Shown here piece by piece: positions 1-64,000 of a stretch of 64,000 bases of DNA. Numbering within the stretch: the first letter of the stretch is position 1; every line of letters begins with the position of its first letter. Location of the stretch: positions 29,282 to 93,281 of the forward strand of contig JAZOCU010000054.1 of NCBI GenBank assembly GCA_045596625.1, in the 5' to 3' direction. Made by a program: the position numbers and the translations under genes. Source of the DNA: Oscillospiraceae bacterium (lineage in GTDB: Bacteria; Bacillota; Clostridia; Oscillospirales; Ruminococcaceae). The notes below the pieces were generated by a model, which saw only the letters and a program-made list of their open reading frames with translations, searched no databases and was not told the origin of the DNA.

Positions 1-994
1 CAGCATCGGCACCCACTTCAATTCTGCCTTTGTGCGTTGCACCGATCAGATCGGCAGGAGTACGGGTTGCCATTGTCACCGCATCAGCAAAGGGAACACC
101 AAAGGAAATCGCCTGCTTAACACAGTTCCACAAGGTAGAAGTAGAGCCTGCGATCGCACCATCCATGGTGCGTGCTACGCTGTTTTTCACTTCAATAGGC
201 TGACCGCCGAACTCATAGATGCCATCGGTCAAACCGGTCGCACGCATACTGTCACTGATAATGACCATGCGCTCAGGTCCGAAGGTTTTATACAGCATCA
301 GTACAATGGACGGATGCAAGTGGAGTCCGTCTGTAATTGCCTGCACATAGATGTTCTTTTGTACAGCAGCACCGATCGGGCCGGGATTGCGGTGATGAAT
401 ACCGGGCATTGCATTGAATGTATGGGTCAAGCACATAGCACCGGCTTCGATTGCTTCGATACAGGTATCGTAATCAGCAGCGGTATGCCCCAACGATACC
501 ACAGCGCCGCAATTCTTGATAAAATCCATGCTGCCGGCGAGCTCCGGCGCAATGGTAACCATTTTCATATCGGGCAGGCTCTTGAATTCAGCAAGATCGG
601 GATCCTTAATGAACTTGCCATTCTGTGCGCCCTTATACTTCTCAGCGATATACGGACCTTCCATATGGAAGCCCAAGATCTGTGCACCGGAAACCTCACG
701 GGATGCCTCCGTCACACGACGAATGGATTCATAATCCATTGTCATGGTAGTCGGCAGGAAAGAAGTCGTACCATTCTGTGCCAGATAATTGCTGATCTCT
801 TCAAAATGTGCATCCATGGTATCATAGCCGGCACAACCGTGGGTATGAATATCCACAAGACCGGGAATGACGATCATGGCATCATAGTTTTCGCCTTCAG
901 TATCGGGAGATGCCGGTGCAATGGCAGTAATCTTGCCATTTTCAACGGTAATATCGGAAAGAACACCATTCAGTGTCAGATTCTTCAAAATCAT
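1..994 (-). CDS. nagA: N-acetylglucosamine-6-phosphate deacetylase (3' end cut by window edge)
   Basis: Own translation of the minus strand from ATG at 992-994: MILKNLTLNGVLSDITVENGKITAI...VIPGLVDIHTHGCAGYD...ILGFHMEGPYI...SLGHTAA...THTFNAM. These are amidohydrolase metal-ligand motifs typical of NagA. Missing from the ORF track because it runs off the window. The listed + ORF 32..1027 is its antisense shadow. Confidence 0.85.
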   Translation of the reverse strand, partial: MILKNLTLNGVLSDITVENGKITAIAPASPDTEGENYDAMIVIPGLVDIHTHGCAGYDTMDAHFEEISNYLAQNGTTSFLPTTMTMDYESIRRVTEASREVSGAQILGFHMEGPYIAEKYKGAQNGKFIKDPDLAEFKSLPDMKMVTIAPELAGSMDFIKNCGAVVSLGHTAADYDTCIEAIEAGAMCLTHTFNAMPGIHHRNPGPIGAAVQKNIYVQAITDGLHLHPSIVLMLYKTFGPERMVIISDSMRATGLTDGIYEFGGQPIEVKNSVARTMDGAIAGSTSTLWNCVKQAISFGVPFADAVTMATRTPADLIGATHKGRIEVGADA

Positions 995-1100
995 AAAAGC
1001 AAACCAAAGTCACGCAATCAGGCGTGATACCCTTTCATTCGTAGTATCGGCCCTGCATGGCTGCGCATAGCGGAACCGTACAGGATGCCGGTGCCGCGAT

Positions 1101-2444
1101 TTATTGCGCGGTGCTGGGAAGACTGGCTGCTGCAACAGCCTGACCGACACGGCGATCCATCTCATCGGGAAGGATAAACTGAATCTGTTCATACAATGCA
1201 GGGAATTCTGCCTTCAGCACTTCCTTGGCACCATGGATCACCAGATCACCGCCAATACCGGAAGTCACACGACCGGAAATCTGCAAATACCGGATATCAT
1301 AGAAATCGGCATAATTTGCGATCGCATAACCGAAATAGGTGCCGATGGTGCGGAAAATATCCTTCGCACCCTCATGCCCCTGCTCCAGCAGCTCCTGCAC
1401 TGCCTTCAGCTTTTCAGCCAGAGTCAGTGAATCATCCAATGCAATACCCGCCTTGGGGGCAAGACGAATTACGGCATCCTGCGAGAAATATTTCACGCCG
1501 CAGCCATAATCGCCCGACCATTCATCCACAGCGGAATCGGGATTATAGTCCACAGGCACAAATGCAAGCTCATTATGCCAGCCCGTCACATTGCCGTTGC
1601 TGTCCACATAGCCGCCTGCCTGACTCGTACCCATTGCGATACCCAGCACACCATTGACATCCAATGCCATAGATGCTGCCAGTGCAGCCACATCACCGTC
1701 ATTGGCAACAGCATAGGGAACACCCATTTTCTCCAGAACATCGACATAAACATTCTTACAGGCATCGCCCTGTGTGTCCTTCGGTACCTTCAAGAACAGA
1801 TGAGAAACCATCGCACGATTTGCTACCAAAACACCTGCCGTACTTACGCCGACCGCATCAAAGCGAGGCATTTTAGACGCAGCCAGTTCGATCGCTTCTC
1901 TGATATGCTGCTGATGATAGGAAATATCCTCAGCAAGTTTCGGCAGCCAGATCAGCTCCTGCGACCAAATGGTTTCGCCATCCACTACGGCAGCAACCTT
2001 GATATCGCTGCCGCCGGCATCAAATCCGACACGGCAGCCACCCAGATTTCGTCCGATCGAAAGCGGACGGGCACAGCTTTCGGGCATATCCTCCATGCTG
2101 CGTTCTTCCACCTCAAAGGGACGCTCATAGGTCGTACTCCAGAAATCTACATCAAAAGCACGAATGCCTTCTTTCGTATAGGCATCCCGAATATAGCAAT
2201 ATACCTCATGATCGCCGGCAAGGATCACCTTCCAGCCGCCGGCACACCAGAGAATGGTTTTGATCAAGCGTTCTGCATAAAGGCAGTTTTGCGCAGTGTC
2301 ATCACCGAGCATCGTATCACGGCGATACACGAGTCCGTCCTCACGCTCAACGGCAATGGAAAACGGGCGCTTTGCGGTGCTGAGAAAATTGCGGTTAAAG
2401 TACACCGCAGGGACAAAGCTGTCATCGAGAATTGGTTTGATCAT
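1101..2444 (-). CDS. ROK-family sugar kinase-like protein with N-terminal extension
   Basis: 447 aa. The C-terminal two thirds carry actin-fold/ROK motifs (GFDAGGSDIKVAAV, VANDGDVAALA, GIAMGTSQAGG). About 130 aa at the N-terminus are of unknown function. Same strand, between the epimerase and nagA. Confidence 0.65.
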   Translation of the reverse strand: MIKPILDDSFVPAVYFNRNFLSTAKRPFSIAVEREDGLVYRRDTMLGDDTAQNCLYAERLIKTILWCAGGWKVILAGDHEVYCYIRDAYTKEGIRAFDVDFWSTTYERPFEVEERSMEDMPESCARPLSIGRNLGGCRVGFDAGGSDIKVAAVVDGETIWSQELIWLPKLAEDISYHQQHIREAIELAASKMPRFDAVGVSTAGVLVANRAMVSHLFLKVPKDTQGDACKNVYVDVLEKMGVPYAVANDGDVAALAASMALDVNGVLGIAMGTSQAGGYVDSNGNVTGWHNELAFVPVDYNPDSAVDEWSGDYGCGVKYFSQDAVIRLAPKAGIALDDSLTLAEKLKAVQELLEQGHEGAKDIFRTIGTYFGYAIANYADFYDIRYLQISGRVTSGIGGDLVIHGAKEVLKAEFPALYEQIQFILPDEMDRRVGQAVAAASLPSTAQ

Positions 2445-2525
2445 TCGCGTGCAATTCCTTTCAGTTATTCAAAGGGTATGGGGCGATCGCCGCCGATATG
2501 CATCAGCAGCGATCTATGGAAAAAT

Positions 2526-3488
2526 TCACTTTGTATTCTTGATGTTCCAGCGGAACGGACAAAGTCTTGCTGCTTTACTGGTATCAAACATAAAGTTTTT
2601 GTCCATCGTTGCGAAATCCAGGAAACGATAATCCGTTCGCTCTTGCGGCGTTACGCTGCCGAACACACGCTTCAGCAGTGCATTGCCGATGCTGTTGCGC
2701 TGCAATACCGGGCCCAGACGATGGTTTTCCTTCATAAAGGTAATAATTTCCGAAGCCATAACAAGACTGGAATCCGCAACATTATAGTTGCCGGTATACG
2801 TCAGCTCATCTGCTTGTCGCAAAAAACAAATGATGAAATCGGAAACATTATGTAGACAGCACATATGGAATCCATATTCACCGGTGCGGTATACAAACAG
2901 TGTCTTATCCTTCGGATCTGTAATACGGGACATCAAATTATCCGTAAAATCAAGAGAATACACCGGCGGGATCCGCATAATGCAGCAGATCATGGTTTTG
3001 GTGCGGGCAACATCTGCGGCAAATGCACGCTCCGCTTCGGATTTCAGCTTGCCATAATTTGTGATCGGGCGTTTGGGATCATCCTCACGAACAGGCTCAC
3101 GATTTTCAGGCTGCTTGTAGACCTGCGTTGTACTGACCAGAATGAACTTCTTGATGTTCTTGCCGACAGCAAGCTTATACAAGAATTTATCACAAGCGGC
3201 ACTCAAATCGATCTCTGCTTTGTCCACGATAGGGCCAAGATCATTATCCACAGTGCATGCAAGGTGGACAACATAATCGACTTCAAATTCGTCAAAAATG
3301 TCGCCGTATTTTCCTTTTTCATTTGGGGCTGCCTGGCGGAAGAAATAGTTTTCTTTTTGCGCGTTATAATCACTGGGTTTTGTGTCAACGGCAATGACTG
3401 TATTTCCTTTTTTGAGGAGACCGGAACAAACCTTATCTCCGATCATTCCGCAGCCACCGGTAATCAAAACGGTTGCCATATAAATCAC
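2526..3488 (-). CDS. NAD-dependent epimerase/dehydratase family protein
   Basis: N-terminal Rossmann motif VLITGGCGMIGDKV and the extended-SDR YxxxK motif (YGKLK). Start is ambiguous between GTG 3488 and ATG 3479. Confidence 0.75.
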   Translation of the reverse strand: MIYMATVLITGGCGMIGDKVCSGLLKKGNTVIAVDTKPSDYNAQKENYFFRQAAPNEKGKYGDIFDEFEVDYVVHLACTVDNDLGPIVDKAEIDLSAACDKFLYKLAVGKNIKKFILVSTTQVYKQPENREPVREDDPKRPITNYGKLKSEAERAFAADVARTKTMICCIMRIPPVYSLDFTDNLMSRITDPKDKTLFVYRTGEYGFHMCCLHNVSDFIICFLRQADELTYTGNYNVADSSLVMASEIITFMKENHRLGPVLQRNSIGNALLKRVFGSVTPQERTDYRFLDFATMDKNFMFDTSKAARLCPFRWNIKNTK

Positions 3489-3554
3489 GCATTCCTTTCT
3501 CTGATGAGGCTGCCTGAATCAATTCGCAGCACTCACCCGCAATCATACAATTCT

Positions 3555-3583
3555 ATTATAACACAGCTTGCTTTGAAATGCAA
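3555..3583 (-). promoter_or_regulatory. sigma-A type promoter for the epimerase-ROK-nagA unit
   Basis: Minus strand reads TTGCAT, 17 nt, TATAAT, about 65 nt upstream of the start codon. Confidence 0.5.
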
Positions 3584-3685
3584 GCAGGAGCACTAAATTT
3601 ACTGTTTTTTTTCGTTTGGCACAAAAAACGGCGCATTCCGATGTGCAGATTGCATAATTTTCGTCTGTTTTTATCGAAATATCTC

Positions 3686-4153
3686 TCATTGTTTATTGCG
3701 CAGCTGCAAAAAAAAGCGGCGAAGCTGCTCCACACAAGGTTCTTCCAGCAATCCGGCCGTCACACGAGGACGATGATTGTAGGGCAGAGAAAACATTTCC
3801 TCTACCGAGCAGACCGCCCCGCCCTTCTCATCATAAGCGCCAAATACGACACGATCCAGTCGTGCATTGATGATCGCTCCGCTGCACATAGGACAAGGTT
3901 CCATGGTAACATACAATATACAGCCCGATAGCCGCCATGAGCCTCGTTTCTGTGCAGCCGCTTCAATTGCGATCAGCTCGGCATGTGCCAGCGGCGAATG
4001 GCTTGATTCCCGTTTGTTATAGCCTTGCCCAAGAATCTCGCCGGTATCCCGCTGCACCACCAGTGCGCCCACCGGGATCTCTCCTGCCGCCGCAGCAAGC
4101 TCTGCCAGCCGCATGGCTTCCCGCATATAATCGAAATCGTCCACAAAGCTCAC
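3686..4153 (-). CDS. tadA: tRNA adenosine(34) deaminase
   Basis: 155 aa with the cytidine/deoxycytidylate deaminase zinc motifs HAELIAI and MEPCPMCSGAI. Confidence 0.9.
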   Translation of the reverse strand: MSFVDDFDYMREAMRLAELAAAAGEIPVGALVVQRDTGEILGQGYNKRESSHSPLAHAELIAIEAAAQKRGSWRLSGCILYVTMEPCPMCSGAIINARLDRVVFGAYDEKGGAVCSVEEMFSLPYNHRPRVTAGLLEEPCVEQLRRFFLQLRNKQ

Positions 4154-4172
4154 CTCTCTTGCAAACCGAACA

Positions 4173-5309
4173 CTAATAAACCAACTGAATCAGTGCAAAG
4201 ATCAACGAAATCGCAAGCCACGGCAGCATCGTCATCGTCTCTGAAAAAATCAGCAGCTTTTTGCCGGATGGCAGATATGTATTGCGATTGGAATACAGCA
4301 GATTGTTTCGCCGTTCCAGCCAATAAAACAGAAATGCCAAACCGGATACTGCCAAAAGAATCAACAGATAGCCACCGATGGAAAGCGCTGCATCATCCTG
4401 ATATACAAGGCTCAGCCGTGCATAGATCAGCGCAGCATATACTGCGCGCAATATCACGCAATTATGGAAAGAACCGCCCTTCACCAGCAAATAGCCCGAA
4501 GCGATTCCCACACAGCATTCTCCCAATCGTGCAGGCAGCGCATTGGGCAGCAAAAAGGCGATTCCGGCAACGATCAAAACCGCAAAACGATCACCAAACT
4601 GCCGCAGCACCGGCAGAAGCGTACCTCGCAGCAGCAGCTCACTGAGGATCGAAACAACCACGGCATCGAACAGGCCATAGGTCGTCATTGCAAGCGTGTT
4701 CTTATAGGAAAACAACTGTTGTGCCGCCTCTGCACCGCTATTCATTGCAAAATCCGGAATGCAATACACAGCAGCGCACAGCATCGCACCACCGATCGCT
4801 GCCACGGTCTCCGGAAATGCACGCACCGAAAACGGTACCCGCACTCTTGTCGGCAGGCGGAAATAGTGATTCAGCAGCAGCAGCGCACCGCCATATTGCA
4901 GCAGCACCACCAATGTCCGCACACCTACGACCAGCCATTGACTGCCGCCCATTGTCAGAGTCAGAAAATCAAGCCGAATATCCAATCCCAGCCGCTGCAG
5001 CATCCAGATCAAAAACGATCCGCACAACAGATAGCATACCAGGAACAGCATCAATGCAAGTCCAATCAATTCGCTGACACGTTGAAGTGTATTCCGTTCT
5101 ATGATCGCTACATCAGTAGAAGCGAAGCCCGTGCCATCCATATAGCTATGTTCTTTCTTGTTCTGCGAACAGCGATAAAGAAAGCGTGATTTTGAATTCT
5201 TACGCCATAAATGATAATCGCGGTTATATTGCACATTTCTGCTGTCATAGCAAAAATCTTCTACAACATCAATATAGTCGGCATCCCGAACCGCCACAAT
5301 CTGTTCCAC
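4173..5309 (-). CDS. polytopic membrane protein, possibly CPBP-family intramembrane protease
   Basis: 378 aa with multiple hydrophobic helices. GTG start preceded by GGAGG. SELLLRG resembles CPBP motif 1 (EExxxR). Family assignment is tentative. Confidence 0.45.
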   Translation of the reverse strand: MEQIVAVRDADYIDVVEDFCYDSRNVQYNRDYHLWRKNSKSRFLYRCSQNKKEHSYMDGTGFASTDVAIIERNTLQRVSELIGLALMLFLVCYLLCGSFLIWMLQRLGLDIRLDFLTLTMGGSQWLVVGVRTLVVLLQYGGALLLLNHYFRLPTRVRVPFSVRAFPETVAAIGGAMLCAAVYCIPDFAMNSGAEAAQQLFSYKNTLAMTTYGLFDAVVVSILSELLLRGTLLPVLRQFGDRFAVLIVAGIAFLLPNALPARLGECCVGIASGYLLVKGGSFHNCVILRAVYAALIYARLSLVYQDDAALSIGGYLLILLAVSGLAFLFYWLERRNNLLYSNRNTYLPSGKKLLIFSETMTMLPWLAISLIFALIQLVY

Positions 5310-5629
5310 AGCCTTCGCCTCCTTTCCGATAGTTTCTCATTCTTATTCTATCAAAAGCCTCTGGGAAAAGAAGTTGCTTTTCGTAAATAAAATATGAACA
5401 AATTGTAAATAAGTCACTTCATATTGATTTTATTTCCATCACTGCACTTTTCTGCCGAATCTATGCACAAAAACGGATCCCGCACAAATGTCCCGCTCTC
5501 TCAAAACGGGATATCGTAAGCCCAAACAGAAAAGGCGATACCCATGCAGCCATCGCCGATCCATAATTTATCCTTGTTGTTGCAAAAGCTGATTCAACAC
5601 CGCGTAAATGTCATCTGCATGATACCCAA

Positions 5630-5664
5630 AGGACGCTGATAATTTACTTATCAGCGTCCTTTTT
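5630..5664. terminator. hairpin terminator downstream of the CarD-like gene (bidirectional shape)
   Basis: AGGACGCTGATAA / TTATCAGCGTCCT 13-bp stem with a 5-nt loop. T5 follows on the plus side; a weaker TTTGGG follows on the minus side. Confidence 0.55.
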
Positions 5665-5769
5665 CTGCCAATATTCAATTTATCACTTCACACATTTCCG
5701 GTACATGGAACAGCTTTGTTTTCAATGTGTTCTGAATTCAGAGTTCACGCAAAGCCGCCTGTTTTGATT

Positions 5770-6291
5770 CTATTCGATCGTCTGCATCTGATTGCTGATA
5801 TATGCAGGTACATCCTTCTGTTTGATCCCCATAGAATAGGCAAATTCCTCATCAATGATCCGCAGAGCTTCCTTCCATGCCAACAGGTCGGCAGAGGCTA
5901 ATTTTTTGCCGTTTCTTCGCAAGGTTTCTCTTTGCTGTTCCAATGTATAGAGCAATTGCAGCAATGTCTGCGTATCACCGACAGAAAGGATTCGGCGAAA
6001 TTCTGCAGCCCGCTGCTTGCGTTCCTCGATCCAAAGAGATGGAAGATCGGACAATGCAGCGATCATCGCATCGATCTCCGCCTTTGACAGAAGCGGCTTG
6101 ATCTTTGCACAAAGCGCAGCATTATCCAGCGGCACAAGAATCGCCATGGAAGGATTGCCGACCGGCTTCAGTTCACAGCATTTCCGCATATGCTGCGCAT
6201 CGGGGAAAGGCACTGTCTCAATTCGTTCCACACGACAGACACCGGTTCCGCCATAGCGTACGCACTGCCCTACGACAAGCTGTTCGATCAT
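5770..6291 (-). CDS. CarD/CdnL-family RNA polymerase-binding regulator
   Basis: N-terminal segment VGQCVRYGGTGVCRVERIE resembles the CarD_TRCF Tudor-like domain. Start moved to ATG 6291 (GGAGG RBS) instead of the track start 6360. Confidence 0.6.
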   Translation of the reverse strand: MIEQLVVGQCVRYGGTGVCRVERIETVPFPDAQHMRKCCELKPVGNPSMAILVPLDNAALCAKIKPLLSKAEIDAMIAALSDLPSLWIEERKQRAAEFRRILSVGDTQTLLQLLYTLEQQRETLRRNGKKLASADLLAWKEALRIIDEEFAYSMGIKQKDVPAYISNQMQTIE

Positions 6292-6430
6292 TATACCGCC
6301 TCCTTTCTCTTGGCTTATAGTTTTATTATAGCATATTTTTTGCAATTTCTCAAGCGTCATTTTTCACAAATTTTGCTGAAACATCGTCATTTTTCATAAG
6401 ACAACAGGAAATATTCGGCAAATTAACTGC

Positions 6431-6464
6431 AAAAAACTGCCCTTGATGTTTCCATCAAAGGCAG
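6431..6464 (-). terminator. rho-independent terminator after the 141-aa hypothetical gene
   Basis: Minus strand: CTGCCTTTGATG GAAA CATCAAGGGCAG followed by TTTTTTG. Confidence 0.65.
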
Positions 6465-6502
6465 CCTTGTATCAAAATTATAATATGCGATCCAGGATTC
6501 GT

Positions 6503-6928
6503 TTATTGCACAACATTTACAGGAGAAGCCGCCATTGTCAAGGCTTCATCCATCTCAGCATACACGCTGTACAGATCCAGCACGCAAGCCTCAAGCGCAC
6601 GGCAAACACGTTCATCCAGACCAAAGGAATCTCGCAGTGCATTCAAGGTGCGGCGCTCGTTTACATCCTCAAAGCTGTCACAGATCGCAACAGAGAACAG
6701 TTCCATGTATACCTTGCGGCGAAGCGTCTCATCCAGATGCGCCAGCGTATTACGAGCAGCATTAGCTGCCGCAGCATCATAAGAGAAGCCGATCACGCCC
6801 ATTTCGCGCTCATATTGTTCGAGGATTTGTGTTTCCTCCAGATTCACAATACCGTCATCTTCGATGATTTCCGATGCCAGTGTCAAAAATGCCTCTGCTT
6901 CAATTTTTCCAAGCTCATGTAAAAACAT
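6503..6928 (-). CDS. hypothetical acidic helical protein
   Basis: 141-aa ORF with its own promoter and terminator. No motif I can name; a TerB-like helical bundle is only a guess. Confidence 0.5.
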   Translation of the reverse strand: MFLHELGKIEAEAFLTLASEIIEDDGIVNLEETQILEQYEREMGVIGFSYDAAAANAARNTLAHLDETLRRKVYMELFSVAICDSFEDVNERRTLNALRDSFGLDERVCRALEACVLDLYSVYAEMDEALTMAASPVNVVQ

Positions 6929-7002
6929 TGCCGATCATTCCTTTCCGAATCGATATTTTCGTAAGATCCATTCCGAAATGCCATCTGCATTTCTTACAAA
7001 AC

Positions 7003-7031
7003 AGTATACCATATCTGCGGAAAAAATGCAA
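7003..7031 (-). promoter_or_regulatory. sigma-A type promoter for the 141-aa gene
   Basis: Minus strand reads TTGCAT, 17 nt, TATACT. Confidence 0.5.
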
Positions 7032-7079
7032 GCGATTTCACAAAACACCGTCAAATCTTCACGATGCATGCAGATAATA

Positions 7080-9122
7080 TCAATCCAGCATTGCAAGTTT
7101 CCGCAAGATCAAAGCTGCATCCGAGGCCGTTGGTTTTCCATCACGGTCAAGATCTGCCTGCGCTCTGCCTTGCAGCGTTACCGTAACCTGCGGGTCTTCC
7201 GCCACAAACCGGCACAACAATACAACATCAGCAATGGCTACCACGCCGTTTTCATCCACATCACCCAGCAACAATACCGGTGGCTCTGTGGTGGTAGTGG
7301 TTGTCGTAGTTGTAGTGGTTGTCGTAGTTGTTGTGGTGGTAGTGGTTGTTGTGGTTTCCGGTATCGGCTGACAATAGAGGGTACAAGCATCTGCTGAGCC
7401 ATATGACTCGGCACCGCCTGATATCCGAAGCTGAATTGTTACCCGGTCACCATTATACGCATTAGCGGATACTGTAGGGCTCTGCCATTGGTTCCAGCCG
7501 GTCAGATCTCCTTCTGCGGTATCACATACCGTACCATTCACCGCAATGGTCAATACATAATGGGAAGTAGCATCCCCTTGCATCTGCAAGGAAAATACAT
7601 ATGCACCATCTTTGCGGATCTGTACATCGGTTGAAGCGGTGCTGCCGGAAAATGCCGTCTTGGAATACCAATGCAAGGCACAGGCGCCATCATAAGGATC
7701 CTCCTGCCGCACATCAAAATGATCGCCGGCAGTCGGCTGCAGATTCCATCCGCTGGGACGGTCTGTCCATCCATTTTGCATTTCAAAGCCGGGATTCACC
7801 AGCAGATTATCCGGATCAGTTGTCACGCCGCTGCCACGGATCTGCTGAAATACCGACAGGGAGGAAAGCGGCTTGCCGGATGCATCGAACAACGCCTGAT
7901 TATCTACAGAGCTGCCGCCATAATACTTACCGTCGGGATCGTATTCCATAGATGCCTGCGTTGCCCAGCCGGATCCGTCACGCTCCCATTTCTGCAGATT
8001 CTCATCATAGCTGTTGCCCACCGAAAGCCATGCAGGCTCCCAGTAAAACGCACCGATTCCTCTGCCGTTGTCTACAGCAGCCACAGCAGCAAACACATCG
8101 CTGATGCATTGTGCCTGTCCTTCGGGGCTGATGGCATAATTCACATAGCTGCCCAGATCACCATCACCCGAAATGGTATTGGGGAAGTAATCCGCATCGG
8201 TTTTGGTATACAGCCAAGAGGTTTCTGCCACCATGACAAGCTTGTTGTAATTCTTCGCAACGCCATTGAGAACATTGGTCAGATTCGCCATGGTGCCGTG
8301 CCAATAGGGGTAATAGGAAGATGCAAACACATCATAATCCACATTGCATTGTGCAAGCATCTGAGCATAATAATCATAATTGCCCGATTTTTCGGGATTG
8401 GTAAAATGAATGGCAACCAGCGTATTCCGATCAAATTCGCGCACAGCTCTGGCGCCTGCATTCCACAGATTGCCAAGCAGCTGCCAGCCCTCAAGACTCC
8501 AGTTATAATCCGAAAGCATAGTGCCGCACATACCACCCGTCGTTTCATTACCGATCTGCACCATCGCGATCTGTGCACCGGTAGCAGCAACCTGTTTTAA
8601 TGTACCGGCAGTAAACTCATAAATCGCCTGTGCTTTCTGATCATTATTATAATTCGCCCAAGCTTTGGGGGCCTTTTGCTTGGCAGGATCTGCCCAGAAA
8701 TCCGAATAATGGAAATCCAGCAGCATTGCAAGTCCTGCATCGGCACAGCGCTTTGCAATAGCAACAGCACAATCTACATCGCAGGCACCTCCGCCATAGG
8801 TCGCACGGCTTGAAGAATGATAAGGATCGTTCCAGATCCGCACACGCACAGTATTCACACCGGATGCCGCCAACGTTTGAAAGATATCACAAGGATTTCC
8901 CTGTGCATCCCGATATACCACGCCGCTGCGCTCCAAGGCAATCACCGAAGACACATCCACACCCTTGAACGGTGCGCCGTCTGCAAAGGGTGTTGCTGTA
9001 AGTCCTTGAAACACCACCGGTGAGGCTGCTTCCGCTTTGATAACAGAGGCATCCGGCAACGCAGTACCCAGCAGCATCGCAGCCGCACAGCAAAGGGAAA
9101 GAAAAACATTTCTCTTTTTCAT
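7080..9122 (-). CDS. cellulosomal arabinogalactan endo-beta-1,4-galactanase (GH53 - CBM-like module - Thr linker - dockerin)
   Basis: Signal peptide MKKRNVFLSLCCAAAML. GH53 core motifs: GVDVSS, VRVRIWNDP, DFHYSDFWADPAKQ, VQIGNETTGG, AFYWEPAW. A jelly-roll CBM-like module begins NLLVNPGFE. About 23 consecutive Thr follow. The dockerin carries Ca-binding repeats DVDENGVVAIADV and DLDRDGKPTASDA. Start set at ATG 9122 (GGGGA RBS). Confidence 0.85.
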   Translation of the reverse strand: MKKRNVFLSLCCAAAMLLGTALPDASVIKAEAASPVVFQGLTATPFADGAPFKGVDVSSVIALERSGVVYRDAQGNPCDIFQTLAASGVNTVRVRIWNDPYHSSSRATYGGGACDVDCAVAIAKRCADAGLAMLLDFHYSDFWADPAKQKAPKAWANYNNDQKAQAIYEFTAGTLKQVAATGAQIAMVQIGNETTGGMCGTMLSDYNWSLEGWQLLGNLWNAGARAVREFDRNTLVAIHFTNPEKSGNYDYYAQMLAQCNVDYDVFASSYYPYWHGTMANLTNVLNGVAKNYNKLVMVAETSWLYTKTDADYFPNTISGDGDLGSYVNYAISPEGQAQCISDVFAAVAAVDNGRGIGAFYWEPAWLSVGNSYDENLQKWERDGSGWATQASMEYDPDGKYYGGSSVDNQALFDASGKPLSSLSVFQQIRGSGVTTDPDNLLVNPGFEMQNGWTDRPSGWNLQPTAGDHFDVRQEDPYDGACALHWYSKTAFSGSTASTDVQIRKDGAYVFSLQMQGDATSHYVLTIAVNGTVCDTAEGDLTGWNQWQSPTVSANAYNGDRVTIQLRISGGAESYGSADACTLYCQPIPETTTTTTTTTTTTTTTTTTTTTTTEPPVLLLGDVDENGVVAIADVVLLCRFVAEDPQVTVTLQGRAQADLDRDGKPTASDAALILRKLAMLD
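7287..7355 (-). repeat. coding homopolymeric Thr linker (ACN codon run)
   Basis: About 23 successive Thr codons read on the minus strand between the CBM-like module and the dockerin. Confidence 0.9.
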
Positions 9123-9138
9123 ATGCAAATCCCCTTCA

Positions 9139-9149
9139 ATACAATTGAT
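9139..9149. promoter_or_regulatory. ATACAATTGAT motif copy 1 (candidate operator half)
   Basis: ATACAATTG recurs 65 bp away at 9204-9212. This copy lies between the predicted GH53 transcription start and the RBS. Confidence 0.3.
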
Positions 9150-9173
9150 AAGCGAAAACATTTCCGCAATGTT

Positions 9174-9202
9174 ACTATATCATAAAACTCGCTCCTGTAC
9201 AA
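9174..9202 (-). promoter_or_regulatory. candidate promoter of the GH53 gene
   Basis: Minus strand reads TTGTAC, 17 nt, TATAGT, about 50 nt upstream of ATG 9122. Confidence 0.4.
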
Positions 9203-9203
9203 G

Positions 9204-9215
9204 ATACAATTGTAT
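9204..9215. promoter_or_regulatory. perfect 12-bp palindrome ATACAATTGTAT (candidate operator)
   Basis: Self-complementary. It abuts the -35 box of the candidate GH53 promoter. Confidence 0.35.
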
Positions 9216-9230
9216 TCTTTTACTGACGAA

Positions 9231-9590
9231 TTATCTCGGATCTGCCCGTTCGTTCATTGTATCGGAAAGATAATACTGCAAATAACGCCGCAGCCGGATG
9301 CGAGCACGTTTCAATGTGCGGGAAACAGTACATTCCGCTACCGAATACCGCTCTGCGATTTCTTTCATGGTCATGCCTTCAAAGCAATACAACGCAAAAT
9401 ACTGCTGCTGACAAGGCGTCAGCTCCTGCTTCCAAACCGCCCTAGCAGCGCGCAGCAGGGCCGTTCGCTGCTGCTGAACAGGGATTTCATCAAGGCCAAA
9501 AGCAGCTGCCGTATCTTTCGCACACTGCGCCACCCATCCTGTATCATACTGCAGCACCTCCTGAGAAACACGTGTGCGTTTCTCAGTCAT
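9231..9590 (-). CDS. sigma-70 region-4-type helix-turn-helix protein (no region 2)
   Basis: 119 aa. LTPCQQQYFALYCFEGMTMKEIAERYSVAECTVSRTLKRARIRLRRYL matches the sigma70_r4 / YlxM-like HTH pattern. Start codon overlaps the upstream stop (ATGA at 9587-9590). Confidence 0.6.
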   Translation of the reverse strand: MTEKRTRVSQEVLQYDTGWVAQCAKDTAAAFGLDEIPVQQQRTALLRAARAVWKQELTPCQQQYFALYCFEGMTMKEIAERYSVAECTVSRTLKRARIRLRRYLQYYLSDTMNERADPR

Positions 9591-9871
9591 ATCAATGTAC
9601 CTCGCTCATCATTGGCATAAACTGCAATGCTGCGCATTGCTTCGGCAAGCTCACTATGTTCCGCGGTAAGCAGTGCGATGCGCCGTTCCAAGCGATACTG
9701 CGTGTATATCGACTGCCGATCGCCGGTTTTCTGCTGCACACAGCGTTTCAGCTCACTGCGCAGCGCACGCCGCCGTGCATCCACTGCGCTCATAGCAGCG
9801 CTGTATGTCTGATACATCCGGGTATATGTTCCGCCGCTATTTTCATATTGATTTCCACGTTTTTGCAACAT
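9587..9871 (-). CDS. hypothetical coiled-coil protein, first gene of the SOS-box operon
   Basis: 94 aa, Arg/Glu/Leu-rich heptad-like segment (RRRALRSELKR...RLERRIALLTAEHSELAEAM). GGAGG RBS 7 nt before ATG 9871. Confidence 0.5.
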   Translation of the reverse strand: MLQKRGNQYENSGGTYTRMYQTYSAAMSAVDARRRALRSELKRCVQQKTGDRQSIYTQYRLERRIALLTAEHSELAEAMRSIAVYANDERGTLI

Positions 9872-9904
9872 CGCTTCCTCCTTTTACGACATCCGCCCTT
9901 ATAA

Positions 9905-9920
9905 TAGAACATATGTTCTA
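9905..9920. promoter_or_regulatory. LexA (SOS / Cheo) box
   Basis: Perfect 16-bp palindrome TAGAACATATGTTCTA containing GAAC-N4-GTTC, the Firmicutes LexA consensus CGAACATATGTTCG. It sits 5 nt downstream of the -10 box. Confidence 0.75.
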
Positions 9921-9925
9921 TTTTA

Positions 9926-9954
9926 ATTGTAACAGCAAATATCGTCTTTGTCAA
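9926..9954 (-). promoter_or_regulatory. consensus sigma-A promoter of the two-gene SOS module
   Basis: Minus strand reads TTGACA, 17 nt, TACAAT. Confidence 0.7.
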
Positions 9955-9989
9955 GGATAACAGCAAAGGATGTACAAAAAAGTGAACAT

Positions 9990-10030
9990 CAAAATAGAAA
10001 AGCGCCCCTTTCCCGTAGGAAAGAGGCGCT
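9990..10030 (-). terminator. rho-independent terminator of the xylanase gene
   Basis: Minus strand: AGCGCCTCTTTCC TACG GGAAAGGGGCGCT followed by TTTTCTATTTT. Confidence 0.75.
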
Positions 10031-10067
10031 GTTCAAACACTATTCTTTGTACAAAGCGAAAGTCAGA

Positions 10068-12671
10068 TCAACCAAGCTTTGCAAGCAGACCGGCCAGATA
10101 CATGAGAATTGCACTGGTATCATTTGCGTTGACGCCGGAAGCGCCATCGCAATCGCCGTTGACAATACCCTGCTGGGTAACGTTTACAGTCGTATCCTCA
10201 GCAACATAGCGGCTGAGCAGAACAGCATCGTCAATTTTCACGATACCATCGCAGTTCACATCGCCGTATTTGCTCGGATCGGGTGTTTTAGAAGTCGTGG
10301 TGGTAGTAGTTGTTGTGGTGGTAGTTGTGGTAGTCGTAGTGGTTGTAGTGGTAGTTGTAGTAGTTGTGGGAGGCTGAATGTTTTGTGCCACTTCAAGAAC
10401 AGCATAGTAAGCGGGCTTCGGCTGATATCCGGAGCTGAACAGAAGCGGATTCTGCTCACGACGCCAGCTGATGCTGTCGTTGGTGCCCCAAAGCGTCAGG
10501 CTGCTGATAGAATCTGCATTATCAACTGCCAGCTGGAAGATCTCCTTGTAAAGCTGAGCCTGTGTCTCGAAATCGGAACAGGTAATATCCAGCTCGGTGA
10601 TCTGAACATCCAGACCGGTGCTGATGAACTTCTCAAGAGCAGTCTTATAAACAGAAGCGCTGGGGTAGTTGGTTGCTAAGTGAGACTGCATACCGATACC
10701 ATCGATGATGCCCTCGGCCTTCAGTGCCATGGCAAGCTCATAGATATCGTTGGTCTTGTTCGGAACATACTCGTTATAGTCGTTGATATAAAGCTTGCAG
10801 CCTGCGGGAGCATACTTTCTTGCTGCTCTGAATGCAGTAAATACGAACTCGTTGTTGTTCTCACCGTAAATCTTTGCCCATGTTGAAGCAGCCGAATCGC
10901 TGGTTGCATATTCTTTACGCATTCCGCCGCCATCGTTAAGGAACAGCTCATTACATACGTCATATGCATAGACATTCAGATTCGGATACTGAGATTTCAA
11001 AGCTTCAAACGTGTTCTTGATAAAGCTTTCGATACGCTGATCCATAACCTGCTTGCTTACGTAAGCGCCGTTGTCAGAGAAGTTTTCACGGAAGAACCAG
11101 TCAGGCGTCTGGCTGTGCCAGATGAAGGTATGACCGCGGACAGCGATACCATTCTGCTCACAGAAGCTCAGTGTCTGTGCAGCTCTGCTGAGATTTACCT
11201 GTGCATTCACGTTGTTGCCTCTTTGCTGAGAAGCAGACTTATCGAGAATGGCATCGGGCTTCAGTTCGTTTTCGGGTGTAATGCTGTTAAAGTGCTTCTT
11301 GATGAAATCACCGCCGGAGCCCAACTCGCCCGGGCTGACAGAGGTGCCCAGTTTGAAGCAGGAAGCAAAGGCTTCCTTCAAATATTCACTGCTGGGATTG
11401 CCGGGGGTCACAATAGGATCATCGTTATTACCGGGAGCGGTTGTGGACGAGCCTTTAGCAGTCAGCTGCACATCATCCAGATAGAAGGAGACGATATCCG
11501 ACGCAGAGGGTGTCTCGGTATAGGTAGTCTGAATATACAGCGAGATCGAAGTTGCACCGCTGGGAACCGTAAAGGATGTTGCCAGCTCTGCCCACTTGCC
11601 GCTGGATGATGTAGCACTTACCAGATCATCATACGCCGTTGAACCGTTAAGATCATATTGCAGACCAAGTGTGTAGCCCTGCGATGCGTACGTATCATTC
11701 TTGTAGCCGACAAAAGCAGAAATATCATAGCTCTGACCGGCAACCAGATCGGTACCCGAAGGTACTGTCAGACCATGCCAAGCCTGTGTTCTGTCTGTGA
11801 CATACAATGATTGACTGCCGCCATGCGTAAACTCCTTGGTAAAGCCATAGCTTACATCGCCGCGGCCTGCCCAGCTTGTTCCGCTGCCCTCGAAATTATC
11901 GGTAACACCCTTGCCGCTGCCGCTGGGGGGTGTAAAGCTTACTTGCGGTTCCGGATCCGGAGTGGGCGTTGTGCTGCCCTGACCCAGTGTAATATTGTTC
12001 TTGGTAACAGTACAGGATCCGCTGGACTGATATCCTTCCGTTACAAGCGAAACCTCATAAAGTCCGCCCATATCCAAGCCCATCTTTTCCCATTCTGCAA
12101 AGTGCTTGGCAATATCAATGGTACCGCTGGTACGCTTCTGACCATCCTTACGCACACTGAAATACTGCGGGAATGTCTTGGTGCCTTCGATAGAAGGCTG
12201 CTGGACACGTGTGGTCTGATAAACATCATACTGATCGCCGTCTACGGTAATGGTTCCCTTATAGCCGGTGCCCCCTGGCGGTCTCCAGGTACCCCAGCTC
12301 TCAACGATGTAGTACTCAACGAGCGGAGACTTGGTCCAGCCGTAAACGGAAAGATAGGAGTTGCCGTTCGGATTGTAGTTTGCACTGTAATCCATCGTGA
12401 TACCGCCGAGGGTATCCCACTGAGGCGAGTTGTTCACCCACTTCTTGCCGGTACGGAACAATACGTTCTCAATACCACTCCAGCTGCAGCTGTAGGTACC
12501 ATTACCGAGAAGCTGCATCTGTGCGGAACCCTGATCATGCTGATTCCAGAGTTCCCAGTCATAACCGTCCTGCGTACCTTGATCGCAGCGGTCTGCCGCA
12601 CTGACGCTGAAAGCCATCGAGCTCATACCGACGACCATGGCGCAAACGGCACTGATCAAACGTTTACTCAT
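10068..12671 (-). CDS. cellulosomal bifunctional xylanase (GH11 - CBM22-like - GH10 - Thr linker - dockerin)
   Basis: Signal peptide MSKRLISAVCAMVVGMSSMAFSVSA. GH11 motifs YLSVYGWTKSPLVEYYIVESWG and TFPQYFSVR. A CBM22/CBM4-9-like module begins NFEGSGTSWAGRG. GH10 motifs RGHTFIWHSQTP, DVCNELF and ITELDI. About 25 Thr follow, then a dockerin (DVNCDGIVKIDDA, NGDCDGASGVNANDT). Start at ATG 12671 with a GGAGG RBS. Confidence 0.9.
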   Translation of the reverse strand: MSKRLISAVCAMVVGMSSMAFSVSAADRCDQGTQDGYDWELWNQHDQGSAQMQLLGNGTYSCSWSGIENVLFRTGKKWVNNSPQWDTLGGITMDYSANYNPNGNSYLSVYGWTKSPLVEYYIVESWGTWRPPGGTGYKGTITVDGDQYDVYQTTRVQQPSIEGTKTFPQYFSVRKDGQKRTSGTIDIAKHFAEWEKMGLDMGGLYEVSLVTEGYQSSGSCTVTKNNITLGQGSTTPTPDPEPQVSFTPPSGSGKGVTDNFEGSGTSWAGRGDVSYGFTKEFTHGGSQSLYVTDRTQAWHGLTVPSGTDLVAGQSYDISAFVGYKNDTYASQGYTLGLQYDLNGSTAYDDLVSATSSSGKWAELATSFTVPSGATSISLYIQTTYTETPSASDIVSFYLDDVQLTAKGSSTTAPGNNDDPIVTPGNPSSEYLKEAFASCFKLGTSVSPGELGSGGDFIKKHFNSITPENELKPDAILDKSASQQRGNNVNAQVNLSRAAQTLSFCEQNGIAVRGHTFIWHSQTPDWFFRENFSDNGAYVSKQVMDQRIESFIKNTFEALKSQYPNLNVYAYDVCNELFLNDGGGMRKEYATSDSAASTWAKIYGENNNEFVFTAFRAARKYAPAGCKLYINDYNEYVPNKTNDIYELAMALKAEGIIDGIGMQSHLATNYPSASVYKTALEKFISTGLDVQITELDITCSDFETQAQLYKEIFQLAVDNADSISSLTLWGTNDSISWRREQNPLLFSSGYQPKPAYYAVLEVAQNIQPPTTTTTTTTTTTTTTTTTTTTTTTTTSKTPDPSKYGDVNCDGIVKIDDAVLLSRYVAEDTTVNVTQQGIVNGDCDGASGVNANDTSAILMYLAGLLAKLG
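10293..10367 (-). repeat. coding homopolymeric Thr linker (ACN codon run)
   Basis: About 25 successive Thr codons between the GH10 module and the dockerin. Confidence 0.9.
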
Positions 12672-12757
12672 GATAAAAACCTCCATTTGTAATTCTCTTT
12701 TTCTCTTTTTCTTCATGCGAATATAGTTTCCCCTAAAGCAAAACAAATGGCTAATTT

Positions 12758-12786
12758 AGATTATCACGTCAAATGAATTTTGTCAA
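12758..12786 (-). promoter_or_regulatory. candidate promoter of the xylanase gene
   Basis: Minus strand reads TTGACA, 17 nt, TAATCT, about 85 nt upstream of ATG 12671. Confidence 0.35.
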
Positions 12787-13009
12787 GTATGCCGAAATGT
12801 AAATTAAGAGCTTATTGCCCATTTTTACCTGCTATTTCATCGTATCTACGTCTCAGAGGCAAAAATTATGAATTATTTTGCCTACTTTTCAGCATAAAAG
12901 TGCAACAAATGACCAATTCAAAATTCTTAGCGATTCGGTAATCTTCTACAACAGCATCACAAGAATTTTTGTGCATATTGCCAAAAATTCAAAACAGAAG
13001 AAAATCCGC

Positions 13010-13038
13010 TTGACTTTTCCGCATAAATTTGCTATAAT
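13010..13038 (+). promoter_or_regulatory. consensus promoter of the tRNA-Leu/tRNA-Ser unit
   Basis: TTGACT, 17 nt, TATAAT, ending 15 nt before the tRNA-Leu 5' end. Confidence 0.7.
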
Positions 13039-13053
13039 ATCGAAGTACTAAAT

Positions 13054-13136
13054 GCGAGTGTGCTGGAATTGGCAGACAGGCACGTTTGAGGGGCGTGTGC
13101 TTCGGCGTACGGGTTCAAGTCCCGTCACTCGCACCA
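13054..13136 (+). tRNA. tRNA-Leu (anticodon GAG)
   Basis: Hand-folded cloverleaf: acceptor GCGAGTG/CACTCGC, anticodon loop TTGAGGG, long variable arm, T-loop GGTTCAAGTCC, encoded CCA. Confidence 0.85.
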
Positions 13137-13156
13137 TTCACAATATCATAACAGAT

Positions 13157-13245
13157 GGAAAGATGGCTGAGCTGGTCTAAGGCGCACGACTGGAAATCGT
13201 GTAGGCGTTAATAGCGTCTCGAGGGTTCGAATCCCTCTCTTTCCG
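13157..13245 (+). tRNA. tRNA-Ser (anticodon GGA)
   Basis: Acceptor GGAAAGA/TCTTTCC, anticodon loop CTGGAAA, long variable arm, T-loop GGTTCGAATCC. CCA is not encoded. Confidence 0.85.
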
Positions 13246-13250
13246 CTCCA

Positions 13251-13281
13251 AAAAAACCGACACAGGAATGTGTCGGTTTTT
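13251..13281. terminator. bidirectional terminator (tRNA unit on + strand, glycosylase gene on - strand)
   Basis: A6 CCGACACA GGAA TGTGTCGG T5. Confidence 0.8.
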
Positions 13282-13764
13282 CTATTTCCCATATCGGATC
13301 TGCCGCCACGCCTCCGTCAAACGCGCCACAGACCATGCCGCATTGGCAGGAGACGTTGATGGCAGGCAGACCGCTTCTCGTCCGATCGTCTGCCGGAGAT
13401 ATCGATTATAATATTTCAGTGCCGTTTTGCCGTTGACATAGATCCGTTCGATCGCGGCGCATTCCAAGATTCGGCTCAGATCATTGGGGATCACATCCCG
13501 AATGGTGCTGTCAGCACTGCCTTCGATCTCACAGACAGCAATCACATCCCACAATGCGATTCCGTTGGAGAGCAGAAACCGACGTTTTTCCTCAACCGTC
13601 TTAGGTGTTTCACACTCGAACACCCCTGCACATACCTTCCAGAACCGATTTTGCGGGTGTCCATAGAAAAACTGCATTTCACGGGATCTGACTGACGGAA
13701 AGCTCCCTAAGATCAAAATCCGCGACTGCGCATTATAAATCGGCGCAATAGGATGCTGCACCAT
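13282..13764 (-). CDS. DNA-deoxyinosine / uracil-DNA glycosylase superfamily protein
   Basis: 160 aa. RILILGSFPSVRS and GHPQNRFW match the UDG-superfamily (hypoxanthine-DNA glycosylase type) N-terminal motif. Confidence 0.7.
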   Translation of the reverse strand: MVQHPIAPIYNAQSRILILGSFPSVRSREMQFFYGHPQNRFWKVCAGVFECETPKTVEEKRRFLLSNGIALWDVIAVCEIEGSADSTIRDVIPNDLSRILECAAIERIYVNGKTALKYYNRYLRQTIGREAVCLPSTSPANAAWSVARLTEAWRQIRYGK

Positions 13765-13877
13765 ATGTCATCCTCCTTCTGCAGATCCTCTTAAAGCTTG
13801 ATTCTGCATTTGGTTTTGCTGCTGTACTTTCGTCTTGATGTCCCATTATGCCTTTGACGTCATCGCTGCAACAATGT

Positions 13878-13911
13878 AAAAAGCCCCTTTCCATCTCGGA
13901 AGGGGCTTTTT
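13878..13911 (-). terminator. terminator of tRNA-Val
   Basis: Minus strand: AAAAAGCCCCTT CCGAGATGG AAGGGGCTTTTT. Confidence 0.75.
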
Positions 13912-13917
13912 ACAGAG

Positions 13918-13991
<74 letters not shown>

Positions 13992-14002
13992 ATGACTTGT
14001 TT

Positions 14003-14031
14003 ATTATAGCATACTTCAAGACATTTGTCAA
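14003..14031 (-). promoter_or_regulatory. consensus promoter of tRNA-Val
   Basis: Minus strand reads TTGACA, 17 nt, TATAAT. Confidence 0.7.
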
Positions 14032-14079
14032 GCGTTTTGCTTGATATTTCATGATGCCGGAGAAAAACATCGGATCCGC

Positions 14080-14108
14080 TTGCAATTTTCTTTATGATAT
14101 GCTATACT
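14080..14108 (+). promoter_or_regulatory. promoter of the amino-acid ABC substrate-binding protein gene
   Basis: TTGCAA, 17 nt, TATACT. Confidence 0.6.
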
Positions 14109-14185
14109 ATATGCGTTATTTCATTGTAGGCACCCGCTTGCAAAATGACAGAAGTTTTTAAAATCAGAAAGTGAGGAAGTTCTCT

Positions 14186-15022
14186 ATGAAAAAATCATTT
14201 GTTTTTAAGCGATTGTTCGCCGGTATTCTGGCAGCAGGTCTGCTCTTTTGCAGTGCAGGCTGCAGCGACAGCAGCAAATCCGACAACAACGCTGCAGGCG
14301 ATCAGTCTTTGCAGAAGGTTCTTGACAGCGGAAAGCTGATCCTGGGTCTGGATGCAACCTTCAAGCCCATGGGCTATACCGATGAAAACGATCAAATCGT
14401 TGGCTTTGACATTGACGTTGCTATGGAAGTCTGCAAGAGAATGGGCGTTGAGCTGGTCAAGCAGCCCATCAACTGGGAAACTAAGGAGGAAGATCTCGAC
14501 GGCGGCAGAATCGACTGCATCTGGAACGGTATGTCCATCAATCCCGAGCGTGCAAATCGTATGAATCTTTCCGAAGCCTATATGAAGAATGAGATGGTAT
14601 TCATCGTACCTGCCAACAGCGAAGCAAAGTCCATGAGTGATCTGGCAAATAAGCGGATCGGTGTACAGAACGGTTCTACCGCACAAACCATTCTGCAAGA
14701 ATGTGAAATCGGCAGCACCATCACCGAATCTGCAATGGCAACCAACATCGAAGCCATGCAGCAAATGGAGCTGGGTCTGATCGATGCCGTATTCCTCGAT
14801 GTGATTGTAGCAGATTATGAAATTACCATGGGCAACAAGGATTACCGTATCCTGCCTGACGGTCTTTCTGAGGAAGAATATGCCATCGGTTTCCGCAAGA
14901 ACGACCAAGCTTTGCGTGATGAAGTACAGAAGATCCTCGTTGAAATGAAGAAAGACGGCAAGCTCGGTGAGATCTCTACTGCATGGTTCGGCAGCGATAT
15001 CACCACCGTATCCGCAAACTAA
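14186..15022 (+). CDS. amino-acid ABC transporter substrate-binding lipoprotein
   Basis: Lipobox LFCSAGC. Family-3 SBP layout (LGLDATFKPMGY, GFDIDVA, DCIWNGMS). ATG 14186 with a GAGGAAG RBS. Confidence 0.85.
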   Translation: MKKSFVFKRLFAGILAAGLLFCSAGCSDSSKSDNNAAGDQSLQKVLDSGKLILGLDATFKPMGYTDENDQIVGFDIDVAMEVCKRMGVELVKQPINWETKEEDLDGGRIDCIWNGMSINPERANRMNLSEAYMKNEMVFIVPANSEAKSMSDLANKRIGVQNGSTAQTILQECEIGSTITESAMATNIEAMQQMELGLIDAVFLDVIVADYEITMGNKDYRILPDGLSEEEYAIGFRKNDQALRDEVQKILVEMKKDGKLGEISTAWFGSDITTVSAN

Positions 15023-15036
15023 CCGACTATCGTATC

Positions 15037-15077
15037 AAGCACTGCTTTCCACATGATTCGGAAGGCAGTGCTTTTTT
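15037..15077 (+). terminator. strong intra-cluster terminator after the SBP gene
   Basis: AAGCACTGCTTTCC ACATGATTC GGAAGGCAGTGCTT followed by TTTTT. Confidence 0.75.
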
Positions 15078-15089
15078 CGTGGTTTTGTA

Positions 15090-15118
15090 TTGCATTTCAT
15101 GTGCTTTTGTGATATAAT
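15090..15118 (+). promoter_or_regulatory. internal promoter for the permease and ATPase genes
   Basis: TTGCAT, 17 nt, TATAAT. Confidence 0.6.
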
Positions 15119-15175
15119 AGGATAAAGTATGCCGATTTTTCGGTGATTTTCTGCCAACAGGGGGGAATACTGTTT

Positions 15176-15880
15176 ATGACATTTGAAGAAATCCAAAAAG
15201 TCATATTGATATTACTGGAGTATCTGGTACCTACACTGAAGGTGTTCGGATTTACCTTGCTGTATGCCATTCCGCTGGGCATGATCGTTGCATTGCTGAA
15301 AATGTGCAGGATCAAACCCATCTCGTGGATCACAAATCTGTACATCCTTGTTATGCGCGGTACGCCGCTGATGCTTCAGATCATTGTTGCATACTATGCA
15401 ATCCCTATGCTGAAGCAAGCGCAGAATCTGCCGGGGTTTCTTTCCGGAATCCTTGCAAAGATCAACATACAGGATGAAAATTTCATGTTCAATGCAGTGC
15501 TGTTCGCCTTTGTATTCAACTACGCCGCCTATTTCGCCGAGATCTTCCGCGGCGGCATTGAATCCATTCCCAAAGGACAATATGAGGCTGCCGCCGCTTT
15601 GAGTATGACAAAGATGCAAACCTTCTTCCGGATTATTCTGCCACAGGTGATCAAGCGGGTCGTACCGGCAAGTTCCAACGAGATCATTACGCTGGTCAAG
15701 GATACTTCTCTCGCCAATGTGGTTGCCTATGCCGAAATCACGATGAAAGCAAAGCAGCAAATGCAAAACTATTCTTCACTGGTACCTCTGTTCATTGCCG
15801 GTGCATTCTATTTCATTCTTGCTACCATTCTCACGCTGCTCTCGTCGTATGTCGAGAAGAAGCTCAACTACTACAAATAA
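15176..15880 (+). CDS. amino-acid ABC transporter permease (His/Glu/Gln/Arg family)
   Basis: Polytopic protein. EAA-like loop AAALSMTKMQTFFRIILPQ and the AAYFAEIFRGGIESIPKGQYEAA motif. Confidence 0.85.
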   Translation: MTFEEIQKVILILLEYLVPTLKVFGFTLLYAIPLGMIVALLKMCRIKPISWITNLYILVMRGTPLMLQIIVAYYAIPMLKQAQNLPGFLSGILAKINIQDENFMFNAVLFAFVFNYAAYFAEIFRGGIESIPKGQYEAAAALSMTKMQTFFRIILPQVIKRVVPASSNEIITLVKDTSLANVVAYAEITMKAKQQMQNYSSLVPLFIAGAFYFILATILTLLSSYVEKKLNYYK

Positions 15881-15892
15881 GGAGGAGCAAAT

Positions 15893-16648
15893 ATGGCTAT
15901 GCTGGAAGTATCGCACCTCCGCAAGAGCTTTGGCTCTCTTGATGTGCTCAAGGATATTTCGTTTTCTGTCAACAAAGGTGATGTCGTCGCTGTCATCGGC
16001 CCCAGCGGATCAGGTAAATCCACATTGCTGCGCTGCATCAATCAGCTGGAAAAGGCAACCGATGGTCAGATCTGTGTTTGCGGCAAGCAGATGCTCGTAA
16101 AAACAGAAAAAGGGACGATCGCCTACGCCGATGCAAAAACGCTCCGTGAGATCCGTCTGAAAATCGGACTGGTGTTTCAAAACTTCAATTTGTTTCCGCA
16201 TTTCACAGTGCTGCGTAATATTACCGAGGCACCGATATGTGTCTTGAAGCAGGATAAGGCCACTGCAGAAAAAACTGCGATGGCGCTGTTGGAAAAAATG
16301 GGCCTGACCGCAAAAGCCAATGCGTATCCCTGTGAGCTTTCGGGCGGTCAGCAGCAGCGTGTTTCCATTGCCAGAGCGATGGCGCTTCATCCCGAGATCC
16401 TGTTCTTTGATGAGCCGACCAGTGCGCTTGATCCCGAATTGACCGGCGAGATCCTCAAGGTCATCAAGGAGCTTGCACAAGACGGTATGACGATGGTGAT
16501 CGTCACACATGAGATGGCGTTTGCCCGTGATGTGGCAGATCGTGTCATCTTTATGGAAAACGGCGTGATCGTGGAGGACGGTACCCCCGATCTTGTCTTT
16601 GGCGAAAATGCAAACGAACGCACCAAGCAGTTCCTGCAGCGTTACTAA
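15893..16648 (+). CDS. amino-acid ABC transporter ATP-binding protein
   Basis: Walker A GPSGSGKST, signature LSGGQQQRV, Walker B ILFFDEPTSALD. GlnQ-like size of 251 aa. Confidence 0.9.
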   Translation: MAMLEVSHLRKSFGSLDVLKDISFSVNKGDVVAVIGPSGSGKSTLLRCINQLEKATDGQICVCGKQMLVKTEKGTIAYADAKTLREIRLKIGLVFQNFNLFPHFTVLRNITEAPICVLKQDKATAEKTAMALLEKMGLTAKANAYPCELSGGQQQRVSIARAMALHPEILFFDEPTSALDPELTGEILKVIKELAQDGMTMVIVTHEMAFARDVADRVIFMENGVIVEDGTPDLVFGENANERTKQFLQRY

Positions 16649-16678
16649 AATACCGCGCATCTTTACATCACAAACAGC

Positions 16679-16721
16679 AAGGCATCGTTCTCTGTCCGGG
16701 AGCGATGCCTTTTCGTTTTTT
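16679..16721 (+). terminator. terminator of the ABC importer operon
   Basis: AAGGCATCG, 15-nt loop, CGATGCCTT, then TTCGTTTTTT. Confidence 0.7.
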
Positions 16722-16725
16722 CTGT

Positions 16726-17706
16726 CTACCTGCTGCGTCTGTAATATACCATTGCCTTTTGCGCCACAACCAGATTTGCCATGGAAATTGATCCGGGATC
16801 CGATGCGATCGCAGAAGCCGTGGTGGTAGTGGTTTCCGTTGCAGTGGTTTCCATATCGAAAGAAGACTCACTTGGCAGCGTGGTCTCTATGGTAGTGGTG
16901 AACGGCATCATTGTCGTCGTTCCGACCGCAGGCGGTGTCGTTGATGTCAGTGTTGCAATAGGCGTATCATGCGGTGTTGTGGTCGTTGAGGTATACCATG
17001 GTGTGGTAGAGGTTCTTGCGGTTGTGGAAGTGGTTGTGGTGACAGAGGTTCTTGCGGTCGTTGTGGTGGTTGTGGTGGTAAAGGTTCTTGCGGTCGTTGT
17101 AGTAATTGTTGTTGTGGGAAAAGTTCTAGCAGTTGTTGAAGTGGTCGTAATCAGCGAAGATTCCATATCGGAAGACAGTGTTGTGGTGCCGGCGGTACTG
17201 TCGGATGAAGACGGCTGCACGGTAGCACTTGTCTGTACCGAGGATACTTCGCCGCTGCCGGTGGAATCCACAGTCGGCACTGTATGGCTGCCGAGCGTTG
17301 TGATCCCGGATTGTATCGGTGTCTGCGATGTGGTTTGTGTCGTAGTTTCCTGGGCTTGCGTTGTGATCAAAGAATCCGTATCGCTGCTGTTTGAAATTTG
17401 CAGGGAAGGCAAATTCCGCAATACCAGTGCAGAACCGATCACAACAATGGCAAGGCATGCCACCGCCATCAGATAATACCGTGGCTGGCGGCGCGATTGC
17501 TTGCTCTGTCGGATCCGGGAGTTGCTTCCGACAAATTCAGATGCCGATGTTGTCTGCAAGCCGCACTGCTCCAAAAGACGAGCTTCGATCCGCTTTTGCG
17601 TATCCGCATCCGCTTGGGGCAGCGGCAGATCCGCCAGCAAAGCAGAAAGCTCTGATTCTTCCATCTGATCAAACAGCTGTTCCAGATCATGTGTATCAAA
17701 TGTCAT
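16726..17706 (-). CDS. putative anti-sigma factor, single-pass, with Thr/Ser-rich mucin-like ectodomain
   Basis: Start ATG 17706 overlaps the sigma gene stop by 11 nt. About 95-aa acidic cytoplasmic part, TM segment YYLMAVACLAIVVIGSALVL, then about 230 aa dominated by T/S with repeated TTART(F/S) units. Confidence 0.45.
   Translation of the reverse strand: MTFDTHDLEQLFDQMEESELSALLADLPLPQADADTQKRIEARLLEQCGLQTTSASEFVGSNSRIRQSKQSRRQPRYYLMAVACLAIVVIGSALVLRNLPSLQISNSSDTDSLITTQAQETTTQTTSQTPIQSGITTLGSHTVPTVDSTGSGEVSSVQTSATVQPSSSDSTAGTTTLSSDMESSLITTTSTTARTFPTTTITTTTARTFTTTTTTTTARTSVTTTTSTTARTSTTPWYTSTTTTPHDTPIATLTSTTPPAVGTTTMMPFTTTIETTLPSESSFDMETTATETTTTTASAIASDPGSISMANLVVAQKAMVYYRRSR
17008..17145 (-). 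repeat. about 36-39-bp coding tandem repeat x4 (AGGTTCTTGCGGTYGT core)
   Basis: Copies start near 17011, 17047, 17083 and a degenerate one near 17122. They encode the TTTTART(F/S) units of the ectodomain. Confidence 0.7.
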
Positions 17707-18265
17707 CGCAATCACCTCCCATCGCCTTTCGCAGTTTTTTCTTGGCACGAGAGATCCGCATTTCTACCGTGCCCACACGCATAGAAAGCCGATCGGCAAT
17801 TTCCGCTGCAGTCTCACCGAAATAATACTTCCACAGTATGATGCTGCGATCCGGCTCTCCAAGCGCATTGATGGCAGCTATCAAAGCATTGCAGCGTTCC
17901 TTTTGGAGATACTGCTCCTCCGGAGACAAAACGGCGCCGAACGGATCGTTCTGCTGCTCCTCTTCCTGCAATGCTGTCTGCACAGGCTGTGCGGAATACT
18001 TCCGATACCGATCCACACAGCGCCGTGTGGTCATGGTAGCAAGCAGCCCTCGTACACTTCCTTTTTCAACAGCAAGCCGGTCTCGTTTCAGATAAAAGGC
18101 AAACAATACATCATTGGTCAGCTCTTCCAGTTCATCATCGCTGCAAATGCCGCCGATTTTCCGGCGGGCAATGCTCATCACGAAGCCGGTATATTCCTGC
18201 ACCAGCATCCGACAGCCCTTAGCGGGATCTGTTTTCAGCAGCTGAAGCACTTCTGTATCCGTCAT
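17696..18265 (-). CDS. ECF-type sigma-70 family RNA polymerase sigma factor
   Basis: 189 aa. Region 2-like segment (ELEELTNDVLFAFY) and region 4 HTH (ETAAEIADRLSMRVGTVEMRISRAKKKL). Confidence 0.85.
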   Translation of the reverse strand: MTDTEVLQLLKTDPAKGCRMLVQEYTGFVMSIARRKIGGICSDDELEELTNDVLFAFYLKRDRLAVEKGSVRGLLATMTTRRCVDRYRKYSAQPVQTALQEEEQQNDPFGAVLSPEEQYLQKERCNALIAAINALGEPDRSIILWKYYFGETAAEIADRLSMRVGTVEMRISRAKKKLRKAMGGDCDDI

Positions 18266-18357
18266 GCCTTTTCACCTCTCTTCTCCTGCTGTATCAAAAG
18301 ACACAATACAGCTTATAATTATATTCGCAAAAAACTTCCGCATCCTCACGAATCTCT

Positions 18358-18404
18358 CAAAAACAGCGTGTGATTCCCTCGAAAAAGACGGAATCACACG
18401 CTGT
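18358..18404 (-). terminator. terminator of the flavoprotein operon
   Basis: Minus strand: ACAGCGTGTGATTCC, 12-nt loop, GGAATCACACGCTGT, then TTTTGAG. Confidence 0.75.
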
Positions 18405-18415
18405 ATTCATACCGG

Positions 18416-19627
18416 TTACGGATCCTGTGCCGCTGCTTTCCCGACATAGGCACCCGAAGCCCATGCCCAATCCAGATTATATCCACCGCAATCGCCGTCA
18501 AGATCCAGCAGTTCACCGCAAAAATACAAGCCCTTTGCACAGCGGGATTCCAGATTGTGATCCACGGACTGTCCGGAGATGCCGCCGGCAGTGACCTGCG
18601 CCTGCGCAAAGCCTGCCATCGCAGTGACAGGGAAGCGCCAATCGGTCAGTTGGTGCAGCAGCTTTTCTCTTGCCGCAGATGACGCAAACAGCGTTCCGAT
18701 ACTGCCCTGTGCCTTTCCCACTGCCTGCTTGATGCATACGGCACCAACTCGCTTCGGCACAAGACCGATCAGCAAATATTCCGCTTCGGCATCGGCATAC
18801 AAGGTGATCAGCTCTGAAAGCAGCCGTTTTGCCTCCTGCGGTGTCCGATCCGGGAGCAGGTTCAGCGAAACCGTCATGCGGTCACGATAGACCGCCGCCA
18901 AACGAGACAGATTGAAAATACAAATGCCGGAAAGCGCAGTATCTGTAAACTGCACCTCTCCCCGTTCCTGCTTGCGGATGTTTCCATCCACAACGGCAGA
19001 AGCCATCGCTTGGACACGCATTCCCTTCAGACTGCGAACCAGAGCCGGATTCGTAGGGATAGGACAAAGTGCCGGCAGCGGCGCAACGATCCGATGCCCC
19101 ATCCGCTCCAGCATCGGCAGCAAATTTCCATCGGTGCCATTCACCGGAGATGCCGAGCCGCCTGCCGCCAGAATCACTGCATCCGCAGAATATCTTGCAT
19201 CCGCACATTCCGCGATCCAGCGTCCTTGTTTTCGGGATAGGGCGGTCAGCTTAGTATCGCAGCATATGGTCACACGCAGTCGTTCACAGGCAAGACGAAG
19301 TGCATCCAGCACCGATGCTGCCGCTCCGCTGCTTGGATATTGCCTGCCTTCACTGTCGGTACGAGTCAGCACACCAAGCCTTCGGAAAAAACGCACTGTA
19401 TCAAATTGCTGTAAAATTTGTTTTGCCTGCGGCACTGTACCGTGATAATGTGCAAGCTCCTTGCCTGTATGCCCCAGATTGCAACGGCCGTTTCCTGTGG
19501 CAAGGATCTTCTTTCCCACACGAGGCAGGCGCTCCAAAATCGTCACTTGCGCACCGCATTCTGCAGCAGCAATGGCAGCCGATAATCCTGAAGCGCCTCC
19601 GCCGATGATCAGGATCTGTTTGCTCAT
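18416..19627 (-). CDS. NAD(P)/FAD-dependent oxidoreductase, HI0933/BaiN-like
   Basis: ILIIGGGASGLSAAIAAAE dinucleotide fold and the GKKILATGNGRCN motif typical of this family. Confidence 0.8.
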   Translation of the reverse strand: MSKQILIIGGGASGLSAAIAAAECGAQVTILERLPRVGKKILATGNGRCNLGHTGKELAHYHGTVPQAKQILQQFDTVRFFRRLGVLTRTDSEGRQYPSSGAAASVLDALRLACERLRVTICCDTKLTALSRKQGRWIAECADARYSADAVILAAGGSASPVNGTDGNLLPMLERMGHRIVAPLPALCPIPTNPALVRSLKGMRVQAMASAVVDGNIRKQERGEVQFTDTALSGICIFNLSRLAAVYRDRMTVSLNLLPDRTPQEAKRLLSELITLYADAEAEYLLIGLVPKRVGAVCIKQAVGKAQGSIGTLFASSAAREKLLHQLTDWRFPVTAMAGFAQAQVTAGGISGQSVDHNLESRCAKGLYFCGELLDLDGDCGGYNLDWAWASGAYVGKAAAQDP

Positions 19628-20718
19628 ATCAGCTGGCGGAAACGATACTTTCCGCTGTCTGCACGGATCATACTGGGTATCGTGCAGAACGCTGCGATAA
19701 GAGCAGAAAGCACGCCCCAGAGAATATTTTTGATCAGCTCACCCTTAGCGGGAGAAAACATCTCCGTTTTCAGCATAGCGGGCAGATCCACAAAGCACGA
19801 CCATGCATTGGGATGATCGTCGATCATATCGGCCATTTCCAGTGCATCATCATAGGTCTGCTGCAATTCCGCACGGGTGCAGCCGATATATTCCTCGATT
19901 TCCTCGCTGGTTAATGTATCCATCGCTTCCTTCAGATCAACACACATTTCACGGATCTCGGCACTGCTGGTATCAAGGCTTTGCAAATGCTTGGAAAAAT
20001 CCTTGGCAATGCAAAAACAGGGTGTCAGAAATGCAACCAGCAGGCACAGGAATGCAGCAAACACACCACCCCAAACCGTCAGCTTCCCACCGAATTTTCT
20101 GGCACAATACAGTGCGGTAAATACACCTGCCGCACCGCTGATATAAGCGATATAGCCCATCTCATAGAGAATATAGGTAATGACAAACAACACTACCGCA
20201 CCGATCAAGGAACCAAGCAAAACACCTAGCAGATTGGCTTTTTGCTCTGATTTCTGCACATGATTCTCCGCATATGCCTGCTCAACGCGAGCGGCACAGC
20301 TGCTGCAGAACGATAATGCCATATCATTGAGCATGTACTGATAATGGCCTGTGGACGTTCCGCATTCGGCACAGCAGGGATATACTCTTTGCTGCTGCAA
20401 AAACGCAATCAAAAGCTGCAGATTTTCAATCGCGGCTTCCGTAGCCTTTCGGCCACGAAGTACAAATAAGCCTCTCAGCATTCTGTTGCGGTACTGACAT
20501 TGCGTAACGCCGGCCTGCTGCATCTGCCATTGTTGAATTGCAGCTTCCATATTCACACCCTCCGGCTGATCCACGCAAAGTGTAAAAATCAAATAGTTCT
20601 GCTGTGCATTCCAACACAGTGAAATCGGATAGCCAAGGTATTCTCCCCAGAAGACATTTTCCTTCTTTTCAAAACATAACCCCGTGCTTTCCGCAAATTG
20701 TTGTACATTCAATCCCAT
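19624..20718 (-). CDS. hypothetical membrane protein with cytoplasmic Cys4 zinc-ribbon-like motif
   Basis: CCAECG...CSSC pair, then 3-4 hydrophobic helices, then an acidic helical insert. ATG 20718 after AAAGGTGA. Stop overlaps the downstream start (ATGA). Confidence 0.5.
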   Translation of the reverse strand: MGLNVQQFAESTGLCFEKKENVFWGEYLGYPISLCWNAQQNYLIFTLCVDQPEGVNMEAAIQQWQMQQAGVTQCQYRNRMLRGLFVLRGRKATEAAIENLQLLIAFLQQQRVYPCCAECGTSTGHYQYMLNDMALSFCSSCAARVEQAYAENHVQKSEQKANLLGVLLGSLIGAVVLFVITYILYEMGYIAYISGAAGVFTALYCARKFGGKLTVWGGVFAAFLCLLVAFLTPCFCIAKDFSKHLQSLDTSSAEIREMCVDLKEAMDTLTSEEIEEYIGCTRAELQQTYDDALEMADMIDDHPNAWSCFVDLPAMLKTEMFSPAKGELIKNILWGVLSALIAAFCTIPSMIRADSGKYRFRQLI

Positions 20719-20756
20719 CTTGAGTATCACCTTTCTGTAATTGTAATAATAATCAT

Positions 20757-20785
20757 ATTATACAAGATTTCATCGAAAATTGCAA
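20757..20785 (-). promoter_or_regulatory. promoter of the membrane-protein/flavoprotein unit
   Basis: Minus strand reads TTGCAA, 17 nt, TATAAT. Confidence 0.6.
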
Positions 20786-20793
20786 TATCCAAG

Positions 20794-20827
20794 CAAAAAA
20801 AAGCAGTATGACCAAGATCATACTGCT
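20794..20827 (-). terminator. terminator of the marR-ABC exporter operon
   Basis: Minus strand: AGCAGTATGA TCTTGG TCATACTGCT followed by T8. Confidence 0.8.
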
Positions 20828-20879
20828 CCGTTTATATAAAAAAGCTTGTCAAAGCGATTAAATCGGCGCTCCCTGCCAA

Positions 20880-22814
20880 TCAGGAAAGCTCAAACATTCC
20901 CGTATACAGCTGATAATATTTGCCTTTCTGTGCGATCAGCGTTTCATGATTGCCGCGTTCGATGATCTCGCCCTTTTCCAGCACCATAATCGCCTGTGCA
21001 TTCCGGATGGTCGATAATCTGTGCGCAATCACAAATACCGTTCTGCCTTCCATCAACTGATCCATGCCTTTTTCGATCAAAGCTTCGGTACGGGTATCAA
21101 TAGAGCTTGTGGCTTCATCCAGAATCAGTACCGGCGGATCGGCAATAGCAGCACGGGCGATTGCCAGCAGCTGCCGTTGTCCTTGGCTAAGATTTGCACC
21201 ATCGGCAGTCAGCATGGTATCATAACCCTGCGGCAAATGGGAGATGAAATAATGTGCATTGGCGCGCTTGGCTGCGGCAATGACATCTTCATCGCCGGCA
21301 TCCAGTCTGCCATATTGGATGTTTTCCCGAACTGTACCGGTGAACAAATGCGTATCCTGCAATACCATAGCAAGAGAACGCCGCAGATCATCTTTTTTGA
21401 TCTTATTGATGTTAATGCCATCATAACGGATCTTGCCGTCAGGCACATCATAGAATCGATTGATAAGATTGGTGATGGTGGTTTTTCCGGCACCCGTCGA
21501 ACCTACAAAGGCGATCTTTTCACCGTCATTGGCATAAAGCGAGATATCATTGAGCACGATCTTTTCCGGCGTATAGCCGAATACGACGTGATCAAACTCC
21601 ACATTGCCGTTTACGGGTGTATAGGTGATCGTGCCGTCCTTATGAGGATGCTTCCATGCCCAAAAACCGGTGCGCTCCGACACTTCTTCTATGGTGCCGT
21701 CGGCAAGCTTACGGGCATTGACCAGTGTGACATAGCCGTCATCCACTTCCGGCTCCTCATCCAGCATACGAAAAATACGTTCCGCACCGGCAAGGGAAGA
21801 AAGGATCGTACCAAAAAGCTGTGCCACCTGTGTGATGGGTCTGGTGAAAGTTCGGCTGTATTCCAAAAAGGAAATCAGTGCACCCAGAGAAATCATGCCG
21901 TGAATACCCATAATGCCGCCGCAGATCGCAGTAACCGCATAACAGATATGAGACAGATTGGCCATAATGGGCATCAGCATATTGGAAAAGGAGTGGGCTT
22001 CCGTGGCAGCATGGCAAAGCGTTTCATTGCGCTGTGCAAAGCCTTCCTTGGTTGCATTCTCATGACAGAATACTTTGACGACCTTCTGTCCTTCGATCAT
22101 TTCTTCAATATAGCCATTGACAGCACCGATGGCTTGCTGCTGCTGCTTGAAGAATTTTCCCGAACGGCCCGCCAGTGTTCCGGCAATTTTCATTTGTACT
22201 GCAAGGAACAAAAGCACCAGAATCGTCAGCATCCAGCTGTAACGCAGCATCATGACAAAGGTGCCGGTAACGGTAACAATACCCACCAGCAATTGAGAAA
22301 GCGTATTGGAAAGCATTTCACGCAGCGTATCCACATCATTGGTATAGTGACTCATCAGCTCGCCGTGCGTATGCGTATCAAAATAACGAATGGGCAACCG
22401 CTCCATATGAGAAAACATCTGCTTGCGGATCTTGAACAGTGTGCTCGAAGAAACCTTCAGCAGCAGTCTTGCATAGAGATAAGCGCTCAGAGCACCGCTG
22501 AGATAGATGACAGCCATGATCAGCAGGGTACGGATCAATCCGCCCATTTGCTCAAGCTCCATCAGATTCTTGACAGGTCCCGAAGCATATTCACTGATCA
22601 TCGGTGTGAGATAATCGTCAATGATGACCTGCAGAAATGAAGTACCAATAACCTGTGCCAGTGTAGAAATCAGAATAAATACTCCGATCAGCAAAAGCAG
22701 CAGCCGATATTCGGCAAAATAGGAAAACAATCTGCGGATCGTTTTTCCCATATGCTCGGGTTTTTTGCCGGGGGCGAAATTCTGCGGGCCCCTTCCGCCT
22801 GCCATACGAGCCAT
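20880..22814 (-). CDS. ABC exporter, fused permease/ATPase (heterodimer partner B)
   Basis: 644 aa with a six-helix TMD, then Walker A GSTGAGKTT, signature LSQGQRQ and Walker B LILDEATS. Start overlaps the upstream stop (TAATG). Confidence 0.9.
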   Translation of the reverse strand: MARMAGGRGPQNFAPGKKPEHMGKTIRRLFSYFAEYRLLLLLIGVFILISTLAQVIGTSFLQVIIDDYLTPMISEYASGPVKNLMELEQMGGLIRTLLIMAVIYLSGALSAYLYARLLLKVSSSTLFKIRKQMFSHMERLPIRYFDTHTHGELMSHYTNDVDTLREMLSNTLSQLLVGIVTVTGTFVMMLRYSWMLTILVLLFLAVQMKIAGTLAGRSGKFFKQQQQAIGAVNGYIEEMIEGQKVVKVFCHENATKEGFAQRNETLCHAATEAHSFSNMLMPIMANLSHICYAVTAICGGIMGIHGMISLGALISFLEYSRTFTRPITQVAQLFGTILSSLAGAERIFRMLDEEPEVDDGYVTLVNARKLADGTIEEVSERTGFWAWKHPHKDGTITYTPVNGNVEFDHVVFGYTPEKIVLNDISLYANDGEKIAFVGSTGAGKTTITNLINRFYDVPDGKIRYDGININKIKKDDLRRSLAMVLQDTHLFTGTVRENIQYGRLDAGDEDVIAAAKRANAHYFISHLPQGYDTMLTADGANLSQGQRQLLAIARAAIADPPVLILDEATSSIDTRTEALIEKGMDQLMEGRTVFVIAHRLSTIRNAQAIMVLEKGEIIERGNHETLIAQKGKYYQLYTGMFELS

Positions 22815-24550
22815 TATTCTACCCCCTTCTGCTGACTTTCATATACCTCACGGTAGATGCTGTTGGTTATCAAAAGATTTTCATGGGTATCGAAGGCATT
22901 GCATTTTCCTTCGTCCATGACCAGAATGCGGTCTGCCTCAGCAACAGAGGAGATTCGCTGTGCAATGATCAGTGTGGTAATACTGCCGTGCCTTTTGCGC
23001 AGAGCTTCACGGATCTTGCTGTCGGTTGCCGTATCTACGGCGCTTGTGGAATCATCAAGGATCATGATCTTTGGTTTTTTCAACAATGCACGGGCAATAC
23101 AGAGCCGCTGCTTCTGTCCGCCGGATACATTTGTGCCGCCTTGTCCCAGATCGGTATCATAACCATCGGGGAAGGATGTGATGAACTCATGCGCCTGTGC
23201 AGCTTCACAGGCAGCAACGATCTCCTCTTCGGTGGCATCGACATTGCCCCAGCGCAAATTATCACGAATCGAGCCGGAAAACAGCACATTCTTCTGCAAT
23301 ACCATTGCCACTTGATTACGAAGCGTATCCAGTTTGTAATCCCGCACATCATGGCCGCCGACCAACACACGGCCCTCTGTCACATCATACAAGCGTGGGA
23401 TCAATTGCACCAGTGTGCTCTTGGCTGAGCCGGTACCGCCAATGATACCAATGGTTTCGCCGGAACGGATCGAAAGATTGACATGCTCCAAATTCAGATT
23501 GTTGCTGTCCTTATTATAAGAAAAGGATACGTTCTCAAATACAATAGAACCATCCTCACATTCCAATGCAGGATCGGCATGTTCATCATTGATATCCAGC
23601 GTTTCATCCAGCACTTCACAAATACGGCGGATAGATGCCAGCGAAATGATCACACTGACGAAAATCATGGTGATCATCATCAGTGACATAAGAATCTGAC
23701 CGATATAGGAAATAAAGCTGGAAAGCTCACCGATATCAAAGGTACCTTGGATCGACATTCTGCCTCCGAACCAAAGGATCGCAAGAATACAGCCATACAT
23801 GGAAATCTGCATCAGCGGGCTGTTCAGCAGCACGATTTTCTCAGCAGCGACTTGGGTTTTCCGCACGTCATCGGCGCTGACTTCGAATTTATCGATTTCA
23901 TGGCGTTCCCGTACAAATGCCTTTACCACACGGATCGCAATCAGATTTTCCTGCAATGCGCCGTTCATGCGGTCATACTTTTCCAGCATTTTTTGGAATC
24001 GAGGATATGCATTGGTTGCAATGAGAAACAGCATAGTAGCAAGGAACGGAATAACAATCGCAAAAACCAGTGCCATTTTCGCATTGATCGTAATCGCCAT
24101 GATCAATGCACCGATCAGCATGGAAGGAGAACGCACCATCATACGGATGCACATCATAAATGTGTTCTGTACATTATTGACATCGGTGGTTAAACGGGTA
24201 ATCAGAGATGCGGTAGAATAGCGATCAATGTTGGAAAACGAAAAATCCTGCACACGATCAAACAGCTTTGCACGCAGATTTTTACCGAATCCGATGCCCG
24301 CTTTGGCAGAAAATCTGCCGCCCAAGGCGCCGCAGATGAGAGACAAGATCGAAGCAATGATCATAACAATACCGATTTTGACGGTATAGGCAGTATCCAA
24401 GGCTTGAATGCCGTTGGTAACCATTTTTGCCATCAGAAAAGGAATCAGGATTTCAAGGCCTGCTTCTCCCAGCATTACAAGAGGCGTATAAATGGCATAT
24501 TTTTTATATTCCCCCAGACAGGAAAGCAGTTTTTTCATCATTTGCAGCAT
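22814..24550 (-). CDS. ABC exporter, fused permease/ATPase (heterodimer partner A)
   Basis: 578 aa. Walker A GGTGSAKST, signature VSGGQKQRL, Walker B MILDDSTSAVD. Confidence 0.9.
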   Translation of the reverse strand: MLQMMKKLLSCLGEYKKYAIYTPLVMLGEAGLEILIPFLMAKMVTNGIQALDTAYTVKIGIVMIIASILSLICGALGGRFSAKAGIGFGKNLRAKLFDRVQDFSFSNIDRYSTASLITRLTTDVNNVQNTFMMCIRMMVRSPSMLIGALIMAITINAKMALVFAIVIPFLATMLFLIATNAYPRFQKMLEKYDRMNGALQENLIAIRVVKAFVRERHEIDKFEVSADDVRKTQVAAEKIVLLNSPLMQISMYGCILAILWFGGRMSIQGTFDIGELSSFISYIGQILMSLMMITMIFVSVIISLASIRRICEVLDETLDINDEHADPALECEDGSIVFENVSFSYNKDSNNLNLEHVNLSIRSGETIGIIGGTGSAKSTLVQLIPRLYDVTEGRVLVGGHDVRDYKLDTLRNQVAMVLQKNVLFSGSIRDNLRWGNVDATEEEIVAACEAAQAHEFITSFPDGYDTDLGQGGTNVSGGQKQRLCIARALLKKPKIMILDDSTSAVDTATDSKIREALRKRHGSITTLIIAQRISSVAEADRILVMDEGKCNAFDTHENLLITNSIYREVYESQQKGVE

Positions 24551-25128
24551 CAGATTCCTCCTTTATGTTCTGCGGCACAGTGGACAGGATCTGTACAGAC
24601 AGCATCCTCCTGTGCGATTTCTCTGGCAAGTGTTTGCAGCTCAAGGGGTGTGACTTCCATCGGTGTTCTCCCCAGAGCACGCTCCATATGTTCTGTCATG
24701 CGGCATAAATAGTCTGTGAGCTGCTGCAGCTCTGTTTCGGAAAATCCGTCAAAGACCGCCGCATCAAACTGATCGATGACATCACAGCAGCTTTTCAGGA
24801 CATCCTTACCTGCCTCTGTTAACACAAGCTGCTTGCAGCGCTGATTATCGGGACAGACTGCCGCTGTCAGATATCCCAATTGCTTCAGAGGCTTTATTGT
24901 CATGGCTACGGCAGCAGGCGTAATATTCAGCCGTTCCGCCACATCGATCTGCTTGCAGCCGGGATGCTTCAATATATCCTCCAGCAAATGAACCTGCGTT
25001 CCATTGAGCGGTGCAGTATGCTCTACCTGTCGGATATAGATCCTACGCAAAAAATGCAGCTTGGCAAATCGGCCGAACAACTTGCGATATCGTTCCGCAG
25101 CATTCGGATCCCGGATCGTTTCTGTCAT
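24550..25128 (-). CDS. MarR-family transcriptional regulator with C-terminal extension
   Basis: Winged-HTH core (QIDVAERLNITPAAVAMTIKPLKQLGYL). 192 aa, about 45 aa longer than typical MarR proteins. Translationally coupled to the exporter genes. Confidence 0.85.
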   Translation of the reverse strand: MTETIRDPNAAERYRKLFGRFAKLHFLRRIYIRQVEHTAPLNGTQVHLLEDILKHPGCKQIDVAERLNITPAAVAMTIKPLKQLGYLTAAVCPDNQRCKQLVLTEAGKDVLKSCCDVIDQFDAAVFDGFSETELQQLTDYLCRMTEHMERALGRTPMEVTPLELQTLAREIAQEDAVCTDPVHCAAEHKGGI

Positions 25129-25153
25129 GCAATTACCTCCCGTTCAATTCACC

Positions 25154-25168
25154 GCTTAACTATTAAGC
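25154..25168. promoter_or_regulatory. candidate MarR operator GCTTAA-N3-TTAAGC
   Basis: Perfect 6-bp inverted repeat located 9-23 nt downstream of the marR -10 box. Confidence 0.5.
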
Positions 25169-25176
25169 AATTAATC

Positions 25177-25205
25177 ATTATACTCATGATTCCTGATTCT
25201 GTCAA
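25177..25205 (-). promoter_or_regulatory. consensus promoter of the marR-ABC operon
   Basis: Minus strand reads TTGACA, 17 nt, TATAAT. Confidence 0.7.
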
Positions 25206-25267
25206 GACGAATTTATCACGATATTGCACAAAAAGCGGCGTAGGATTTTGTGCATATTTCCAATCTC

Positions 25268-25296
25268 TTGACAAAACTTGGCGGTTGTGGTATGAT
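25268..25296 (+). promoter_or_regulatory. promoter of the cobalamin-regulated operon
   Basis: TTGACA, 17 nt, TATGAT. Divergent from the marR promoter. Confidence 0.65.
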
Positions 25297-25389
25297 TGTT
25301 GTGTCAGTGCTCATACACTGATGACCTTGAAAATTACAAATCACAAAGCTATGCCGCAAGCAGGATCGCTGCATAGCTTTACATCATAT

Positions 25390-25495
25390 GCAGAGCGGCG
25401 CTGCTTACAGCAGCCAATGTGAGGGAAGTTCGGTGAAAATCCGTCGCAACAGCCATTACCGTAACAGTCGGAATACTCACCGCATTCTGCAACGG
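25390..25495 (+). promoter_or_regulatory. cobalamin (B12) riboswitch aptamer, compact type
   Basis: GTGAGGGAAGTTCGGTGAAAATCCG (25419-25443) matches the conserved GGGAA...GGTGAAAATCC core. AGTCGGAATACTCACC (25466-25481) resembles the B12 box AGYCMGGAGACCTGCC. GTGAG pairs with CTCAC to close the junction. Confidence 0.65.
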
Positions 25496-25629
25496 GAGTC
25501 GGAACAGCATTTTTCAAACGCTTGACCGGCACATTTTTGGGTATGAAAAGTGCAACCGTTTGTTGATCCTAGGATAAGGGCGCAGTGTCGGCATTTGACC
25601 AAGCGACCGATCTGAATCAACAGGCTGTT

Positions 25630-25675
25630 GCGCTTTTTTCTGTCTTTTGAATGACAGAAAAAGGCGTTTTTTTTT
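25630..25675 (+). terminator. leader (expression-platform) terminator upstream of the first ORF
   Basis: GCGCTTTTTTCTGTC TTTTGAAT GACAGAAAAAGGCG followed by T9. It ends 22 nt before ATG 25698. Confidence 0.75.
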
Positions 25676-25697
25676 ATTGGGAAAGAGAGGTGGTATT

Positions 25698-25937
25698 ATG
25701 GCATCGCACAGCAAAGCGGAGGCAATTCTTTGGCTGCAGCAAATGCAGGAAAAGCTGCTGGCTGAGGGAATCAGACGATATCCGAAACGCAGCGATTTCA
25801 CTGCCGAGCAAGTCGTTGCGATCAAAGCACATCTCGGGCCATGGCCTCGTGCACTGGAAGCAGCTGCTCTGAAACCATCTTGCAATACCGAGCCGGCTTC
25901 CCAAAGCAATGAAAAGCGCATAGTAAAAAACAAATAA
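25698..25937 (+). CDS. small hypothetical protein (79 aa), first ORF of the B12 operon
   Basis: AGAGAGGTGG RBS then ATG 25698. RYPKRSDFTAEQVVAIKAHLGPWPRALEAAAL resembles the repeat found next to homing endonucleases (P..DF....I...FGSW..AL..AGL). The track start 25647 would include the terminator T-run. Confidence 0.45.
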   Translation: MASHSKAEAILWLQQMQEKLLAEGIRRYPKRSDFTAEQVVAIKAHLGPWPRALEAAALKPSCNTEPASQSNEKRIVKNK

Positions 25938-25953
25938 AAAAGGAGAAAGTATC

Positions 25954-26802
25954 ATGAAAAAACAAACTTTTGCTGCAATGCTTTTGAGTACGATGCTGAC
26001 AGCATGCATCATTCCCTGTTTTGCTTCCGCTGCTGACAAAGCGGAGGTAACGGTAACCATTGCCGATGCAAACGGCAATCTTGTACTGACACAGGCCGAT
26101 GTCATAGTCACGGATGCCGATCAGGATGGTGTACTTACCATCGGTGATGCATTATACGCTGCGCATGAAACCTATTATGAAGGCGGTGCCGCAAGCGGAT
26201 ATTCCGCCTCGATCACCGATTACGGTCTGAGCTTGAATATGCTTTGGGGTAATCCGAACGGCGGCTCGCATGGATACTATCAAAATCATATGGCTCCCTT
26301 AAGTCTTTCGGATCCTATTGCCGATGGTGATCGGATCGCTGCATTTTCCTATACGGATCTGACAGGCTGGTCGGATCAGTATTGTTATTTTGATGCAGAT
26401 ACGGTATCGGCAGCCGAAGGAGAACACATCACACTGACCTTGCAGGGCGCAGGATACGATGCGGCTTGGAATCCTGTCTGCGTCCCTGTTGCGGATGCTT
26501 ATATTGTGCTGGATGGTGTCCGCACTGCTTATCAGACGGATGCGGAAGGAACCGTAACACTGCCTTTATCCGCTGTGGGAACCCATATCATCAGTGCCGA
26601 ATCGGATACCATGATACTGGTGCCGCCGGTATGTATCGCCGCTGTCACCGCTTCGGATCCATCTGCAGCAGCACCTGCCACAACCTCTGCCGATATGGTC
26701 GATACCGGTGACAGCAGCCTGTCTGTATGGCTGCTTGCTGCTGTGAGTCTGATGGGAATCGCTGCAATCGGATGCGGATATCGGATCAGATGCAGAAAGT
26801 GA
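25954..26802 (+). CDS. secreted DUF4430-like (transcobalamin beta-domain-like) protein with Ig-like module and C-terminal membrane anchor
   Basis: Signal peptide MKKQTFAAMLLSTMLTACIIPCFASA. VTVTIADANG...ITDYGLSLNMLWGN...GYYQNHM...ADGDRIAAFSY fits the DUF4430 pattern. A second beta-rich module follows. C-terminal hydrophobic helix plus RIRCRK tail. Confidence 0.6.
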   Translation: MKKQTFAAMLLSTMLTACIIPCFASAADKAEVTVTIADANGNLVLTQADVIVTDADQDGVLTIGDALYAAHETYYEGGAASGYSASITDYGLSLNMLWGNPNGGSHGYYQNHMAPLSLSDPIADGDRIAAFSYTDLTGWSDQYCYFDADTVSAAEGEHITLTLQGAGYDAAWNPVCVPVADAYIVLDGVRTAYQTDAEGTVTLPLSAVGTHIISAESDTMILVPPVCIAAVTASDPSAAAPATTSADMVDTGDSSLSVWLLAAVSLMGIAAIGCGYRIRCRK

Positions 26803-28424
26803 GAACACTATGGCGTTTGCCGTTATGGCTGCTATCGGTATTCTGCTGCTTGCAGAGTATTATATTACCTTGTGCTGCATCCGATCAGCATTCGGCAGTG
26901 TATGACAAAATCATACAGGCACAGCTGACATCGTCAGATGCCAAGGATATCCAAGCATGGATTACCGATACATTGGCAGCACGTGCAGGCAGCGGCTCGC
27001 CGGAATGGTATGCTATGGCACTTGCACAATCGGGATGCTCTTATAATATGACGGCCTATACAGAAGCACTGCAAACTGCGATTTATGATCCGATGAACAA
27101 TGCGGTGCAACGTCAGCGATGCGCACTGGCTTTGTTGGCTGCTGATCCCGATCACAGTGCCGATGCAATGGAGCGGCTGCTTGCCGAAACCCTTGGCAAG
27201 CAAGGCATCATGAGCGAAATATTCGGTCTGCATCTGATACAGCTTGGAGTACCGTCCGTGCAAAGCATTGCGTCTGTTGTGCAGCTGCTTTGCACGCGTC
27301 AGCTTGCGGATGGCGGATGGGCACTTTCGGGCAGCACAGGCGATGTGGATGTGACTGCCATGGTCATTCAGGCATTGGCTCCGCACCGTAAGATACAGGC
27401 AGCGGAAGATGCCATTGCACAGGGATTGTCTTTTTTATCGGCAAAGCAGCTGGATGACGGCAGCTTTGTCAGCTATGGCGTATCCAATCCCGAAAGCGGT
27501 GCCCAGGTTTGGATCGCACTGGCTGCTCTGGGGATCGATTATCAAACCGATACACGGTTTTGCAAAAACGGCAATACGATCATGGATGCGATCCTGCGGT
27601 TTCAGTGTGCATCGGGGGGCTTTTCGCATATCGCAAACGGTAAAGAGAATGCCAATGCCACGGTGCAGGTGTTTTTGGCACTGACGGCGCAACGGCTGCT
27701 GGAAACAGAGCAGCGCAGTCTGTATGCTTTTGCACGAAAAGCAGCTCCCGTTACGAACATCTCCACCGCATCTTCAGCGACAGAGCAGATCACAAGCAGT
27801 CACAATACCGAACTTGCAACATCCCCTGCCGGAACACTGCCGCTGCGATGGATCCTTACTGCTGTGATCCTTCTGGGTGCAGCTCTGATCTGCGTGATAA
27901 TGCGGCGGAAAGGACGCCGTCATCCCAATCATATTCTGCTTGTGCTGGGCATCGGGGGGATATTGATCGCTGCGGTATGGTGGATCCGTTTGGAAACACC
28001 GGAGCAATATTACGGAACACAAACAGAAAAAAACAATGTGATCGGCAGTGTAACATACAGTATTCGCTGTGATCTGCTGCCGAAAGAGCATACCCATTCT
28101 CATTTGCCGGAAAATGGCATTCTGCTTGCTCCGACCGAGCTTGCTCTTGCAGAGGGAGAAACCGTACTGGATCTGCTGTATGAGGTCACAAAAGCTCAGC
28201 AGCTTCAACTGGAAGTAAACGGCTTGCAGGATGAGCAGGCTTATATCCGAAGTATTGCTAATCTATATGAGTTCGATTACGGGGATCTATCCGGTTGGGT
28301 TTATCGGGTCAACGGAACCTCTCCCTCCATCGGCTGCGGACAATATTTACTTTCGGATGGGGATGTCGTTGAATGGGTCTACTCACTTTCACTGGGAGAG
28401 GATCTACCGGATGCGGAACAATAA
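26790..28424 (+). CDS. prenyltransferase/squalene-oxidase-repeat (alpha/alpha toroid) protein - TM hairpin - DUF4430 domain
   Basis: Signal-like N-terminus. Three visible toroid repeats: QLADGGWALSG, QLDDGSFVSYG, QCASGGFSHI. Two TM helices flank RRKGRRH. The C-terminal domain (SGWVYRVNGTSPSIGCGQYLLSDGDVVEWVYS) is a textbook DUF4430 signature. Start 26790 overlaps the previous gene by 13 nt; 26772 is also possible. Confidence 0.65.
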   Translation: MQKVRTLWRLPLWLLSVFCCLQSIILPCAASDQHSAVYDKIIQAQLTSSDAKDIQAWITDTLAARAGSGSPEWYAMALAQSGCSYNMTAYTEALQTAIYDPMNNAVQRQRCALALLAADPDHSADAMERLLAETLGKQGIMSEIFGLHLIQLGVPSVQSIASVVQLLCTRQLADGGWALSGSTGDVDVTAMVIQALAPHRKIQAAEDAIAQGLSFLSAKQLDDGSFVSYGVSNPESGAQVWIALAALGIDYQTDTRFCKNGNTIMDAILRFQCASGGFSHIANGKENANATVQVFLALTAQRLLETEQRSLYAFARKAAPVTNISTASSATEQITSSHNTELATSPAGTLPLRWILTAVILLGAALICVIMRRKGRRHPNHILLVLGIGGILIAAVWWIRLETPEQYYGTQTEKNNVIGSVTYSIRCDLLPKEHTHSHLPENGILLAPTELALAEGETVLDLLYEVTKAQQLQLEVNGLQDEQAYIRSIANLYEFDYGDLSGWVYRVNGTSPSIGCGQYLLSDGDVVEWVYSLSLGEDLPDAEQ

Positions 28425-28439
28425 TCAAGGAGGGAAACG

Positions 28440-29312
28440 ATGCAACGTTTTGAGCAGGGACATCCGCTGCCTGTTGCCATACACCTGCTAAGCACAGCAC
28501 TGATTGCCATGTTCTGCCGTGACCCGTTGCTGCTGGGACTTTCTCTTTGCAGTGCATTGGGCTGTTATTGGCTGCAGCGACTGGATCATAGACTGCATCG
28601 ATGGGCTTTGCTGCTGTTTTTCGGCTTCACTCTGCTGACACCGTTATGGAATCAACGCGGCTCGACTGTATTGTTTGTTCTCAACGATCGTCCTGTTACG
28701 TTGGAAGCGGTATGCTATGGTGCTGTATCTGCACTGATGCTGCTTGCAGTACTGTATTGGTTTGCGCTGTTTTCCCATTGGATGACAACCGATCGGCTTT
28801 TGTATCTTTTCCGACGGCTTTCTCCAAAGCTTGCGCTGACTGTCTCCATGGGATTGCGGCAGGCATCCCTGCTTTCAGCACAGCTGCGGCAGATTCGTGA
28901 GGCGCAGACGGTAATGGGTTTGCAGCAGGAACAGAATCTCATAGATCGGGTACGCAGTGAACTGCGCAGCCTTTCCGCAGTCCTTTCGTGGGGATTGGAA
29001 AACGGCATCGTGACAGCGGACAGCATGAGCGCAAGAGGCTATGGAACCCAAAGACGAAGCAGCTTTTCGTTGTTTGTATTTCATCGAAAGGATGCACTGC
29101 ATCTGCTGATCGTTATCGTGCTGACGGCATCGGTATTGCTGAGCATAACAAAGGGTGTGCTGTTGGATACCTATTATCCGGCGATACAGCTTCCGGCTTG
29201 GAACGGATATTCATGGATTTGCTATTGTGCATACGGATTGCTTTCTTGCTACCCCCTGCTTCAAAACGGAAAGGAGACGCTGCAATGGCGATACTTACAG
29301 TCGAAAATTTGA
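28440..29312 (+). CDS. ECF transporter transmembrane (T) component, CbiQ/EcfT family
   Basis: 290 aa, polytopic. Coupling-helix motif ending ...ADSMSARGYG. GGAGGG RBS. Confidence 0.8.
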   Translation: MQRFEQGHPLPVAIHLLSTALIAMFCRDPLLLGLSLCSALGCYWLQRLDHRLHRWALLLFFGFTLLTPLWNQRGSTVLFVLNDRPVTLEAVCYGAVSALMLLAVLYWFALFSHWMTTDRLLYLFRRLSPKLALTVSMGLRQASLLSAQLRQIREAQTVMGLQQEQNLIDRVRSELRSLSAVLSWGLENGIVTADSMSARGYGTQRRSSFSLFVFHRKDALHLLIVIVLTASVLLSITKGVLLDTYYPAIQLPAWNGYSWICYCAYGLLSCYPLLQNGKETLQWRYLQSKI

Positions 29313-30943
29313 GCTTTTGGTATCCGGAACAGACCAAGCCTGCTATTGAGGAAATCTCTTTTTCGGTGGAAGAAGGTGCCTTTGTCACGCTCTGCGGCAC
29401 AACAGGCTGTGGGAAAAGTACGCTGCTGCGTCTTTGTAAGCGAGAGCTGATTCCTCGTGGTGAGCAAAAGGGAGTCGTATGTTTTCAAGGAAAGCCGCTT
29501 GGCGCTCTGGATGCCCGTACTGCAGCTTCAGACATTGGATTTGTCGCGCAGCAGCCTGAACAGCAGATCGTTACCGATAAAGTATGGCATGAGCTTGCAT
29601 TCGGACTGGAAAATCTCGGTCTGCCGCAACAGGAGATCCGCCGACGTGTTGCGGAAATGGCATCTTATTTTGGTATTACCGAATGGTTTGAACGAGATAC
29701 GGCATCTCTTTCAGGCGGGCAAAAACAGCTTTTGAATCTGGCAGCGGTAATGATCATGCAGCCAAAGCTTCTTTTGCTGGATGAACCAACAGCGCAGCTG
29801 GATCCGATTGCGGCAGGTGAATTTATCACAACACTGCATCAGCTCAATCGGGAGCTGTCTCTGACCATTCTCATGACCGAGCATCGGCTGGAGGAGGTCA
29901 TACCGCTTTCGGATACACTCATGGTCATGGAGCATGGCAAACAAATCGCTTATGATTCACCTCGCAGCGTACTTTCGACAATATCTCCGACATCTCCCCT
30001 GCTGGGCGGTATGCCCGCTGCAGCGCAGCTATATCACGCTTTAGGTGCAGGAACTTCTCACTGTCCTCTGACACCAAGAGAAGGCAGAATGTACTTACAG
30101 GAACACTGTGCCCTGCCATCCCGTCTGCCTGCAGCAGCATCCCAAACATCGTCTGCATCAGCGCCTGCTCTGGAATGGAAGGGTGTTTATCAGCGATATC
30201 ATCGCAATGCGCCGGATATCCTGACGGATTTTTCCTTGTGCATCCATGAAGGAGAATGCTTTTGTCTGTTGGGTGGAAACGGTGCCGGAAAATCCACTGC
30301 ATTAAAAGCCGCAGCAGGACTGCTGAAGCCTTATGCAGGCAGCATTCGTATCTTCGGAAAAAAACAGTCAGACTATACAAACGGCACTTTGTATCATCAT
30401 TGTCTTGCCATGCTGCCGCAGAATGTACAGACACTGTTTGTGAAAAACACTGTGAAAGAGGAACTTGCGGAGATCGGCACTGCAGCAGAAACCTTCCCAT
30501 TTGATCTGACACAATGGTATGATCGCCATCCCTATGATGTCAGCGGCGGAGAGCAGCAGCTCATCGCTCTTGCCAAGATCATGGGACAGAAGCCGCGGAT
30601 CCTATTGCTTGATGAGCCGACGAAGGGTCTGGATGCGGATGCCAAAGCACGATTGGGGCGTGTGCTGCATACCTTACAGCTTCAAGGTGTGACCATCGTG
30701 ATCGTGACCCATGACATTACCTTTGCTGCTGTTTATGCACAGCGATGCGGACTGCTGTTTCGCGGAAATCTGATAGCGGCAGAACCGCCGGACCGTTTTT
30801 TTGCAGGCAATCATTTTTATACTACCGCCGCCCATCGGATGAGCAGAGGACTATGCGAAAATGCCATCACGGTAGAGCAGCTCGCACAGTACGGCAAACT
30901 GCGGATACAACAGGAGGGTGCCCATGCAGATCATAGAGCATAA
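29285..30943 (+). CDS. ECF transporter fused double ATPase (EcfA-EcfA')
   Basis: Starts MAILTVENLSFWYP. Two cassettes: GTTGCGKST with LSGGQKQ, and GGNGAGKST with VSGGEQQ. GGAGA RBS. The track ORF 28988 start is an out-of-frame overlap with the T component gene. Confidence 0.9.
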   Translation: MAILTVENLSFWYPEQTKPAIEEISFSVEEGAFVTLCGTTGCGKSTLLRLCKRELIPRGEQKGVVCFQGKPLGALDARTAASDIGFVAQQPEQQIVTDKVWHELAFGLENLGLPQQEIRRRVAEMASYFGITEWFERDTASLSGGQKQLLNLAAVMIMQPKLLLLDEPTAQLDPIAAGEFITTLHQLNRELSLTILMTEHRLEEVIPLSDTLMVMEHGKQIAYDSPRSVLSTISPTSPLLGGMPAAAQLYHALGAGTSHCPLTPREGRMYLQEHCALPSRLPAAASQTSSASAPALEWKGVYQRYHRNAPDILTDFSLCIHEGECFCLLGGNGAGKSTALKAAAGLLKPYAGSIRIFGKKQSDYTNGTLYHHCLAMLPQNVQTLFVKNTVKEELAEIGTAAETFPFDLTQWYDRHPYDVSGGEQQLIALAKIMGQKPRILLLDEPTKGLDADAKARLGRVLHTLQLQGVTIVIVTHDITFAAVYAQRCGLLFRGNLIAAEPPDRFFAGNHFYTTAAHRMSRGLCENAITVEQLAQYGKLRIQQEGAHADHRA

Positions 30944-31607
30944 GCAAACCCGGATTTTACTGTCATGGCTGCTCCCGCTTTTGATCATGCCGCCGATCGT
31001 TTATCTCAGCACGAAGCTGAACACCCGCTATACGGCCGCCATGATCCTGCTGATGGTAGCATTGACCCTGCTGCTGTTTCTTTCAGGCATCAGCCGCAAG
31101 GAGCTTGGTACCCGCAGAATGGTTCTTTCAACCATTTTTATCGGCATGGCAATTGCCGGACGCGCACTGCCGATCATCAAGCCCGTAACAGCACTGACGA
31201 TTCTTGCGGCAATGTATCTTGGCAAAGAAGCCGGCTTCCTTGTGGGAGCATTGTCTGCAGTGCTTTCCAATTTCTTTTTCGGCCAAGGTCCATGGACACC
31301 GTTTCAGATGCTTGCATGGGGATTGATCGGCTGGCTTGCCGGTATTCTTGCAGTACCGCTGCAGCGGCATCGATGGCTGCTGCTGGGATACGGCGCAATC
31401 ACCGGCTTAGGATACTCCATGCTGATGGATGTCTGGACGGTATTATGGCATTATGAAAACTTTTCAGCAGCATCTTATGGCGCTGTGCTGATCACAGCTA
31501 TACCGCATATGCTTTTATATGTTTGCGGCAATGTGTTGTTTCTGGCGGTGCTCGGTAAGCCGATTGGCGATAAGCTGCTGCGGATCCGGAAAAAATATGG
31601 TATATAG
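30924..31607 (+). CDS. ECF transporter substrate-capture (S) component, predicted corrinoid-specific by context
   Basis: About 227 aa with six hydrophobic helices and no soluble domain. GGAGGG RBS. Overlaps the ATPase gene end by 20 nt. Confidence 0.65.
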   Translation: MQIIEHKQTRILLSWLLPLLIMPPIVYLSTKLNTRYTAAMILLMVALTLLLFLSGISRKELGTRRMVLSTIFIGMAIAGRALPIIKPVTALTILAAMYLGKEAGFLVGALSAVLSNFFFGQGPWTPFQMLAWGLIGWLAGILAVPLQRHRWLLLGYGAITGLGYSMLMDVWTVLWHYENFSAASYGAVLITAIPHMLLYVCGNVLFLAVLGKPIGDKLLRIRKKYGI

Positions 31608-31641
31608 AATGGCAGGGGTGCATACTTCTGTCATTCTTTTT
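31607..31641 (+). terminator. terminator of the ECF operon
   Basis: GAATGGCAG, 12-nt loop, CTGTCATTC, then TTTTT. Confidence 0.7.
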
Positions 31642-31672
31642 CGCAAAAAGAATGACGAGCTGCAAACAAAAG

Positions 31673-31701
31673 TTGAAAAAAAGCAAAATCTGTGCTATAA
31701 T
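31673..31701 (+). promoter_or_regulatory. promoter of the ABC-F gene
   Basis: TTGAAA, 17 nt, TATAAT. Short leader of about 35 nt with no attenuator. Confidence 0.6.
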
Positions 31702-31741
31702 AGATCCCATATTACGAAATATAGGAGAAGCATCCGCTGCT

Positions 31742-33295
31742 ATGAGTATTTTAACCGTTGAAAATGTGACCCACGGCTTTGGTGCCCGTCAGATCCTGAA
31801 CAATGCATCCTTTCGTCTGCTCAAAGGAGAGCATATCGGACTGGTTGGTGCAAATGGGGAAGGAAAATCTACTTTTTTGAATATTATTACCGGCAAGCTT
31901 GCACCCGATGAAGGCAAGATCGAGTGGTGCAGACGTATCACCACAGGCTATCTGGATCAATACAGCACACTGCAAAAAGGCAAAACGATCTATGATGTAC
32001 TGCGGGATGCCTTTGGGTATCTGGAAGAACTGGAACAGGAAATGCTTGCGCTCTATGATACAATGGGAGATTGTTCCGAGGAAGAACTGGAAAAAGCCAT
32101 GGAAGAAGTCGGCGAGATCCAGAATATGCTGGATTACAGCGGATATTACACCATCGATGCCAAGATCTCGGAATATGCAAACGGTCTGGGCTTGGGCGAG
32201 ATCGGCCTGGATCGGGATGTATCGGAGCTATCCGGCGGTCAACGTGCCAAAGTGCTGCTGGCAAAGGTGCTGCTGGAAAATCCTATGATCCTGATCCTTG
32301 ATGAGCCGACAAATTTCCTTGACGAAAATCATATTGCCTGGCTGAAGGAATTTTTGAGAAACTATGAAAATGCATTCATTTTAGTATCGCACGATATCCC
32401 TTTCCTCAATGATGTGGTCAATGTGATCTATCATGTAGAGAATGCCGTACTGACTCGATATGCAGGTGATTATGACAATTTCCTGCGGATGTATGAACTG
32501 AAAAAGCGTCAGCTGGAGCAGGCATATGAAAAGCAGCAAAAGGAAATTGCTGATCTGGAGGATTTTATTGCTCGCAACAAGGCAAGAGTTGCTACGACGA
32601 ATATGGCGAAATCCCGCCAGAAAAAACTGGATAAGATGGATAAAATCACATTGGGTGCCCGAAAAGCAGAGCTGTCTTTTGGCTTCACTCCGGCCAGAAC
32701 ACCCGGCCGTGTCGTGATCGAATGCCGCGATCTGGTACTTGGCTATGATGAGCCGTTGACACGTCCTGTTTCTCTGAAACTGGAATGCGGACAAAAAATC
32801 GCAATCAAGGGCGTAAACGGTCTTGGCAAATCCACACTGTTGAAAACACTGCTCAAACTGATCCCGCCGATCAGCGGAACAGTAGAGCATGACCAATTCA
32901 TAGAACCGGGTTATTTTGAGCAGGAGGAAATTGCAACCTCGGAAACCGCTTTGCAGACCATCTGGGATGCATATCCTGCCATGAGCAATGGCGAAGTGCG
33001 GGCTGCTTTGGCAAGATGCGGACTGACCACAGAACATATCACCTCACAGATGCGAGTGCTTTCCGGCGGCGAAAATGCCAAGGTGCGGCTATGCCGTCTG
33101 ATGCTGAAAAGCATCAATCTGCTGGTGCTGGATGAACCGACCAATCATCTGGATGTAGATGCCAAGGATGAATTGAAGCGTGCCATCAAAGAGTTCAAAG
33201 GCACCGTATTGCTGGTAAGCCACGAGCCGGAGTTTTATTATGATGTTGCCGATGAGGTATGGAATCTTGAGGATTGGACCACCAAAATCGTCTGA
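31742..33295 (+). CDS. ABC-F family ATPase (ribosome-associated, no TMD)
   Basis: Two cassettes: GANGEGKST with LSGGQRAKV, and GVNGLGKST with LSGGENAKV. They are joined by a charged linker. Start MSILTVENV at 31742. Confidence 0.9.
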   Translation: MSILTVENVTHGFGARQILNNASFRLLKGEHIGLVGANGEGKSTFLNIITGKLAPDEGKIEWCRRITTGYLDQYSTLQKGKTIYDVLRDAFGYLEELEQEMLALYDTMGDCSEEELEKAMEEVGEIQNMLDYSGYYTIDAKISEYANGLGLGEIGLDRDVSELSGGQRAKVLLAKVLLENPMILILDEPTNFLDENHIAWLKEFLRNYENAFILVSHDIPFLNDVVNVIYHVENAVLTRYAGDYDNFLRMYELKKRQLEQAYEKQQKEIADLEDFIARNKARVATTNMAKSRQKKLDKMDKITLGARKAELSFGFTPARTPGRVVIECRDLVLGYDEPLTRPVSLKLECGQKIAIKGVNGLGKSTLLKTLLKLIPPISGTVEHDQFIEPGYFEQEEIATSETALQTIWDAYPAMSNGEVRAALARCGLTTEHITSQMRVLSGGENAKVRLCRLMLKSINLLVLDEPTNHLDVDAKDELKRAIKEFKGTVLLVSHEPEFYYDVADEVWNLEDWTTKIV

Positions 33296-33349
33296 TGGTA
33301 ATACACTTCGTGAATAAGCCGGTGTATGGATATAGGAAAAAAGCATAAT

Positions 33350-33386
33350 AAAGCCGCTTCTGACAGAAATGTCAGAAGCGGCTTTT
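33350..33386. terminator. bidirectional terminator between convergent genes
   Basis: AAAGCCGCTTCTGAC AGAAAT GTCAGAAGCGGCTTT. Confidence 0.8.
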
Positions 33387-33442
33387 GCTTGCAGTCATGT
33401 ATCGTGTGCTGCAATCTTTTTGCGATTACGGATCAACGATTT

Positions 33443-34870
33443 TCACTTTGATTTTGTGCGCTTCGGTGGATTGCATACTTGAAAACACGCCTTTGTTTCC
33501 GAAGCGACCACGCCGGAAAGCACGATCAGTGCCGTAATATTCGGCAGTGCCATCAGACCGTTACAAATATCCGCAAGATTCCATACTGCTTCAACGGTCA
33601 GATAAGGTCCGATGAATACCGCTGCAATATACAGCCAACGATAGCACAGCGTTGCTGTTCGGTTTGCACCGCTTAAATAAGAAAGGCAACGCTCAGAATA
33701 ATAATTCCATCCTAAAATAGTAGTAAATGCGAAAAACACCAAACAAGCCATCAGAATCAATGCAGAGATTTTTTCGGGAAAGGGCAACCCATATTGGAAC
33801 GCAGCCGTTGTGATCTCTACGCCTTGCAATGCGGGATTCTGCTCCAGACAACCGGACATTACAATAGCAAGTCCTGTCATGGTGCAGACGATGATTGTAT
33901 CAATAAAAGTACCGGTCATAGTGATCAGACCTTGTCTTGCAGGATCTGAGGTTTTGGCTGCCGCTGCAGCGATCGGTGCAGAACCAAGACCCGCTTCATT
34001 GGAAAAAATGCCTCTGGCAATACCGGATTGCATGGAAGCAAACACCGCACCCAGTGCACCGCCTGCAACTGCACGCAAACCAAATGCACTCTCAAAAATC
34101 GTTCGTATTGCATTGGGGATCTCTTTGATATGCAAGCCGATCATCAGCAGACAACAGCATGCATACAGCACGACCATAGCTGGAACAACAATTTCGGATA
34201 CCGTTGCGATCCGCTTGATGCCACCGATGATGATCAATGCCACAAGAACTGTAATGATCGCACCAACGATCATTTGCGCATAGGTATATTCCATGCCGAA
34301 CAGTGAAACCGTGTGCTGTCGTTCAGGATCAAAGAAATTGGTTGCAGCCGTGGTAATACCGTTAATCTGGGTAATAGTACCGATTCCCATGATGCCGGCA
34401 AGCAATGCAAATACCGCAAAGAGCTTTGCAAGCCATTTCCATTTCTTACCCATACCTTTTTCGATATAGTAAAACGGTCCGCCCAGCATCTGTCCCTGTG
34501 CATCCCGTGTACGGTATTTCACTGCCAGCAAGCCTTCTGCATATTTCGTTGCCATTCCGAATAACGCGGCAACTTCCATCCACAGCAAAGCACCCGGGCC
34601 GCCGGCAGCAATGGCGGTTGCTACACCTACGATATTTCCTGTTCCGATGGTGGCAGAGAGTGCTGTGCATAATGCAGCAAAGGAAGATACTTCTCCCTGC
34701 CCTTGCTGTTCCGATGAAACCATATAGCGCAAAGCGAGTCCAAGCTTGCGAAACTGTAACCCTTTCAGCCGGATGGTCAACAAAATACCGCAGAATAAAA
34801 TCAGCACGATCAACGGTACACCCCAGATGATGCTGTCAATCTCACGGATTATACGATTGAAGGTATCCAC
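33443..34870 (-). CDS. alanine/glycine:cation symporter (AGCS family)
   Basis: 475 aa, polytopic. GTGNIVGVATAIAAGGPGALLWM and SNEAGLGSAPIAAAAAK motifs. GTG start after AGGAGG. Confidence 0.9.
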   Translation of the reverse strand: MDTFNRIIREIDSIIWGVPLIVLILFCGILLTIRLKGLQFRKLGLALRYMVSSEQQGQGEVSSFAALCTALSATIGTGNIVGVATAIAAGGPGALLWMEVAALFGMATKYAEGLLAVKYRTRDAQGQMLGGPFYYIEKGMGKKWKWLAKLFAVFALLAGIMGIGTITQINGITTAATNFFDPERQHTVSLFGMEYTYAQMIVGAIITVLVALIIIGGIKRIATVSEIVVPAMVVLYACCCLLMIGLHIKEIPNAIRTIFESAFGLRAVAGGALGAVFASMQSGIARGIFSNEAGLGSAPIAAAAAKTSDPARQGLITMTGTFIDTIIVCTMTGLAIVMSGCLEQNPALQGVEITTAAFQYGLPFPEKISALILMACLVFFAFTTILGWNYYSERCLSYLSGANRTATLCYRWLYIAAVFIGPYLTVEAVWNLADICNGLMALPNITALIVLSGVVASETKACFQVCNPPKRTKSK

Positions 34871-34906
34871 AGAAGCCTCCTGTTAAAATTTTCACATACT
34901 TTTTGT

Positions 34907-34935
34907 ATTATACCACCATCCTGCAGATTCGTCAA
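34907..34935 (-). promoter_or_regulatory. promoter of the AGCS symporter gene
   Basis: Minus strand reads TTGACG, 17 nt, TATAAT. Confidence 0.65.
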
Positions 34936-34973
34936 GAGTAATGCGGGAAAGTCAAAAAATAATATTTCAAAAT

Positions 34974-35020
34974 AAAAAAAGGACAGCTGCTCCGGTCGTT
35001 CGGAACATTCTGTCCTTTTT
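34974..35020 (-). terminator. terminator of copA
   Basis: Minus strand: AGGACAG, 23-nt structured loop, CTGTCCT, then T7. Confidence 0.6.
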
Positions 35021-35029
35021 GTTGCCTAA

Positions 35030-37249
35030 TCAGGAATGCCGTTTCGGCTCTAAGCGCATGGTACGCAGCCGCAGTGCATTGATCAACACCGAAACAGAGC
35101 TGAAGCTCATGGCAGCTGCACCGAACATCGGATTGAGCAGAATATGAAAAATCGGATACAGTGCGCCCATGGCAATGGGAATTCCCAGACAATTATAGCC
35201 AAATGCCCAAAACAGATTCTGTTTGATGTTTTGTACGGTACAGCGACTGAGATGCAGTGCGGTACGAATCAGAGAAAGCTCCGGGCGCATAAGCACGATA
35301 TCGGCGCTTTCCATTGCCACATCCGTTCCAGATCCCATGGCAACACCGATCTCTGCCTGCACCAGCGCAGGTGCATCGTTCATACCATCGCCTACCATCA
35401 TAACACAGCGTCCCTGCTGCTGCAATTGCGTAACGATGCTGATCTTATCGTCCGGCAGTACTTCGGCGTAAAACTCGGTAATGCCGGTTTGCTTGGCAAT
35501 CGACGCCGCTGTTGCACGGTGATCGCCGGTCAGCATGACGATGCGCAGGCCATCCTCCTGAAGTGCGCGGATGGCAGCAACAGCATCTTGACGAAGCGTA
35601 TCGGCAATGGCAACGGCACCAAAATAGCTGCCATCAACTGCACACAGCACAGGCGTTGCGCCCTGCGAGGTGATCTGCTCGACTATAGTCTGCGGTATCG
35701 TGATCCCATGCTCTTTCAGATAGCGAACACTGCCTACGAGAACGGATTTTCCAAAGATCTCGCAATGCACACCCAGGCCGGTATCGGCTTGGAACGCAGT
35801 GCATTCGGGAATCGCATACCCTCTTGCATTGGCTTCGCTGATCATCGCACACGCAAGGGGATGCTCAGAATGAAGCTCTGCGGCAGCAAGAACAGACAAC
35901 AGGGTCTGTTCGTCTGTTTGATGGGGATAGCAGGCACACACAGTCGGCGTGCCGATGGTAAGTGTGCCGGTTTTATCCAATATTACGGTATCTACATGAT
36001 GAGCAAGCTCCAGCGTATCGCCGCCGCGGAACAGAATGCCTAAGGATGCACCTCTGCCGGTAGCAGTTAATATGGCGGTAGGCGTAGCAAGACCTAGCGC
36101 ACAAGGACAGGCAATCACAAGCACTGAGACAAAAATCTGCAATACAAACTGAGCAGATTTTCCGTTGAATGCCCAAAATGCAGCCGCCAGCACCGCCAGA
36201 CCGATGACTATAGGAACAAACACACCGGATACACGATCGGCAAGACGGGCAATAGGAGCTTTTCGTCCTTGGGCTTCTTCAACAAGTTTGACCATCTGTG
36301 CCAATGCGGTATCGGCACCAACCTTGTTGGCACGGATCGTAAGGGTTCCGTTGCCATTGAGTGTTCCACCGAATACGGCATCGCCTGCCAATTTATCCAC
36401 AGGCAGACTTTCTCCGGTCAGCATGGATTCGTTGACAGCCGAGCTTCCTTCGATCACAACACCGTCTGTGGGGATCTTTTCTCCGGGACGCACCAGCAGC
36501 AGATCGTCGATTTTGATCATTTCAGCTTTTATCTGAATTTCGCTGCCGTCACGCAGCACCGAAGCAAGCTTGGGCGCCAGCGCCGAAAGTGCCCGGATCG
36601 CCTCGGCGGACTTGGATTTCGCGCCCGATTCCATCGTTTTGCCAAAGGTGATCAATGTCAGAATTCCGGCGGCGGATTCAAAATAAAGCTGATGCACGAA
36701 AGAATTGTCACCTCTGCCGATCTGTATCATGGCATAAAGGCTGTAGCCCAATGCCGAAATGGTGCCCATGGCGATAAGGCTGTCCATATTGGGGCTTGCC
36801 TGCAAGAGATTCCGAATACCGGCTCGGTAAAATGGAAATCCAAGGATCACAGGCGGCAGCGTCAGAAGCAATTGCGTAAGAGCAAATCTCATCGGTGATA
36901 CCGCAGGATCGAAAAAGGCAGGCAAAGGCATCCCCAGCATATGCCCCATAGTCAGGATCATCAGCAAAACCGTAAAGACAATGGAGCCGATCAGACGACG
37001 CCGGAGCTTTTGCTGTGCAGTCAGCTTGGGCTTTTGGGTATCAGGACGAGGCAGCTGAAACCCTAATGCTTCTACTGTCTCACGGATTTTTGCTTCTGTG
37101 ATCATCTCCGGAGCATATTCGACCGTAAGCTGCTCTGTTGCAAAATTCACGGATGCAGAAGTGATGCCTTCCTGCTTGCGCAAACGCCGTTCAATGCGTG
37201 CGGCACAGGCAGAACAGGTCATACCTGCAACCGAAAAGCGTTGTTCCAT
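35030..37249 (-). CDS. copA: copper-translocating P1B-type ATPase
   Basis: Start ATG 37249 after GAGGGG. HMA domain [19 protein letters not shown] helix [26 protein letters not shown]. Confidence 0.9.
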
Positions 37250-37280
37250 GTTACCCCTCATTTCATTGCGGAATGAATCC

Positions 37281-37309
37281 ATTATACCACAAAGTTTATC
37301 GCCTTGCAA
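37281..37309 (-). promoter_or_regulatory. consensus promoter of copA
   Basis: Minus strand reads TTGCAA, 17 nt, TATAAT, ending 31 nt upstream of the ATG. Confidence 0.65.
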
Positions 37310-37315
37310 GGCGAT
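37298..37315. promoter_or_regulatory. perfect 18-bp palindrome ATCGCCTTGCAAGGCGAT (candidate metalloregulator operator)
   Basis: Self-complementary with no loop. Its centre TTGCAA is the copA -35 box. Confidence 0.5.
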
Positions 37316-37319
37316 GCTG

Positions 37320-37348
37320 TTGACAAATTTCGGTGTATGTGCTACACT
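37320..37348 (+). promoter_or_regulatory. divergent promoter for the 72-aa ORF
   Basis: TTGACA, 17 nt, TACACT. Confidence 0.45.
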
Positions 37349-37400
37349 GTATATGCTTGATTGCAACGATATTATACCGAGATCGGAGGTGTCAGGGCAA

Positions 37401-37619
37401 ATGATAACCGAAATAGTCCTTGCAGCATTCTGGCTGCTGAGCAATGTCAATGCCGGCGATAATACGCCTGTGGGACTGTATCTTGCCATCGGCGGCATCG
37501 CACTGCTGCTGATGATTGCTATGGCTGCAACAAAAGCACTTTCCAACAAAGAAAACAAAAACGATCAGAACAAGAGTGCAAAATCCAAGGCTACAGAAAA
37601 GGATTCTGAAACGAAGTAA
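37401..37619 (+). CDS. small hypothetical membrane protein (72 aa)
   Basis: GGAGGTG RBS 9 nt before the ATG. Two hydrophobic segments and a Lys/Asn/Glu-rich tail. Confidence 0.35.
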
Positions 37620-37679
37620 ATCTTGCACTGCGATAAATTGATGCAACGCTGCATATATATCATTTTGAGGTGATGCAGG

Positions 37680-38030
37680 ATGCAGTGCAGGATTTCCTAT
37701 CTGCGGCAGTTGGAACTGATCGATATCCGCACAGGTGAACGTCTGGGGTTTGCAGATGATTTTGCTGTGGATACAGAAACCGGCAGAATGCTTTCCATAA
37801 TCCGCTACGGCAAAGAACGCTGCTTTGGTTTTTTCGGCAGAGAAAAAGATCATGAACTGCCGTTTTCCTGTGTCCGGCAGATCGGAAAGCAACTCATACT
37901 GCTGGATTCGGGACAGCCCTATACACAGAATGCCACAGTTGATCCTTTGTTGCCGAAGGATCCGTTAGCACCCTATTATACCGACCGTCCAACAAACAAA
38001 AAGCAAAGCCGATACCGTTGGTTTTCATAA
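37680..38030 (+). CDS. YlmC/YmxH-family (PRC-barrel) sporulation protein
   Basis: ISYLRQLELIDIRTGERLGFADDFAVDTETGRMLSII...FGREKDHELPFSCVRQIGKQLILLD matches the family pattern. Has a C-terminal extension of about 30 aa. Confidence 0.7.
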   Translation: MQCRISYLRQLELIDIRTGERLGFADDFAVDTETGRMLSIIRYGKERCFGFFGREKDHELPFSCVRQIGKQLILLDSGQPYTQNATVDPLLPKDPLAPYYTDRPTNKKQSRYRWFS

Positions 38031-38031
38031 C

Positions 38032-38078
38032 AAAAAGAAAGCGCCTCTCGCTGATTTGAAGCAGCAAGAGGCGCTTTT
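38032..38078. terminator. bidirectional terminator between convergent genes
   Basis: AAAAAGAAAGCGCCTCT, 18-nt loop, AGAGGCGCTTTT. Confidence 0.7.
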
Positions 38079-38102
38079 CAATTGGATCAGAGATATGCCG
38101 GG

Positions 38103-40739
38103 TTATTTGAACATCACTTTACGTTCGATCGCCTTGACGATCTCGACAATAGGAACGATCAGTGCAGCAAGACCGATACCGATAAGATACTGTGTCGGTT
38201 CAAGCGCTACCAAAGAAAAGATGGTCTGCAATCCGGGAATCAGCAGCAGCGGCACCGTAAGCAGAACGGATAAGCCAATTGCGCCCAGCATAGCAAGATT
38301 CCGGCTGTGCATAGTGAAAACAGAGCCATAGAGACTGCGCATATTCCAAGCATGGAACATTTCACAGAAGGAAAGTGTCAGAAATGCCATCGTATCACCG
38401 GCTTCGGGGCTGGTCTGGGCGCCGACCACATAGGCCGCCAATGTCAGGATCGCAATCACTGCGCCCTGCCAGAGCAAATTGATCCCCATGCCCTCAGCAA
38501 AGATATGGGTATTGCTGCTGCGCGGTTTTCTGTTCATAATGCCTCGCTCAGCAGGCTCCATACCCAGAGCGATGGCAGGGAAGGTGTCAGAAATCAGATT
38601 GATCCACAACAGATGCACAGGCTGGAAGATCGTAAAGGGTCCGCCTGTGAGACTGCCCAAACCAATCGTGGCGATCAGAATGCACAGCACCTCGCTGAGA
38701 TTACTGGAAAGCAGGAACTGGATCGCCTTACGGATATTGTCGTAAATACGGCGGCCTTCCTCAACGGCATTGACAATGGTAGCAAAGTTATCATCGGCAA
38801 GCACCATATCTGCTACATTCTTGGTAACATCGGTACCGGTAATACCCATGCCGACACCGATATCGGCACTTTTGATGGAAGGTGCATCGTTAACACCGTC
38901 ACCGGTCATTGCCGTGGTTTTATTCTGTTTTCTCCATGCATTCACGATCCGAACCTTGTGCTCGGGCTGCACACGGGCATAAACACTGTATTCGGCAACA
39001 TGCTTTTCAAATTCTTCATCGGGGATCCGGCTCAGCTCGGCACCGGTAAGTGCCTTCTGCCCTTCATTTAAGATTCCCAGTTCTGTTGCGATGGCAACAG
39101 CAGTATCCTTATGATCGCCTGTAATCATGATAGGACGAACACCGGCACTGCGGCAAAGCTCAATGGCAGGCTTGACTTCGGGACGAACAGGATCGATCAT
39201 ACCGGTCAGTCCGATATAAATGAGATCCTGCTCCAATGTTTCGGGATTGCTGTCGGCAGGCAGAGCCGTATGCTCACGATAAGCAGCCAGCAATACACGC
39301 AAAGCCTGATCTGCCATTTCTTTATTGGATTGCAGGATGCGGGTGCGGTCTGCATCGGTCATAGGACGAACAATACCGTTTTCCTGAATACGGGTGCAGC
39401 AGCGCAGTGCCTCATCGGGCGCACCCTTTGTGTACTGCACATAACCCTGTTCGGTCTTGTGCACCGTAGACATCATCTTACGCATGGAATCAAAGGGCGC
39501 TTCCATCACACGGGGTGTCTGGGCTTCCATTTCATATTTACGCAAGCCAAGCGTATTGGCATAACTGACAAGCGCTGCCTCTGTCGGCTCACCGGTTACG
39601 CTGCCGTCGGTATTGAGCACAGCATCACAGCAAAGCGCCATTGCACGAGCCAGCAGTTGTTCTTCCTCGGCGGAATGCTTGGTGACCGTCATTTTATTCT
39701 GCGTAAGCGTACCGGTCTTATCACTGCAGATGATCTCGGCACAGCCCAGCGCCTCAACAGCAGTGAGCTTACGGATCACCGCACTGCGCTTGGACATATT
39801 GGTCACACCAATGGAAAGCACCACCGTGACAACGGCGGCAAGGCCCTCGGGAATCGCAGCAACAGCAAGACTTACCGAAAGCATAAAGGATTCCAAAAAT
39901 GCAGGCAGCGTCAGCTCACCGCCCTGTACCAGAATGCGGACAACATTCAGTCCAAGAATGAAAACACAGATCCCCAATACGGCAAAGGATAGGATTTTGC
40001 TGAGCTGATTCAGCTTTTTCTGCAGCGGCGTATCGTCATCATCGGCAGTCGCAATCGCTGTTGCGATCTTGCCCATTTCGGTCTGCATACCGGTAGCCAC
40101 CACAACAGCCTTGGCTCTGCCGTAAGCAATGGTAGAGCCCATATACAGCATATTGCGGCGATCGCCCAGCGGCACTTCATCTCCATGCAATACATCGCTG
40201 ATCTTATCGGAAGGCACACTTTCACCGGTGAGTGCGGCTTCTTCGGATTTCAGTGCAGCACATTCAAGGATACGGCAGTCGGCAGGCACACTGTCACCGG
40301 CTTCCAGATTGATGACATCACCAATTACAAGCTCCGCACTTGCAACCAATTTTGCATCTCCGTCACGCAGCACCTTGCTCTGCGCAGCACTCATCGCCTG
40401 CAACGCAGCGATCGCGGCCTCAGCTTTGTTCTCTTGATATACGCCCAACACGGCGTTGGCAATTACAACAAACAGAATGATGAAAGCATCCGGCTCCAGA
40501 TGACCTTCGGCGATAATGCCGGTCAAAGCGGAAACCACAGCAGCGGCAATCAGCACAAGGATCATGGGGTTCTTGAATTGCTCAATAAATCTTGCCAACA
40601 GCGATTGTTTCGGCGGCTCCTCCAGCTGATTGGGGCCGTTTGCTTTCAGACGTTCGGCGGCTTCCTGAGAGGACAGACCGGCCTCAGTACTCCTGACCTC
40701 GGCAAGCACCTCTTCGGTTGAAACCAGATAATGCTTCAT
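38103..40739 (-). CDS. P2-type (Ca-type) cation-transporting ATPase, probably Mn2+/Ca2+ efflux given its riboswitch
   Basis: Start ATG 40739. LTGESVP, ICSDKTGTLTQN, AAIPEGLAAV, MTGDGVNDAPS. 878 aa with about 10 TM helices. Confidence 0.9.
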   Translation of the reverse strand: MKHYLVSTEEVLAEVRSTEAGLSSQEAAERLKANGPNQLEEPPKQSLLARFIEQFKNPMILVLIAAAVVSALTGIIAEGHLEPDAFIILFVVIANAVLGVYQENKAEAAIAALQAMSAAQSKVLRDGDAKLVASAELVIGDVINLEAGDSVPADCRILECAALKSEEAALTGESVPSDKISDVLHGDEVPLGDRRNMLYMGSTIAYGRAKAVVVATGMQTEMGKIATAIATADDDDTPLQKKLNQLSKILSFAVLGICVFILGLNVVRILVQGGELTLPAFLESFMLSVSLAVAAIPEGLAAVVTVVLSIGVTNMSKRSAVIRKLTAVEALGCAEIICSDKTGTLTQNKMTVTKHSAEEEQLLARAMALCCDAVLNTDGSVTGEPTEAALVSYANTLGLRKYEMEAQTPRVMEAPFDSMRKMMSTVHKTEQGYVQYTKGAPDEALRCCTRIQENGIVRPMTDADRTRILQSNKEMADQALRVLLAAYREHTALPADSNPETLEQDLIYIGLTGMIDPVRPEVKPAIELCRSAGVRPIMITGDHKDTAVAIATELGILNEGQKALTGAELSRIPDEEFEKHVAEYSVYARVQPEHKVRIVNAWRKQNKTTAMTGDGVNDAPSIKSADIGVGMGITGTDVTKNVADMVLADDNFATIVNAVEEGRRIYDNIRKAIQFLLSSNLSEVLCILIATIGLGSLTGGPFTIFQPVHLLWINLISDTFPAIALGMEPAERGIMNRKPRSSNTHIFAEGMGINLLWQGAVIAILTLAAYVVGAQTSPEAGDTMAFLTLSFCEMFHAWNMRSLYGSVFTMHSRNLAMLGAIGLSVLLTVPLLLIPGLQTIFSLVALEPTQYLIGIGLAALIVPIVEIVKAIERKVMFK

Positions 40740-40802
40740 ACTTGCTTGTTCCTTTCCTGCAAATGTAATCGGGCGGCTTGCAAAGCAGCGGCGCAGAGAC
40801 AG

Positions 40803-40860
40803 CAAATAACGAAAAAGACCTCCGCTCCGGCTTACATGAAAAACCAAAGCGAAAGTCTTG
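40803..40860 (-). terminator. riboswitch expression-platform terminator
   Basis: Minus strand: AAGACTTTCGCT ... AGCGGAGGTCTT followed by TTTCGTTATTT. Its 5' arm reuses the 3' strand of aptamer helix P1, so the two structures are mutually exclusive. Confidence 0.6.
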
Positions 40861-40957
40861 CCAATTCTATTTCATGCGGCTGTATGAATGATTCCATACA
40901 ACGCCATGACGCAATGAAATCCGTCGTATTACGCCGGCGGCTACTCCCTGTTCGCAA
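40849..40957 (-). promoter_or_regulatory. yybP-ykoY manganese riboswitch aptamer
   Basis: Minus strand reads TTGCGAACAGGGAGTAGCC ... TGTATGGAATCATTCATACA ... TTGGCAAGACTTTCGC. It carries the hallmark GGGAGUAG and GCAAGAC loops, the CAUAC hairpin, and a GCGAA/TTCGC P1 helix. Confidence 0.75.
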
Positions 40958-40965
40958 TGGTATAC

Positions 40966-40994
40966 AGTATACCATATTCTGCCGTCATTGTCAA
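40966..40994 (-). promoter_or_regulatory. consensus promoter feeding the Mn riboswitch
   Basis: Minus strand reads TTGACA, 17 nt, TATACT. Confidence 0.7.
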
Positions 40995-41147
40995 TATTAT
41001 CGGCATGATTTCATCAGATTATGCGTACTGCTGTGAGTTTGACATCTGTTTTTCGTTGATTTTGCTTGACTACCTGTGCTGCCTATATCTGTGAATAGCA
41101 GCCAAATAAAGAGGGTATACTTTGTAACGAACACGCAAAGGAGGCGC

Positions 41148-42317
41148 ATGAATTTGCAGATGGCAACAAATAGTACCGATCGGCTGCTGCCGGAGGAGGA
41201 CGGCTTGCTTTCCGGCAGAATCACACCGGAAAGTGCGATGTGGCTGGGCGCAGTGCTGGCAGAAGCTTCTGCTCGCTGTATGGTAGGATTTTCTCCCGAT
41301 TCTGCCTTTGCCCGCGCTGCGGCATATACCGTATGCGGTGCAGCAGCGGCAGCAGGCGGACAAACAGTTTTGGTGCCGGATTGTATCCCCATTGAGCTTG
41401 GGGCCGCATCCATAGCAGGCGATTGTGATATGATCCTGCATATTGATGAGGCACGGATGCGTATGTTTGCACGAGGTCTGCTGCCATTGCCTGCGATACA
41501 GACGGAAATTCTGATGGCCGGTAAAAAAACCGGCTGGCTGCAGCGTACCGAATATGGCAGCACAATCGATGGAGAAGGTCTGCGGATGCTGTATCCGAAA
41601 GAGGTGCTGCGCCGTTTGCCCACAGCACTGCGAGGTATGCCCGAGATCAGTACGGCAGCACCGAGATTGTATGCATTATGTCAAAGACTGTTTCGGGGCG
41701 GCAGAGGCGAATTGCTGACCTTCCAGATGTCGGGAGACGGCAGAAAAGTTTCATTGTATACCGAAAAAACCGGCTGGATCTTCTACGAACGGCTGCTGCT
41801 TCTGGTAGCAGGACAGTACTTCGCCGAAGGCAGAGATGCTGCATTGCCTTATTGGATGCCTCGTGCTGCCGAGGAGCTTGCTGCAAGCTGCCATCGCAGA
41901 GTGCTGCGGTATGCTTCGGCATCAGACGGCACCGATGCGGAAGCCAGGGCTTTGGCATTGCGTCAGGGAATCACATTGGATGCAGCTGTGCTCTGTGCAG
42001 AATTTTTGCGTATGTATGCCGAGCATGACGGCTCGCTGACAGAATGGCTTGCGCATTTGCCGAACAGTCATACGGTACGACGGATCGTGCGGCTTTCCGA
42101 AACCGAGGATTCTGCAGGTGTTGCAAAGCGCTGCTCGGCGCAGGGACAATGGAATACCCATTGGACAGCCGAGGGTCTAGTGGCAGAGAATGCTCGAGGA
42201 CAGGCATTGCTTCGCCCTTCCCGCAGCGGCAAAAGCCTTACCTTATGGGCAGAAGCACAAAGCATGGAGCTTGCAGCTGAGATTGCAGGCGATCTTACCG
42301 CACTGCTTGAGCAATAA
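41148..42317 (+). CDS. degenerate phosphoglucomutase/phosphomannomutase-fold protein
   Basis: AAAGGAGG RBS then ATG 41148. Four-domain PGM-like layout with a domain IV signature (LLRPSRSGKSLTLWAEAQS). The metal loop is SGDGRK instead of DGDGDR, and no TASHNP phosphoserine loop is visible. Confidence 0.45.
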   Translation: MNLQMATNSTDRLLPEEDGLLSGRITPESAMWLGAVLAEASARCMVGFSPDSAFARAAAYTVCGAAAAAGGQTVLVPDCIPIELGAASIAGDCDMILHIDEARMRMFARGLLPLPAIQTEILMAGKKTGWLQRTEYGSTIDGEGLRMLYPKEVLRRLPTALRGMPEISTAAPRLYALCQRLFRGGRGELLTFQMSGDGRKVSLYTEKTGWIFYERLLLLVAGQYFAEGRDAALPYWMPRAAEELAASCHRRVLRYASASDGTDAEARALALRQGITLDAAVLCAEFLRMYAEHDGSLTEWLAHLPNSHTVRRIVRLSETEDSAGVAKRCSAQGQWNTHWTAEGLVAENARGQALLRPSRSGKSLTLWAEAQSMELAAEIAGDLTALLEQ

Positions 42318-42390
42318 ACGCTGTGTATTCTTTTTTGTGTCGTGCTGCTTTGCAGACACGGCGTTACATCTGACCAATCGGAAAAAGCCC

Positions 42391-42419
42391 TTGACTTTTC
42401 AGCGTTTTTATCGTATACT
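42391..42419 (+). promoter_or_regulatory. promoter of rnj
   Basis: TTGACT, 17 nt, TATACT. Confidence 0.65.
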
Positions 42420-42510
42420 AGTATCTGTATGATTATGTCCGGAAATCAATCTGTTTTTCTGCACAAAAAAGTGTTATGGCAGAAAAACTGCAAGAAAGAG
42501 AGGTAACCAT

Positions 42511-44418
42511 TTGAATCGAAAACCCAATCATCCCAATCATTCCAACTCTGCGGCTGCCGGAGGACATCGCAGCAGCAATCGGAGAACACGGAACGGAATC
42601 CCGATCGCTGCCGTTGGGCGCAAATTTTTCCCCGGCGAAACGAATCCGGAGAAAACTGAGAAAAAACAACGCAAACCGGAACAGCTTCCTGTCATTGCAA
42701 AAAAAGCATCCGCAGAATCCAAAGAAACAAGGGATCGAAACAATACCGAACGGGCCAAAACTCCGGTTCGGATCATTCCGTTAGGCGGCTTGGGCGAGAT
42801 CGGCAAAAACATGACCGTGATCGAATGTGCCAATGATATGTTTATCATTGACTGCGGTCTGGCATTTCCCGATGCGGAAATGCTGGGTGTAGATCTGGTC
42901 ATTCCCGATTTTACTTATATCGAGAGAAATGTGGATCGTCTGCGTGGTGTCGTACTCACGCACGGTCATGAGGATCACATCGGCAGTCTTGCCTATTTGC
43001 TGAAAAAAGTCAATGTGCCGATTTACGGCACCTGTCTTACACTTGCGCTGGTAGAATCCAAGCTGAAAGAGCATCAGCTCAACAACAGTGCAAAGCTCAA
43101 TGTAGTAAAGCCCCGTCAGACTGTACGCATGGGCTGCATGGCGGTGGAATTCATTCATGTCAACCATTCCATTCCCGATGCGGTTGGTCTTGCTGTGCAT
43201 ACCCCTGCCGGCGTGATCGTGCATACAGGCGATTTCAAGGTCGATTATTCCCCCATCAACGGCGGCATCATTGATCTGGCACGATTTGGCGAGCTTGGAT
43301 CCAGAGGCGTGCTGGCTCTGATGGCGGATTCAACCAACGCAGAGCGATCCGGCTCAACACCCACAGAGCGTACCGTAGGCGAATCCTTTGAAAAGCTGTT
43401 TGCCTCTGCTGATGGCAGACGGATTATCATTGCAACCTTTTCTTCCAACATTCACCGAATCCAGCAGATCATTGATTGTGCTGAGCGTTATGGCAGAAAG
43501 GTTGCGGTGTTTGGCCGCAGTATGGTGAATGTCATCAACATTGCAACACAGCTCGGTTATTTGCAGGTGAAAAAAGGCACTATCATTGATATCGAGCTGA
43601 TGAATCGATATTCCGCAGATCAGATCGTACTGATCACTACCGGCAGTCAGGGTGAGCCGATGTCTGCACTGACCCGTATGGCAATGCATGATCACAAGAA
43701 GGTTGCCATCACCTCGCAGGATCTCATTATCATATCCGCAACACCGATTCCCGGCAATGAAAAATATGTGACCAAAGTGGTCAATGAGCTGATGAAATCC
43801 GGTGCGCGGGTCGTATATGAAAGAATGTATGAGGTGCATGTTTCGGGTCACGCCTGCCAGGAAGAACTGAAACTCATGCTGGCACTCACCAAGCCGAAAT
43901 TCTTCCTGCCTGTCCATGGCGAATATAAACATCTGAAAAAGCATGCGCAATTGGCTCTGGAAATGGGAATGGCAAAGGAAAATATCATTTTGCCTGAGCT
44001 TGGCAATGTCATTGAAACCAATGGTGTACAAATGAAGGTCGTTTCGCAGGCACCTGCCGGCAGTGTGCTGGTGGATGGTCTCGGTGTAGGCGACGTTGGC
44101 GCAATTGTACTCCGTGACCGCAAGCATCTGGCACAGGATGGTCTGATTATTGTGGTCGTCGGCATCGACCGAGCCACAGGTGCTGTGGTTTCGGGACCTG
44201 AGCTGATCTCCAGAGGCTTTGTCTATGTGAGAGAATCCGAGGAAATGATGGAAGGCGCCAAGCAGCTGATCCGGGATACACTGGAAAACTGCAGTCCCGA
44301 GCAAATGCGGGATTGGAATGGCTTGAAGCTGCAGCTGCGTGATGTGCTGAGTGATTATATCAAAGCGGCAACACAGCGTCGTCCCATGATTCTGCCGATC
44401 ATTATGGAAATGGAATAA
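42511..44418 (+). CDS. rnj: ribonuclease J with basic N-terminal extension
   Basis: Core begins VRIIPLGGLGEIGKNM. THGHEDHIG metallo-beta-lactamase motif and beta-CASP layout. TTG start after AAGAGAGG. About 85 aa of Arg/Lys/Asn-rich leader sequence. Confidence 0.9.
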   Translation: MNRKPNHPNHSNSAAAGGHRSSNRRTRNGIPIAAVGRKFFPGETNPEKTEKKQRKPEQLPVIAKKASAESKETRDRNNTERAKTPVRIIPLGGLGEIGKNMTVIECANDMFIIDCGLAFPDAEMLGVDLVIPDFTYIERNVDRLRGVVLTHGHEDHIGSLAYLLKKVNVPIYGTCLTLALVESKLKEHQLNNSAKLNVVKPRQTVRMGCMAVEFIHVNHSIPDAVGLAVHTPAGVIVHTGDFKVDYSPINGGIIDLARFGELGSRGVLALMADSTNAERSGSTPTERTVGESFEKLFASADGRRIIIATFSSNIHRIQQIIDCAERYGRKVAVFGRSMVNVINIATQLGYLQVKKGTIIDIELMNRYSADQIVLITTGSQGEPMSALTRMAMHDHKKVAITSQDLIIISATPIPGNEKYVTKVVNELMKSGARVVYERMYEVHVSGHACQEELKLMLALTKPKFFLPVHGEYKHLKKHAQLALEMGMAKENIILPELGNVIETNGVQMKVVSQAPAGSVLVDGLGVGDVGAIVLRDRKHLAQDGLIIVVVGIDRATGAVVSGPELISRGFVYVRESEEMMEGAKQLIRDTLENCSPEQMRDWNGLKLQLRDVLSDYIKAATQRRPMILPIIMEME

Positions 44419-44455
44419 TACAATACAAAAAAACGCTCTGAAAGAGGGTGAAGGA

Positions 44456-46441
44456 ATGCGAAACAAACGATTATGGCGTCCGGTATGCGCTTTTGTTCTG
44501 CTGCTGCTTGCTGGGGTATGCGTGCTGATCGCATTGGGACAGATGCAGCAGAAGCTGTTGTTCTGGAGCGCAGTGGTGCTGCTGTTTGGCGGTGCTGCGT
44601 GGACGATCGTGGAAGGCTTTCTTGCACGGAAAAATCTGATCCGCTATGTTTCCGAGATGAGCACTGCACTCACCGAAACAGGACACAGTGTTCCGGAAGA
44701 AATGCGGATCCCTATTGCCATTCTCAATGAACAGCATGAGATCATCTGGTATAACAGCAGCTTCTATCATTGTGTGGCAGGCGGTATGGATCTGTATGGC
44801 AAGCCTCTGCAAACCGTTTTGCCCATCGACTATCAAAAGCTGATGGAGGACGGCGTTTGTGAGGCGACTTTGCCGGCATATGCTTACCGTATTTTCCGCA
44901 CAGTATATCAGGACGAAGGAAAAGAAACATATCTGCTCTGTTTCCAAGATATTACCGCACATATGGAGCTGCGCAGACGATTCTTTAACACCCGCCTTTG
45001 TGCTATGCATATTGTGGTGGACAATTTTGAGGATCTGTTTAACGGCTCTCGTCAGAGCGAACGTGCCGCAGTACTGGCTGCACTGGAGAATCTGTTTGAA
45101 AAAGCACTGGAAGGCAGTGAAAGCATCTTCTGCCGTTTGGATGAGGATCGTTTTCTCGTCATTACCGAATATCAATATTATCAGAAAATGGAAGCCGGTC
45201 GGTTTCCTCTTCTGGACGAAGCACGCAAGATCTTAGTCGGCGGTAAAACACCGCTTACCCTCTCGATCGGTGTGGGTAAGGATGGCACAACCTTTGCACA
45301 GAATGAAAGCTTTGCACAGCAATCTTTGGATATGGCATTGGGCAGAGGCGGCGATCAGGCCGCTGTGAAAACCAAGTCCGGATACACATTCTACGGCGGC
45401 GTATCCAAAGGTGTGGAGCATAAATCCAAAACCAGATATCGTGCTATTGCAAGGGCACTGCAGGAAATGATCGAAGGCTGTGAGCAGGTGATCGTAATGG
45501 GTCACCGCTTCAGCGATCTGGATGCAGTCGGCTCCGCTGTAGGTGTGGCTTTCATCGCCGAGGAACTGGGGAAGCCTGCTTCCATTGCAATCAAAGCACA
45601 GGCAACACTGGCAAAACCGCTGGTAGAACGCCTGCTGCGGGAGCGTCCTTCTTTGCTGATCCCCCCCGAAGAAGCAAGAGAACGCATAACAGATAATACA
45701 TTGCTGGTCATCGTGGATACCATGAACAAGGATATTCTTGAGGATATGGCCTTGTATCAGATGGCAAAGCATGTGGTGGTCATCGATCATCACCGCAAGA
45801 TGGTCAATTACATCGATAATACCATTCTGAGTCTGCATGAACCACATGCATCCTCTGCCTCCGAGCTGGTGGCAGAGATGATCCAGTATCTGGATTGCCG
45901 TGATACTATGCCGCAGCTTTGTGCGGAATCACTGCTTTCGGGTATTATGCTGGATACGAAGAACTTTGTAATGCAGACCGGCGTGCATACGTTTGAAGCA
46001 GCAGCATATCTGCGGCAGCGGGGAGCAGATCCGATCGTAGTAAAAACGCTCTTTGCCGCAACCATGACTGCTTACCGGCAGCGCTCCCGCTTGGTGGTGG
46101 ATGCAGAGCTGCATCGCTGCTGTGCCATTACTGTTGCAAGAGAATCGGTGCCGGATATCCAGATCATTGCCTCTCAGACAGCCGATGAGCTGCTGGGAAT
46201 CGAAGGCGTGGATGCCTCTTTCGTGATTTTTCCCAATGGTAATATGAGCTGTATTTCCGCACGCTCTCTGGGCAGGATGAATGTACAGGTCATCATGGAA
46301 CAGTTGGGCGGCGGCGGTCATCAGACCATGGCTGCGGTACAACGTACCGACTGTACGCCATCGGCATTGCGGCTGGAACTGATCGCTGCATTGGATGCGC
46401 TTGATACCGAACCGGCCGAACAGCAGCCCGATGCATCCTAA
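44456..46441 (+). CDS. gdpP: GdpP-type DHH/DHHA1 phosphodiesterase (cyclic-di-AMP)
   Basis: Two N-terminal TM helices, a PAS-like region, a degenerate GGDEF region, a DHH region (MGHRFSDLDAVGS) and DHHA1 (GGGGHQTMAA). Conserved gdpP-rplI-dnaB synteny. Confidence 0.8.
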   Translation: MRNKRLWRPVCAFVLLLLAGVCVLIALGQMQQKLLFWSAVVLLFGGAAWTIVEGFLARKNLIRYVSEMSTALTETGHSVPEEMRIPIAILNEQHEIIWYNSSFYHCVAGGMDLYGKPLQTVLPIDYQKLMEDGVCEATLPAYAYRIFRTVYQDEGKETYLLCFQDITAHMELRRRFFNTRLCAMHIVVDNFEDLFNGSRQSERAAVLAALENLFEKALEGSESIFCRLDEDRFLVITEYQYYQKMEAGRFPLLDEARKILVGGKTPLTLSIGVGKDGTTFAQNESFAQQSLDMALGRGGDQAAVKTKSGYTFYGGVSKGVEHKSKTRYRAIARALQEMIEGCEQVIVMGHRFSDLDAVGSAVGVAFIAEELGKPASIAIKAQATLAKPLVERLLRERPSLLIPPEEARERITDNTLLVIVDTMNKDILEDMALYQMAKHVVVIDHHRKMVNYIDNTILSLHEPHASSASELVAEMIQYLDCRDTMPQLCAESLLSGIMLDTKNFVMQTGVHTFEAAAYLRQRGADPIVVKTLFAATMTAYRQRSRLVVDAELHRCCAITVARESVPDIQIIASQTADELLGIEGVDASFVIFPNGNMSCISARSLGRMNVQVIMEQLGGGGHQTMAAVQRTDCTPSALRLELIAALDALDTEPAEQQPDAS

Positions 46442-46510
46442 AAACGCATATTACGGTTTGTCACCGATTTAGAGTCAAACAAACGATCAATACAGAAAGG
46501 ATGGTCTTTT

Positions 46511-46963
46511 ATGAAAGTTATTTTGTTGCAGGATATTAAGGGCACCGGCAAAAAAGGCGATGTAAAGAATGTTTCCGACGGATATGCCCGCAATTTTCTG
46601 ATCGGTAAGGGGCTTGCTGTGGAAGCAACGCCTAAGAATCTGACTGAGCTGCAGGGAAAAAAGGATTCCGAGCAGCATAAGATCGATGTGGCTCGACAGG
46701 AGGCCGAGGCACAGGCTGCAAAGCTTACAGATCAAAAAATCATCGTCCGTGCCAAGGCAGGTCAGAATGGCAAGCTGTTTGGTGCTGTGACGCTGGGCCA
46801 TGTGGCGGATGCACTGGAAAAACAGCTCGGTTTTGCTGTGGATAAGCGTAAGCTGACAGTATCTTCGGAAATGAAGAATGTGGGTACTTATTCCGCAGAA
46901 GCAAAGCTGTTCAGCGGTGTCACCGCAAAATTCACGGTCTCGGTGGAGCTGGAAAATGCCTAA
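46511..46963 (+). CDS. rplI: 50S ribosomal protein L9
   Basis: [31 protein letters not shown] is the canonical L9 N-terminus. Confidence 0.95.
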
Positions 46964-48350
46964 GCAGGAACAAAGTCAGTGGAGTTCTGCTGAGGATGGA
47001 ATGCTGTTGAACGATCGCTCTCTGCCCCATAGTATCGAAGCAGAGCAATCGGTTCTCGGCTCAATTCTGCTGGCACCCGAAACCATCAGTGCTGCCTTGG
47101 AGATCATCAAACCCGAAACCTTTTTCTTAGATCAGCATCGGGAACTGTTCCGGATTATGATCTCATTGTACAGCGGTGCACAGAGTGCACAAATGGATAT
47201 CATTGTGATCCTCAATGAGGCGGTGCGGCAAGGCATCTTTGAAACACCTGCTGAGGGAAAACGCTATCTCGCCGCATTGGCAGAAACCGTGCCCTCTGCC
47301 GAAAATATTGTAAGCTACTGCAAGATCATTGCAGAAAAATACAGTGCACGCTGTCTTGCCACTGTGGCAAGAGATCTTCTGAGAGAGATCGCCGCCGGTA
47401 CCGAATCGGCACAGACCTTGCTGGATTCTGCCGAACAGCGGATCTATGATATCCGCCAGGGACGTGATGTGCGCGGACTGGTGCCCATCCGTGAGGTCAT
47501 GGTTTCTACCTACCGTCATCTGGGCGATCTTTCCGGCCCGAACAGTGAGCAGTTTTTAGGTGCCAAAACAGGATTCCCTGAGCTGGACAGTATCACCGGC
47601 GGTATGAACAACTCCGACCTTGTGCTGCTGGCAGCCCGTCCCGGTATGGGTAAAACTTCGTTTGCGCTGAATCTTGCTACCAATGTCAGCCGTCGTTCCG
47701 GCAGGACAGTTGTGATCTATTCGCTTGAAATGAGTATGGAGCAGCTGGTTTCCAGAATGCTCTCTACCGAAGCATTGGTGGATTCCTATAAGCTGCGTAC
47801 CGGTCGTCTGGAGCCGAAGGAGTGGGGCAGAATTGCTCAGAGCGCCGATGTGCTTTCGGGTATGAATATCTTCTTGTCAGAAGCTTCCGGCATTACCGTT
47901 TCACAGATGAAGGCACAGCTAAGACGTGTGAAAAATCTGGGTATGGTGGTCATCGACTACCTGCAGCTCATGGATGCACCGAACAAAAGCGATAATCGTG
48001 TGCAGGTGATTTCTGAGATCACCAGAGGACTGAAGCTGATGGCAAAGGAACTGAATGTACCTGTATTGCTGCTTTCACAGCTCAACCGAGGCGTTGAAAG
48101 CCGCACCGATAAGCGTCCGATGCTTTCAGATCTTCGTGAATCCGGCTCGATTGAGCAGGATGCGGATATTGTGATGTTTCTGTATAATGATTACTACTAT
48201 AACAAAAATTCCACAACGCCCAATGTGACGGAATGTATCGTGCAGAAAAACCGTCATGGCGAAACGGCTACGGTGAATATGATCTGGGATGCACAGTTTA
48301 CCCGATTCTCAGCACCTGCCCGTGAGGATGCAGTTCCTCCGCCGGCATGA
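46956..48350 (+). CDS. dnaB: replicative DNA helicase
   Basis: [17 protein letters not shown]-terminal motif, Walker [28 protein letters not shown]. Start ATG 46956 overlaps the rplI stop. Confidence 0.95.
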
Positions 48351-49708
48351 AAAAAGAACAGTTTCATCCGGCAGTGGCCGCAGCTGCCCAAAGCGGACTG
48401 CTTCCCTTTGAAGGTATCGTAACTGCTGCCCTTTCCGGCGGTGCCGACAGTGTGGCGCTGCTGCTGATCTTACAAAAGCTGAAACAGAAGTTTGGCTATA
48501 CCTTGCAGGCAGTACATGTCCATCATGGCATTCGCGGCGAGGAAGCCGATCGGGATGCTCAGTTTTGTGAACAGCTCTGCCGACAATATGCGATCCCCTT
48601 TCAGCTTTGCAGAGTCGATGCACCTTCTTTCGCCAAAGAAAACAAGCTTTCGCTGGAGACCGCTGCTCGGCAGCTTCGCTATGCGGCATTGGAACAGGCA
48701 GCACCGAAAGGATGGATCGCCACAGCACATCACGCAGACGATCAGGCAGAAACGCTGCTGTTTCATCTGGTGCGCGGGACAGGTCTGAAAGGACTTTGCG
48801 GTATTCCGCCCAAGCGAGACAGGATCATCCGACCGCTGCTGAAGATCTCAAAAGAGCAGCTATGCGCTTTTCTGTCCGAAGAACAGCAGACATATGTCAC
48901 CGACAGCACCAATCTCATTGATGAAAGCAGCCGCAATCAGCTTCGGCATCATGTGCTGCCCAAGTTGATCGCACTGAATCCGGCGGCAGTGCTGCATATG
49001 TCCCAAACTGCACAAAGTCTTTTGGCGGATGAGGAATATCTGACGATGCAAGCATCTGAGGCTTATACCGCTTGTCTTTGCGAAAGTGGTGGGCTCAAAG
49101 GGCTTTCCGCATACCCTGCAGCTTTGCGGATCCGCTGCTATCGGCGCTGTCTTATGTCATACGGAATCGATCCTTCCTATGAGATCCTCGCCCATGTGGA
49201 TGCGCTGGTATCGGGCAACGAAGGAAAATTCACGATTGCCGGAGATGTTTATGCACAGGTACATCGGGGTATTCTGTATATCAGAAAAGATACCGCACCG
49301 CTTTGTTCCCGACTGCCCTTGCAGATCGGTGTCAATCAGATGTTCCCAACACGTGTGTGTAATGCAGAACTTTCGGAAACACCGATATCACCGAGTTATC
49401 ACAATACGTTCACAAGGTCTACGCTGGACTATGATAAAATAATTGGAGATCCTCATTTCCGGCTATGGCAAAATGCAGATCGCATCACGCTGCCGGGCCG
49501 TGATTTTTCAAGCACACTGAAAAAATGCGTGCAGTCGGTTGTGCCGATCCCCGAACGCAGAACATTGTATGCCCTCTTTGATGATCTGGGGTGTATTTAC
49601 TGCGAACAAATCGGTATTGCTGCAAGGGTAAAACCCGATGCGGAAACAAATCGCTTTCTGGTACTGCAATGCAGTACTGTGGCTGATAAGACATTGAAGA
49701 AGGAGTGA
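48347..49708 (+). CDS. tilS: tRNA(Ile)-lysidine synthetase
   Basis: PP-loop SGGADSVALL and the ATAHHADDQAET motif. Start overlaps the dnaB stop (ATGA). Confidence 0.9.
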   Translation: MKKEQFHPAVAAAAQSGLLPFEGIVTAALSGGADSVALLLILQKLKQKFGYTLQAVHVHHGIRGEEADRDAQFCEQLCRQYAIPFQLCRVDAPSFAKENKLSLETAARQLRYAALEQAAPKGWIATAHHADDQAETLLFHLVRGTGLKGLCGIPPKRDRIIRPLLKISKEQLCAFLSEEQQTYVTDSTNLIDESSRNQLRHHVLPKLIALNPAAVLHMSQTAQSLLADEEYLTMQASEAYTACLCESGGLKGLSAYPAALRIRCYRRCLMSYGIDPSYEILAHVDALVSGNEGKFTIAGDVYAQVHRGILYIRKDTAPLCSRLPLQIGVNQMFPTRVCNAELSETPISPSYHNTFTRSTLDYDKIIGDPHFRLWQNADRITLPGRDFSSTLKKCVQSVVPIPERRTLYALFDDLGCIYCEQIGIAARVKPDAETNRFLVLQCSTVADKTLKKE

Positions 49709-49714
49709 ATCCAT

Positions 49715-51682
49715 TTGGCAGGAAAAAATCGAGGCTTGCTTGCCTACGCTTTGATTGCATTAATTTTTATCGGTGTGATCTGGTTTGGCTTGTTTGCACT
49801 GGCAGGTGATCGGAACCGCGTTCCCTATTCGGAGGTGATCGCTCATTTCGATGAGTACGAAGTCACTTGGTATACGTTGGATCTCGGAACCGGTGAGCTG
49901 AAGTATCAACTGGAAGGCGAGGATAAGAAATATACTTATCAAGTGCCTCATGTCTCTTTGTTTTTAGAGGAGACAATGAATTATCGCACTGAATATAACG
50001 AGAAGCATCCGGATGCCCAGCTGGAACAGGACTATTTTGAAATCAAAGATACCTCATGGCTCCTGACTGTGGTGCCAACCATCATTATGCTGGTACTGGG
50101 TATTGCGATCTTTGTGTTTATGTTCCGGCAGGCCAATGGCGGTGGAAAGATCAATTCGTTTGGTCGCGCCAACATCAAAGCACCTTCACAGAGCAGTAAA
50201 AAGGCTACCTTTGCCGATGTAGCAGGTGCCGATGAAGAAAAGGCGGAGATGGCGGAAATCGTGGATTTCCTCAAAAATCCGAAAAAATATGACGAAATCG
50301 GCGCTCGGATTCCAAGAGGCGTATTGCTGCTGGGACCTCCCGGCACCGGTAAAACGCTGCTTGCCCGAGCAGTCGCAGGAGAAGCCGGCGTACCGTTCTT
50401 CCCGATCTCCGGTTCTGATTTTGTGGAAATGTTCGTCGGTGTAGGTGCAAGCCGTGTAAGAGATTTGTTCGAGCAAGCAAAAAAGCATGCTCCTTCGATC
50501 ATTTTCATTGATGAAATCGATGCTGTGGGTCGTCACCGCGGATCCGGTCTGGGCGGCGGTCACGATGAACGTGAACAAACACTCAACCAGCTGCTGGTAG
50601 AAATGGATGGCTTTACCGAAAAGGAAAGTGTCATCGTCATTGCAGCAACCAACCGTCGGGATATTCTGGATCCTGCGCTGCTGCGTCCGGGTCGTTTTGA
50701 CCGTCAGATCACAGTCAACTATCCCGATGTCAAAGGCCGCGAGGAGATCCTCAAGGTGCATAAAGGCAAAAAGCCGATCGGCCCCGATGTGGACTTCCGT
50801 GAGATTGCCAGAGATACACAGGGCTTCACCGGTGCTGATCTGGAGAACCTGCTGAACGAAGCAGCGATCCTTGCTGCAAGAGATAATCGTAAGGCGATCA
50901 TTAAAGCAGATATCGAAGAAGCAACGATGAAAGTTATTGCCGGTCCCGAAAAGAAAACCAGAAAGGTTACCGATCGGGATAAGAGAATCACTGCTTATCA
51001 TGAGGCAGGTCATGCAGTGACTGCTTATCATCTGGAAACACAGGATACTGTACAGCAGGTCAGCGTGATCCAGCGTGGTATGGCTGCCGGTATGACATGG
51101 ACTCGGCCCGATACCGAAGATAATCACGTAACACGCAAAAAGCTTTCCGAGATGCTGGTGATGCTGCTGGGCGGCCGTGCCGCTGAGGCTTTGGTACTGG
51201 ATGATATTTCTACCGGCGCTTCCAATGATATGGAACGCGCCACCAAGATCGCCAAGAATATGGTAACACGCTGGGGCTTTTCTGAAAAGCTGGGCCCGGT
51301 TGTATATGGATCCGATAACAACGAGGTATTCATCGGCCGTGATTACGGTCATGTCCGCGATTATTCCGAGGATGTTGCAGCGGATATCGATGCCGAAGTA
51401 CGCGATATCATTGAGCGTGCTTATGCCCACTCCACCAAGCTGCTGCAAGAACATGCAGATCAGTTGGATGCCCTTGCAGCATATCTGATCGAATATGAAA
51501 AGGCAAGCGAAGAGGAATTCCTGCAGATCATGCGGGGTGAGCTCTCTGTTGCATCTCGCAAGGTGAAAGAGCAAGCGGATCCAGCAGAACCCATTGATGA
51601 TTCCGTTTCCGAAGCGGATCCCGCTCCTGAGACAGAGAATGAATCGCCCAAGGACACTGCTGCACCCGAAACCGAGGAGTAA
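49715..51682 (+). CDS. ftsH: ATP-dependent zinc metalloprotease FtsH
   Basis: TM anchor, AAA+ Walker [12 protein letters not shown], second region of homology, HEAGHAV zinc site. TTG start after AAGGAG. Confidence 0.95.
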
Positions 51683-51712
51683 GAAAAACGCTCCATTTCT
51701 ATCATAGCAAGA

Positions 51713-51750
51713 ATGATCCCACTGAAAGTCAATGCTTTCAGTGGGATCAT
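51713..51750. terminator. bidirectional terminator between ftsH and the GH5 gene
   Basis: ATGATCCCACTGAAAG TCAATG CTTTCAGTGGGATCAT, a 16-bp stem. Confidence 0.8.
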
Positions 51751-51772
51751 TTGCATTATGCTGTTATTAACT

Positions 51773-52930
51773 TTATGCGGCTTCCTGCTGCGTATCCGCG
51801 CTGTTTCGGATCGCCATCAGATCCGCAAGCAGCCCTTGATCGTAAAACTTACCGTTTTCCCGATCATAGAAGCTTCCTGTGGTATCCCAGATAACCGGAC
51901 AAATATCACGGGTATAGGCTTCCTTACAAACCGCCGTCATAAACCGATTGATCATCTCCTGCGATTTATTTTCCTTTGCTACGCCAAATTCGCCCATAAT
52001 GACAGGGATCCCATTATCGATAAAATGCGTTTTGAGCTTTTCCATATACTGAGCAAGCTGTGCACGCTCCTGATCGGTTCCCCATTCCGTCTGCGCTTTG
52101 CCCCAGTCGGCATCCTCAGAAAGAACACAGAAGGTAGGCGGCGTATAATAATGCACCGAAACTGCACAGCGGTTTTCTGTATCCTTCGGCATCACAAACA
52201 GCGGATCACAGGTCAAATCAATATCCGTGGCATATCCTGCAATCAACAAATGGCGTTTTGCATTGTTTCCGCCGGATTTCCGCACGATATCCACAAAGGT
52301 CTGATTGATCTCATTCAGCAGGCCGTAGGAATCGGCTTTGCCATCCGTATTGCCGCTGTAACGATTCCAGAGCGCATCCCAATGCCCTTCCTCATTCAAG
52401 GATTCAAACATCAGATGATCGCCTTCTTGCTGAAAGGCTTCCGAAAGCTGCTCCCAGATACGGGTATATTTTTCCATGCAAGTACTCTTGTCACTTGCAA
52501 AGTTTTCCCACCAGCCGCTGTCATAGTGGATGTTGAGGATCACATACAGATCGGCATCCAATGCCCAGCCGACGACTTCTTTAACACGAGCCAGATAGTC
52601 GGGATGGATCGTGTAATTCTCCTGCATCATATTCGACCATGCAACCGGTACGCGCAATACGCCAAAACCTTCTGCACGATAGCCCTTGATCATTTCCTCG
52701 GTTATCACAGGACTGCCCCATGCTGTTTCATAGTTCGTGACACTGCTCTTATTGATCCAATTACCACAGGCTTCAAAGGTATTTCCGAGATTGATGCCCA
52801 AGCCCATATCCTGCACCAGTTCCATTGTCGTGATCTCACGCATTTTTTCAGAGTTGCTGTCACAGGCTGTCAATGCCGAGAACAGCATTCCTGCACTCAG
52901 CAACACCGCTGCCAGACGTTTTCTTTTCAT
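51773..52930 (-). CDS. GH5 glycoside hydrolase lipoprotein (endoglucanase-like), no dockerin
   Basis: Lipobox SALTAC. GINLGNTFEA, acid/base FESLNEEGHW, nucleophile IMGEFG. Confidence 0.8.
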   Translation of the reverse strand: MKRKRLAAVLLSAGMLFSALTACDSNSEKMREITTMELVQDMGLGINLGNTFEACGNWINKSSVTNYETAWGSPVITEEMIKGYRAEGFGVLRVPVAWSNMMQENYTIHPDYLARVKEVVGWALDADLYVILNIHYDSGWWENFASDKSTCMEKYTRIWEQLSEAFQQEGDHLMFESLNEEGHWDALWNRYSGNTDGKADSYGLLNEINQTFVDIVRKSGGNNAKRHLLIAGYATDIDLTCDPLFVMPKDTENRCAVSVHYYTPPTFCVLSEDADWGKAQTEWGTDQERAQLAQYMEKLKTHFIDNGIPVIMGEFGVAKENKSQEMINRFMTAVCKEAYTRDICPVIWDTTGSFYDRENGKFYDQGLLADLMAIRNSADTQQEAA

Positions 52931-53061
52931 AATACCATATTACTCCCCTTCTTAAAATCGGAAACTGCTCTTACAGTATAACATAAATCCGATATGGGAA
53001 CAAGTCCCTTTTGATAAACTTTTTTGTTTCGACACTTTTATGCGAAAATCACAGGAGAATC

Positions 53062-53112
53062 ATGACAAAAAGCATTGCGCCATCTGTTTTGCCAGATCAC
53101 ACAATGCTTTTT
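53062..53112 (-). terminator. terminator after engB
   Basis: Minus strand: AAAAAAAGCATTG, 24-nt structured loop, CAATGCTTTTTG. Confidence 0.55.
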
Positions 53113-53130
53113 TTGATTGTTTTTGCGGAT

Positions 53131-53742
53131 TTATGCTTCCTGTTCGGATTCCATCTCCACAGGCACGGTGATCTCCTCGATCAAACGGCGCAGATCCTGC
53201 ACACCTTCGCCGGTCATGGACGAAAAAACCGTTACGTTCATATCCTCAAACTGAGGAATCTCCTTGGGGAATGCTTCCAATCGCTGTGTTCTCTGGGTGC
53301 GGTTGAGCTTATCTGCCTTCGTCAGAACCACCGCAAAGGGCATTTCTGTATCCATCAGAAAATCCACCATCTGCAGATCATCCTTTGTAGGCGGATGACG
53401 CATATCAATCAGCAGCAAAACCGCCCGCAAGTCACGATCGGACTGTAAATAACCGTTGATCAGATCCCGCCAGCGATGCAGCTCGGATTTAGCGGTTTTC
53501 GCATAGCCATAACCGGGAAGATCCACAAAGGTCACAGTATCACATTGATAAAAATTGATCGTAGCGGTTTTTCCCGGCACAGCACTTACTCGGGCAAGAT
53601 TTTTACGATTGAACAGCTTATTGATCAGCGTGGACTTGCCTACATTCGATCGACCGGCAAACGCAATCTCAGGATGCTTTCCTGCAGGCAGCTGAGAAGA
53701 TAATCCATACGCCGCTGTAAATTCAGCAATATTCCAGTTCAC
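53131..53742 (-). CDS. engB: ribosome biogenesis GTPase YsxC/EngB
   Basis: G1 GRSNVGKSTLIN, G3 DLPGYG, G4 TKADK. I prefer GTG 53742 (GGAGAAG RBS, 2 nt after the lon stop) over track start 53793, which would overlap lon by 49 nt. Confidence 0.85.
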   Translation of the reverse strand: MNWNIAEFTAAYGLSSQLPAGKHPEIAFAGRSNVGKSTLINKLFNRKNLARVSAVPGKTATINFYQCDTVTFVDLPGYGYAKTAKSELHRWRDLINGYLQSDRDLRAVLLLIDMRHPPTKDDLQMVDFLMDTEMPFAVVLTKADKLNRTQRTQRLEAFPKEIPQFEDMNVTVFSSMTGEGVQDLRRLIEEITVPVEMESEQEA

Positions 53743-53744
53743 AG

Positions 53745-56225
53745 TTACTTCTCCGTTGTCATAGATTTTTGTGGCTTTGGCGGCTGATCCCACATGGGTA
53801 CCGCCGGAAGCCCAAGCTTTTGCAGCTCAGCAGAGTGCAACGGCTCAAGCTTCGTATCATAATGCTGATGAACCAAAGCCGTCTGCAGCACAGTTTCGAC
53901 GGTTTCTGCCGGAACAAACTCAATGGCATTTCGTACCACAGGATCCAGCTCCTCCAGATCGGACATATTCGCCTTGGGGATAATCACTGTCTTGATGCCT
54001 GCTTTATAGGCAGCCATCGATTTTTCACACAAGCCGCCAATCGGCAGGACTCTGCCATGCAGGGTGATCACACCGGTCATAGCCACATCATGACGCACCG
54101 GCGTACCGGAAAGCGCAGAAACCAATGCTGTCAGCATTGTCACACCGGCACTGGGGCCATCCTTGGGTACAGCGCCTTCCGGTGCATGAATATGCAGATC
54201 CTTTGTCTTGAACAGATCCGCACGAATGTCATATTCTTTTGCGATATACCGTGTATAGGATACTGCAAGCTTTGCACTTTCCTTCATCACATCGCCCAAG
54301 GAACCCGTGACCTGCACTTCGCCCTTGCCATCCAAGACCAGCACCTCCAGCGGCATAAGCACACCGCCTGCCGATGTCCATGCAAGACCATTGACCAAAC
54401 CAACCGTATCGGCTTGCTCTTGATAATCCGGAAGATATTTATGCGGCCCCAAAGCGGCTTCCAACGTCTCAGGTGTATACTGCACCCGCTTTACATCATC
54501 GGCAACGATCGCCTTTGCACATTTACGGCACAACGAGGCGATCTGTCGTTCCAGAGAACGCACACCGGCTTCCTTCGTATAATAATCGATCAGATCATAA
54601 ATTGCCGCATCGGTAATGCGGATCTGCGTTGCTTTCAGGCCATGCAGCTTCAACTGCTTTTTGAGCAGATGCTCTTTGGCGATGTGGAATTTCTCTAATC
54701 TGGTATAGGAATTGAGCTCAATAATCTCCATACGATCCCGCAAAGGGCCCGGAATGGTATCCAACGTATTGGCGGTCGTTACAAACAGCACCTCGCTCAG
54801 ATCAAAGGGCAGCTCCAGAAAATGATCCCGGAACGCATGATTCTGTTCGCTGTCCAGCACCTCCAGCATTGCAGAGGCAGGATCGCCCTTGTAATCATTG
54901 CCCATCTTATCGATCTCATCCAGCAAGATCAGAGGATTCTTGCTTTTTGCCTGCCGCATGGCATCCATAATTCTGCCGGGCATAGCACCCACATAGGTTT
55001 TGCGGTGGCCGCGGATGTCAGATTCATCTCTAACACCGCCTAAAGAAACACGCACATAATTGCGTCCCAACGCCTTGGCAATCGAACGCCCGATCGAGGT
55101 TTTGCCCACGCCGGGAGGTCCGACCAGACAAAGAATCTGTCCCTTCACAGAAGGCATCAGTGCATGCACGCTCAGGCTTTCCAGAACGCGCTCTTTCACA
55201 CGCTTCAAGCCATAATGCTCACGATCGAGCAATACTGCTGCTTTTTTGATATCCAGCTTTTCTTTTGTTTTGGTATTCCATGGAAGCTCCAGCACTGTAT
55301 CCAGATAATTGCGGATCACATAAGCCTCCTGTGAGGATGGCGGCATCTTCAGCAGACGTTCTGCTTCCCGAACAAGCTTTTGCTCAGATTCCTCCTCGAA
55401 AGAAAGCGCCCGGATCTTATGCAGATAATTCTGCACTTCCTCATGCGCAGATTCTTCTTCGCCCAACTCAGCAGAGATCACACGCATCTGCTCCCGCAGA
55501 TAATACTCCCGCTGACCCTTATCGAGACTTTCCTGTACCTGTGAATGGATCTCACGCTCGACCTCCAGCACCTCGATCTCACGCACAAGCATTGCATAGA
55601 GCATCGTCATTCGCAAAAACAGATCATTCTCTTCCAGAAGCTGCTGCCGATCCATATAGTCCAGCTGCACATTAAATGCAACGCTTTCAAACAGCTCAAA
55701 AGGTGTTTCTGCTGCCATCAGAGATTCCAGCAGCTCCTTAGGCATCTTGGGGAAAAATGAAGCATATCGCTGAAATACATCCCGCAGCGAACGCATCATG
55801 GCATCCATTTCGATCTCGTCCGCCTTGCGGCGCTGCGAAACGGACATCCGTTTGACCTGTACCTCCAGATAAGACTTTTCATTCAGCTGCAAATCAAGAA
55901 CCCGTGCACGGTAAAGCCCTTCCACCAGCACACGCATAACCTCACCATTGCGCAGCACCTGTCGGATTTCCGCTACCACACCAATGCGATAGAGATCCTT
56001 CCGTTTTGGCTTTTCAGTGCCAAGCTTTTTTTGTGCAACGAGAAAAATTTTGCGATTACCCGCAAGCGCTTCCTCAATGGCATTTTTTGACATTTCACGT
56101 GCCACATCAAAATGCAGCACCATATTGGGGAATGCTACCACACCCCGCAAAGCAACAGTCGGAATCCACAGCTGCGTATCCACAACCTCGGATTCATGAC
56201 TTTTTCTTTTTTCATCATCTCTCAT
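53745..56225 (-). CDS. lon: ATP-dependent Lon protease (endopeptidase La)
   Basis: LON N-domain, AAA+ GPPGVGKTS, protease active-site PKDGPSAGVTM. Confidence 0.95.
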   Translation of the reverse strand: MRDDEKRKSHESEVVDTQLWIPTVALRGVVAFPNMVLHFDVAREMSKNAIEEALAGNRKIFLVAQKKLGTEKPKRKDLYRIGVVAEIRQVLRNGEVMRVLVEGLYRARVLDLQLNEKSYLEVQVKRMSVSQRRKADEIEMDAMMRSLRDVFQRYASFFPKMPKELLESLMAAETPFELFESVAFNVQLDYMDRQQLLEENDLFLRMTMLYAMLVREIEVLEVEREIHSQVQESLDKGQREYYLREQMRVISAELGEEESAHEEVQNYLHKIRALSFEEESEQKLVREAERLLKMPPSSQEAYVIRNYLDTVLELPWNTKTKEKLDIKKAAVLLDREHYGLKRVKERVLESLSVHALMPSVKGQILCLVGPPGVGKTSIGRSIAKALGRNYVRVSLGGVRDESDIRGHRKTYVGAMPGRIMDAMRQAKSKNPLILLDEIDKMGNDYKGDPASAMLEVLDSEQNHAFRDHFLELPFDLSEVLFVTTANTLDTIPGPLRDRMEIIELNSYTRLEKFHIAKEHLLKKQLKLHGLKATQIRITDAAIYDLIDYYTKEAGVRSLERQIASLCRKCAKAIVADDVKRVQYTPETLEAALGPHKYLPDYQEQADTVGLVNGLAWTSAGGVLMPLEVLVLDGKGEVQVTGSLGDVMKESAKLAVSYTRYIAKEYDIRADLFKTKDLHIHAPEGAVPKDGPSAGVTMLTALVSALSGTPVRHDVAMTGVITLHGRVLPIGGLCEKSMAAYKAGIKTVIIPKANMSDLEELDPVVRNAIEFVPAETVETVLQTALVHQHYDTKLEPLHSAELQKLGLPAVPMWDQPPKPQKSMTTEK

Positions 56226-56313
56226 TATATTATCCTAACTGCCCTGCGCGGCATAGCTGCCAAATATGCTCTGTGCGCAGCCAAAGCATATCATTTAGTC
56301 TCCTGTCCTGTTC

Positions 56314-56342
56314 ATTATACAGGATATACATGAAAAATGCAA
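56314..56342 (-). promoter_or_regulatory. promoter of lon
   Basis: Minus strand reads TTGCAT, 17 nt, TATAAT. Confidence 0.6.
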
Positions 56343-56380
56343 GTGGAAAATGTGTGCATCTCCTGGATGGCGCACTCCCC

Positions 56381-56428
56381 CAAAAAGAAAACAAAACAAT
56401 CTCTCGCAGCCATACTGCGAGAGATTGT
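56381..56428 (-). terminator. terminator of clpX
   Basis: Minus strand: CAATCTCTCGCAG TATGG CTGCGAGAGATTG followed by TTTTGTTTTC. Confidence 0.8.
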
Positions 56429-56437
56429 AGGCTTCCA

Positions 56438-57706
56438 TTATGAGGCGTTGACGACCTGATCCTGCGCATTCAGCAATACAGGACCGGTCTGATTCCGAAC
56501 GCAATCAGCGGTAACGACCACCTTGGCAACAGCCTTTTCCGATGGGGCATCGAACATTGCCTGCATTAAGATGCCTTCCAGAATAGCACGCAAGCCGCGA
56601 GCGCCGGTTTTTTGTTCAATGGCACGCTTGGCAATCTCCGAAAGAGCAGCTTCTTCGATATCCAGCTCAATATCATCATAGCGGAACAGCTTGGTATATT
56701 GCTTCAGCAATGCATTTTTCGGCTCGGTCAGAATCCGCACCAGCGTATCCTCATCCATTTCATCCAGTGTAGTAATGATCGGCAGACGACCCACCAGTTC
56801 GGGAACGATGCCGAATTTCACAAGGTCCTGCGGAATTACTTTGCGGAAAATATTGGCAGTTTTTTCTTTTTTCGAAAGAATCTGCGCACCAAAGCCCAAT
56901 GCTGAGGACTGCGTTCTGTTCAGAATATGACGCTCCAGACCATCAAAAGCACCGCCACAAATAAACAGAATATTCTTCGTGTTGATATGAATGAATTCCT
57001 GGTTGGGATGCTTTCTGCCGCCTTGCGGCGGAACATTGGAAACCGTACCCTCAATGATCTTCAGAAGCGACTGCTGTACACCTTCACCGCTGACATCACG
57101 GGTCAGGGATGTATTTTCCGATTTGCGTGCGATCTTATCAATCTCATCGATATAGATAATACCGCGTTCGGCAGCAGCCACATCAAAATTTGCAGCTTGG
57201 ATCAGACGCAGCAGAACATTCTCCACATCATCACCCACATAACCGGCCTCAGTGATGGTTGTTGCATCGGCAATGGCAAAGGGAACCTCAAGAATTTTCG
57301 CAAGCGTCTGTGCAAGATAGGTTTTGCCGACACCCGTTGGTCCCAACAACAGCACATTACTCTTTTGCAGTTCTACATCATCACCGTCATCTCGGCTGAG
57401 GATCCGCTTATAGTGATTATAAACAGATACTGCCAGAGAGATCTTTGCTTGATCCTGTCCGATGACATACTCATCCAACACCTTTTTGATCTCAGCAGGC
57501 TTCAGCAGACGGATCTCCTTTTCACCCTTTGCAGCGGTCTTTTTCTTCTGCTGAGCACGTTCGGGCACAATGCCGCCGTAGATCATCTCATAGCAATAGC
57601 AGACACACTCATCGCAAATGTTGCTATCACCGGCGGAGAACATACTCTGCACTTTATTTTCGCCTTTTCCGCAAAAGTTGCATTTCCGAAATGCCTTATC
57701 TGACAT
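56438..57706 (-). CDS. clpX: ATP-dependent Clp protease ATP-binding subunit ClpX
   Basis: C4 zinc finger CNFCGK...CDEC, Walker [20 protein letters not shown]. Confidence 0.95.
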
Positions 57707-57737
57707 AAGTTTTCCTTTCTGCGGTTATTGTTTTGGT

Positions 57738-58328
57738 TTATCGCTTGGAAACCACCTTATCAATCAAACCATATGCCTGTGCTTCGGCAGCGGTCATAAA
57801 ATAATCGCGCTCTACATCACGCTGGATCTCATCCAACGGCTTGCCGGTATTCTCTGCCAGCATCCGATTGAGCTTATCCTTGGTTCTGAGCAGATTATCG
57901 GTACGGATTTTGATATCGGTTGCCTGACCGGAAAGTCCGCCGCCCATAATCAACGGCTGATGAATCATGATCTCACTGTTTGGCAGTGCCATACGCTTAC
58001 CCTTTGCACCGGCTGCCAGCAAAAATGCGCCCATAGAAGCAGCCAGACCAATACAAATGGTAGCCACATCGCATTTGATATACTGCATGGTATCATAGAT
58101 CGCCATGCCGGCAGTCACAGATCCACCGGGACTGTTGATATACAAAGAGATATCCTTTTCCGAATCTTGGCTTTCCAAAAACAGCAGCTGTGCAACAACA
58201 AGACTTGCTGTTGTATCATTCACATCCTCCGACAGCATAATGATGCGGTCGTTCAGCAGACGGGAGAAAATATCATAAGCACGTTCTCCGCGATTGGTCT
58301 GCTCGATTACAGTTGGGACAAGACTCAT
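57738..58328 (-). CDS. clpP: ATP-dependent Clp protease proteolytic subunit
   Basis: [11 protein letters not shown], catalytic GLAASMGAF and IMIHQP. Confidence 0.95.
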
Positions 58329-58399
58329 CCTCCGTCATCCTTTCTTTCAAGTTGAGCGACGCCCAATGGAAGCGTCGCTCATCGTTGCAGCGTATTATT

Positions 58400-59767
58400 T
58401 TATTCAGCAGCAGGCGTTTCTTCCTCAGCTGCCTCAGCAGCAGCCTCAGTTTCCTCAACATCCTCAGCCTTTACCATGTCGTTATCGACCACGGCATTGC
58501 TCTTAACAAACTCAACGACCTTGGTCACACGCATATCCAGCGCGAAATCGGCCATCGGGATCTGTGCCTTTACGACCTCAAGCGGCACATTGACACGTGC
58601 TGCAAAGTCCTGCAAACCTTCTTCCAGCTCCTCAGAAGAAACAGTAATGCCTTCCAGATCAGCGATCTTCTCCAAAGCCAAGCGCAGCAGAACTTCCTTA
58701 CGTGCCTGCTCCTCATAGGTATCACGGAGCTGCTGCTCGGTCATACCGGTCAGCTCCAGATAATCAGAAAGCTTCATATCGGAATACTGTCTCTGCAGAT
58801 TCTGCTCAAAATCGCGAACCATCTGGCTGATGCGGCGCTCATACATAACAGAAGGAATTGCAGCATCGGCACTTGCAATCAAAGCATCGAACACAGCGTT
58901 TTCAAACTGATTCTCAGCCTGCTTCTGAGCAGTCTCGGTCAGCTTTGCACGAATATCCTCCCGCAGAGCCTCCATGGTATCAAACTCAGAAACATCCTTT
59001 GCCAGCTCATCGTCAGCCTCAGGCAGCTCCTGCTTGCTGATGCCAAGCAGCTCGATCTTAAATACAGCGTCCTTACCGGCATAGCGCTCATCGCCGTACT
59101 CTTCGGGGAAGGTCACGTTGACATCAAACTGCTCGCCGACACTGTGACCAACGATCTGCTCCTCAAAGCCGGGAATAAACTGACCGCTGCCAAGACGAAG
59201 CGGATACTCTTCGCCCTTGCCGCCTTCGAATGCAACATCATCAATGAAGCCCTCGAAGTTGATCTTTACTTCATCCTGCAGCTCAGCAGGACGACCCTCA
59301 ACCTCTACGATACGAGCCTGACGCTGACGAAGCATGTTGATCTGCTGATCCACATCCTCATCAGTGACTTCACGCACCTGCTTCGGCGCATGAATGCCCT
59401 TGTACTCGCCCACTTCTACCTCAGGCTTGGTGATGCAGACTGCCTTGCAGACTGCGCCATCAGCCTTAGAGCAGGATACAAGCTCAATTGCGGGACGATC
59501 GACCAGAGTGAGCTCCAGTTCCTTCATCATCTCATCCAGCTCGGCAGGCAGCAGGCTGTTTACGGCATCCTCAAAGAATACGCCTTCACCGTAGAGCTGC
59601 TCCACCATCTTGCGGGGAGCCTTGCCCTTACGGAAGCCCTTGACCACGATATCCTTCTTCTGTCTCTGATAAACACGCTCGCAAGCAGCTTCCAGTGCTT
59701 GTGCAGAGATCTCAAAGGTTACTTCTCTCATATTGACATCGGTTTTCACATCAGATACGATACGCAT
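58400..59767 (-). CDS. tig: trigger factor
   Basis: Start ATG 59767 after GGAGGAA. FKBP-type PPIase core LRLGSGQFIPGFEEQIVGH. Acidic C-terminal tail. Confidence 0.9.
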   Translation of the reverse strand: MRIVSDVKTDVNMREVTFEISAQALEAACERVYQRQKKDIVVKGFRKGKAPRKMVEQLYGEGVFFEDAVNSLLPAELDEMMKELELTLVDRPAIELVSCSKADGAVCKAVCITKPEVEVGEYKGIHAPKQVREVTDEDVDQQINMLRQRQARIVEVEGRPAELQDEVKINFEGFIDDVAFEGGKGEEYPLRLGSGQFIPGFEEQIVGHSVGEQFDVNVTFPEEYGDERYAGKDAVFKIELLGISKQELPEADDELAKDVSEFDTMEALREDIRAKLTETAQKQAENQFENAVFDALIASADAAIPSVMYERRISQMVRDFEQNLQRQYSDMKLSDYLELTGMTEQQLRDTYEEQARKEVLLRLALEKIADLEGITVSSEELEEGLQDFAARVNVPLEVVKAQIPMADFALDMRVTKVVEFVKSNAVVDNDMVKAEDVEETEAAAEAAEEETPAAE

Positions 59768-59908
59768 GATTGTTCCTCCAAATTTTGATTTCAACATTTT
59801 GCAGAGCAACTGCCCAAAAGGGCAAAAACGCCGCACAGATACCTTAGATTATAGCACAAATCAATGGATTTTTCCAGCAGTTTTTCACACTTCTTTGTTT
59901 CCTACAAA

Positions 59909-60598
59909 TTACAGAACAATCCGAGGAGCAAATTGTAAAAAATCACCAGAAATCAGATGATAACAGACCTCATCACGCAGACCATTGATCGCATGGCGAT
60001 GGCTGCTGCCATGCACATGACCGTAATAACAATCCGTCACATGGTGTTTCCAAAGCACATCCAGCATCTCAAAATTACAGTTGCCGGCATAAATGGGCGG
60101 ATAATGCAGAAAGGCGATCGGCTTTAAGCCCGCCTGTTCCGCAGCACAAAGGGAAACCTCCAGCCGCTGCGCTTCTCTGGCATTGACCTTGGCATTGGCA
60201 GGTTCTTGATAGTCCATATTCACCCAGCCGCGGGTACCGCAGATCCCATATTCGCCATAAGCATAATGGTTGTTATGCAGAATATGCAGCGAACCGAGTC
60301 CGTTTTCTTCAAAAAAACGATTCATTTTGGTCATGGAAGTCCACCAATAATCGTGATTGCCCTTAAGTATGATTTTTCTGCCGGGCAACGCTTCGATCCA
60401 TTGGAAATCGGGCAAAGCTTCCTCCAAGGTCATCCCCCAGGAAGTATCTCCTGCCAGCACCACCGTATCTTCCGGTGCAATGCTTGCAAGCCATTCTCTC
60501 TGCAGGATCGAATCATGCGCCTTCCAACCGGAGAACACATCCATGGGTTTATTCACACCAAAGGATAAGTGCAGATCTCCAATGACAAATAAGCTCAC
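59909..60598 (-). CDS. metallophosphoesterase (calcineurin-like)
   Basis: VIGDLHLS, GDTSW, GNHDYWW and GHVHG motifs. Start overlaps the thrC stop. Confidence 0.75.
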   Translation of the reverse strand: MSLFVIGDLHLSFGVNKPMDVFSGWKAHDSILQREWLASIAPEDTVVLAGDTSWGMTLEEALPDFQWIEALPGRKIILKGNHDYWWTSMTKMNRFFEENGLGSLHILHNNHYAYGEYGICGTRGWVNMDYQEPANAKVNAREAQRLEVSLCAAEQAGLKPIAFLHYPPIYAGNCNFEMLDVLWKHHVTDCYYGHVHGSSHRHAINGLRDEVCYHLISGDFLQFAPRIVL

Positions 60599-62091
60599 GA
60601 GATGCCCAACTTTTCTTTCACATAAACTGCCATGGCATCCTGCGCAACAGAATCGGTAAAGCGAACAGGCTTGCTCTTGAGCTCAGCCAGTGCAGCAGGA
60701 ATGGCCATGCCGGTTTTGGCTTGCAGCAGATCCAGCACAGCATATTCATCGGCGTCTGCCGGTACTGTATCTACAGCCTCCAGCACAGCAGCTCCAAACT
60801 TATAGGGATTTGCAGTAGATGCCACCAGCATCGGCAGTTTTTCTGTGGCTGCCGCCTGATAATCGCGGGCAGCACAAATACCTACCGCAGTATGCGTATC
60901 GCTGAGATATCCGTTTTCTCCGAATACCTTGCCGATCATCTCTTTGGTTTGCTCGTCATTCCAATAGCTGCCCGAAAACTCCAATTGGATCCGATCGCGC
61001 AGCTCACGGGGGATCTCATAGCGGCCTTCCGTCTTGAGCGCCTCAAACCAAGAACGGATCTGTGCATCATCCTCATGTGTCATATGATACAGCAGGCGCT
61101 CCAGATTACTGGAAATCAGAATATCCATAGAGGGAGATACCGTTGCATGGAAATCACGGTTTCTGTCATACACACCGGTGCGGATGAAATCAGAAAGCAC
61201 CATATTGATGTTGGATGCACATACCAGATGCTGCATCGGAACACCCATTTGCTTTGCATACCATGCTGCAAGAATATTGCCGAAATTACCGGTAGGAACT
61301 GTCAGCGAGAAGCGCTCACCCGGCTTCAGAATGCCTTTTTCAAGCATGGTCACATAGGCAGAAACATAGTAAACGATCTGCGGTGCCAGACGACCCCAGT
61401 TGATACTGTTGGCGCTGGAAAACTGCATTCCATTTGCCGCAAGTGCTTCCTGCATGGCAGGATCGGTAAAAATCGCCTTTACGCCGTTCTGGCAATCATC
61501 GAAATTGCCCTTCACAGCACAAACGCCTACATTTTCGCCCTCCTGCGTCTGCATCTGACGCTTCTGCATGGAGCTGACGCCATCTTCGGGATAGAATACA
61601 AGGATCTTGGTGCCGGGCACATCACGGAAGCCTGCCAAAGCCGCCTTGCCGGTATCGCCTGAGGTAGCAGTCAGGATCACGATCTCCCGTGCAACACCGC
61701 TTTTCTTTGCCGATCTGGTAAGAAAATGCGGCAAGATCTGCAATGCCATATCCTTAAAGGCACAGGTAGGGCCATGCCACAGCTCCAACAGCATCGTACC
61801 GTCGGCAAGCGTAGTGATCTCCTGTACATTTTCTGTTTCAAAGCTGCCGCTTGCATAAGCAGCAGTAGTGCACTCACGCAGCTCATCCAATGAAAAATCG
61901 GTGAGATACAGATGGAACAGACGCGCTGCACGTTCAGCATAGGAAAGACCCATCAGCGCTTCAAAATCCGAAGCAGTCAGCTCCGGGATCGAATCCGGCA
62001 CAAACAGACCGCCGTCTGCGGAAATTCCCTGTGCAATGGCCTCTGCGCTGCTGACAGACAGCGCACGGTTTCTTGTGCTATGATACAACAT
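60595..62091 (-). CDS. thrC: threonine synthase (long form)
   Basis: MLYHSTRN N-terminus and PLP-lysine motif GPTCAFKDMALQ. ATG 62091 preferred over TTG 62109. Confidence 0.9.
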   Translation of the reverse strand: MLYHSTRNRALSVSSAEAIAQGISADGGLFVPDSIPELTASDFEALMGLSYAERAARLFHLYLTDFSLDELRECTTAAYASGSFETENVQEITTLADGTMLLELWHGPTCAFKDMALQILPHFLTRSAKKSGVAREIVILTATSGDTGKAALAGFRDVPGTKILVFYPEDGVSSMQKRQMQTQEGENVGVCAVKGNFDDCQNGVKAIFTDPAMQEALAANGMQFSSANSINWGRLAPQIVYYVSAYVTMLEKGILKPGERFSLTVPTGNFGNILAAWYAKQMGVPMQHLVCASNINMVLSDFIRTGVYDRNRDFHATVSPSMDILISSNLERLLYHMTHEDDAQIRSWFEALKTEGRYEIPRELRDRIQLEFSGSYWNDEQTKEMIGKVFGENGYLSDTHTAVGICAARDYQAAATEKLPMLVASTANPYKFGAAVLEAVDTVPADADEYAVLDLLQAKTGMAIPAALAELKSKPVRFTDSVAQDAMAVYVKEKLGIS

Positions 62092-62129
62092 GATGTAAAT
62101 AACCTCCAATATCGAAGCAGCTGCTTCGT

Positions 62130-62519
62130 TTAGAATCCATATGAATTGGGAGAGCTTGCATCAAATGCACTCTCGATATAATGGATCTGCCGCACAAAAC
62201 TGCCGGCATATTCTACCTCGGCCACATCAAAACGAGGCTGCAGATCCAAAGGATGCTCCATAAGATATCGCATTGCTGTCTGCAGGATCCGCTGTTGCTT
62301 TTGCCGATTCACGGCAGCGATCCCCGAAACCAGTGCATTCAGCCTGCGGGTTTTGACCTCTACAAACAACAGCCATTCGTCTTTACGCGCAATAATATCG
62401 ATCTCTCCGCCTTTTATTGTATAGTTCCGGCACAGAATCTCACAGCCTCTGGTTTCCAGCAGACGACAAACAGCATCTTCACCAATGCGGCCAATGGCTC
62501 GCAAATTACTTTTCGCCAT
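62130..62519 (-). CDS. yraN: YraN-family (UPF0102) endonuclease-like protein
   Basis: [24 protein letters not shown] and FVEVKTR motifs. Confidence 0.8.
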
Positions 62520-63135
62520 AGAATTTTTTCAAAAATGAGGGGCGATGGGCAGGACACAATCCATATTCTGCAATGGCCTGATAATGCGCCTTGGTGCCAT
62601 AGCCCTTATGCTTTGCAAAGCCATACATGGGGTACTGCTCGTCCAGAGCACGCAGCGAAGCATCCCTTGCCGTTTTTGCCAGCACCGAGGCCGCAGCAAT
62701 GCTGGCTGACTTTGCATCGCCGCCGATCAGAGTCTGTACAGAAATTGTAAGCTGCGGAGCCCGATTTCCATCCACCAACGCAAGAGAAGGCTGTATCGAA
62801 AGCTGCTCCACCGCACGCTGCATAGCGAGCATCGCCGCCTGCAAAATATTGATCTGCTCGATTTCTGCAACCGATGCAGAAGCAATCGCCCATGCAATGG
62901 CCTGTTCTTTGATCAGCGGAACGAGCGCTTCCCGCTTGACTTCAGTAAGTTTCTTACTATCATTCAGCCCGATGATCTGAGCATCGGGCTTCAAGATCAC
63001 CGCCGCAGCATAAACATCGCCTGCAAGCGGTCCTCTGCCGGCTTCATCCACGCCGCAAAATATCGGGGCGTGCATCCGTACCTGAGCATCGAACTCAAAG
63101 AGCTCCTGTTGCATTTTCGCTGTTTTCGCCATCAT
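62506..63135 (-). CDS. rnhB: ribonuclease HII
   Basis: [14 protein letters not shown] and DSKKL motifs. Start set at ATG 63135 (AGGAA RBS). It lies inside the 3' end of rbgA. Confidence 0.9.
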
Positions 63136-64000
63136 TTGTTCCTGTCTGCGGCGCAGTGGAAGGTTTTTCCAATGTAATTCTGCCCAGCTTTGCCGCACGA
63201 TATTCATCCATCAGCGCAATGGCTGCACGTTCTGTATTGGGTATCCCGCCCGAAAGCAGCATGCCGCGATTTTTCGCAAGCAGCTCCAGCAAAGCAAAGC
63301 CATTGTCTTCGGCATCGGGTGCAATACGATACCGTGCTTCCAGCATCTGTGGATAATTGCTATGCAAAAACACCAGCAGTTTGGCCGCCAATCCTTCCAG
63401 ATCAAGGATCTCATCTCTCACAGCACCGGTAAATGCCAATCGACAGGCAACCTCCTGATCATCCAGCTTTGGCCAGAGCACACCGGGCGTATCCAGCAGC
63501 TCTACGCCGCCATCGATTTTGATCCACTGCTGCGTTCTGGTTACTCCGGCACGATCCTCTGCCTTAGCACGTTTGCCGCCTGCCAACCGATTGATCAGTG
63601 AGGATTTTCCTACATTGGGGATTCCCAGGATCATCACACGAATGGGTCTGCCCTTCATTCCTTTGGCTGCATATTGTGCAAGCTGCGGTGCCAGCAGACG
63701 CCGTAAGGCGGGTGCAAAATTCTTAACGCCCTTACCCGATTTGGAATCAGCGGTAATCACCACCGCTCCGCGTTTTTGATAATATTCAACCCACTGCTGT
63801 GTAAGCTGCGGATCAGCCATATCTGCTTTATTCAGAATGACCAGACGAGGCTTCCGTCGGGTCAGACGATCAAATTCCGGGTTTCGACTGCTCAACGGCA
63901 GTCTTGCATCCAGCAGCTCCGCCACGGCATCCACCAACGGCAGACTTTTTGTGATCATCCGCCGTGTTTTCGCCATATGACCGGGAAACCACTGAATATC
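63095..64000 (-). CDS. rbgA: ribosome biogenesis GTPase A (YlqF/RbgA), 5' end beyond the window
   Basis: [24 protein letters not shown]. The translation continues upstream of the track Met as [14 protein letters not shown], so the true start lies past 64000. Confidence 0.9.

Follow-up and report, generated by a model that had tools for sequence, protein, structure and literature searches.

A putative LexA-controlled operon for a helical hairpin and a sigma-region-4-type HTH protein in gut and rumen Clostridia

The locus and its transcription signals

The window, i.e. the whole stretch of 64,000 nucleotides from an Oscillospiraceae bacterium analysed here, contains a small two-gene operon on the minus strand. 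Pfam assigns a GH53 domain plus a dockerin to the neighbouring gene on one side and a GH11-CBM-GH10 arrangement plus a dockerin to that on the other side. The following features were located (window positions):

9204-9215, no strand: 12-bp palindrome ATACAATTGTAT with perfect symmetry, located shortly before the GH53 promoter, partly conserved in the relative L001
9231-9590, minus strand: ORF for the 119-aa sigma-region-4/YlxM-like HTH protein of subfamily A (Sigma70_r4, r4_2 and UPF0122 matches)
9587-9871, minus strand: ORF for the 94-aa helical-hairpin partner (23 homologues, no Pfam family)
9877-9881, minus strand: ribosome-binding site GGAGG, 5 nt 5' of the ATG at 9871
9903-9922, no strand: putative LexA-type operator, 20-bp perfect palindrome AATAGAACATATGTTCTATT with the core GAACATATGTTC at 9907-9918
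9926-9931, minus strand: -10 hexamer TACAAT, separated from the -35 by a 17-nt spacer and preceded by TGt (extended -10)
9949-9954, minus strand: -35 hexamer TTGACA, the same hexamer at the same place in other subfamily-A loci and identical in L001/L004
10001-10030, minus strand: intrinsic terminator belonging to the GH11-GH10 xylanase gene upstream (13-pair stem with 8 GC pairs, T-run)

TTGACA, TACAAT, the palindrome, GGAGG and the ATG were all found on the minus strand where an earlier note on this DNA had placed them. The promoter matches the sigma-70 consensus in 11 of 12 positions. TAGAACATATGTTCTA (9920-9905, minus strand) starts 5 nt past the -10 box. The palindrome described previously at 9905-9920 is real, and its perfect symmetry in fact reaches 20 bp (9903-9922). 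Judged from the spacing to the -10 box, the operator would occupy about +1 to +16. The start codon of the 119-aa ORF (9590-9231) overlaps the stop codon of the 94-aa ORF (9871-9587) in an ATGA. The two genes form a real, translationally coupled operon. The terminator at 10030-10001 is also kept in L001/L004 and is predicted to insulate the promoter of the pair from upstream xylanase transcription. A search for a terminator between the pair and the GH53 gene found none.

The adjacent GH53 promoter had been proposed as a target of the pair. ATACAATTGTAT is present in a single copy in the window and is not above chance at up to 2 mismatches; a related site, TCAATTGTAT, is located in the GH53 5' leader. 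The proposal is not borne out, as ATACAATTGTAT has no second copy in the window and shows no enrichment. The 'ATACAATTG' sites of GH53 were rejected as targets, as they are neither enriched nor recurrent. An Rfam scan of 8900-10300 yielded sub-threshold noise (RsaJ with 31.7 bits vs. 100, PyrG leader with 31.4 vs. 65).

The 119-aa HTH protein and its family

In the 119-aa protein, Pfam detects only Sigma70_r4 (5e-9, 35.9 bits, cutoff 24.1), r4_2 (32.8 bits, cutoff 25.7) and UPF0122 (PF04297; 31.8 bits, cutoff 22.7, beneath the stronger Sigma70_r4 matches), all within residues 52-104. The YlxM equivalog model of NCBIfam, whose cutoff is 80 bits, gives 35.1 bits, and the best match among PDB sequence profiles is YlxM (1s7o, 3e-7). 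Residues ~50-105 of the structural model superpose with an rmsd of 1.1-1.2 Å on sigma-E region 4 bound to -35 DNA (2h27). Hence, the region-4 helix-turn-helix of the sigma-70 family is present. Sigma region 2 found no model match in either protein in Pfam and other profile scans, in agreement with the original description of the second protein as carrying a region-4-type HTH only. TIGR02937 aligns just under its cutoff and only with profile positions 103-165 of 165. The N-terminal 45 residues, modelled at low confidence, match neither region-2 nor region-3 models. HMM searches had been suggested for Sigma70_r4 and for the phage-regulator families ArpU and DUF1492: The former matched, the latter two found no match in Pfam. 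A dN/dS of 0.06 indicates purifying selection on the HTH gene.

The protein belongs to a family of ~100-aa sigma-region-4/YlxM-like proteins, for which 398 cluster representatives were counted at E<=1e-10. The family emerged from an exhaustive HMMER search and from locus scans; word-indexed searches gave just 3 HTH matches and 1 partner match. With 398 representatives on the HTH side and 23 homologues of the partner, the pair is not the orphan for which it had been taken. It belongs to an as yet unnamed hairpin-plus-HTH family that is widespread among gut and rumen Clostridia. Conservation extends to the gene order, in which the partner precedes the HTH gene and the stop codon of the former overlaps the start codon of the latter. 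Subfamily A, to which the pair belongs, is marked by the N-terminus 'RVSxxVLEFDP'.

YlxM/p13 (UPF0122, PF04297; 1s7o, 1xsv) shares with the 119-aa protein the motif LTxxQxxYxxLYYxxxxSxxEIAxxxGVS, a length of ~110 aa and the sigma-4-like HTH. In contrast to YlxM, where the HTH occupies the N-terminal half, it is found here in the C-terminal half, and YlxM has no hairpin partner. Furthermore, we know of no LexA box at ylxM. The ylxM gene is located immediately upstream of ffh; neither ffh nor any other SRP gene was found among the window genes scanned, and the neighbours of the pair are the GH53 and xylanase genes.

The 94-aa hairpin partner

AlphaFold models the partner as a two-helix antiparallel hairpin (pLDDT 86) with predicted helices at residues 15-46 and 52-92. 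The 23 homologues share the pattern Y..ML..Y..AA..L..R...L..EL ... LE.RI..L..E......I..YA..E, and the gene is under purifying selection (dN/dS 0.26). Taken by its conservation, the 94-aa ORF is judged to be a real, conserved gene. According to hhalign, the partner profiles of subfamily A and subfamilies B/C/D are related (probability 83.5%, E 8e-6). A pairwise BLASTP of the 94-aa protein with its 77-aa counterpart from Oscillibacter was not significant, so that the relation is supported at the profile-profile level only.

A helical hairpin induced in the SOS response is YnzC of B. subtilis. Kinship with the partner was rejected, as profile similarity is lacking (probability 0.2%), and the relation is one of analogy at most. 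A Rosetta-stone argument from proteins in which a coiled coil is fused to a double HTH (L109/L117 on viral contigs; P0033) was dropped, because hhalign found no significant similarity between the fusion N-termini and the partner profile.

The palindrome as a probable LexA operator

In B. subtilis, C. difficile, C. acetobutylicum and C. perfringens, LexA operators have the sequence GAAC-N4-GTTC (PMC4234289). GAACATATGTTC has both the GAAC-N4-GTTC core (Cheo box) and the AT-rich spacer by which sites of Firmicutes LexA regulons are defined (PMC4234289). The site overlaps the promoter and start with the same geometry in 10 lineages. In the window, the bare core occurs twice vs. 0.78 copies expected, which alone is not significant; we calculate that chance would place an exact core in ~0.6% of upstream regions of 400 nt. 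The second copy at 24990 has a GC-rich spacer, is located inside an ORF of the MarR family and was judged a chance occurrence. The same holds for a relaxed match at 37568, which precedes a metal P-type ATPase gene and has a poor spacer and a poor half-site.

It is the comparison with relatives that makes the box more than a chance finding. In L001/L004, which is 82% identical, -35, -10 and box are identical, although synonymous sites have diverged considerably (pS 0.47-0.60). The box is found at the promoter in 10 of the 12 subfamily-A lineages, which are mutually <=64% identical, among them all seven two-gene lineages. It is absent from L086 and L088. The recurring layout is TTGACA-17-TAnAAT-(5-8 nt)-(T)AGAAC-N4-GTTC(T) with the box at about +1, and several lineages have a second or third box. 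In our own reading of the loci, all but one of the four-base spacers listed agree with the RNRY in the consensus from B. subtilis. The earlier view of the palindrome as a LexA operator placed for repression is the best reading of this recurrence in 10 of 12 lineages and of the footprint in L001/L004. Comparative support for a LexA site is strong, and a predicted direct wiring to LexA is a hallmark of subfamily A.

No lexA, recA or uvr gene was found in the window or any fetched locus; tblastn with the LexA sequence of B. subtilis and the RecA sequence of E. coli gave no match there. The use of this motif by the LexA of the present lineage is assumed from the conservation reported in the literature for Firmicutes.

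Genomic context

The GC content of the pair equals that of its flanks. Neither around the pair nor elsewhere in the window are phage, integrase or transposase genes annotated, and SOS genes are likewise missing among the annotated window genes, as observed before. The cellulosomal surroundings, to which significance had been attached, are incidental, as neighbourhoods differ between lineages: In other lineages, the pair adjoins yaaO-darA-holB-yaaT, groES/EL or an ArsR/P-type ATPase pair. At Oscillibacter-type loci, a convergent tRNA-Tyr/tRNA-Thr pair is located between the LexA-boxed promoter and the operon.

Proposed function and alternative explanations

The pair is probably a LexA-repressed, DNA-damage-inducible two-gene operon on an ordinary chromosome that encodes a second-tier SOS regulator pair. 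LexA bound to the perfect Firmicutes-type operator over the start would block the near-consensus housekeeping promoter. Upon DNA damage, RecA-stimulated self-cleavage of LexA would remove the repressor, and both coupled proteins would be made: the 94-aa two-helix antiparallel hairpin and the 119-aa protein with the C-terminal sigma-region-4/YlxM HTH. The two may associate and jointly serve as a second-tier SOS regulator. The pair could bind -35-like DNA as a stand-alone factor. Alternatively, it could dock on RNA polymerase at the place of sigma region 4 and shift promoter use after damage. The analysis demonstrates the sequence elements with their conservation, both folds, the family and its genomic contexts. 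From these we infer that LexA binds, that DNA damage induces the operon, that the two proteins associate and that they have a regulatory effect; their association is suggested by gene order and coupling. To our knowledge, YlxM, the closest solved relative, has not been established as a DNA-binding regulator. Therefore, a non-transcriptional role of the pair is possible.

A precedent is UviA from the uviA-uviB/bcn region of C. perfringens plasmid pIP404, which has a putative LexA site in its regulatory region and is inducible by UV and mitomycin C (PMC4459074, PMC10467148). In both cases, a clostridial regulatory gene of the sigma-70 superfamily is combined with a LexA-type site, and the damage induction shown for UviA is predicted here. 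UviA is a full sigma factor of the TcdR group with regions 2.4 and 4.2 (PMC4459074). In contrast, the 119-aa protein has region 4 only. Moreover, UviA is plasmid-borne and targets bcn, whereas the present gene is chromosomal and accompanied by a hairpin partner.

The hairpin might instead antagonize the HTH protein in the manner of a helical anti-sigma factor that wraps region 4, so that SOS induction would yield an inactive complex in need of a second signal. Many structural neighbours of the HTH model are indeed region-4 domains held by helical anti-sigmas (RslA, RsiG, FlgM), and the partner, with a dN/dS of 0.26 vs. 0.06, is the faster-evolving of the two proteins. An overlapping arrangement with the antagonist gene first is typical of antitoxin-toxin and anti-sigma operons, and the order of the pair resembles it. 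However, the partner matches known anti-sigma factors neither in sequence nor in fold and has neither a sensing domain nor a membrane segment. We consider an antagonist unlikely; it would be compatible with the main explanation and differ from it just in the sign of the partner's effect.

Somewhat less probable still is that the palindrome serves as an autoregulatory operator of the pair, or is bound by a different local repressor that acts as a dimer, and that the module is unrelated to DNA damage. What speaks against this is that sigma-region-4 domains normally recognize asymmetric sites of the -35 type and do so as monomers. A conserved palindrome over the promoter of a transcription factor gene is the usual signature of autoregulation, and nearly all exact boxes in ~650 kb of fetched loci precede genes of the HTH family. 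This apparent exclusivity is a sampling effect, because the sampled loci were all centred on that family. Sister subfamilies B and D and members on viral contigs have the same recognition helix, STVSRTLKRAR, as subfamily A, and no box was found directly upstream in those checked, which argues against the box as the family's own operator. In addition, the core of the motif is exactly that of Firmicutes LexA sites, and its spacer is of the preferred, AT-rich type (PMC4234289, PMC3998124). LexA is therefore expected to bind, whatever else binds there.

In a third explanation, the pair constitutes a split sigma factor of the kind known as SigO-RsoA from B. subtilis: Region 4 would come from the HTH protein and the function of region 2 from the 94-aa protein, and RNA polymerase would be directed to a new promoter class after damage. 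SigO-RsoA distributes sigma functions over two polypeptides, one of them small, and RsoA has a sigma-region-2-like segment (PMC7826278). It responds to acid stress and not to LexA (PMC10141391). A region-4-only HTH protein that superposes on region 4 bound to -35 DNA and is translationally coupled to a small partner would fit such a system. In contrast to RsoA, the partner is a two-helix hairpin: None of its 23 members gives a consistent Pfam match, Sigma70_r2 included, no sigma match was found among PDB sequence profiles, and Foldseek yields generic hairpins only. As the partner does not resemble sigma region 2, the split-sigma idea is not supported. Furthermore, the N-terminal 45 residues of the HTH protein provide no region 2 or 3 either, and the box-bearing single-gene variants L020, L031 and L071 have no partner at all. 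The split sigma or phage late regulator envisaged in the earlier note thus fails the structural test, and we regard it as very improbable.

Phage relatives of the family do exist. Distant members (35-56% identity over the HTH half) are present on 32 IMG/VR viral contigs, and the best full-length PHROG match of the HTH protein is phrog_11138 (residues 3-105, E 1.7e-8), which is among the top three matches of all four IMG/VR relatives scanned and is related to the phage 'sigma factor' PHROGs 1740 and 3512. In the subfamily-like locus L088, the gene is located downstream of an ORF that, by eye, resembles phage lysozyme. However, all viral-contig relatives lack the subfamily-A N-terminus and the box, and tblastn of both proteins against 50,697 phage records and 72,556 plasmids returned no match. 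Unlike the PHROG members, no subfamily-A protein was found in phage collections. The combination expected of a phage late regulator, an ArpU/RinA/DUF1492 match in a prophage context, was not observed. Homologues are not confined to prophages, which had been named beforehand as the finding that would contradict a host module; they occupy variable, ordinary chromosome contexts. Since the surroundings are ordinary and variable and the phage and plasmid collections contain no subfamily member, the pair is not regarded as a prophage remnant. A decayed prophage or integrative element that kept a phage-type late regulator and its SOS control without host function is highly unlikely, also in view of the strong purifying selection on both genes, the GC content, the lack of annotated mobile-element genes and the intact genes and operator in ten lineages with different housekeeping contexts.

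Returning to the SOS regulator pair, a more far-reaching joint reading can be formulated, which we consider unlikely. The pair would be a new RNA-polymerase-associated factor, a free-standing mimic of region 4 held or delivered by the hairpin, that displaces or competes with housekeeping sigma region 4 after damage and reprograms promoter choice. All of the family would have inherited its SOS wiring from a common ancestor. At Oscillibacter-type loci, the LexA-boxed promoter would read antisense through the convergent tRNA pair and couple damage signalling to tRNA transcription.

Significance

With this analysis, a large unnamed two-gene family composed of a hairpin and a ~100-aa HTH protein is defined. 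Its members are currently annotated as 'sigma-70 family RNA polymerase sigma factor' and 'hypothetical protein'; the former is misleading, because region 2 is absent. Our literature searches, which covered a published gut SOS meta-regulon, revealed nothing relevant on a LexA-controlled sigma-region-4 or YlxM-like gene. The recurrence of promoter plus site in ten lineages of gut and rumen Clostridia points to a hitherto undescribed regulator that would be inducible by DNA damage. The LexA regulons of dominant gut and rumen Clostridia, i.e. Oscillospiraceae and Ruminococcus-like fibre degraders, are known almost exclusively from motif scans. If the proposal is true, the pair would provide a handle on their non-repair responses to antibiotics, bile, oxygen and host-derived genotoxins. 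The outputs may comprise growth arrest, sporulation decisions or the control of mobile elements.

Promoter, operator and operon

The minus-strand reading of 9100-10200 contains every promoter, box, RBS and ORF element listed in the earlier note:

9954-9949, minus strand: -35 box TTGACA
9931-9926, minus strand: -10 box TACAAT, after a 17-nt spacer ending in TGt
9922-9903, minus-strand reading: perfect 20-bp palindrome AATAGAACATATGTTCTATT
9920-9905, minus-strand reading: TAGAACATATGTTCTA, five bases past the -10 box
9881-9877, minus strand: GGAGG
9871-9587, minus strand: 94-aa ORF, ATG at 9871
9590-9231, minus strand: 119-aa ORF, ATGA overlap with the 94-aa ORF
10030-10001: 13-pair terminator ending the upstream xylanase gene

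The promoter scores 11/12 with an extended -10 box in a consensus scan. The palindrome, described as 16 bp long, is present and perfect, but its true extent is 20 bp. The core GAAC-N4-GTTC occurs twice in the window (0.78 copies expected), which means little alone, so the weight of evidence must rest on relatives. The second copy, with a GC-rich spacer, is inside a MarR-family ORF. A relaxed box scan of the window yielded a single extra site, a poor one before a metal ATPase gene.

Two close relatives, L001 (a Logan assembly) and L004 (a sheep-rectum Oscillospiraceae MAG), encode the pair at 82% (HTH protein) and 67% (partner) aa identity, with the same GH53 gene behind it. About half of the synonymous sites differ between window and L004 (pS 0.47 and 0.60). 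With a dN/dS of 0.26 (partner) and 0.06 (HTH protein), both are real genes under purifying selection. The -35 box, the -10 box and the entire LexA-type box are unchanged in these relatives; promoter spacer and leader have diverged.

A family with a helical partner

In first word-indexed homologue searches the pair looked like the orphan it had been taken for. This impression did not survive an exhaustive HMMER search with the HTH protein. At E<=0.001 it returned 3,257 cluster representatives, and 398 remained at E<=1e-10; many of these proteins are about 100 aa long. Genome and metagenome scans added about 90 loci. Subfamilies were split by the N-terminus of the HTH protein: A, with 'RVSxxVLEFDP', includes the window protein, B (Oscillibacter/Dysosmobacter-like) carries 'FDTRSSEWIGD', and the remaining proteins form C and D. 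The recognition helix STVSRTLKRAR is almost invariant across all of them. Most family HTH genes follow a small helical ORF, the stop codon of which overlaps the HTH start or directly adjoins it. Subfamily A partners form a clear family (8 locus sequences and 23 protein-database sequences). Their profile matches that of B/C/D partners (hhalign probability 83.5%, E 8e-6), and this match together with the kept gene order makes a common origin of the partners likely. NCBI labels one Oscillibacter pair 'sigma-70 family RNA polymerase sigma factor' and 'hypothetical protein'.

Several variants were seen. Oscillibacter-type operons have an extra first ORF of about 60 aa with a zinc-ribbon-like CxxC...CxxC pattern (L005 9472-9660, equivalents in L006-L009), which is not found in the window's subfamily. 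Many long proteins (350-1100 aa; P0005-P0015 and others) contain 5-14 tandem HTH units. Some viral-contig proteins of 382 aa (L108, L109/L117) combine an N-terminal coiled coil, which gave no significant hhalign match to the hairpin partner, with two HTH copies. In L014 (410-533) the HTH frame seems to be interrupted after the partner gene and before the conserved HTH half. L015 has this sequence as well, after an unrelated 309-aa ORF. Either the copy was frameshifted or rearranged, or the break stems from assembly.

Structure and possible action of the two proteins

As proposed before, the 119-aa protein has a region-4-type HTH without region 2: Pfam matches residues 52-104 to Sigma70_r4, Sigma70_r4_2 and UPF0122/YlxM, with no region-2 hit. 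Its best solved relative by sequence profile is YlxM (1s7o, E 3e-7); region 4 of SigF and that of FliA come next. The model is confident at residues ~50-105 only. This part overlays sigma-E region 4 on -35 DNA (2h27) with an rmsd of 1.1-1.2 A, and also SigF region 4 and YlxM. For the partner, the AlphaFold model (23-sequence alignment, mean pLDDT 86) is an antiparallel two-helix hairpin (helices 15-46 and 52-92). Foldseek returned only generic hairpins for it, PDB sequence profiles nothing meaningful and Pfam no family for the 94-aa protein. Across the 23 members Pfam gave no consistent family, Sigma70_r2 included.

Hairpin and HTH protein might act jointly, and the pair might bind -35-like DNA or sit at the sigma region 4 site of the polymerase. 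It is equally possible that the hairpin antagonizes the HTH protein: among the structural neighbours of the HTH model is region 4 held by helical anti-sigma proteins, which wrap around it. The earlier note likened the two proteins to a split phage-type late regulator. Read as a split sigma factor of the SigO-RsoA type (PMC7826278), the pair fails the defining test, since the partner has no region-2 likeness. Judged by its modelled fold and these searches, the 94-aa protein is not a region-2 surrogate. Taken together, the absent region-2 signal and the profile and overlay matches identify the 119-aa protein as sigma-4/YlxM-like, not as a sigma factor.

The box and its probable ligand

In subfamily A, the operon strand reads cTTGACA, 17 nt, TAnAAT, 5-8 nt, (T)AGAAC-N4-GTTC(T). 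This layout was found in all seven two-gene lineages (window, L012, L014, L016/L018/L124, L019, L040, L013/L125-127) and in three partner-less single-gene lineages (L020/L073, L031/L034 and L071, the last with the box inside the promoter spacer). Several lineages (L016, L018, L124) have a second or third box. L086 and L088 are without one. By our own arithmetic about 0.6% of 400-nt regions should contain the exact core. Therefore, its presence in 10 of 12 lineages with 31-64% mutual identity is far beyond chance.

The LexA operator of B. subtilis is GAAC-N4-GTTC, and in C. difficile the clostridial consensus GAAC-N4-GTT(C/T) was validated by surface plasmon resonance (PMC4234289). The simplest reading of a perfect consensus site located at +1 of a strong promoter is a LexA repression site. 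The consensus is taken from B. subtilis and clostridia; neither the window nor any collected relative locus contains lexA, recA or uvr. The earlier claim of a LexA box is borne out by consensus and conservation; binding itself is a prediction from sequence. Alternatively, the box might be the operator of the HTH family itself. This is unlikely, because relatives with the same recognition helix do not have it: no box lies immediately upstream of the operon in subfamilies B and D, within about 1 kb in C, or upstream in the 19 inspected representatives of 32 viral-contig loci. LexA would accordingly be the repressor of the pair promoter, as the comparison across lineages argues, and DNA damage would lift this repression.

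Eleven of 18 subfamily B/C loci have a LexA-type box, accompanied by a plus-strand promoter, within 700 nt (150-480 nt) beyond a tRNA-Tyr/tRNA-Thr pair. The tRNA genes lie on the opposite strand (convergent), between box and hairpin-HTH operon.

L005 8955-9470: box beyond the tRNA pair; also in L009, L011, L047, L074, L052, L055, L056, L084, L090

In three loci scanned, the sole strong promoter adjoining the operon faces away and drives the tRNAs, and the box-to-operon interval has neither a plus-strand terminator nor a plus-strand consensus promoter. Transcription from the SOS promoter either continues across the tRNA genes into the operon or yields a short unannotated transcript. In the former case, SOS wiring would be an ancestral trait of the family. 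A divergent gene in L005 (8196-9130; also in L009, L011) encodes a 250-252-aa protein with XRE-HTH and S24 peptidase domains of the CI/HdiR type, assigned by eye. The intergenic region contains three AACAAG-N3-CTTGTT copies beside a CGAACATATGTGC box. Gene and repeats look like a small chromosomal immunity-type switch by the tRNA pair.

Genomic context

The pair is flanked by GH53+dockerin and GH11-CBM-GH10+dockerin genes (Pfam). The xylanase (10068-12746) unites GH11, CBM_4_9 and GH10 in a single 892-aa protein, and poly-threonine linkers of about 23-27 consecutive T precede the dockerins of both cellulosomal enzymes (7080-9161, 10068-12746). Around them are genes for a TadA-like deaminase, a CPBP protease, a CarD-like protein, a UDG-family glycosylase and an amino-acid ABC transporter, and farther off P-type ATPases, RNase J, GdpP, MarR with ABC exporters, and Lon. 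The UDG-superfamily glycosylase gene (13282-13764), 3.4 kb upstream of the pair, is the sole DNA-repair gene seen nearby; no LexA-type box, even with one mismatch, lies near it.

As noted earlier, no recA, uvr, phage or integrative-element genes are nearby: the annotated window genes include no phage, integrase or SOS gene. Neither protein matched any of 50,697 phage and 72,556 plasmid records. IMG/VR contains 32 distant relatives of the wider family, and the subfamily A N-terminus is absent from all 19 representatives inspected. The GC content of the pair is that of its flanks. Other subfamily A lineages, rather than being confined to prophages, occupy varied chromosomal housekeeping contexts: L020 and L071 are immediately upstream of yaaO-darA-holB-yaaT, L125 lies between an ArsR/P-type ATPase pair and groES-groEL, and L124 adjoins hydrolase and GGDEF-EAL genes. 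A prophage remnant is therefore rejected, and the module is a host gene set. Its place between cellulosomal genes is incidental.

L020 (5908-9948) and L071 (5848-9946) are single-gene variants of about 98 aa that lack the hairpin partner and keep the box. A yaaO-like Orn/Lys/Arg decarboxylase gene follows within about 10 nt, then darA (c-di-AMP receptor), holB and PSP1/yaaT, so that the decarboxylase may be SOS-controlled in these organisms.

The GH53 promoter had been put forward as a target of the pair. Two elements are found there:

within 9122-9215: perfect 12-bp palindrome ATACAATTGTAT, abutting the -35 box of the GH53 promoter
within 9122-9215: related TCAATTGTAT, in the GH53 5' leader

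L001 conserves both in part, and they probably constitute the operator of some GH53 regulator. ATACAATTGTAT is a single copy in the window and not enriched; hence, no link to the pair is apparent. A terminator scan of the interval (9231-9122) from the 119-aa gene to the same-strand GH53 gene found no terminator-like site, and the gene order is kept in L001 and L004. Consequently, the LexA-boxed promoter could read through into the galactanase gene.

Relation to known SOS regulators

The closest clostridial precedent for an SOS-wired sigma-superfamily regulator is UviA/bcn, with a putative LexA site and induction by UV and mitomycin C (PMC4459074). However, UviA is a complete sigma factor, whereas the 119-aa protein comprises region 4 only. 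Literature searches turned up neither a sigma-4/YlxM-like gene under LexA control nor this hairpin family, and the word 'sigma' is absent from the gut SOS meta-regulon paper. What is new here is a predicted SOS-regulated regulator that joins a known fold to an undescribed partner.

Follow-up and report, generated by a model that had tools for sequence, protein, structure and literature searches.

Bacterial transcobalamin-like SLBB proteins fused to alpha/alpha toroids and carrying signal peptides or Gram-positive anchors are described in the operon passages of Burroughs, Balaji, Iyer & Aravind (2007; PMC1796856), where the same operon holds a second extracellular SLBB protein beside CbiO/CbiQ genes and comparative genomics led to the prediction of B12 scavenging for such operons. 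The scavenging idea put forward in an initial annotation of the DNA analyzed here was therefore already published in 2007. The statement of that annotation that the role of the capture proteins has not been demonstrated in Firmicutes agrees with the literature, in which we found no paper demonstrating corrinoid binding by these proteins, and with a 2026 review that describes as "entirely uncharacterized" the extracellular capture of cobamides by Gram-positive bacteria (PMC13616437). ECF-CbrT of Lactobacillus delbrueckii is a characterized vitamin B12 transporter (PDB 6FNP; Santos et al. 2018, PMC5997447), and experiments in Lactobacillus sakei led to a haem-uptake assignment for an ECF operon in which the transcobalamin-like alpha and beta parts are split into two proteins (bioRxiv 10.1101/864751).

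In a 64,000-nucleotide stretch of DNA, hereafter the window, a single transcription unit occupies positions 25268–31641 of the + strand and runs from a promoter through a cobalamin riboswitch and leader terminator and six genes (orf79, P2, P3, EcfT, fused EcfA-A', and S component, in this order) to a terminator. We interpret it as an operon with which a Gram-positive, Oscillospiraceae-like gut anaerobe scavenges and imports corrinoids, the vitamin B12 family, and assign this reading a probability of roughly 0.75. The in silico analysis established the parts and their homologies, how P3 folds, and the topology. The initial annotation had also proposed one unit from promoter to terminator, and all of its elements were found where it had put them, with one descriptive exception, the label of P2; the gene overlaps it listed (26790/26802, 29285/29312, and 30924/30943) were borne out. 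The features are as follows:

25268–25296, + strand: sigma-70-type promoter, TTGACA-17-TATGAT with an extended -10 TG, 11 of 12 matches
25379–25498, + strand: cobalamin riboswitch aptamer of the short class, which lacks the P6 extension hairpin; Rfam core match at 25407–25486
25630–25677, + strand: leader intrinsic terminator, the riboswitch expression platform; 15-bp stem and U9 (hairpin 25630–25667 plus U-run)
25698–25937, + strand: orf79, small basic cytoplasmic protein; RBS gagaggtgg
25954–26802, + strand: P2, secreted, cell-wall/membrane-anchored protein with a signal peptide and a sortase-type C-terminal sorting signal
26790–28424, + strand: P3, 544 aa, membrane-tethered protein with a signal peptide, toroid, TM hairpin, and DUF4430/SLBB beta domain
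28440–29312, + strand: EcfT (CbiQ-family) transmembrane coupling subunit; PF02361 at 26.6 bits (cutoff 25), RBS aaggaggg
29285–30943, + strand: fused EcfA-EcfA' double ATPase, 552 aa, two ABC_tran domains; TIGR04520 at 317.8 bits (cutoff 315)
30924–31607, + strand: S component, CbrT homologue; PF07155 at 40.1 bits (E 4.9e-10), RBS caggaggg
31606–31641, + strand: operon-end intrinsic terminator; 14-bp stem, 4-nt loop, and U5 (hairpin 31606–31637)

The aptamer starts 83 nt downstream of the promoter. Taken together, promoter-like sites showed no enrichment (15 found vs. 10 ± 3.6 expected), so that the call at 25268–25296 rests on its quality and position. The operon-end terminator has a folding energy of -18.2 kcal/mol (z -5.7), and the gene downstream of it, which encodes an ABC-F ATPase, has a separate promoter at 31673–31701. 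At least 570 species genomes, most of them from gut and rumen Clostridia, contain the same gene cluster, and the order orf79-P2-P3-T-AA'-S is kept across most of 80 loci drawn from these genomes. The P2 and P3 genes overlap in most of the loci with ECF genes, suggesting translational coupling. There are also genomes in which P2-P3 occurs without an adjoining ECF module.

RF01689, a model of the cobalamin clan, matches 25407–25486 at 36.5 bits, which is exactly its gathering score, and taken by itself this match is borderline. We accepted the call because orthologous leaders reach the curated Rfam thresholds (RF00174 or RF01689, in 24 of 38 loci), because the aptamer core is invariant in the leader alignment (A5), and because this alignment shows covariation, with 92% of cells paired compared with 31–50% when slid and compensatory changes at 14 pairs (0/500 shuffles). 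A custom covariance model (R1) scores the window aptamer at 97.3 bits, the window itself being part of the training set. Of 80 genome loci, 65 have a cobalamin riboswitch by the custom model, in the orientation of the operon, and 7 of the remaining 15 loci lack their 5' end. For all but one of the 67 matches of this model, the first gene of the cluster follows at a distance of 86–442 nt (median 188). Three loci with P2-P3 only (L004, L009, and L027) retain the riboswitch, and in two others (L050 and L060) a second riboswitch precedes orf79-EcfT-AA'-S. The leader terminator has a folding energy of -22.4 kcal/mol (z -6.8), and in the 220 nt past the aptamer, 54 of 70 homologous leaders have a hairpin resembling a terminator, compared with 0–1 of 70 control regions. 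Control by riboswitch and terminator is thus conserved, in silico, as the initial annotation had it for this leader and operon. The switch is expected to be OFF with B12: when plentiful in the cell, cobalamin would bind the leader riboswitch, the terminator at 25630–25677 would form, and the six genes would not be transcribed, whereas scarcity would allow read-through of the leader terminator.

P3 is composed of an alpha/alpha toroid (residues ~30–310), a TM hairpin of two helices joined by an RRKGRRH loop (348–402), and a DUF4430/SLBB domain (~415–535) that matches PF14478 with an E value of 1.7e-16; vertebrate TCN proteins end in a DUF4430 domain as well (PMC4350170). Because the loop between the TM helices is positively charged and the protein has an N-terminal signal peptide, both the toroid and DUF4430 are placed outside. 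Pfam matches of the toroid to SQHop_cyclase are weak, PF01122 gave no match in P3, and a sequence search with P3 matched no transcobalamin, intrinsic factor, or haptocorrin chain; the sequence profile puts the toroid nearer to terpene cyclases than to transcobalamin (squalene-hopene-type cyclases, E 1e-10), and the cyclase catalytic motifs DxDD and DDxxD are absent from it. Using the AF2 model of P3 (pLDDT 88), the best 15 PDB matches in Foldseek are transcobalamin, haptocorrin, and intrinsic factor, aligned over ~540 columns and both domains (E 1e-7 to 3e-6), with an rmsd of ~12 Å showing that the domain arrangement in the predicted model differs from that of the cobalamin carriers. P3 was thus rightly described at the outset as toroid, TM hairpin, and DUF4430 domain, and the DUF4430 match together with the two-domain fold matches supports the statement that it holds both halves of the transcobalamin architecture.

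This does not extend to P2, which the initial annotation had labeled DUF4430-like and counted as a second transcobalamin-like surface protein. Pfam detected DUF4430 in 0 of 44 P2 family members at E≤1, and hhalign gave a marginal comparison (E 0.05, probability 1%). P2 consists of an unclassified N-domain (~28–136), which contains an EF-hand-like loop DADQDGVLTIGD, an Ig/transthyretin-like domain (~140–235), and the sorting signal. Foldseek with the AF2 model of P2 (pLDDT 85.5) returned Ig-like matches only, and neither Foldseek nor the Pfam DUF4430 model detected a relation to any known B12 binder. Secretion and C-terminal anchoring were correctly recognized, with the qualification that the anchor in the P2 family is a sortase-type signal beyond a mere TM helix; the family consensus is [SA]PxTGD followed by a TM segment and RKK, from which the window copy diverges (MVDTGD). 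The N-domain family comprises 1113 cluster representatives, and the domain is fused to toroid plus DUF4430 in the single chains P0444, P0377, and P0442.

The product of orf79 has neither a signal peptide nor a TM segment in its 79 aa and matches PF18780 (HNH_repeat) weakly and below cutoff (E 2e-4). It has 283 homologues with the conserved core RYPxRSDFTxxEVVAIKAHLGPWPRALEAAG (alignment A4), is the first cluster gene past the riboswitch in 42 loci, and leads the same operon in three of three independent look-ups. Judged by its sequence conservation, orf79 is a genuine conserved gene, and its product is probably a system-specific cytoplasmic protein. Together, orf79 and the P2 N-domain are two conserved components of the system that were previously unrecognized.

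For the extracellular proteins, we infer that the ligand is a corrinoid and that it is passed from P2 to P3 to the S component. P3 would be held in the membrane by its helical hairpin with toroid and beta domain facing outward, and these would clamp the corrinoid like the two domains of transcobalamin, but at the membrane surface. P2 would be positioned farther out in the cell wall via its sortase-type anchor and may either capture the corrinoid first and pass it inward or act as a scaffold for P3. The CbrT-like S component would then receive the corrinoid, and the dedicated EcfT/EcfA-A' module would import it in an ATP-driven manner. We consider it unlikely that the operon encodes a corrinoid importer in which P2 and/or P3 serve surface retention or storage, discrimination or exclusion of undesired cobamide analogues, or, in the case of P2, scaffolding or anchoring only. 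ECF-CbrT of L. delbrueckii functions without such proteins (PMC5997447), P2 is without similarity to known B12 binders, its EF-hand/dockerin-like Ca loop suggests protein–protein docking, and P2-P3 pairs without an adjoining ECF module would fit such roles; however, P2 and P3 are co-transcribed from overlapping genes in most loci with ECF genes and share one B12 starvation signal, and the membrane-tethered two-domain fold of P3 makes a hand-off to the S component sterically plausible in the model.

The transporter encoded downstream is a dedicated T-A-S ECF module of the CbrT type, as initially annotated. Most of the 80 loci keep EcfT in synteny. The S component, which has ~60 additional N-terminal residues with two hydrophobic segments by hydropathy, is closest to CbrT (6FNP_A; E 2.7e-6 as a single sequence and 8.3e-14 over 164 positions with profile A3), and the second-best match of this profile is 4hzu_S (E 0.0024). 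That the substrate is haem or another tetrapyrrole rather than a corrinoid, as proposed for the L. sakei lsa1836–1840 ECF operon, appears quite improbable. Deletion and complementation in L. sakei tie a similar operon (S, A-A', T, beta-like, and alpha-like) to haem accumulation (10.1101/864751), and a transcobalamin-type cleft could in principle accept other planar macrocycles; however, B12 was left out of that study, the cluster is under cobalamin riboswitch and terminator control in the 65 loci, the window included, the analysis showed no element responsive to haem or iron, and the nearest solved relative of the S component is a B12 transporter. A B12-regulated metal transporter of the cobalt/nickel type (CbiQ/CbiO), or a P3 toroid acting as an envelope enzyme (terpenoid cyclase/prenyltransferase-like), is highly improbable: the T and A subunits bear Pfam names (CbiQ and cbiO-type) that point that way, as does the cyclase profile match, but CbiM and CbiN are absent, the S component is CbrT-like, and P3 is extracellular, lacks the catalytic motifs, and has cobalamin carriers as its whole-chain fold matches.

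Read as a corrinoid scavenging and import operon, the locus resembles those of Burroughs et al. (PMC1796856) in its anchored or secreted proteins, second extracellular protein, CbiO/CbiQ-type neighbors, and predicted B12 scavenging. It differs in that its second extracellular protein, P2, is no detectable SLBB paralogue, and the operon passages of that paper make no mention of a riboswitch, an S component, or a small cytoplasmic gene, nor of a TM hairpin separating toroid and SLBB, all of which are present here. By its described composition, the L. sakei operon is similar in that one transcription unit combines an S component, a double ATPase, and EcfT with transcobalamin-like alpha and beta parts; there, alpha and beta are separate proteins with an assigned haem role, whereas here both are in P3, and the account of that operon reports no B12 riboswitch, P2-type protein, or orf79, which the window operon has (10.1101/864751). 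With ECF-CbrT, the locus has the ECF architecture and a homologous S component in common, and cobalamin and cobinamide are the probable substrates here as well. ECF-CbrT uses a general (group II) ECF module that is shared, and has no surface accessory proteins, whereas the module here is dedicated and co-transcribed, its EcfA/EcfA' are fused, its S component is extended at the N-terminus, and three additional genes (orf79, P2, and P3) are present.

P3 shares the alpha6/alpha6 toroid and beta-grasp DUF4430 domain with mammalian transcobalamin, intrinsic factor, and haptocorrin (e.g., 2BB5, 2PMV, and 4KKI), but these carriers are soluble and have a flexible linker where P3 has the TM hairpin. 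Bacteroides BtuG/BtuH/BtuJ likewise provide riboswitch-linked surface cobamide capture, proposed or shown, ahead of a transporter, but they are outer-membrane lipoproteins of unrelated folds that feed the TonB-dependent BtuB (PMC8941943, PMC13616437). The analogy to BtuG/BtuH drawn in the initial annotation is therefore functional and does not extend to homology, none being seen between P2 or P3 and BtuG/BtuH/BtuJ in Pfam and fold searches. The closest Gram-positive logic is that of the Staphylococcus aureus Isd haem relay, in which wall proteins anchored by sortase relay a macrocycle inward until it reaches a transporter in the membrane; Isd differs in its NEAT domains, its haem ligand, its classical ABC importer, and its Fur control. 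The design is common in gut bacteria, and the window operon, on the evidence of its sequence, appears to be a further member of the predicted kind.

The operon reads as a compact single unit (window 25268-31641, +) in which all the elements named in the initial annotation were found, from promoter to end terminator, and the gene overlaps quoted there (26790/26802, 29285/29312, and 30924/30943) were recovered at the same coordinates.

Features of the operon and its upstream flank (window coordinates, strand, feature)
22814-24550 and 20880-22814, -, half-type ABC exporters
24550-25128, -, MarR regulator
25177-25205, -, perfect consensus promoter (TTGACA-17-TATAAT), divergent from the operon promoter
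25268-25296, +, near-consensus operon promoter (TTGACA-17-TATGAT with TG extension, 11/12)
25630-25677, +, leader intrinsic terminator (hairpin 25630-25667 plus U9 tail; -22.4 kcal/mol, z -6.8)
25698-25937, +, orf79, a 79-aa gene product
25954-26802, +, P2, a putatively wall-anchored surface protein
26035-26361, +, P2 N-domain (P2 residues 28-136), unclassified family
26790-28424, +, P3, 544 aa, start identical to the NCBI model
28440-29312, +, EcfT
29285-30943, +, fused EcfA-A' ATPase
30924-31607, +, S component
31606-31641, +, operon-end terminator (14-bp hairpin plus U5; -18.2 kcal/mol, z -5.7)

Taken as a class, promoter-like sites show no enrichment in this region (15, vs. an expected 10 +/- 3.6), so the weight of the operon promoter lies in its quality and position. 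Five of the six genes have a good RBS, the exception being P3, the start of which overlaps the P2 stop. The operon-end terminator was missed by a simple scan and found by folding; its U-tract is overlapped by an AT-rich perfect palindrome, TCATTCTTTTT-CGC-AAAAAGAATGA (31629-31657, +; -12.8 kcal/mol, z -3.6), which lies directly 5' of the promoter of the next gene. Both flanks are unrelated to the operon: upstream, the divergent promoter apparently drives the MarR regulator and the two ABC exporters, and downstream are an ABC-F ATPase with its own promoter, a Na:Ala symporter, and P-type ATPases.

P3-family relatives were found in at least 570 species genomes in a scan covering one genome per species, from which 80 loci were kept for analysis. 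Nearly all of the matches listed come from gut or rumen MAGs of Oscillospiraceae, Lachnospiraceae, Ruminococcus, and other Clostridia, and the closest among those matches is an Oscillospiraceae MAG from sheep rectum (L001), the operon proteins of which are 71-90% identical to those of the window.

The B12 riboswitch proposed for the leader was recovered by Rfam as a match to RF01689 (cobalamin clan CL00101) at 25407-25486, with a borderline score of 36.5 bits that is exactly the gathering score; it is the sole Rfam cis-regulatory match in the entire 64-kb window. Among 38 homologous loci searched at curated thresholds, 24 have RF00174 or RF01689 (32-93 bits) just 5' of the cluster on the same strand. 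The window aptamer is of the short class, in which the optional P6-extension hairpin is missing. Seventeen elements of this class, window included, were aligned, and the alignment contains 30 invariant columns with the core GGGAAG..GGTGAAAATCC..CGCAAC..CATTACCGT..AGTCGGAATAC. When a manually set five-helix structure is imposed on this alignment, 92% of cells are paired compared with 31-50% when the partner is slid, compensatory changes occur at 14/21 pairs, and none of 500 shuffles reaches the observed values. The RNAalifold consensus of the leader alignment, in which the invariant core is mis-folded, was rejected, as were matches to a PyrR site and to microRNAs, which score well under threshold and arise from the terminator hairpin. 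A covariance model (R1) built from the same alignment, and hence including the window, gave 71 matches in 1.18 Mb, all on the operon strand and from 69 of 84 sources. At the genome level, 65 of the 80 loci have an R1 match, and 7 of the 15 without one are truncated at the operon's 5' end. Of the 67 matches in these 80 loci, 66 place the aptamer 86-442 nt (median 188) 5' of the first gene of the cluster. A terminator-like hairpin with a T-run is present within 220 nt 3' of the aptamer in 54/70 leaders vs. 0-1/70 control regions. Because the matches in orthologues, the covariation, the position, and the conserved terminator agree, the leader is predicted to be a true cobalamin riboswitch whose transcription-termination platform is conserved.

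This riboswitch-terminator control is also seen where the operon is split or reduced to P2-P3. L060 has two riboswitch matches, one before P2-P3 and the other before orf79-EcfT-AA'-S (6778-6926 and 9568-9708), and L050 has the same split gene order with one match (6886-7033), before P2-P3. The ECF genes come first in five loci (L013, L030, L032, L059, and L076) and are on the opposite strand in two (L034 and L052). P2-P3 stand without adjacent ECF genes in L004, L009, L014, L027, L043, L066, and L081/L082, in the last two together with orf79; despite this, a cobalamin riboswitch is kept in at least L004, L009, L027, L043, L066, and L081. P2-P3 of such loci may serve a transporter encoded elsewhere. 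L086 encodes a single stand-alone 691-aa protein (7001-9076) in which the P2 N-domain, the toroid, and DUF4430 are fused, and R1 detected no riboswitch near this gene. Elsewhere, L056 has a second cobalamin riboswitch match (14087-14286) downstream of the operon and 5' of another gene, and L028 has two tandem Gut-1 RNA (RF01706) matches (18-101 and 150-231, -) upstream of the homologous operon locus.

The dedicated ECF module noted in the initial annotation is borne out, with all three components above their family cutoffs and encoded together. EcfT scores 26.6 bits against the CbiQ model PF02361 (cutoff 25), the ATPase consists of two ABC_tran domains and scores 317.8 bits against the ECF_ATPase_1 equivalog TIGR04520 (cutoff 315), and the S component scores 40.1 bits against PF07155 (cutoff 26.7); the three genes are adjacent or overlapping, as defines group I (dedicated) ECF transporters. 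The only significant solved relative of the S component is CbrT, the subunit that forms chain A in structure 6FNP of the vitamin B12 ECF transporter from L. delbrueckii (PMC5997447), with an e value of 2.7e-6 for the single sequence and 8.3e-14 for a 26-sequence profile. The next S component has an e value of 0.0024. At 227 aa, the window protein is larger than the ~180 aa typical of the CbrT family. The homology to CbrT begins at residue ~64 and is preceded by hydrophobic segments at residues 10-30 and 34-59; this extension of ~60 N-terminal residues (30924-31110, +) is conserved in the family, whereas L. delbrueckii CbrT lacks it. From these sequence comparisons the S component is a CbrT homolog with predicted cobalamin/cobinamide transport. 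The CbrT family was reportedly predicted to be riboswitch regulated by Rodionov in 2009. CbrT was validated as a B12 S component later than it was predicted (PMC5997447).

The main alternative is that operons of this kind import haem, as has been reported for the L. sakei lsa1836-1840 operon, which has a similar composition (10.1101/864751). Both the pervasive cobalamin riboswitch and the CbrT homology of the S component speak against haem import in the operon family described here, and the best-supported reading is that B12 starvation would induce a system for corrinoid scavenging and import.

For the scavenging step the candidate is P3. In this protein a signal peptide precedes the alpha/alpha toroid, which is followed by a pair of TM helices (residues 348-402) connected through an RRKGRRH loop and then, at the C-terminus, by a DUF4430 domain (PF14478, e value 1.7e-16). 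If the signal peptide is removed and the positively charged loop lies in the cytoplasm, the two soluble domains are both exposed on the outside. In a Foldseek search with the AF2 model (pLDDT 88), the best 15 PDB fold matches are transcobalamin, haptocorrin, and intrinsic factor, aligned over ~540 columns and both domains; terpene cyclases and prenyltransferases rank after these cobalamin carriers and match the toroid only. The proposed combination of a toroid and a C-terminal beta-grasp domain (DUF4430/SLBB) in one chain is thus upheld by the PF14478 match and the two-domain fold matches. In profile searches the nearest sequence relatives of the toroid are squalene-hopene-type cyclases (e value 1e-10). 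No match of P3 to the eukaryotic cobalamin-binding family PF01122 was found at an e value of 0.01 or less, and phmmer and profile searches gave no match to transcobalamin, intrinsic factor, or haptocorrin chains at an e value of 10 or less. Because the fold matches are the carriers and the sequence searches match none of them, the likeness holds at the level of architecture and fold only: judged by its model, P3 is transcobalamin-like but does not belong to the eukaryotic family by sequence. An enzymatic role was rejected since P3 is extracellular and contains neither a DxDD nor a DDxxD motif. The toroid contains a GGF(S)H motif with a histidine (His280 of window P3, ~27627-27629) that is invariant in the P3 alignment, together with Gln and Asp residues that are likewise invariant. 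Transcobalamin has a His ligand, and by analogy His280 could be a cobalt-coordinating or ligand-contacting residue.

P2 is composed of a signal peptide, the N-domain of ~110 residues, an Ig/transthyretin-like domain, and, at its C-terminus, a putative sorting signal. The initial annotation had called it DUF4430-like and counted two transcobalamin-like surface proteins; this description is supported for P3, with its DUF4430 domain and fold, but is not confirmed for P2, because none of 44 P2-family members matches PF14478 at an e value of 1 or less and a trimmed hhalign comparison of the P2 N-domain with the P3 beta domain gives an e value of 0.05 and a probability of 1%. On these grounds P2 was rejected as a DUF4430 protein at the sequence level. 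In the same weak alignment the strand-strand-helix-hairpin-strand-strand order of the two AF2 models is in register. A match between the whole P2 and P3 family alignments in hhalign was spurious and was discarded. The N-domain profile has no sequence relative in the PDB, and the whole-chain Foldseek list for P2, which is dominated by the Ig domain, contains Ig-like proteins only.

The P2 N-domain defines a large family without a Pfam model: 1113 clusters were found when 1.84 billion representatives were searched with its profile. Tandem copies of the domain are common. The proteins that bear it reach 3,720 aa and are anchored through SLH domains, choline-binding repeats, dockerin, or sortase signals. 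Its near-invariant feature is an EF-hand/dockerin-like loop (DxDxDGxLTIxD; DADQDGVLTIGD). One protein from the N-domain search (P0444) has the N-domain fused to toroid and DUF4430, and another (P0377) has it fused to DUF4430 along with a beta-propeller and SLH; in both, the N-domain and a genuine DUF4430 occupy separate positions. Because they are fused in single chains, the N-domain is functionally tied to the transcobalamin-like module. The sorting signal of the P2 family has the consensus [SA]PxTGD followed by a TM segment and RKK; in window P2 it reads MVDTGD, with another residue in place of the Pro, and a TM segment and RIRCRK come after it. PF00746 is matched by 8/44 family members, and NCBI annotates one member as an LPXTG protein.

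The product of orf79 has 283 homologs, in which the core (RYPxRSDFTxxEVVAIKAHLGPWPRALEAAG) hardly varies and the tail is basic. In 42 loci orf79 is the gene that comes next after the riboswitch; it also opens this operon in 3/3 independent look-ups and is directly 5' of EcfT in rearranged loci. It is a real gene, specific to the operon family. Its product lacks a signal peptide and TM segments and is predicted to be a small basic cytoplasmic protein. Its sole family match, to an HNH-associated repeat, is subthreshold, and a profile match to PRP17, an unrelated eukaryotic protein, was rejected as a chance match of the LGPW type.

The analysis in silico establishes what the parts of the system are, how they are oriented in the membrane, how P3 is folded, which homologies they have, and that riboswitch-terminator control is conserved. 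In a system for corrinoid scavenging and import the riboswitch would have OFF polarity, P3 would bind corrinoid, P2 might also engage in binding of some kind, and corrinoid would be handed to the S component. A more specific joint reading, to which we assign a probability of roughly three in ten, is that the P2 N-domain is a new extracellular module for corrinoid binding or hand-off that forms a wall-to-membrane cobamide relay with membrane-tethered P3 and the CbrT-type ECF transporter, and that orf79 acts as a cytoplasmic regulator or B12 acceptor.

The core of this interpretation has been in print since 2007. The sections of Burroughs et al. (2007) on SLBB proteins describe bacterial transcobalamin-like members that are fused to alpha/alpha toroids, carry signal peptides or Gram-positive anchors, are encoded in operons alongside a second extracellular protein and CbiO/CbiQ-type neighbors, and occur in genomes without B12 synthesis, for which B12 scavenging was proposed (PMC1796856). 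Because those sections contain the same features, the initial annotation rederived a known prediction: its riboswitch, CbrT-like ECF transporter, and transcobalamin-like P3 are supported in silico, and its assignment of P2 to DUF4430 is not confirmed. In the literature searched we found no report of corrinoid binding by a bacterial DUF4430 protein, and in the literature surveyed no description of the TM-hairpin tether between two transcobalamin-like domains, the P2 N-domain family, orf79, the N-terminal extension of the S component, or riboswitch-terminator control across this operon family. The value of the system lies in testability and breadth rather than surprise; it would be unsurprising to specialists, yet it occurs widely, forms a coherent whole, and can be put directly to the test.

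Cobamides are a resource under competition in the gut. Their capture by Bacteroides is well described, whereas capture by the co-dominant Gram-positive Clostridia is an acknowledged gap, and a 2026 review calls extracellular cobamide capture in Gram-positive Firmicutes "entirely uncharacterized" (PMC13616437). Because it is widespread (at least 570 species genomes) and under a B12 riboswitch (65/80 loci), the operon family is a concrete candidate for the capture machinery of Clostridia. It would also decide between corrinoid, haem, or both for such systems, including the "haem" ECF transporter of L. sakei. P3 would represent a bacterial, membrane-tethered version of the transcobalamin clamp and bears on the bacterial origin of animal B12 carriers proposed in the SLBB sections of Burroughs et al. 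(PMC1796856). The likeness to BtuG and BtuH of Bacteroides is treated as analogy only; neither family came up when P2 and P3 were searched against Pfam and by fold. If the relay exists, it would be the Gram-positive counterpart of the BtuG/H/J relay of Bacteroides.
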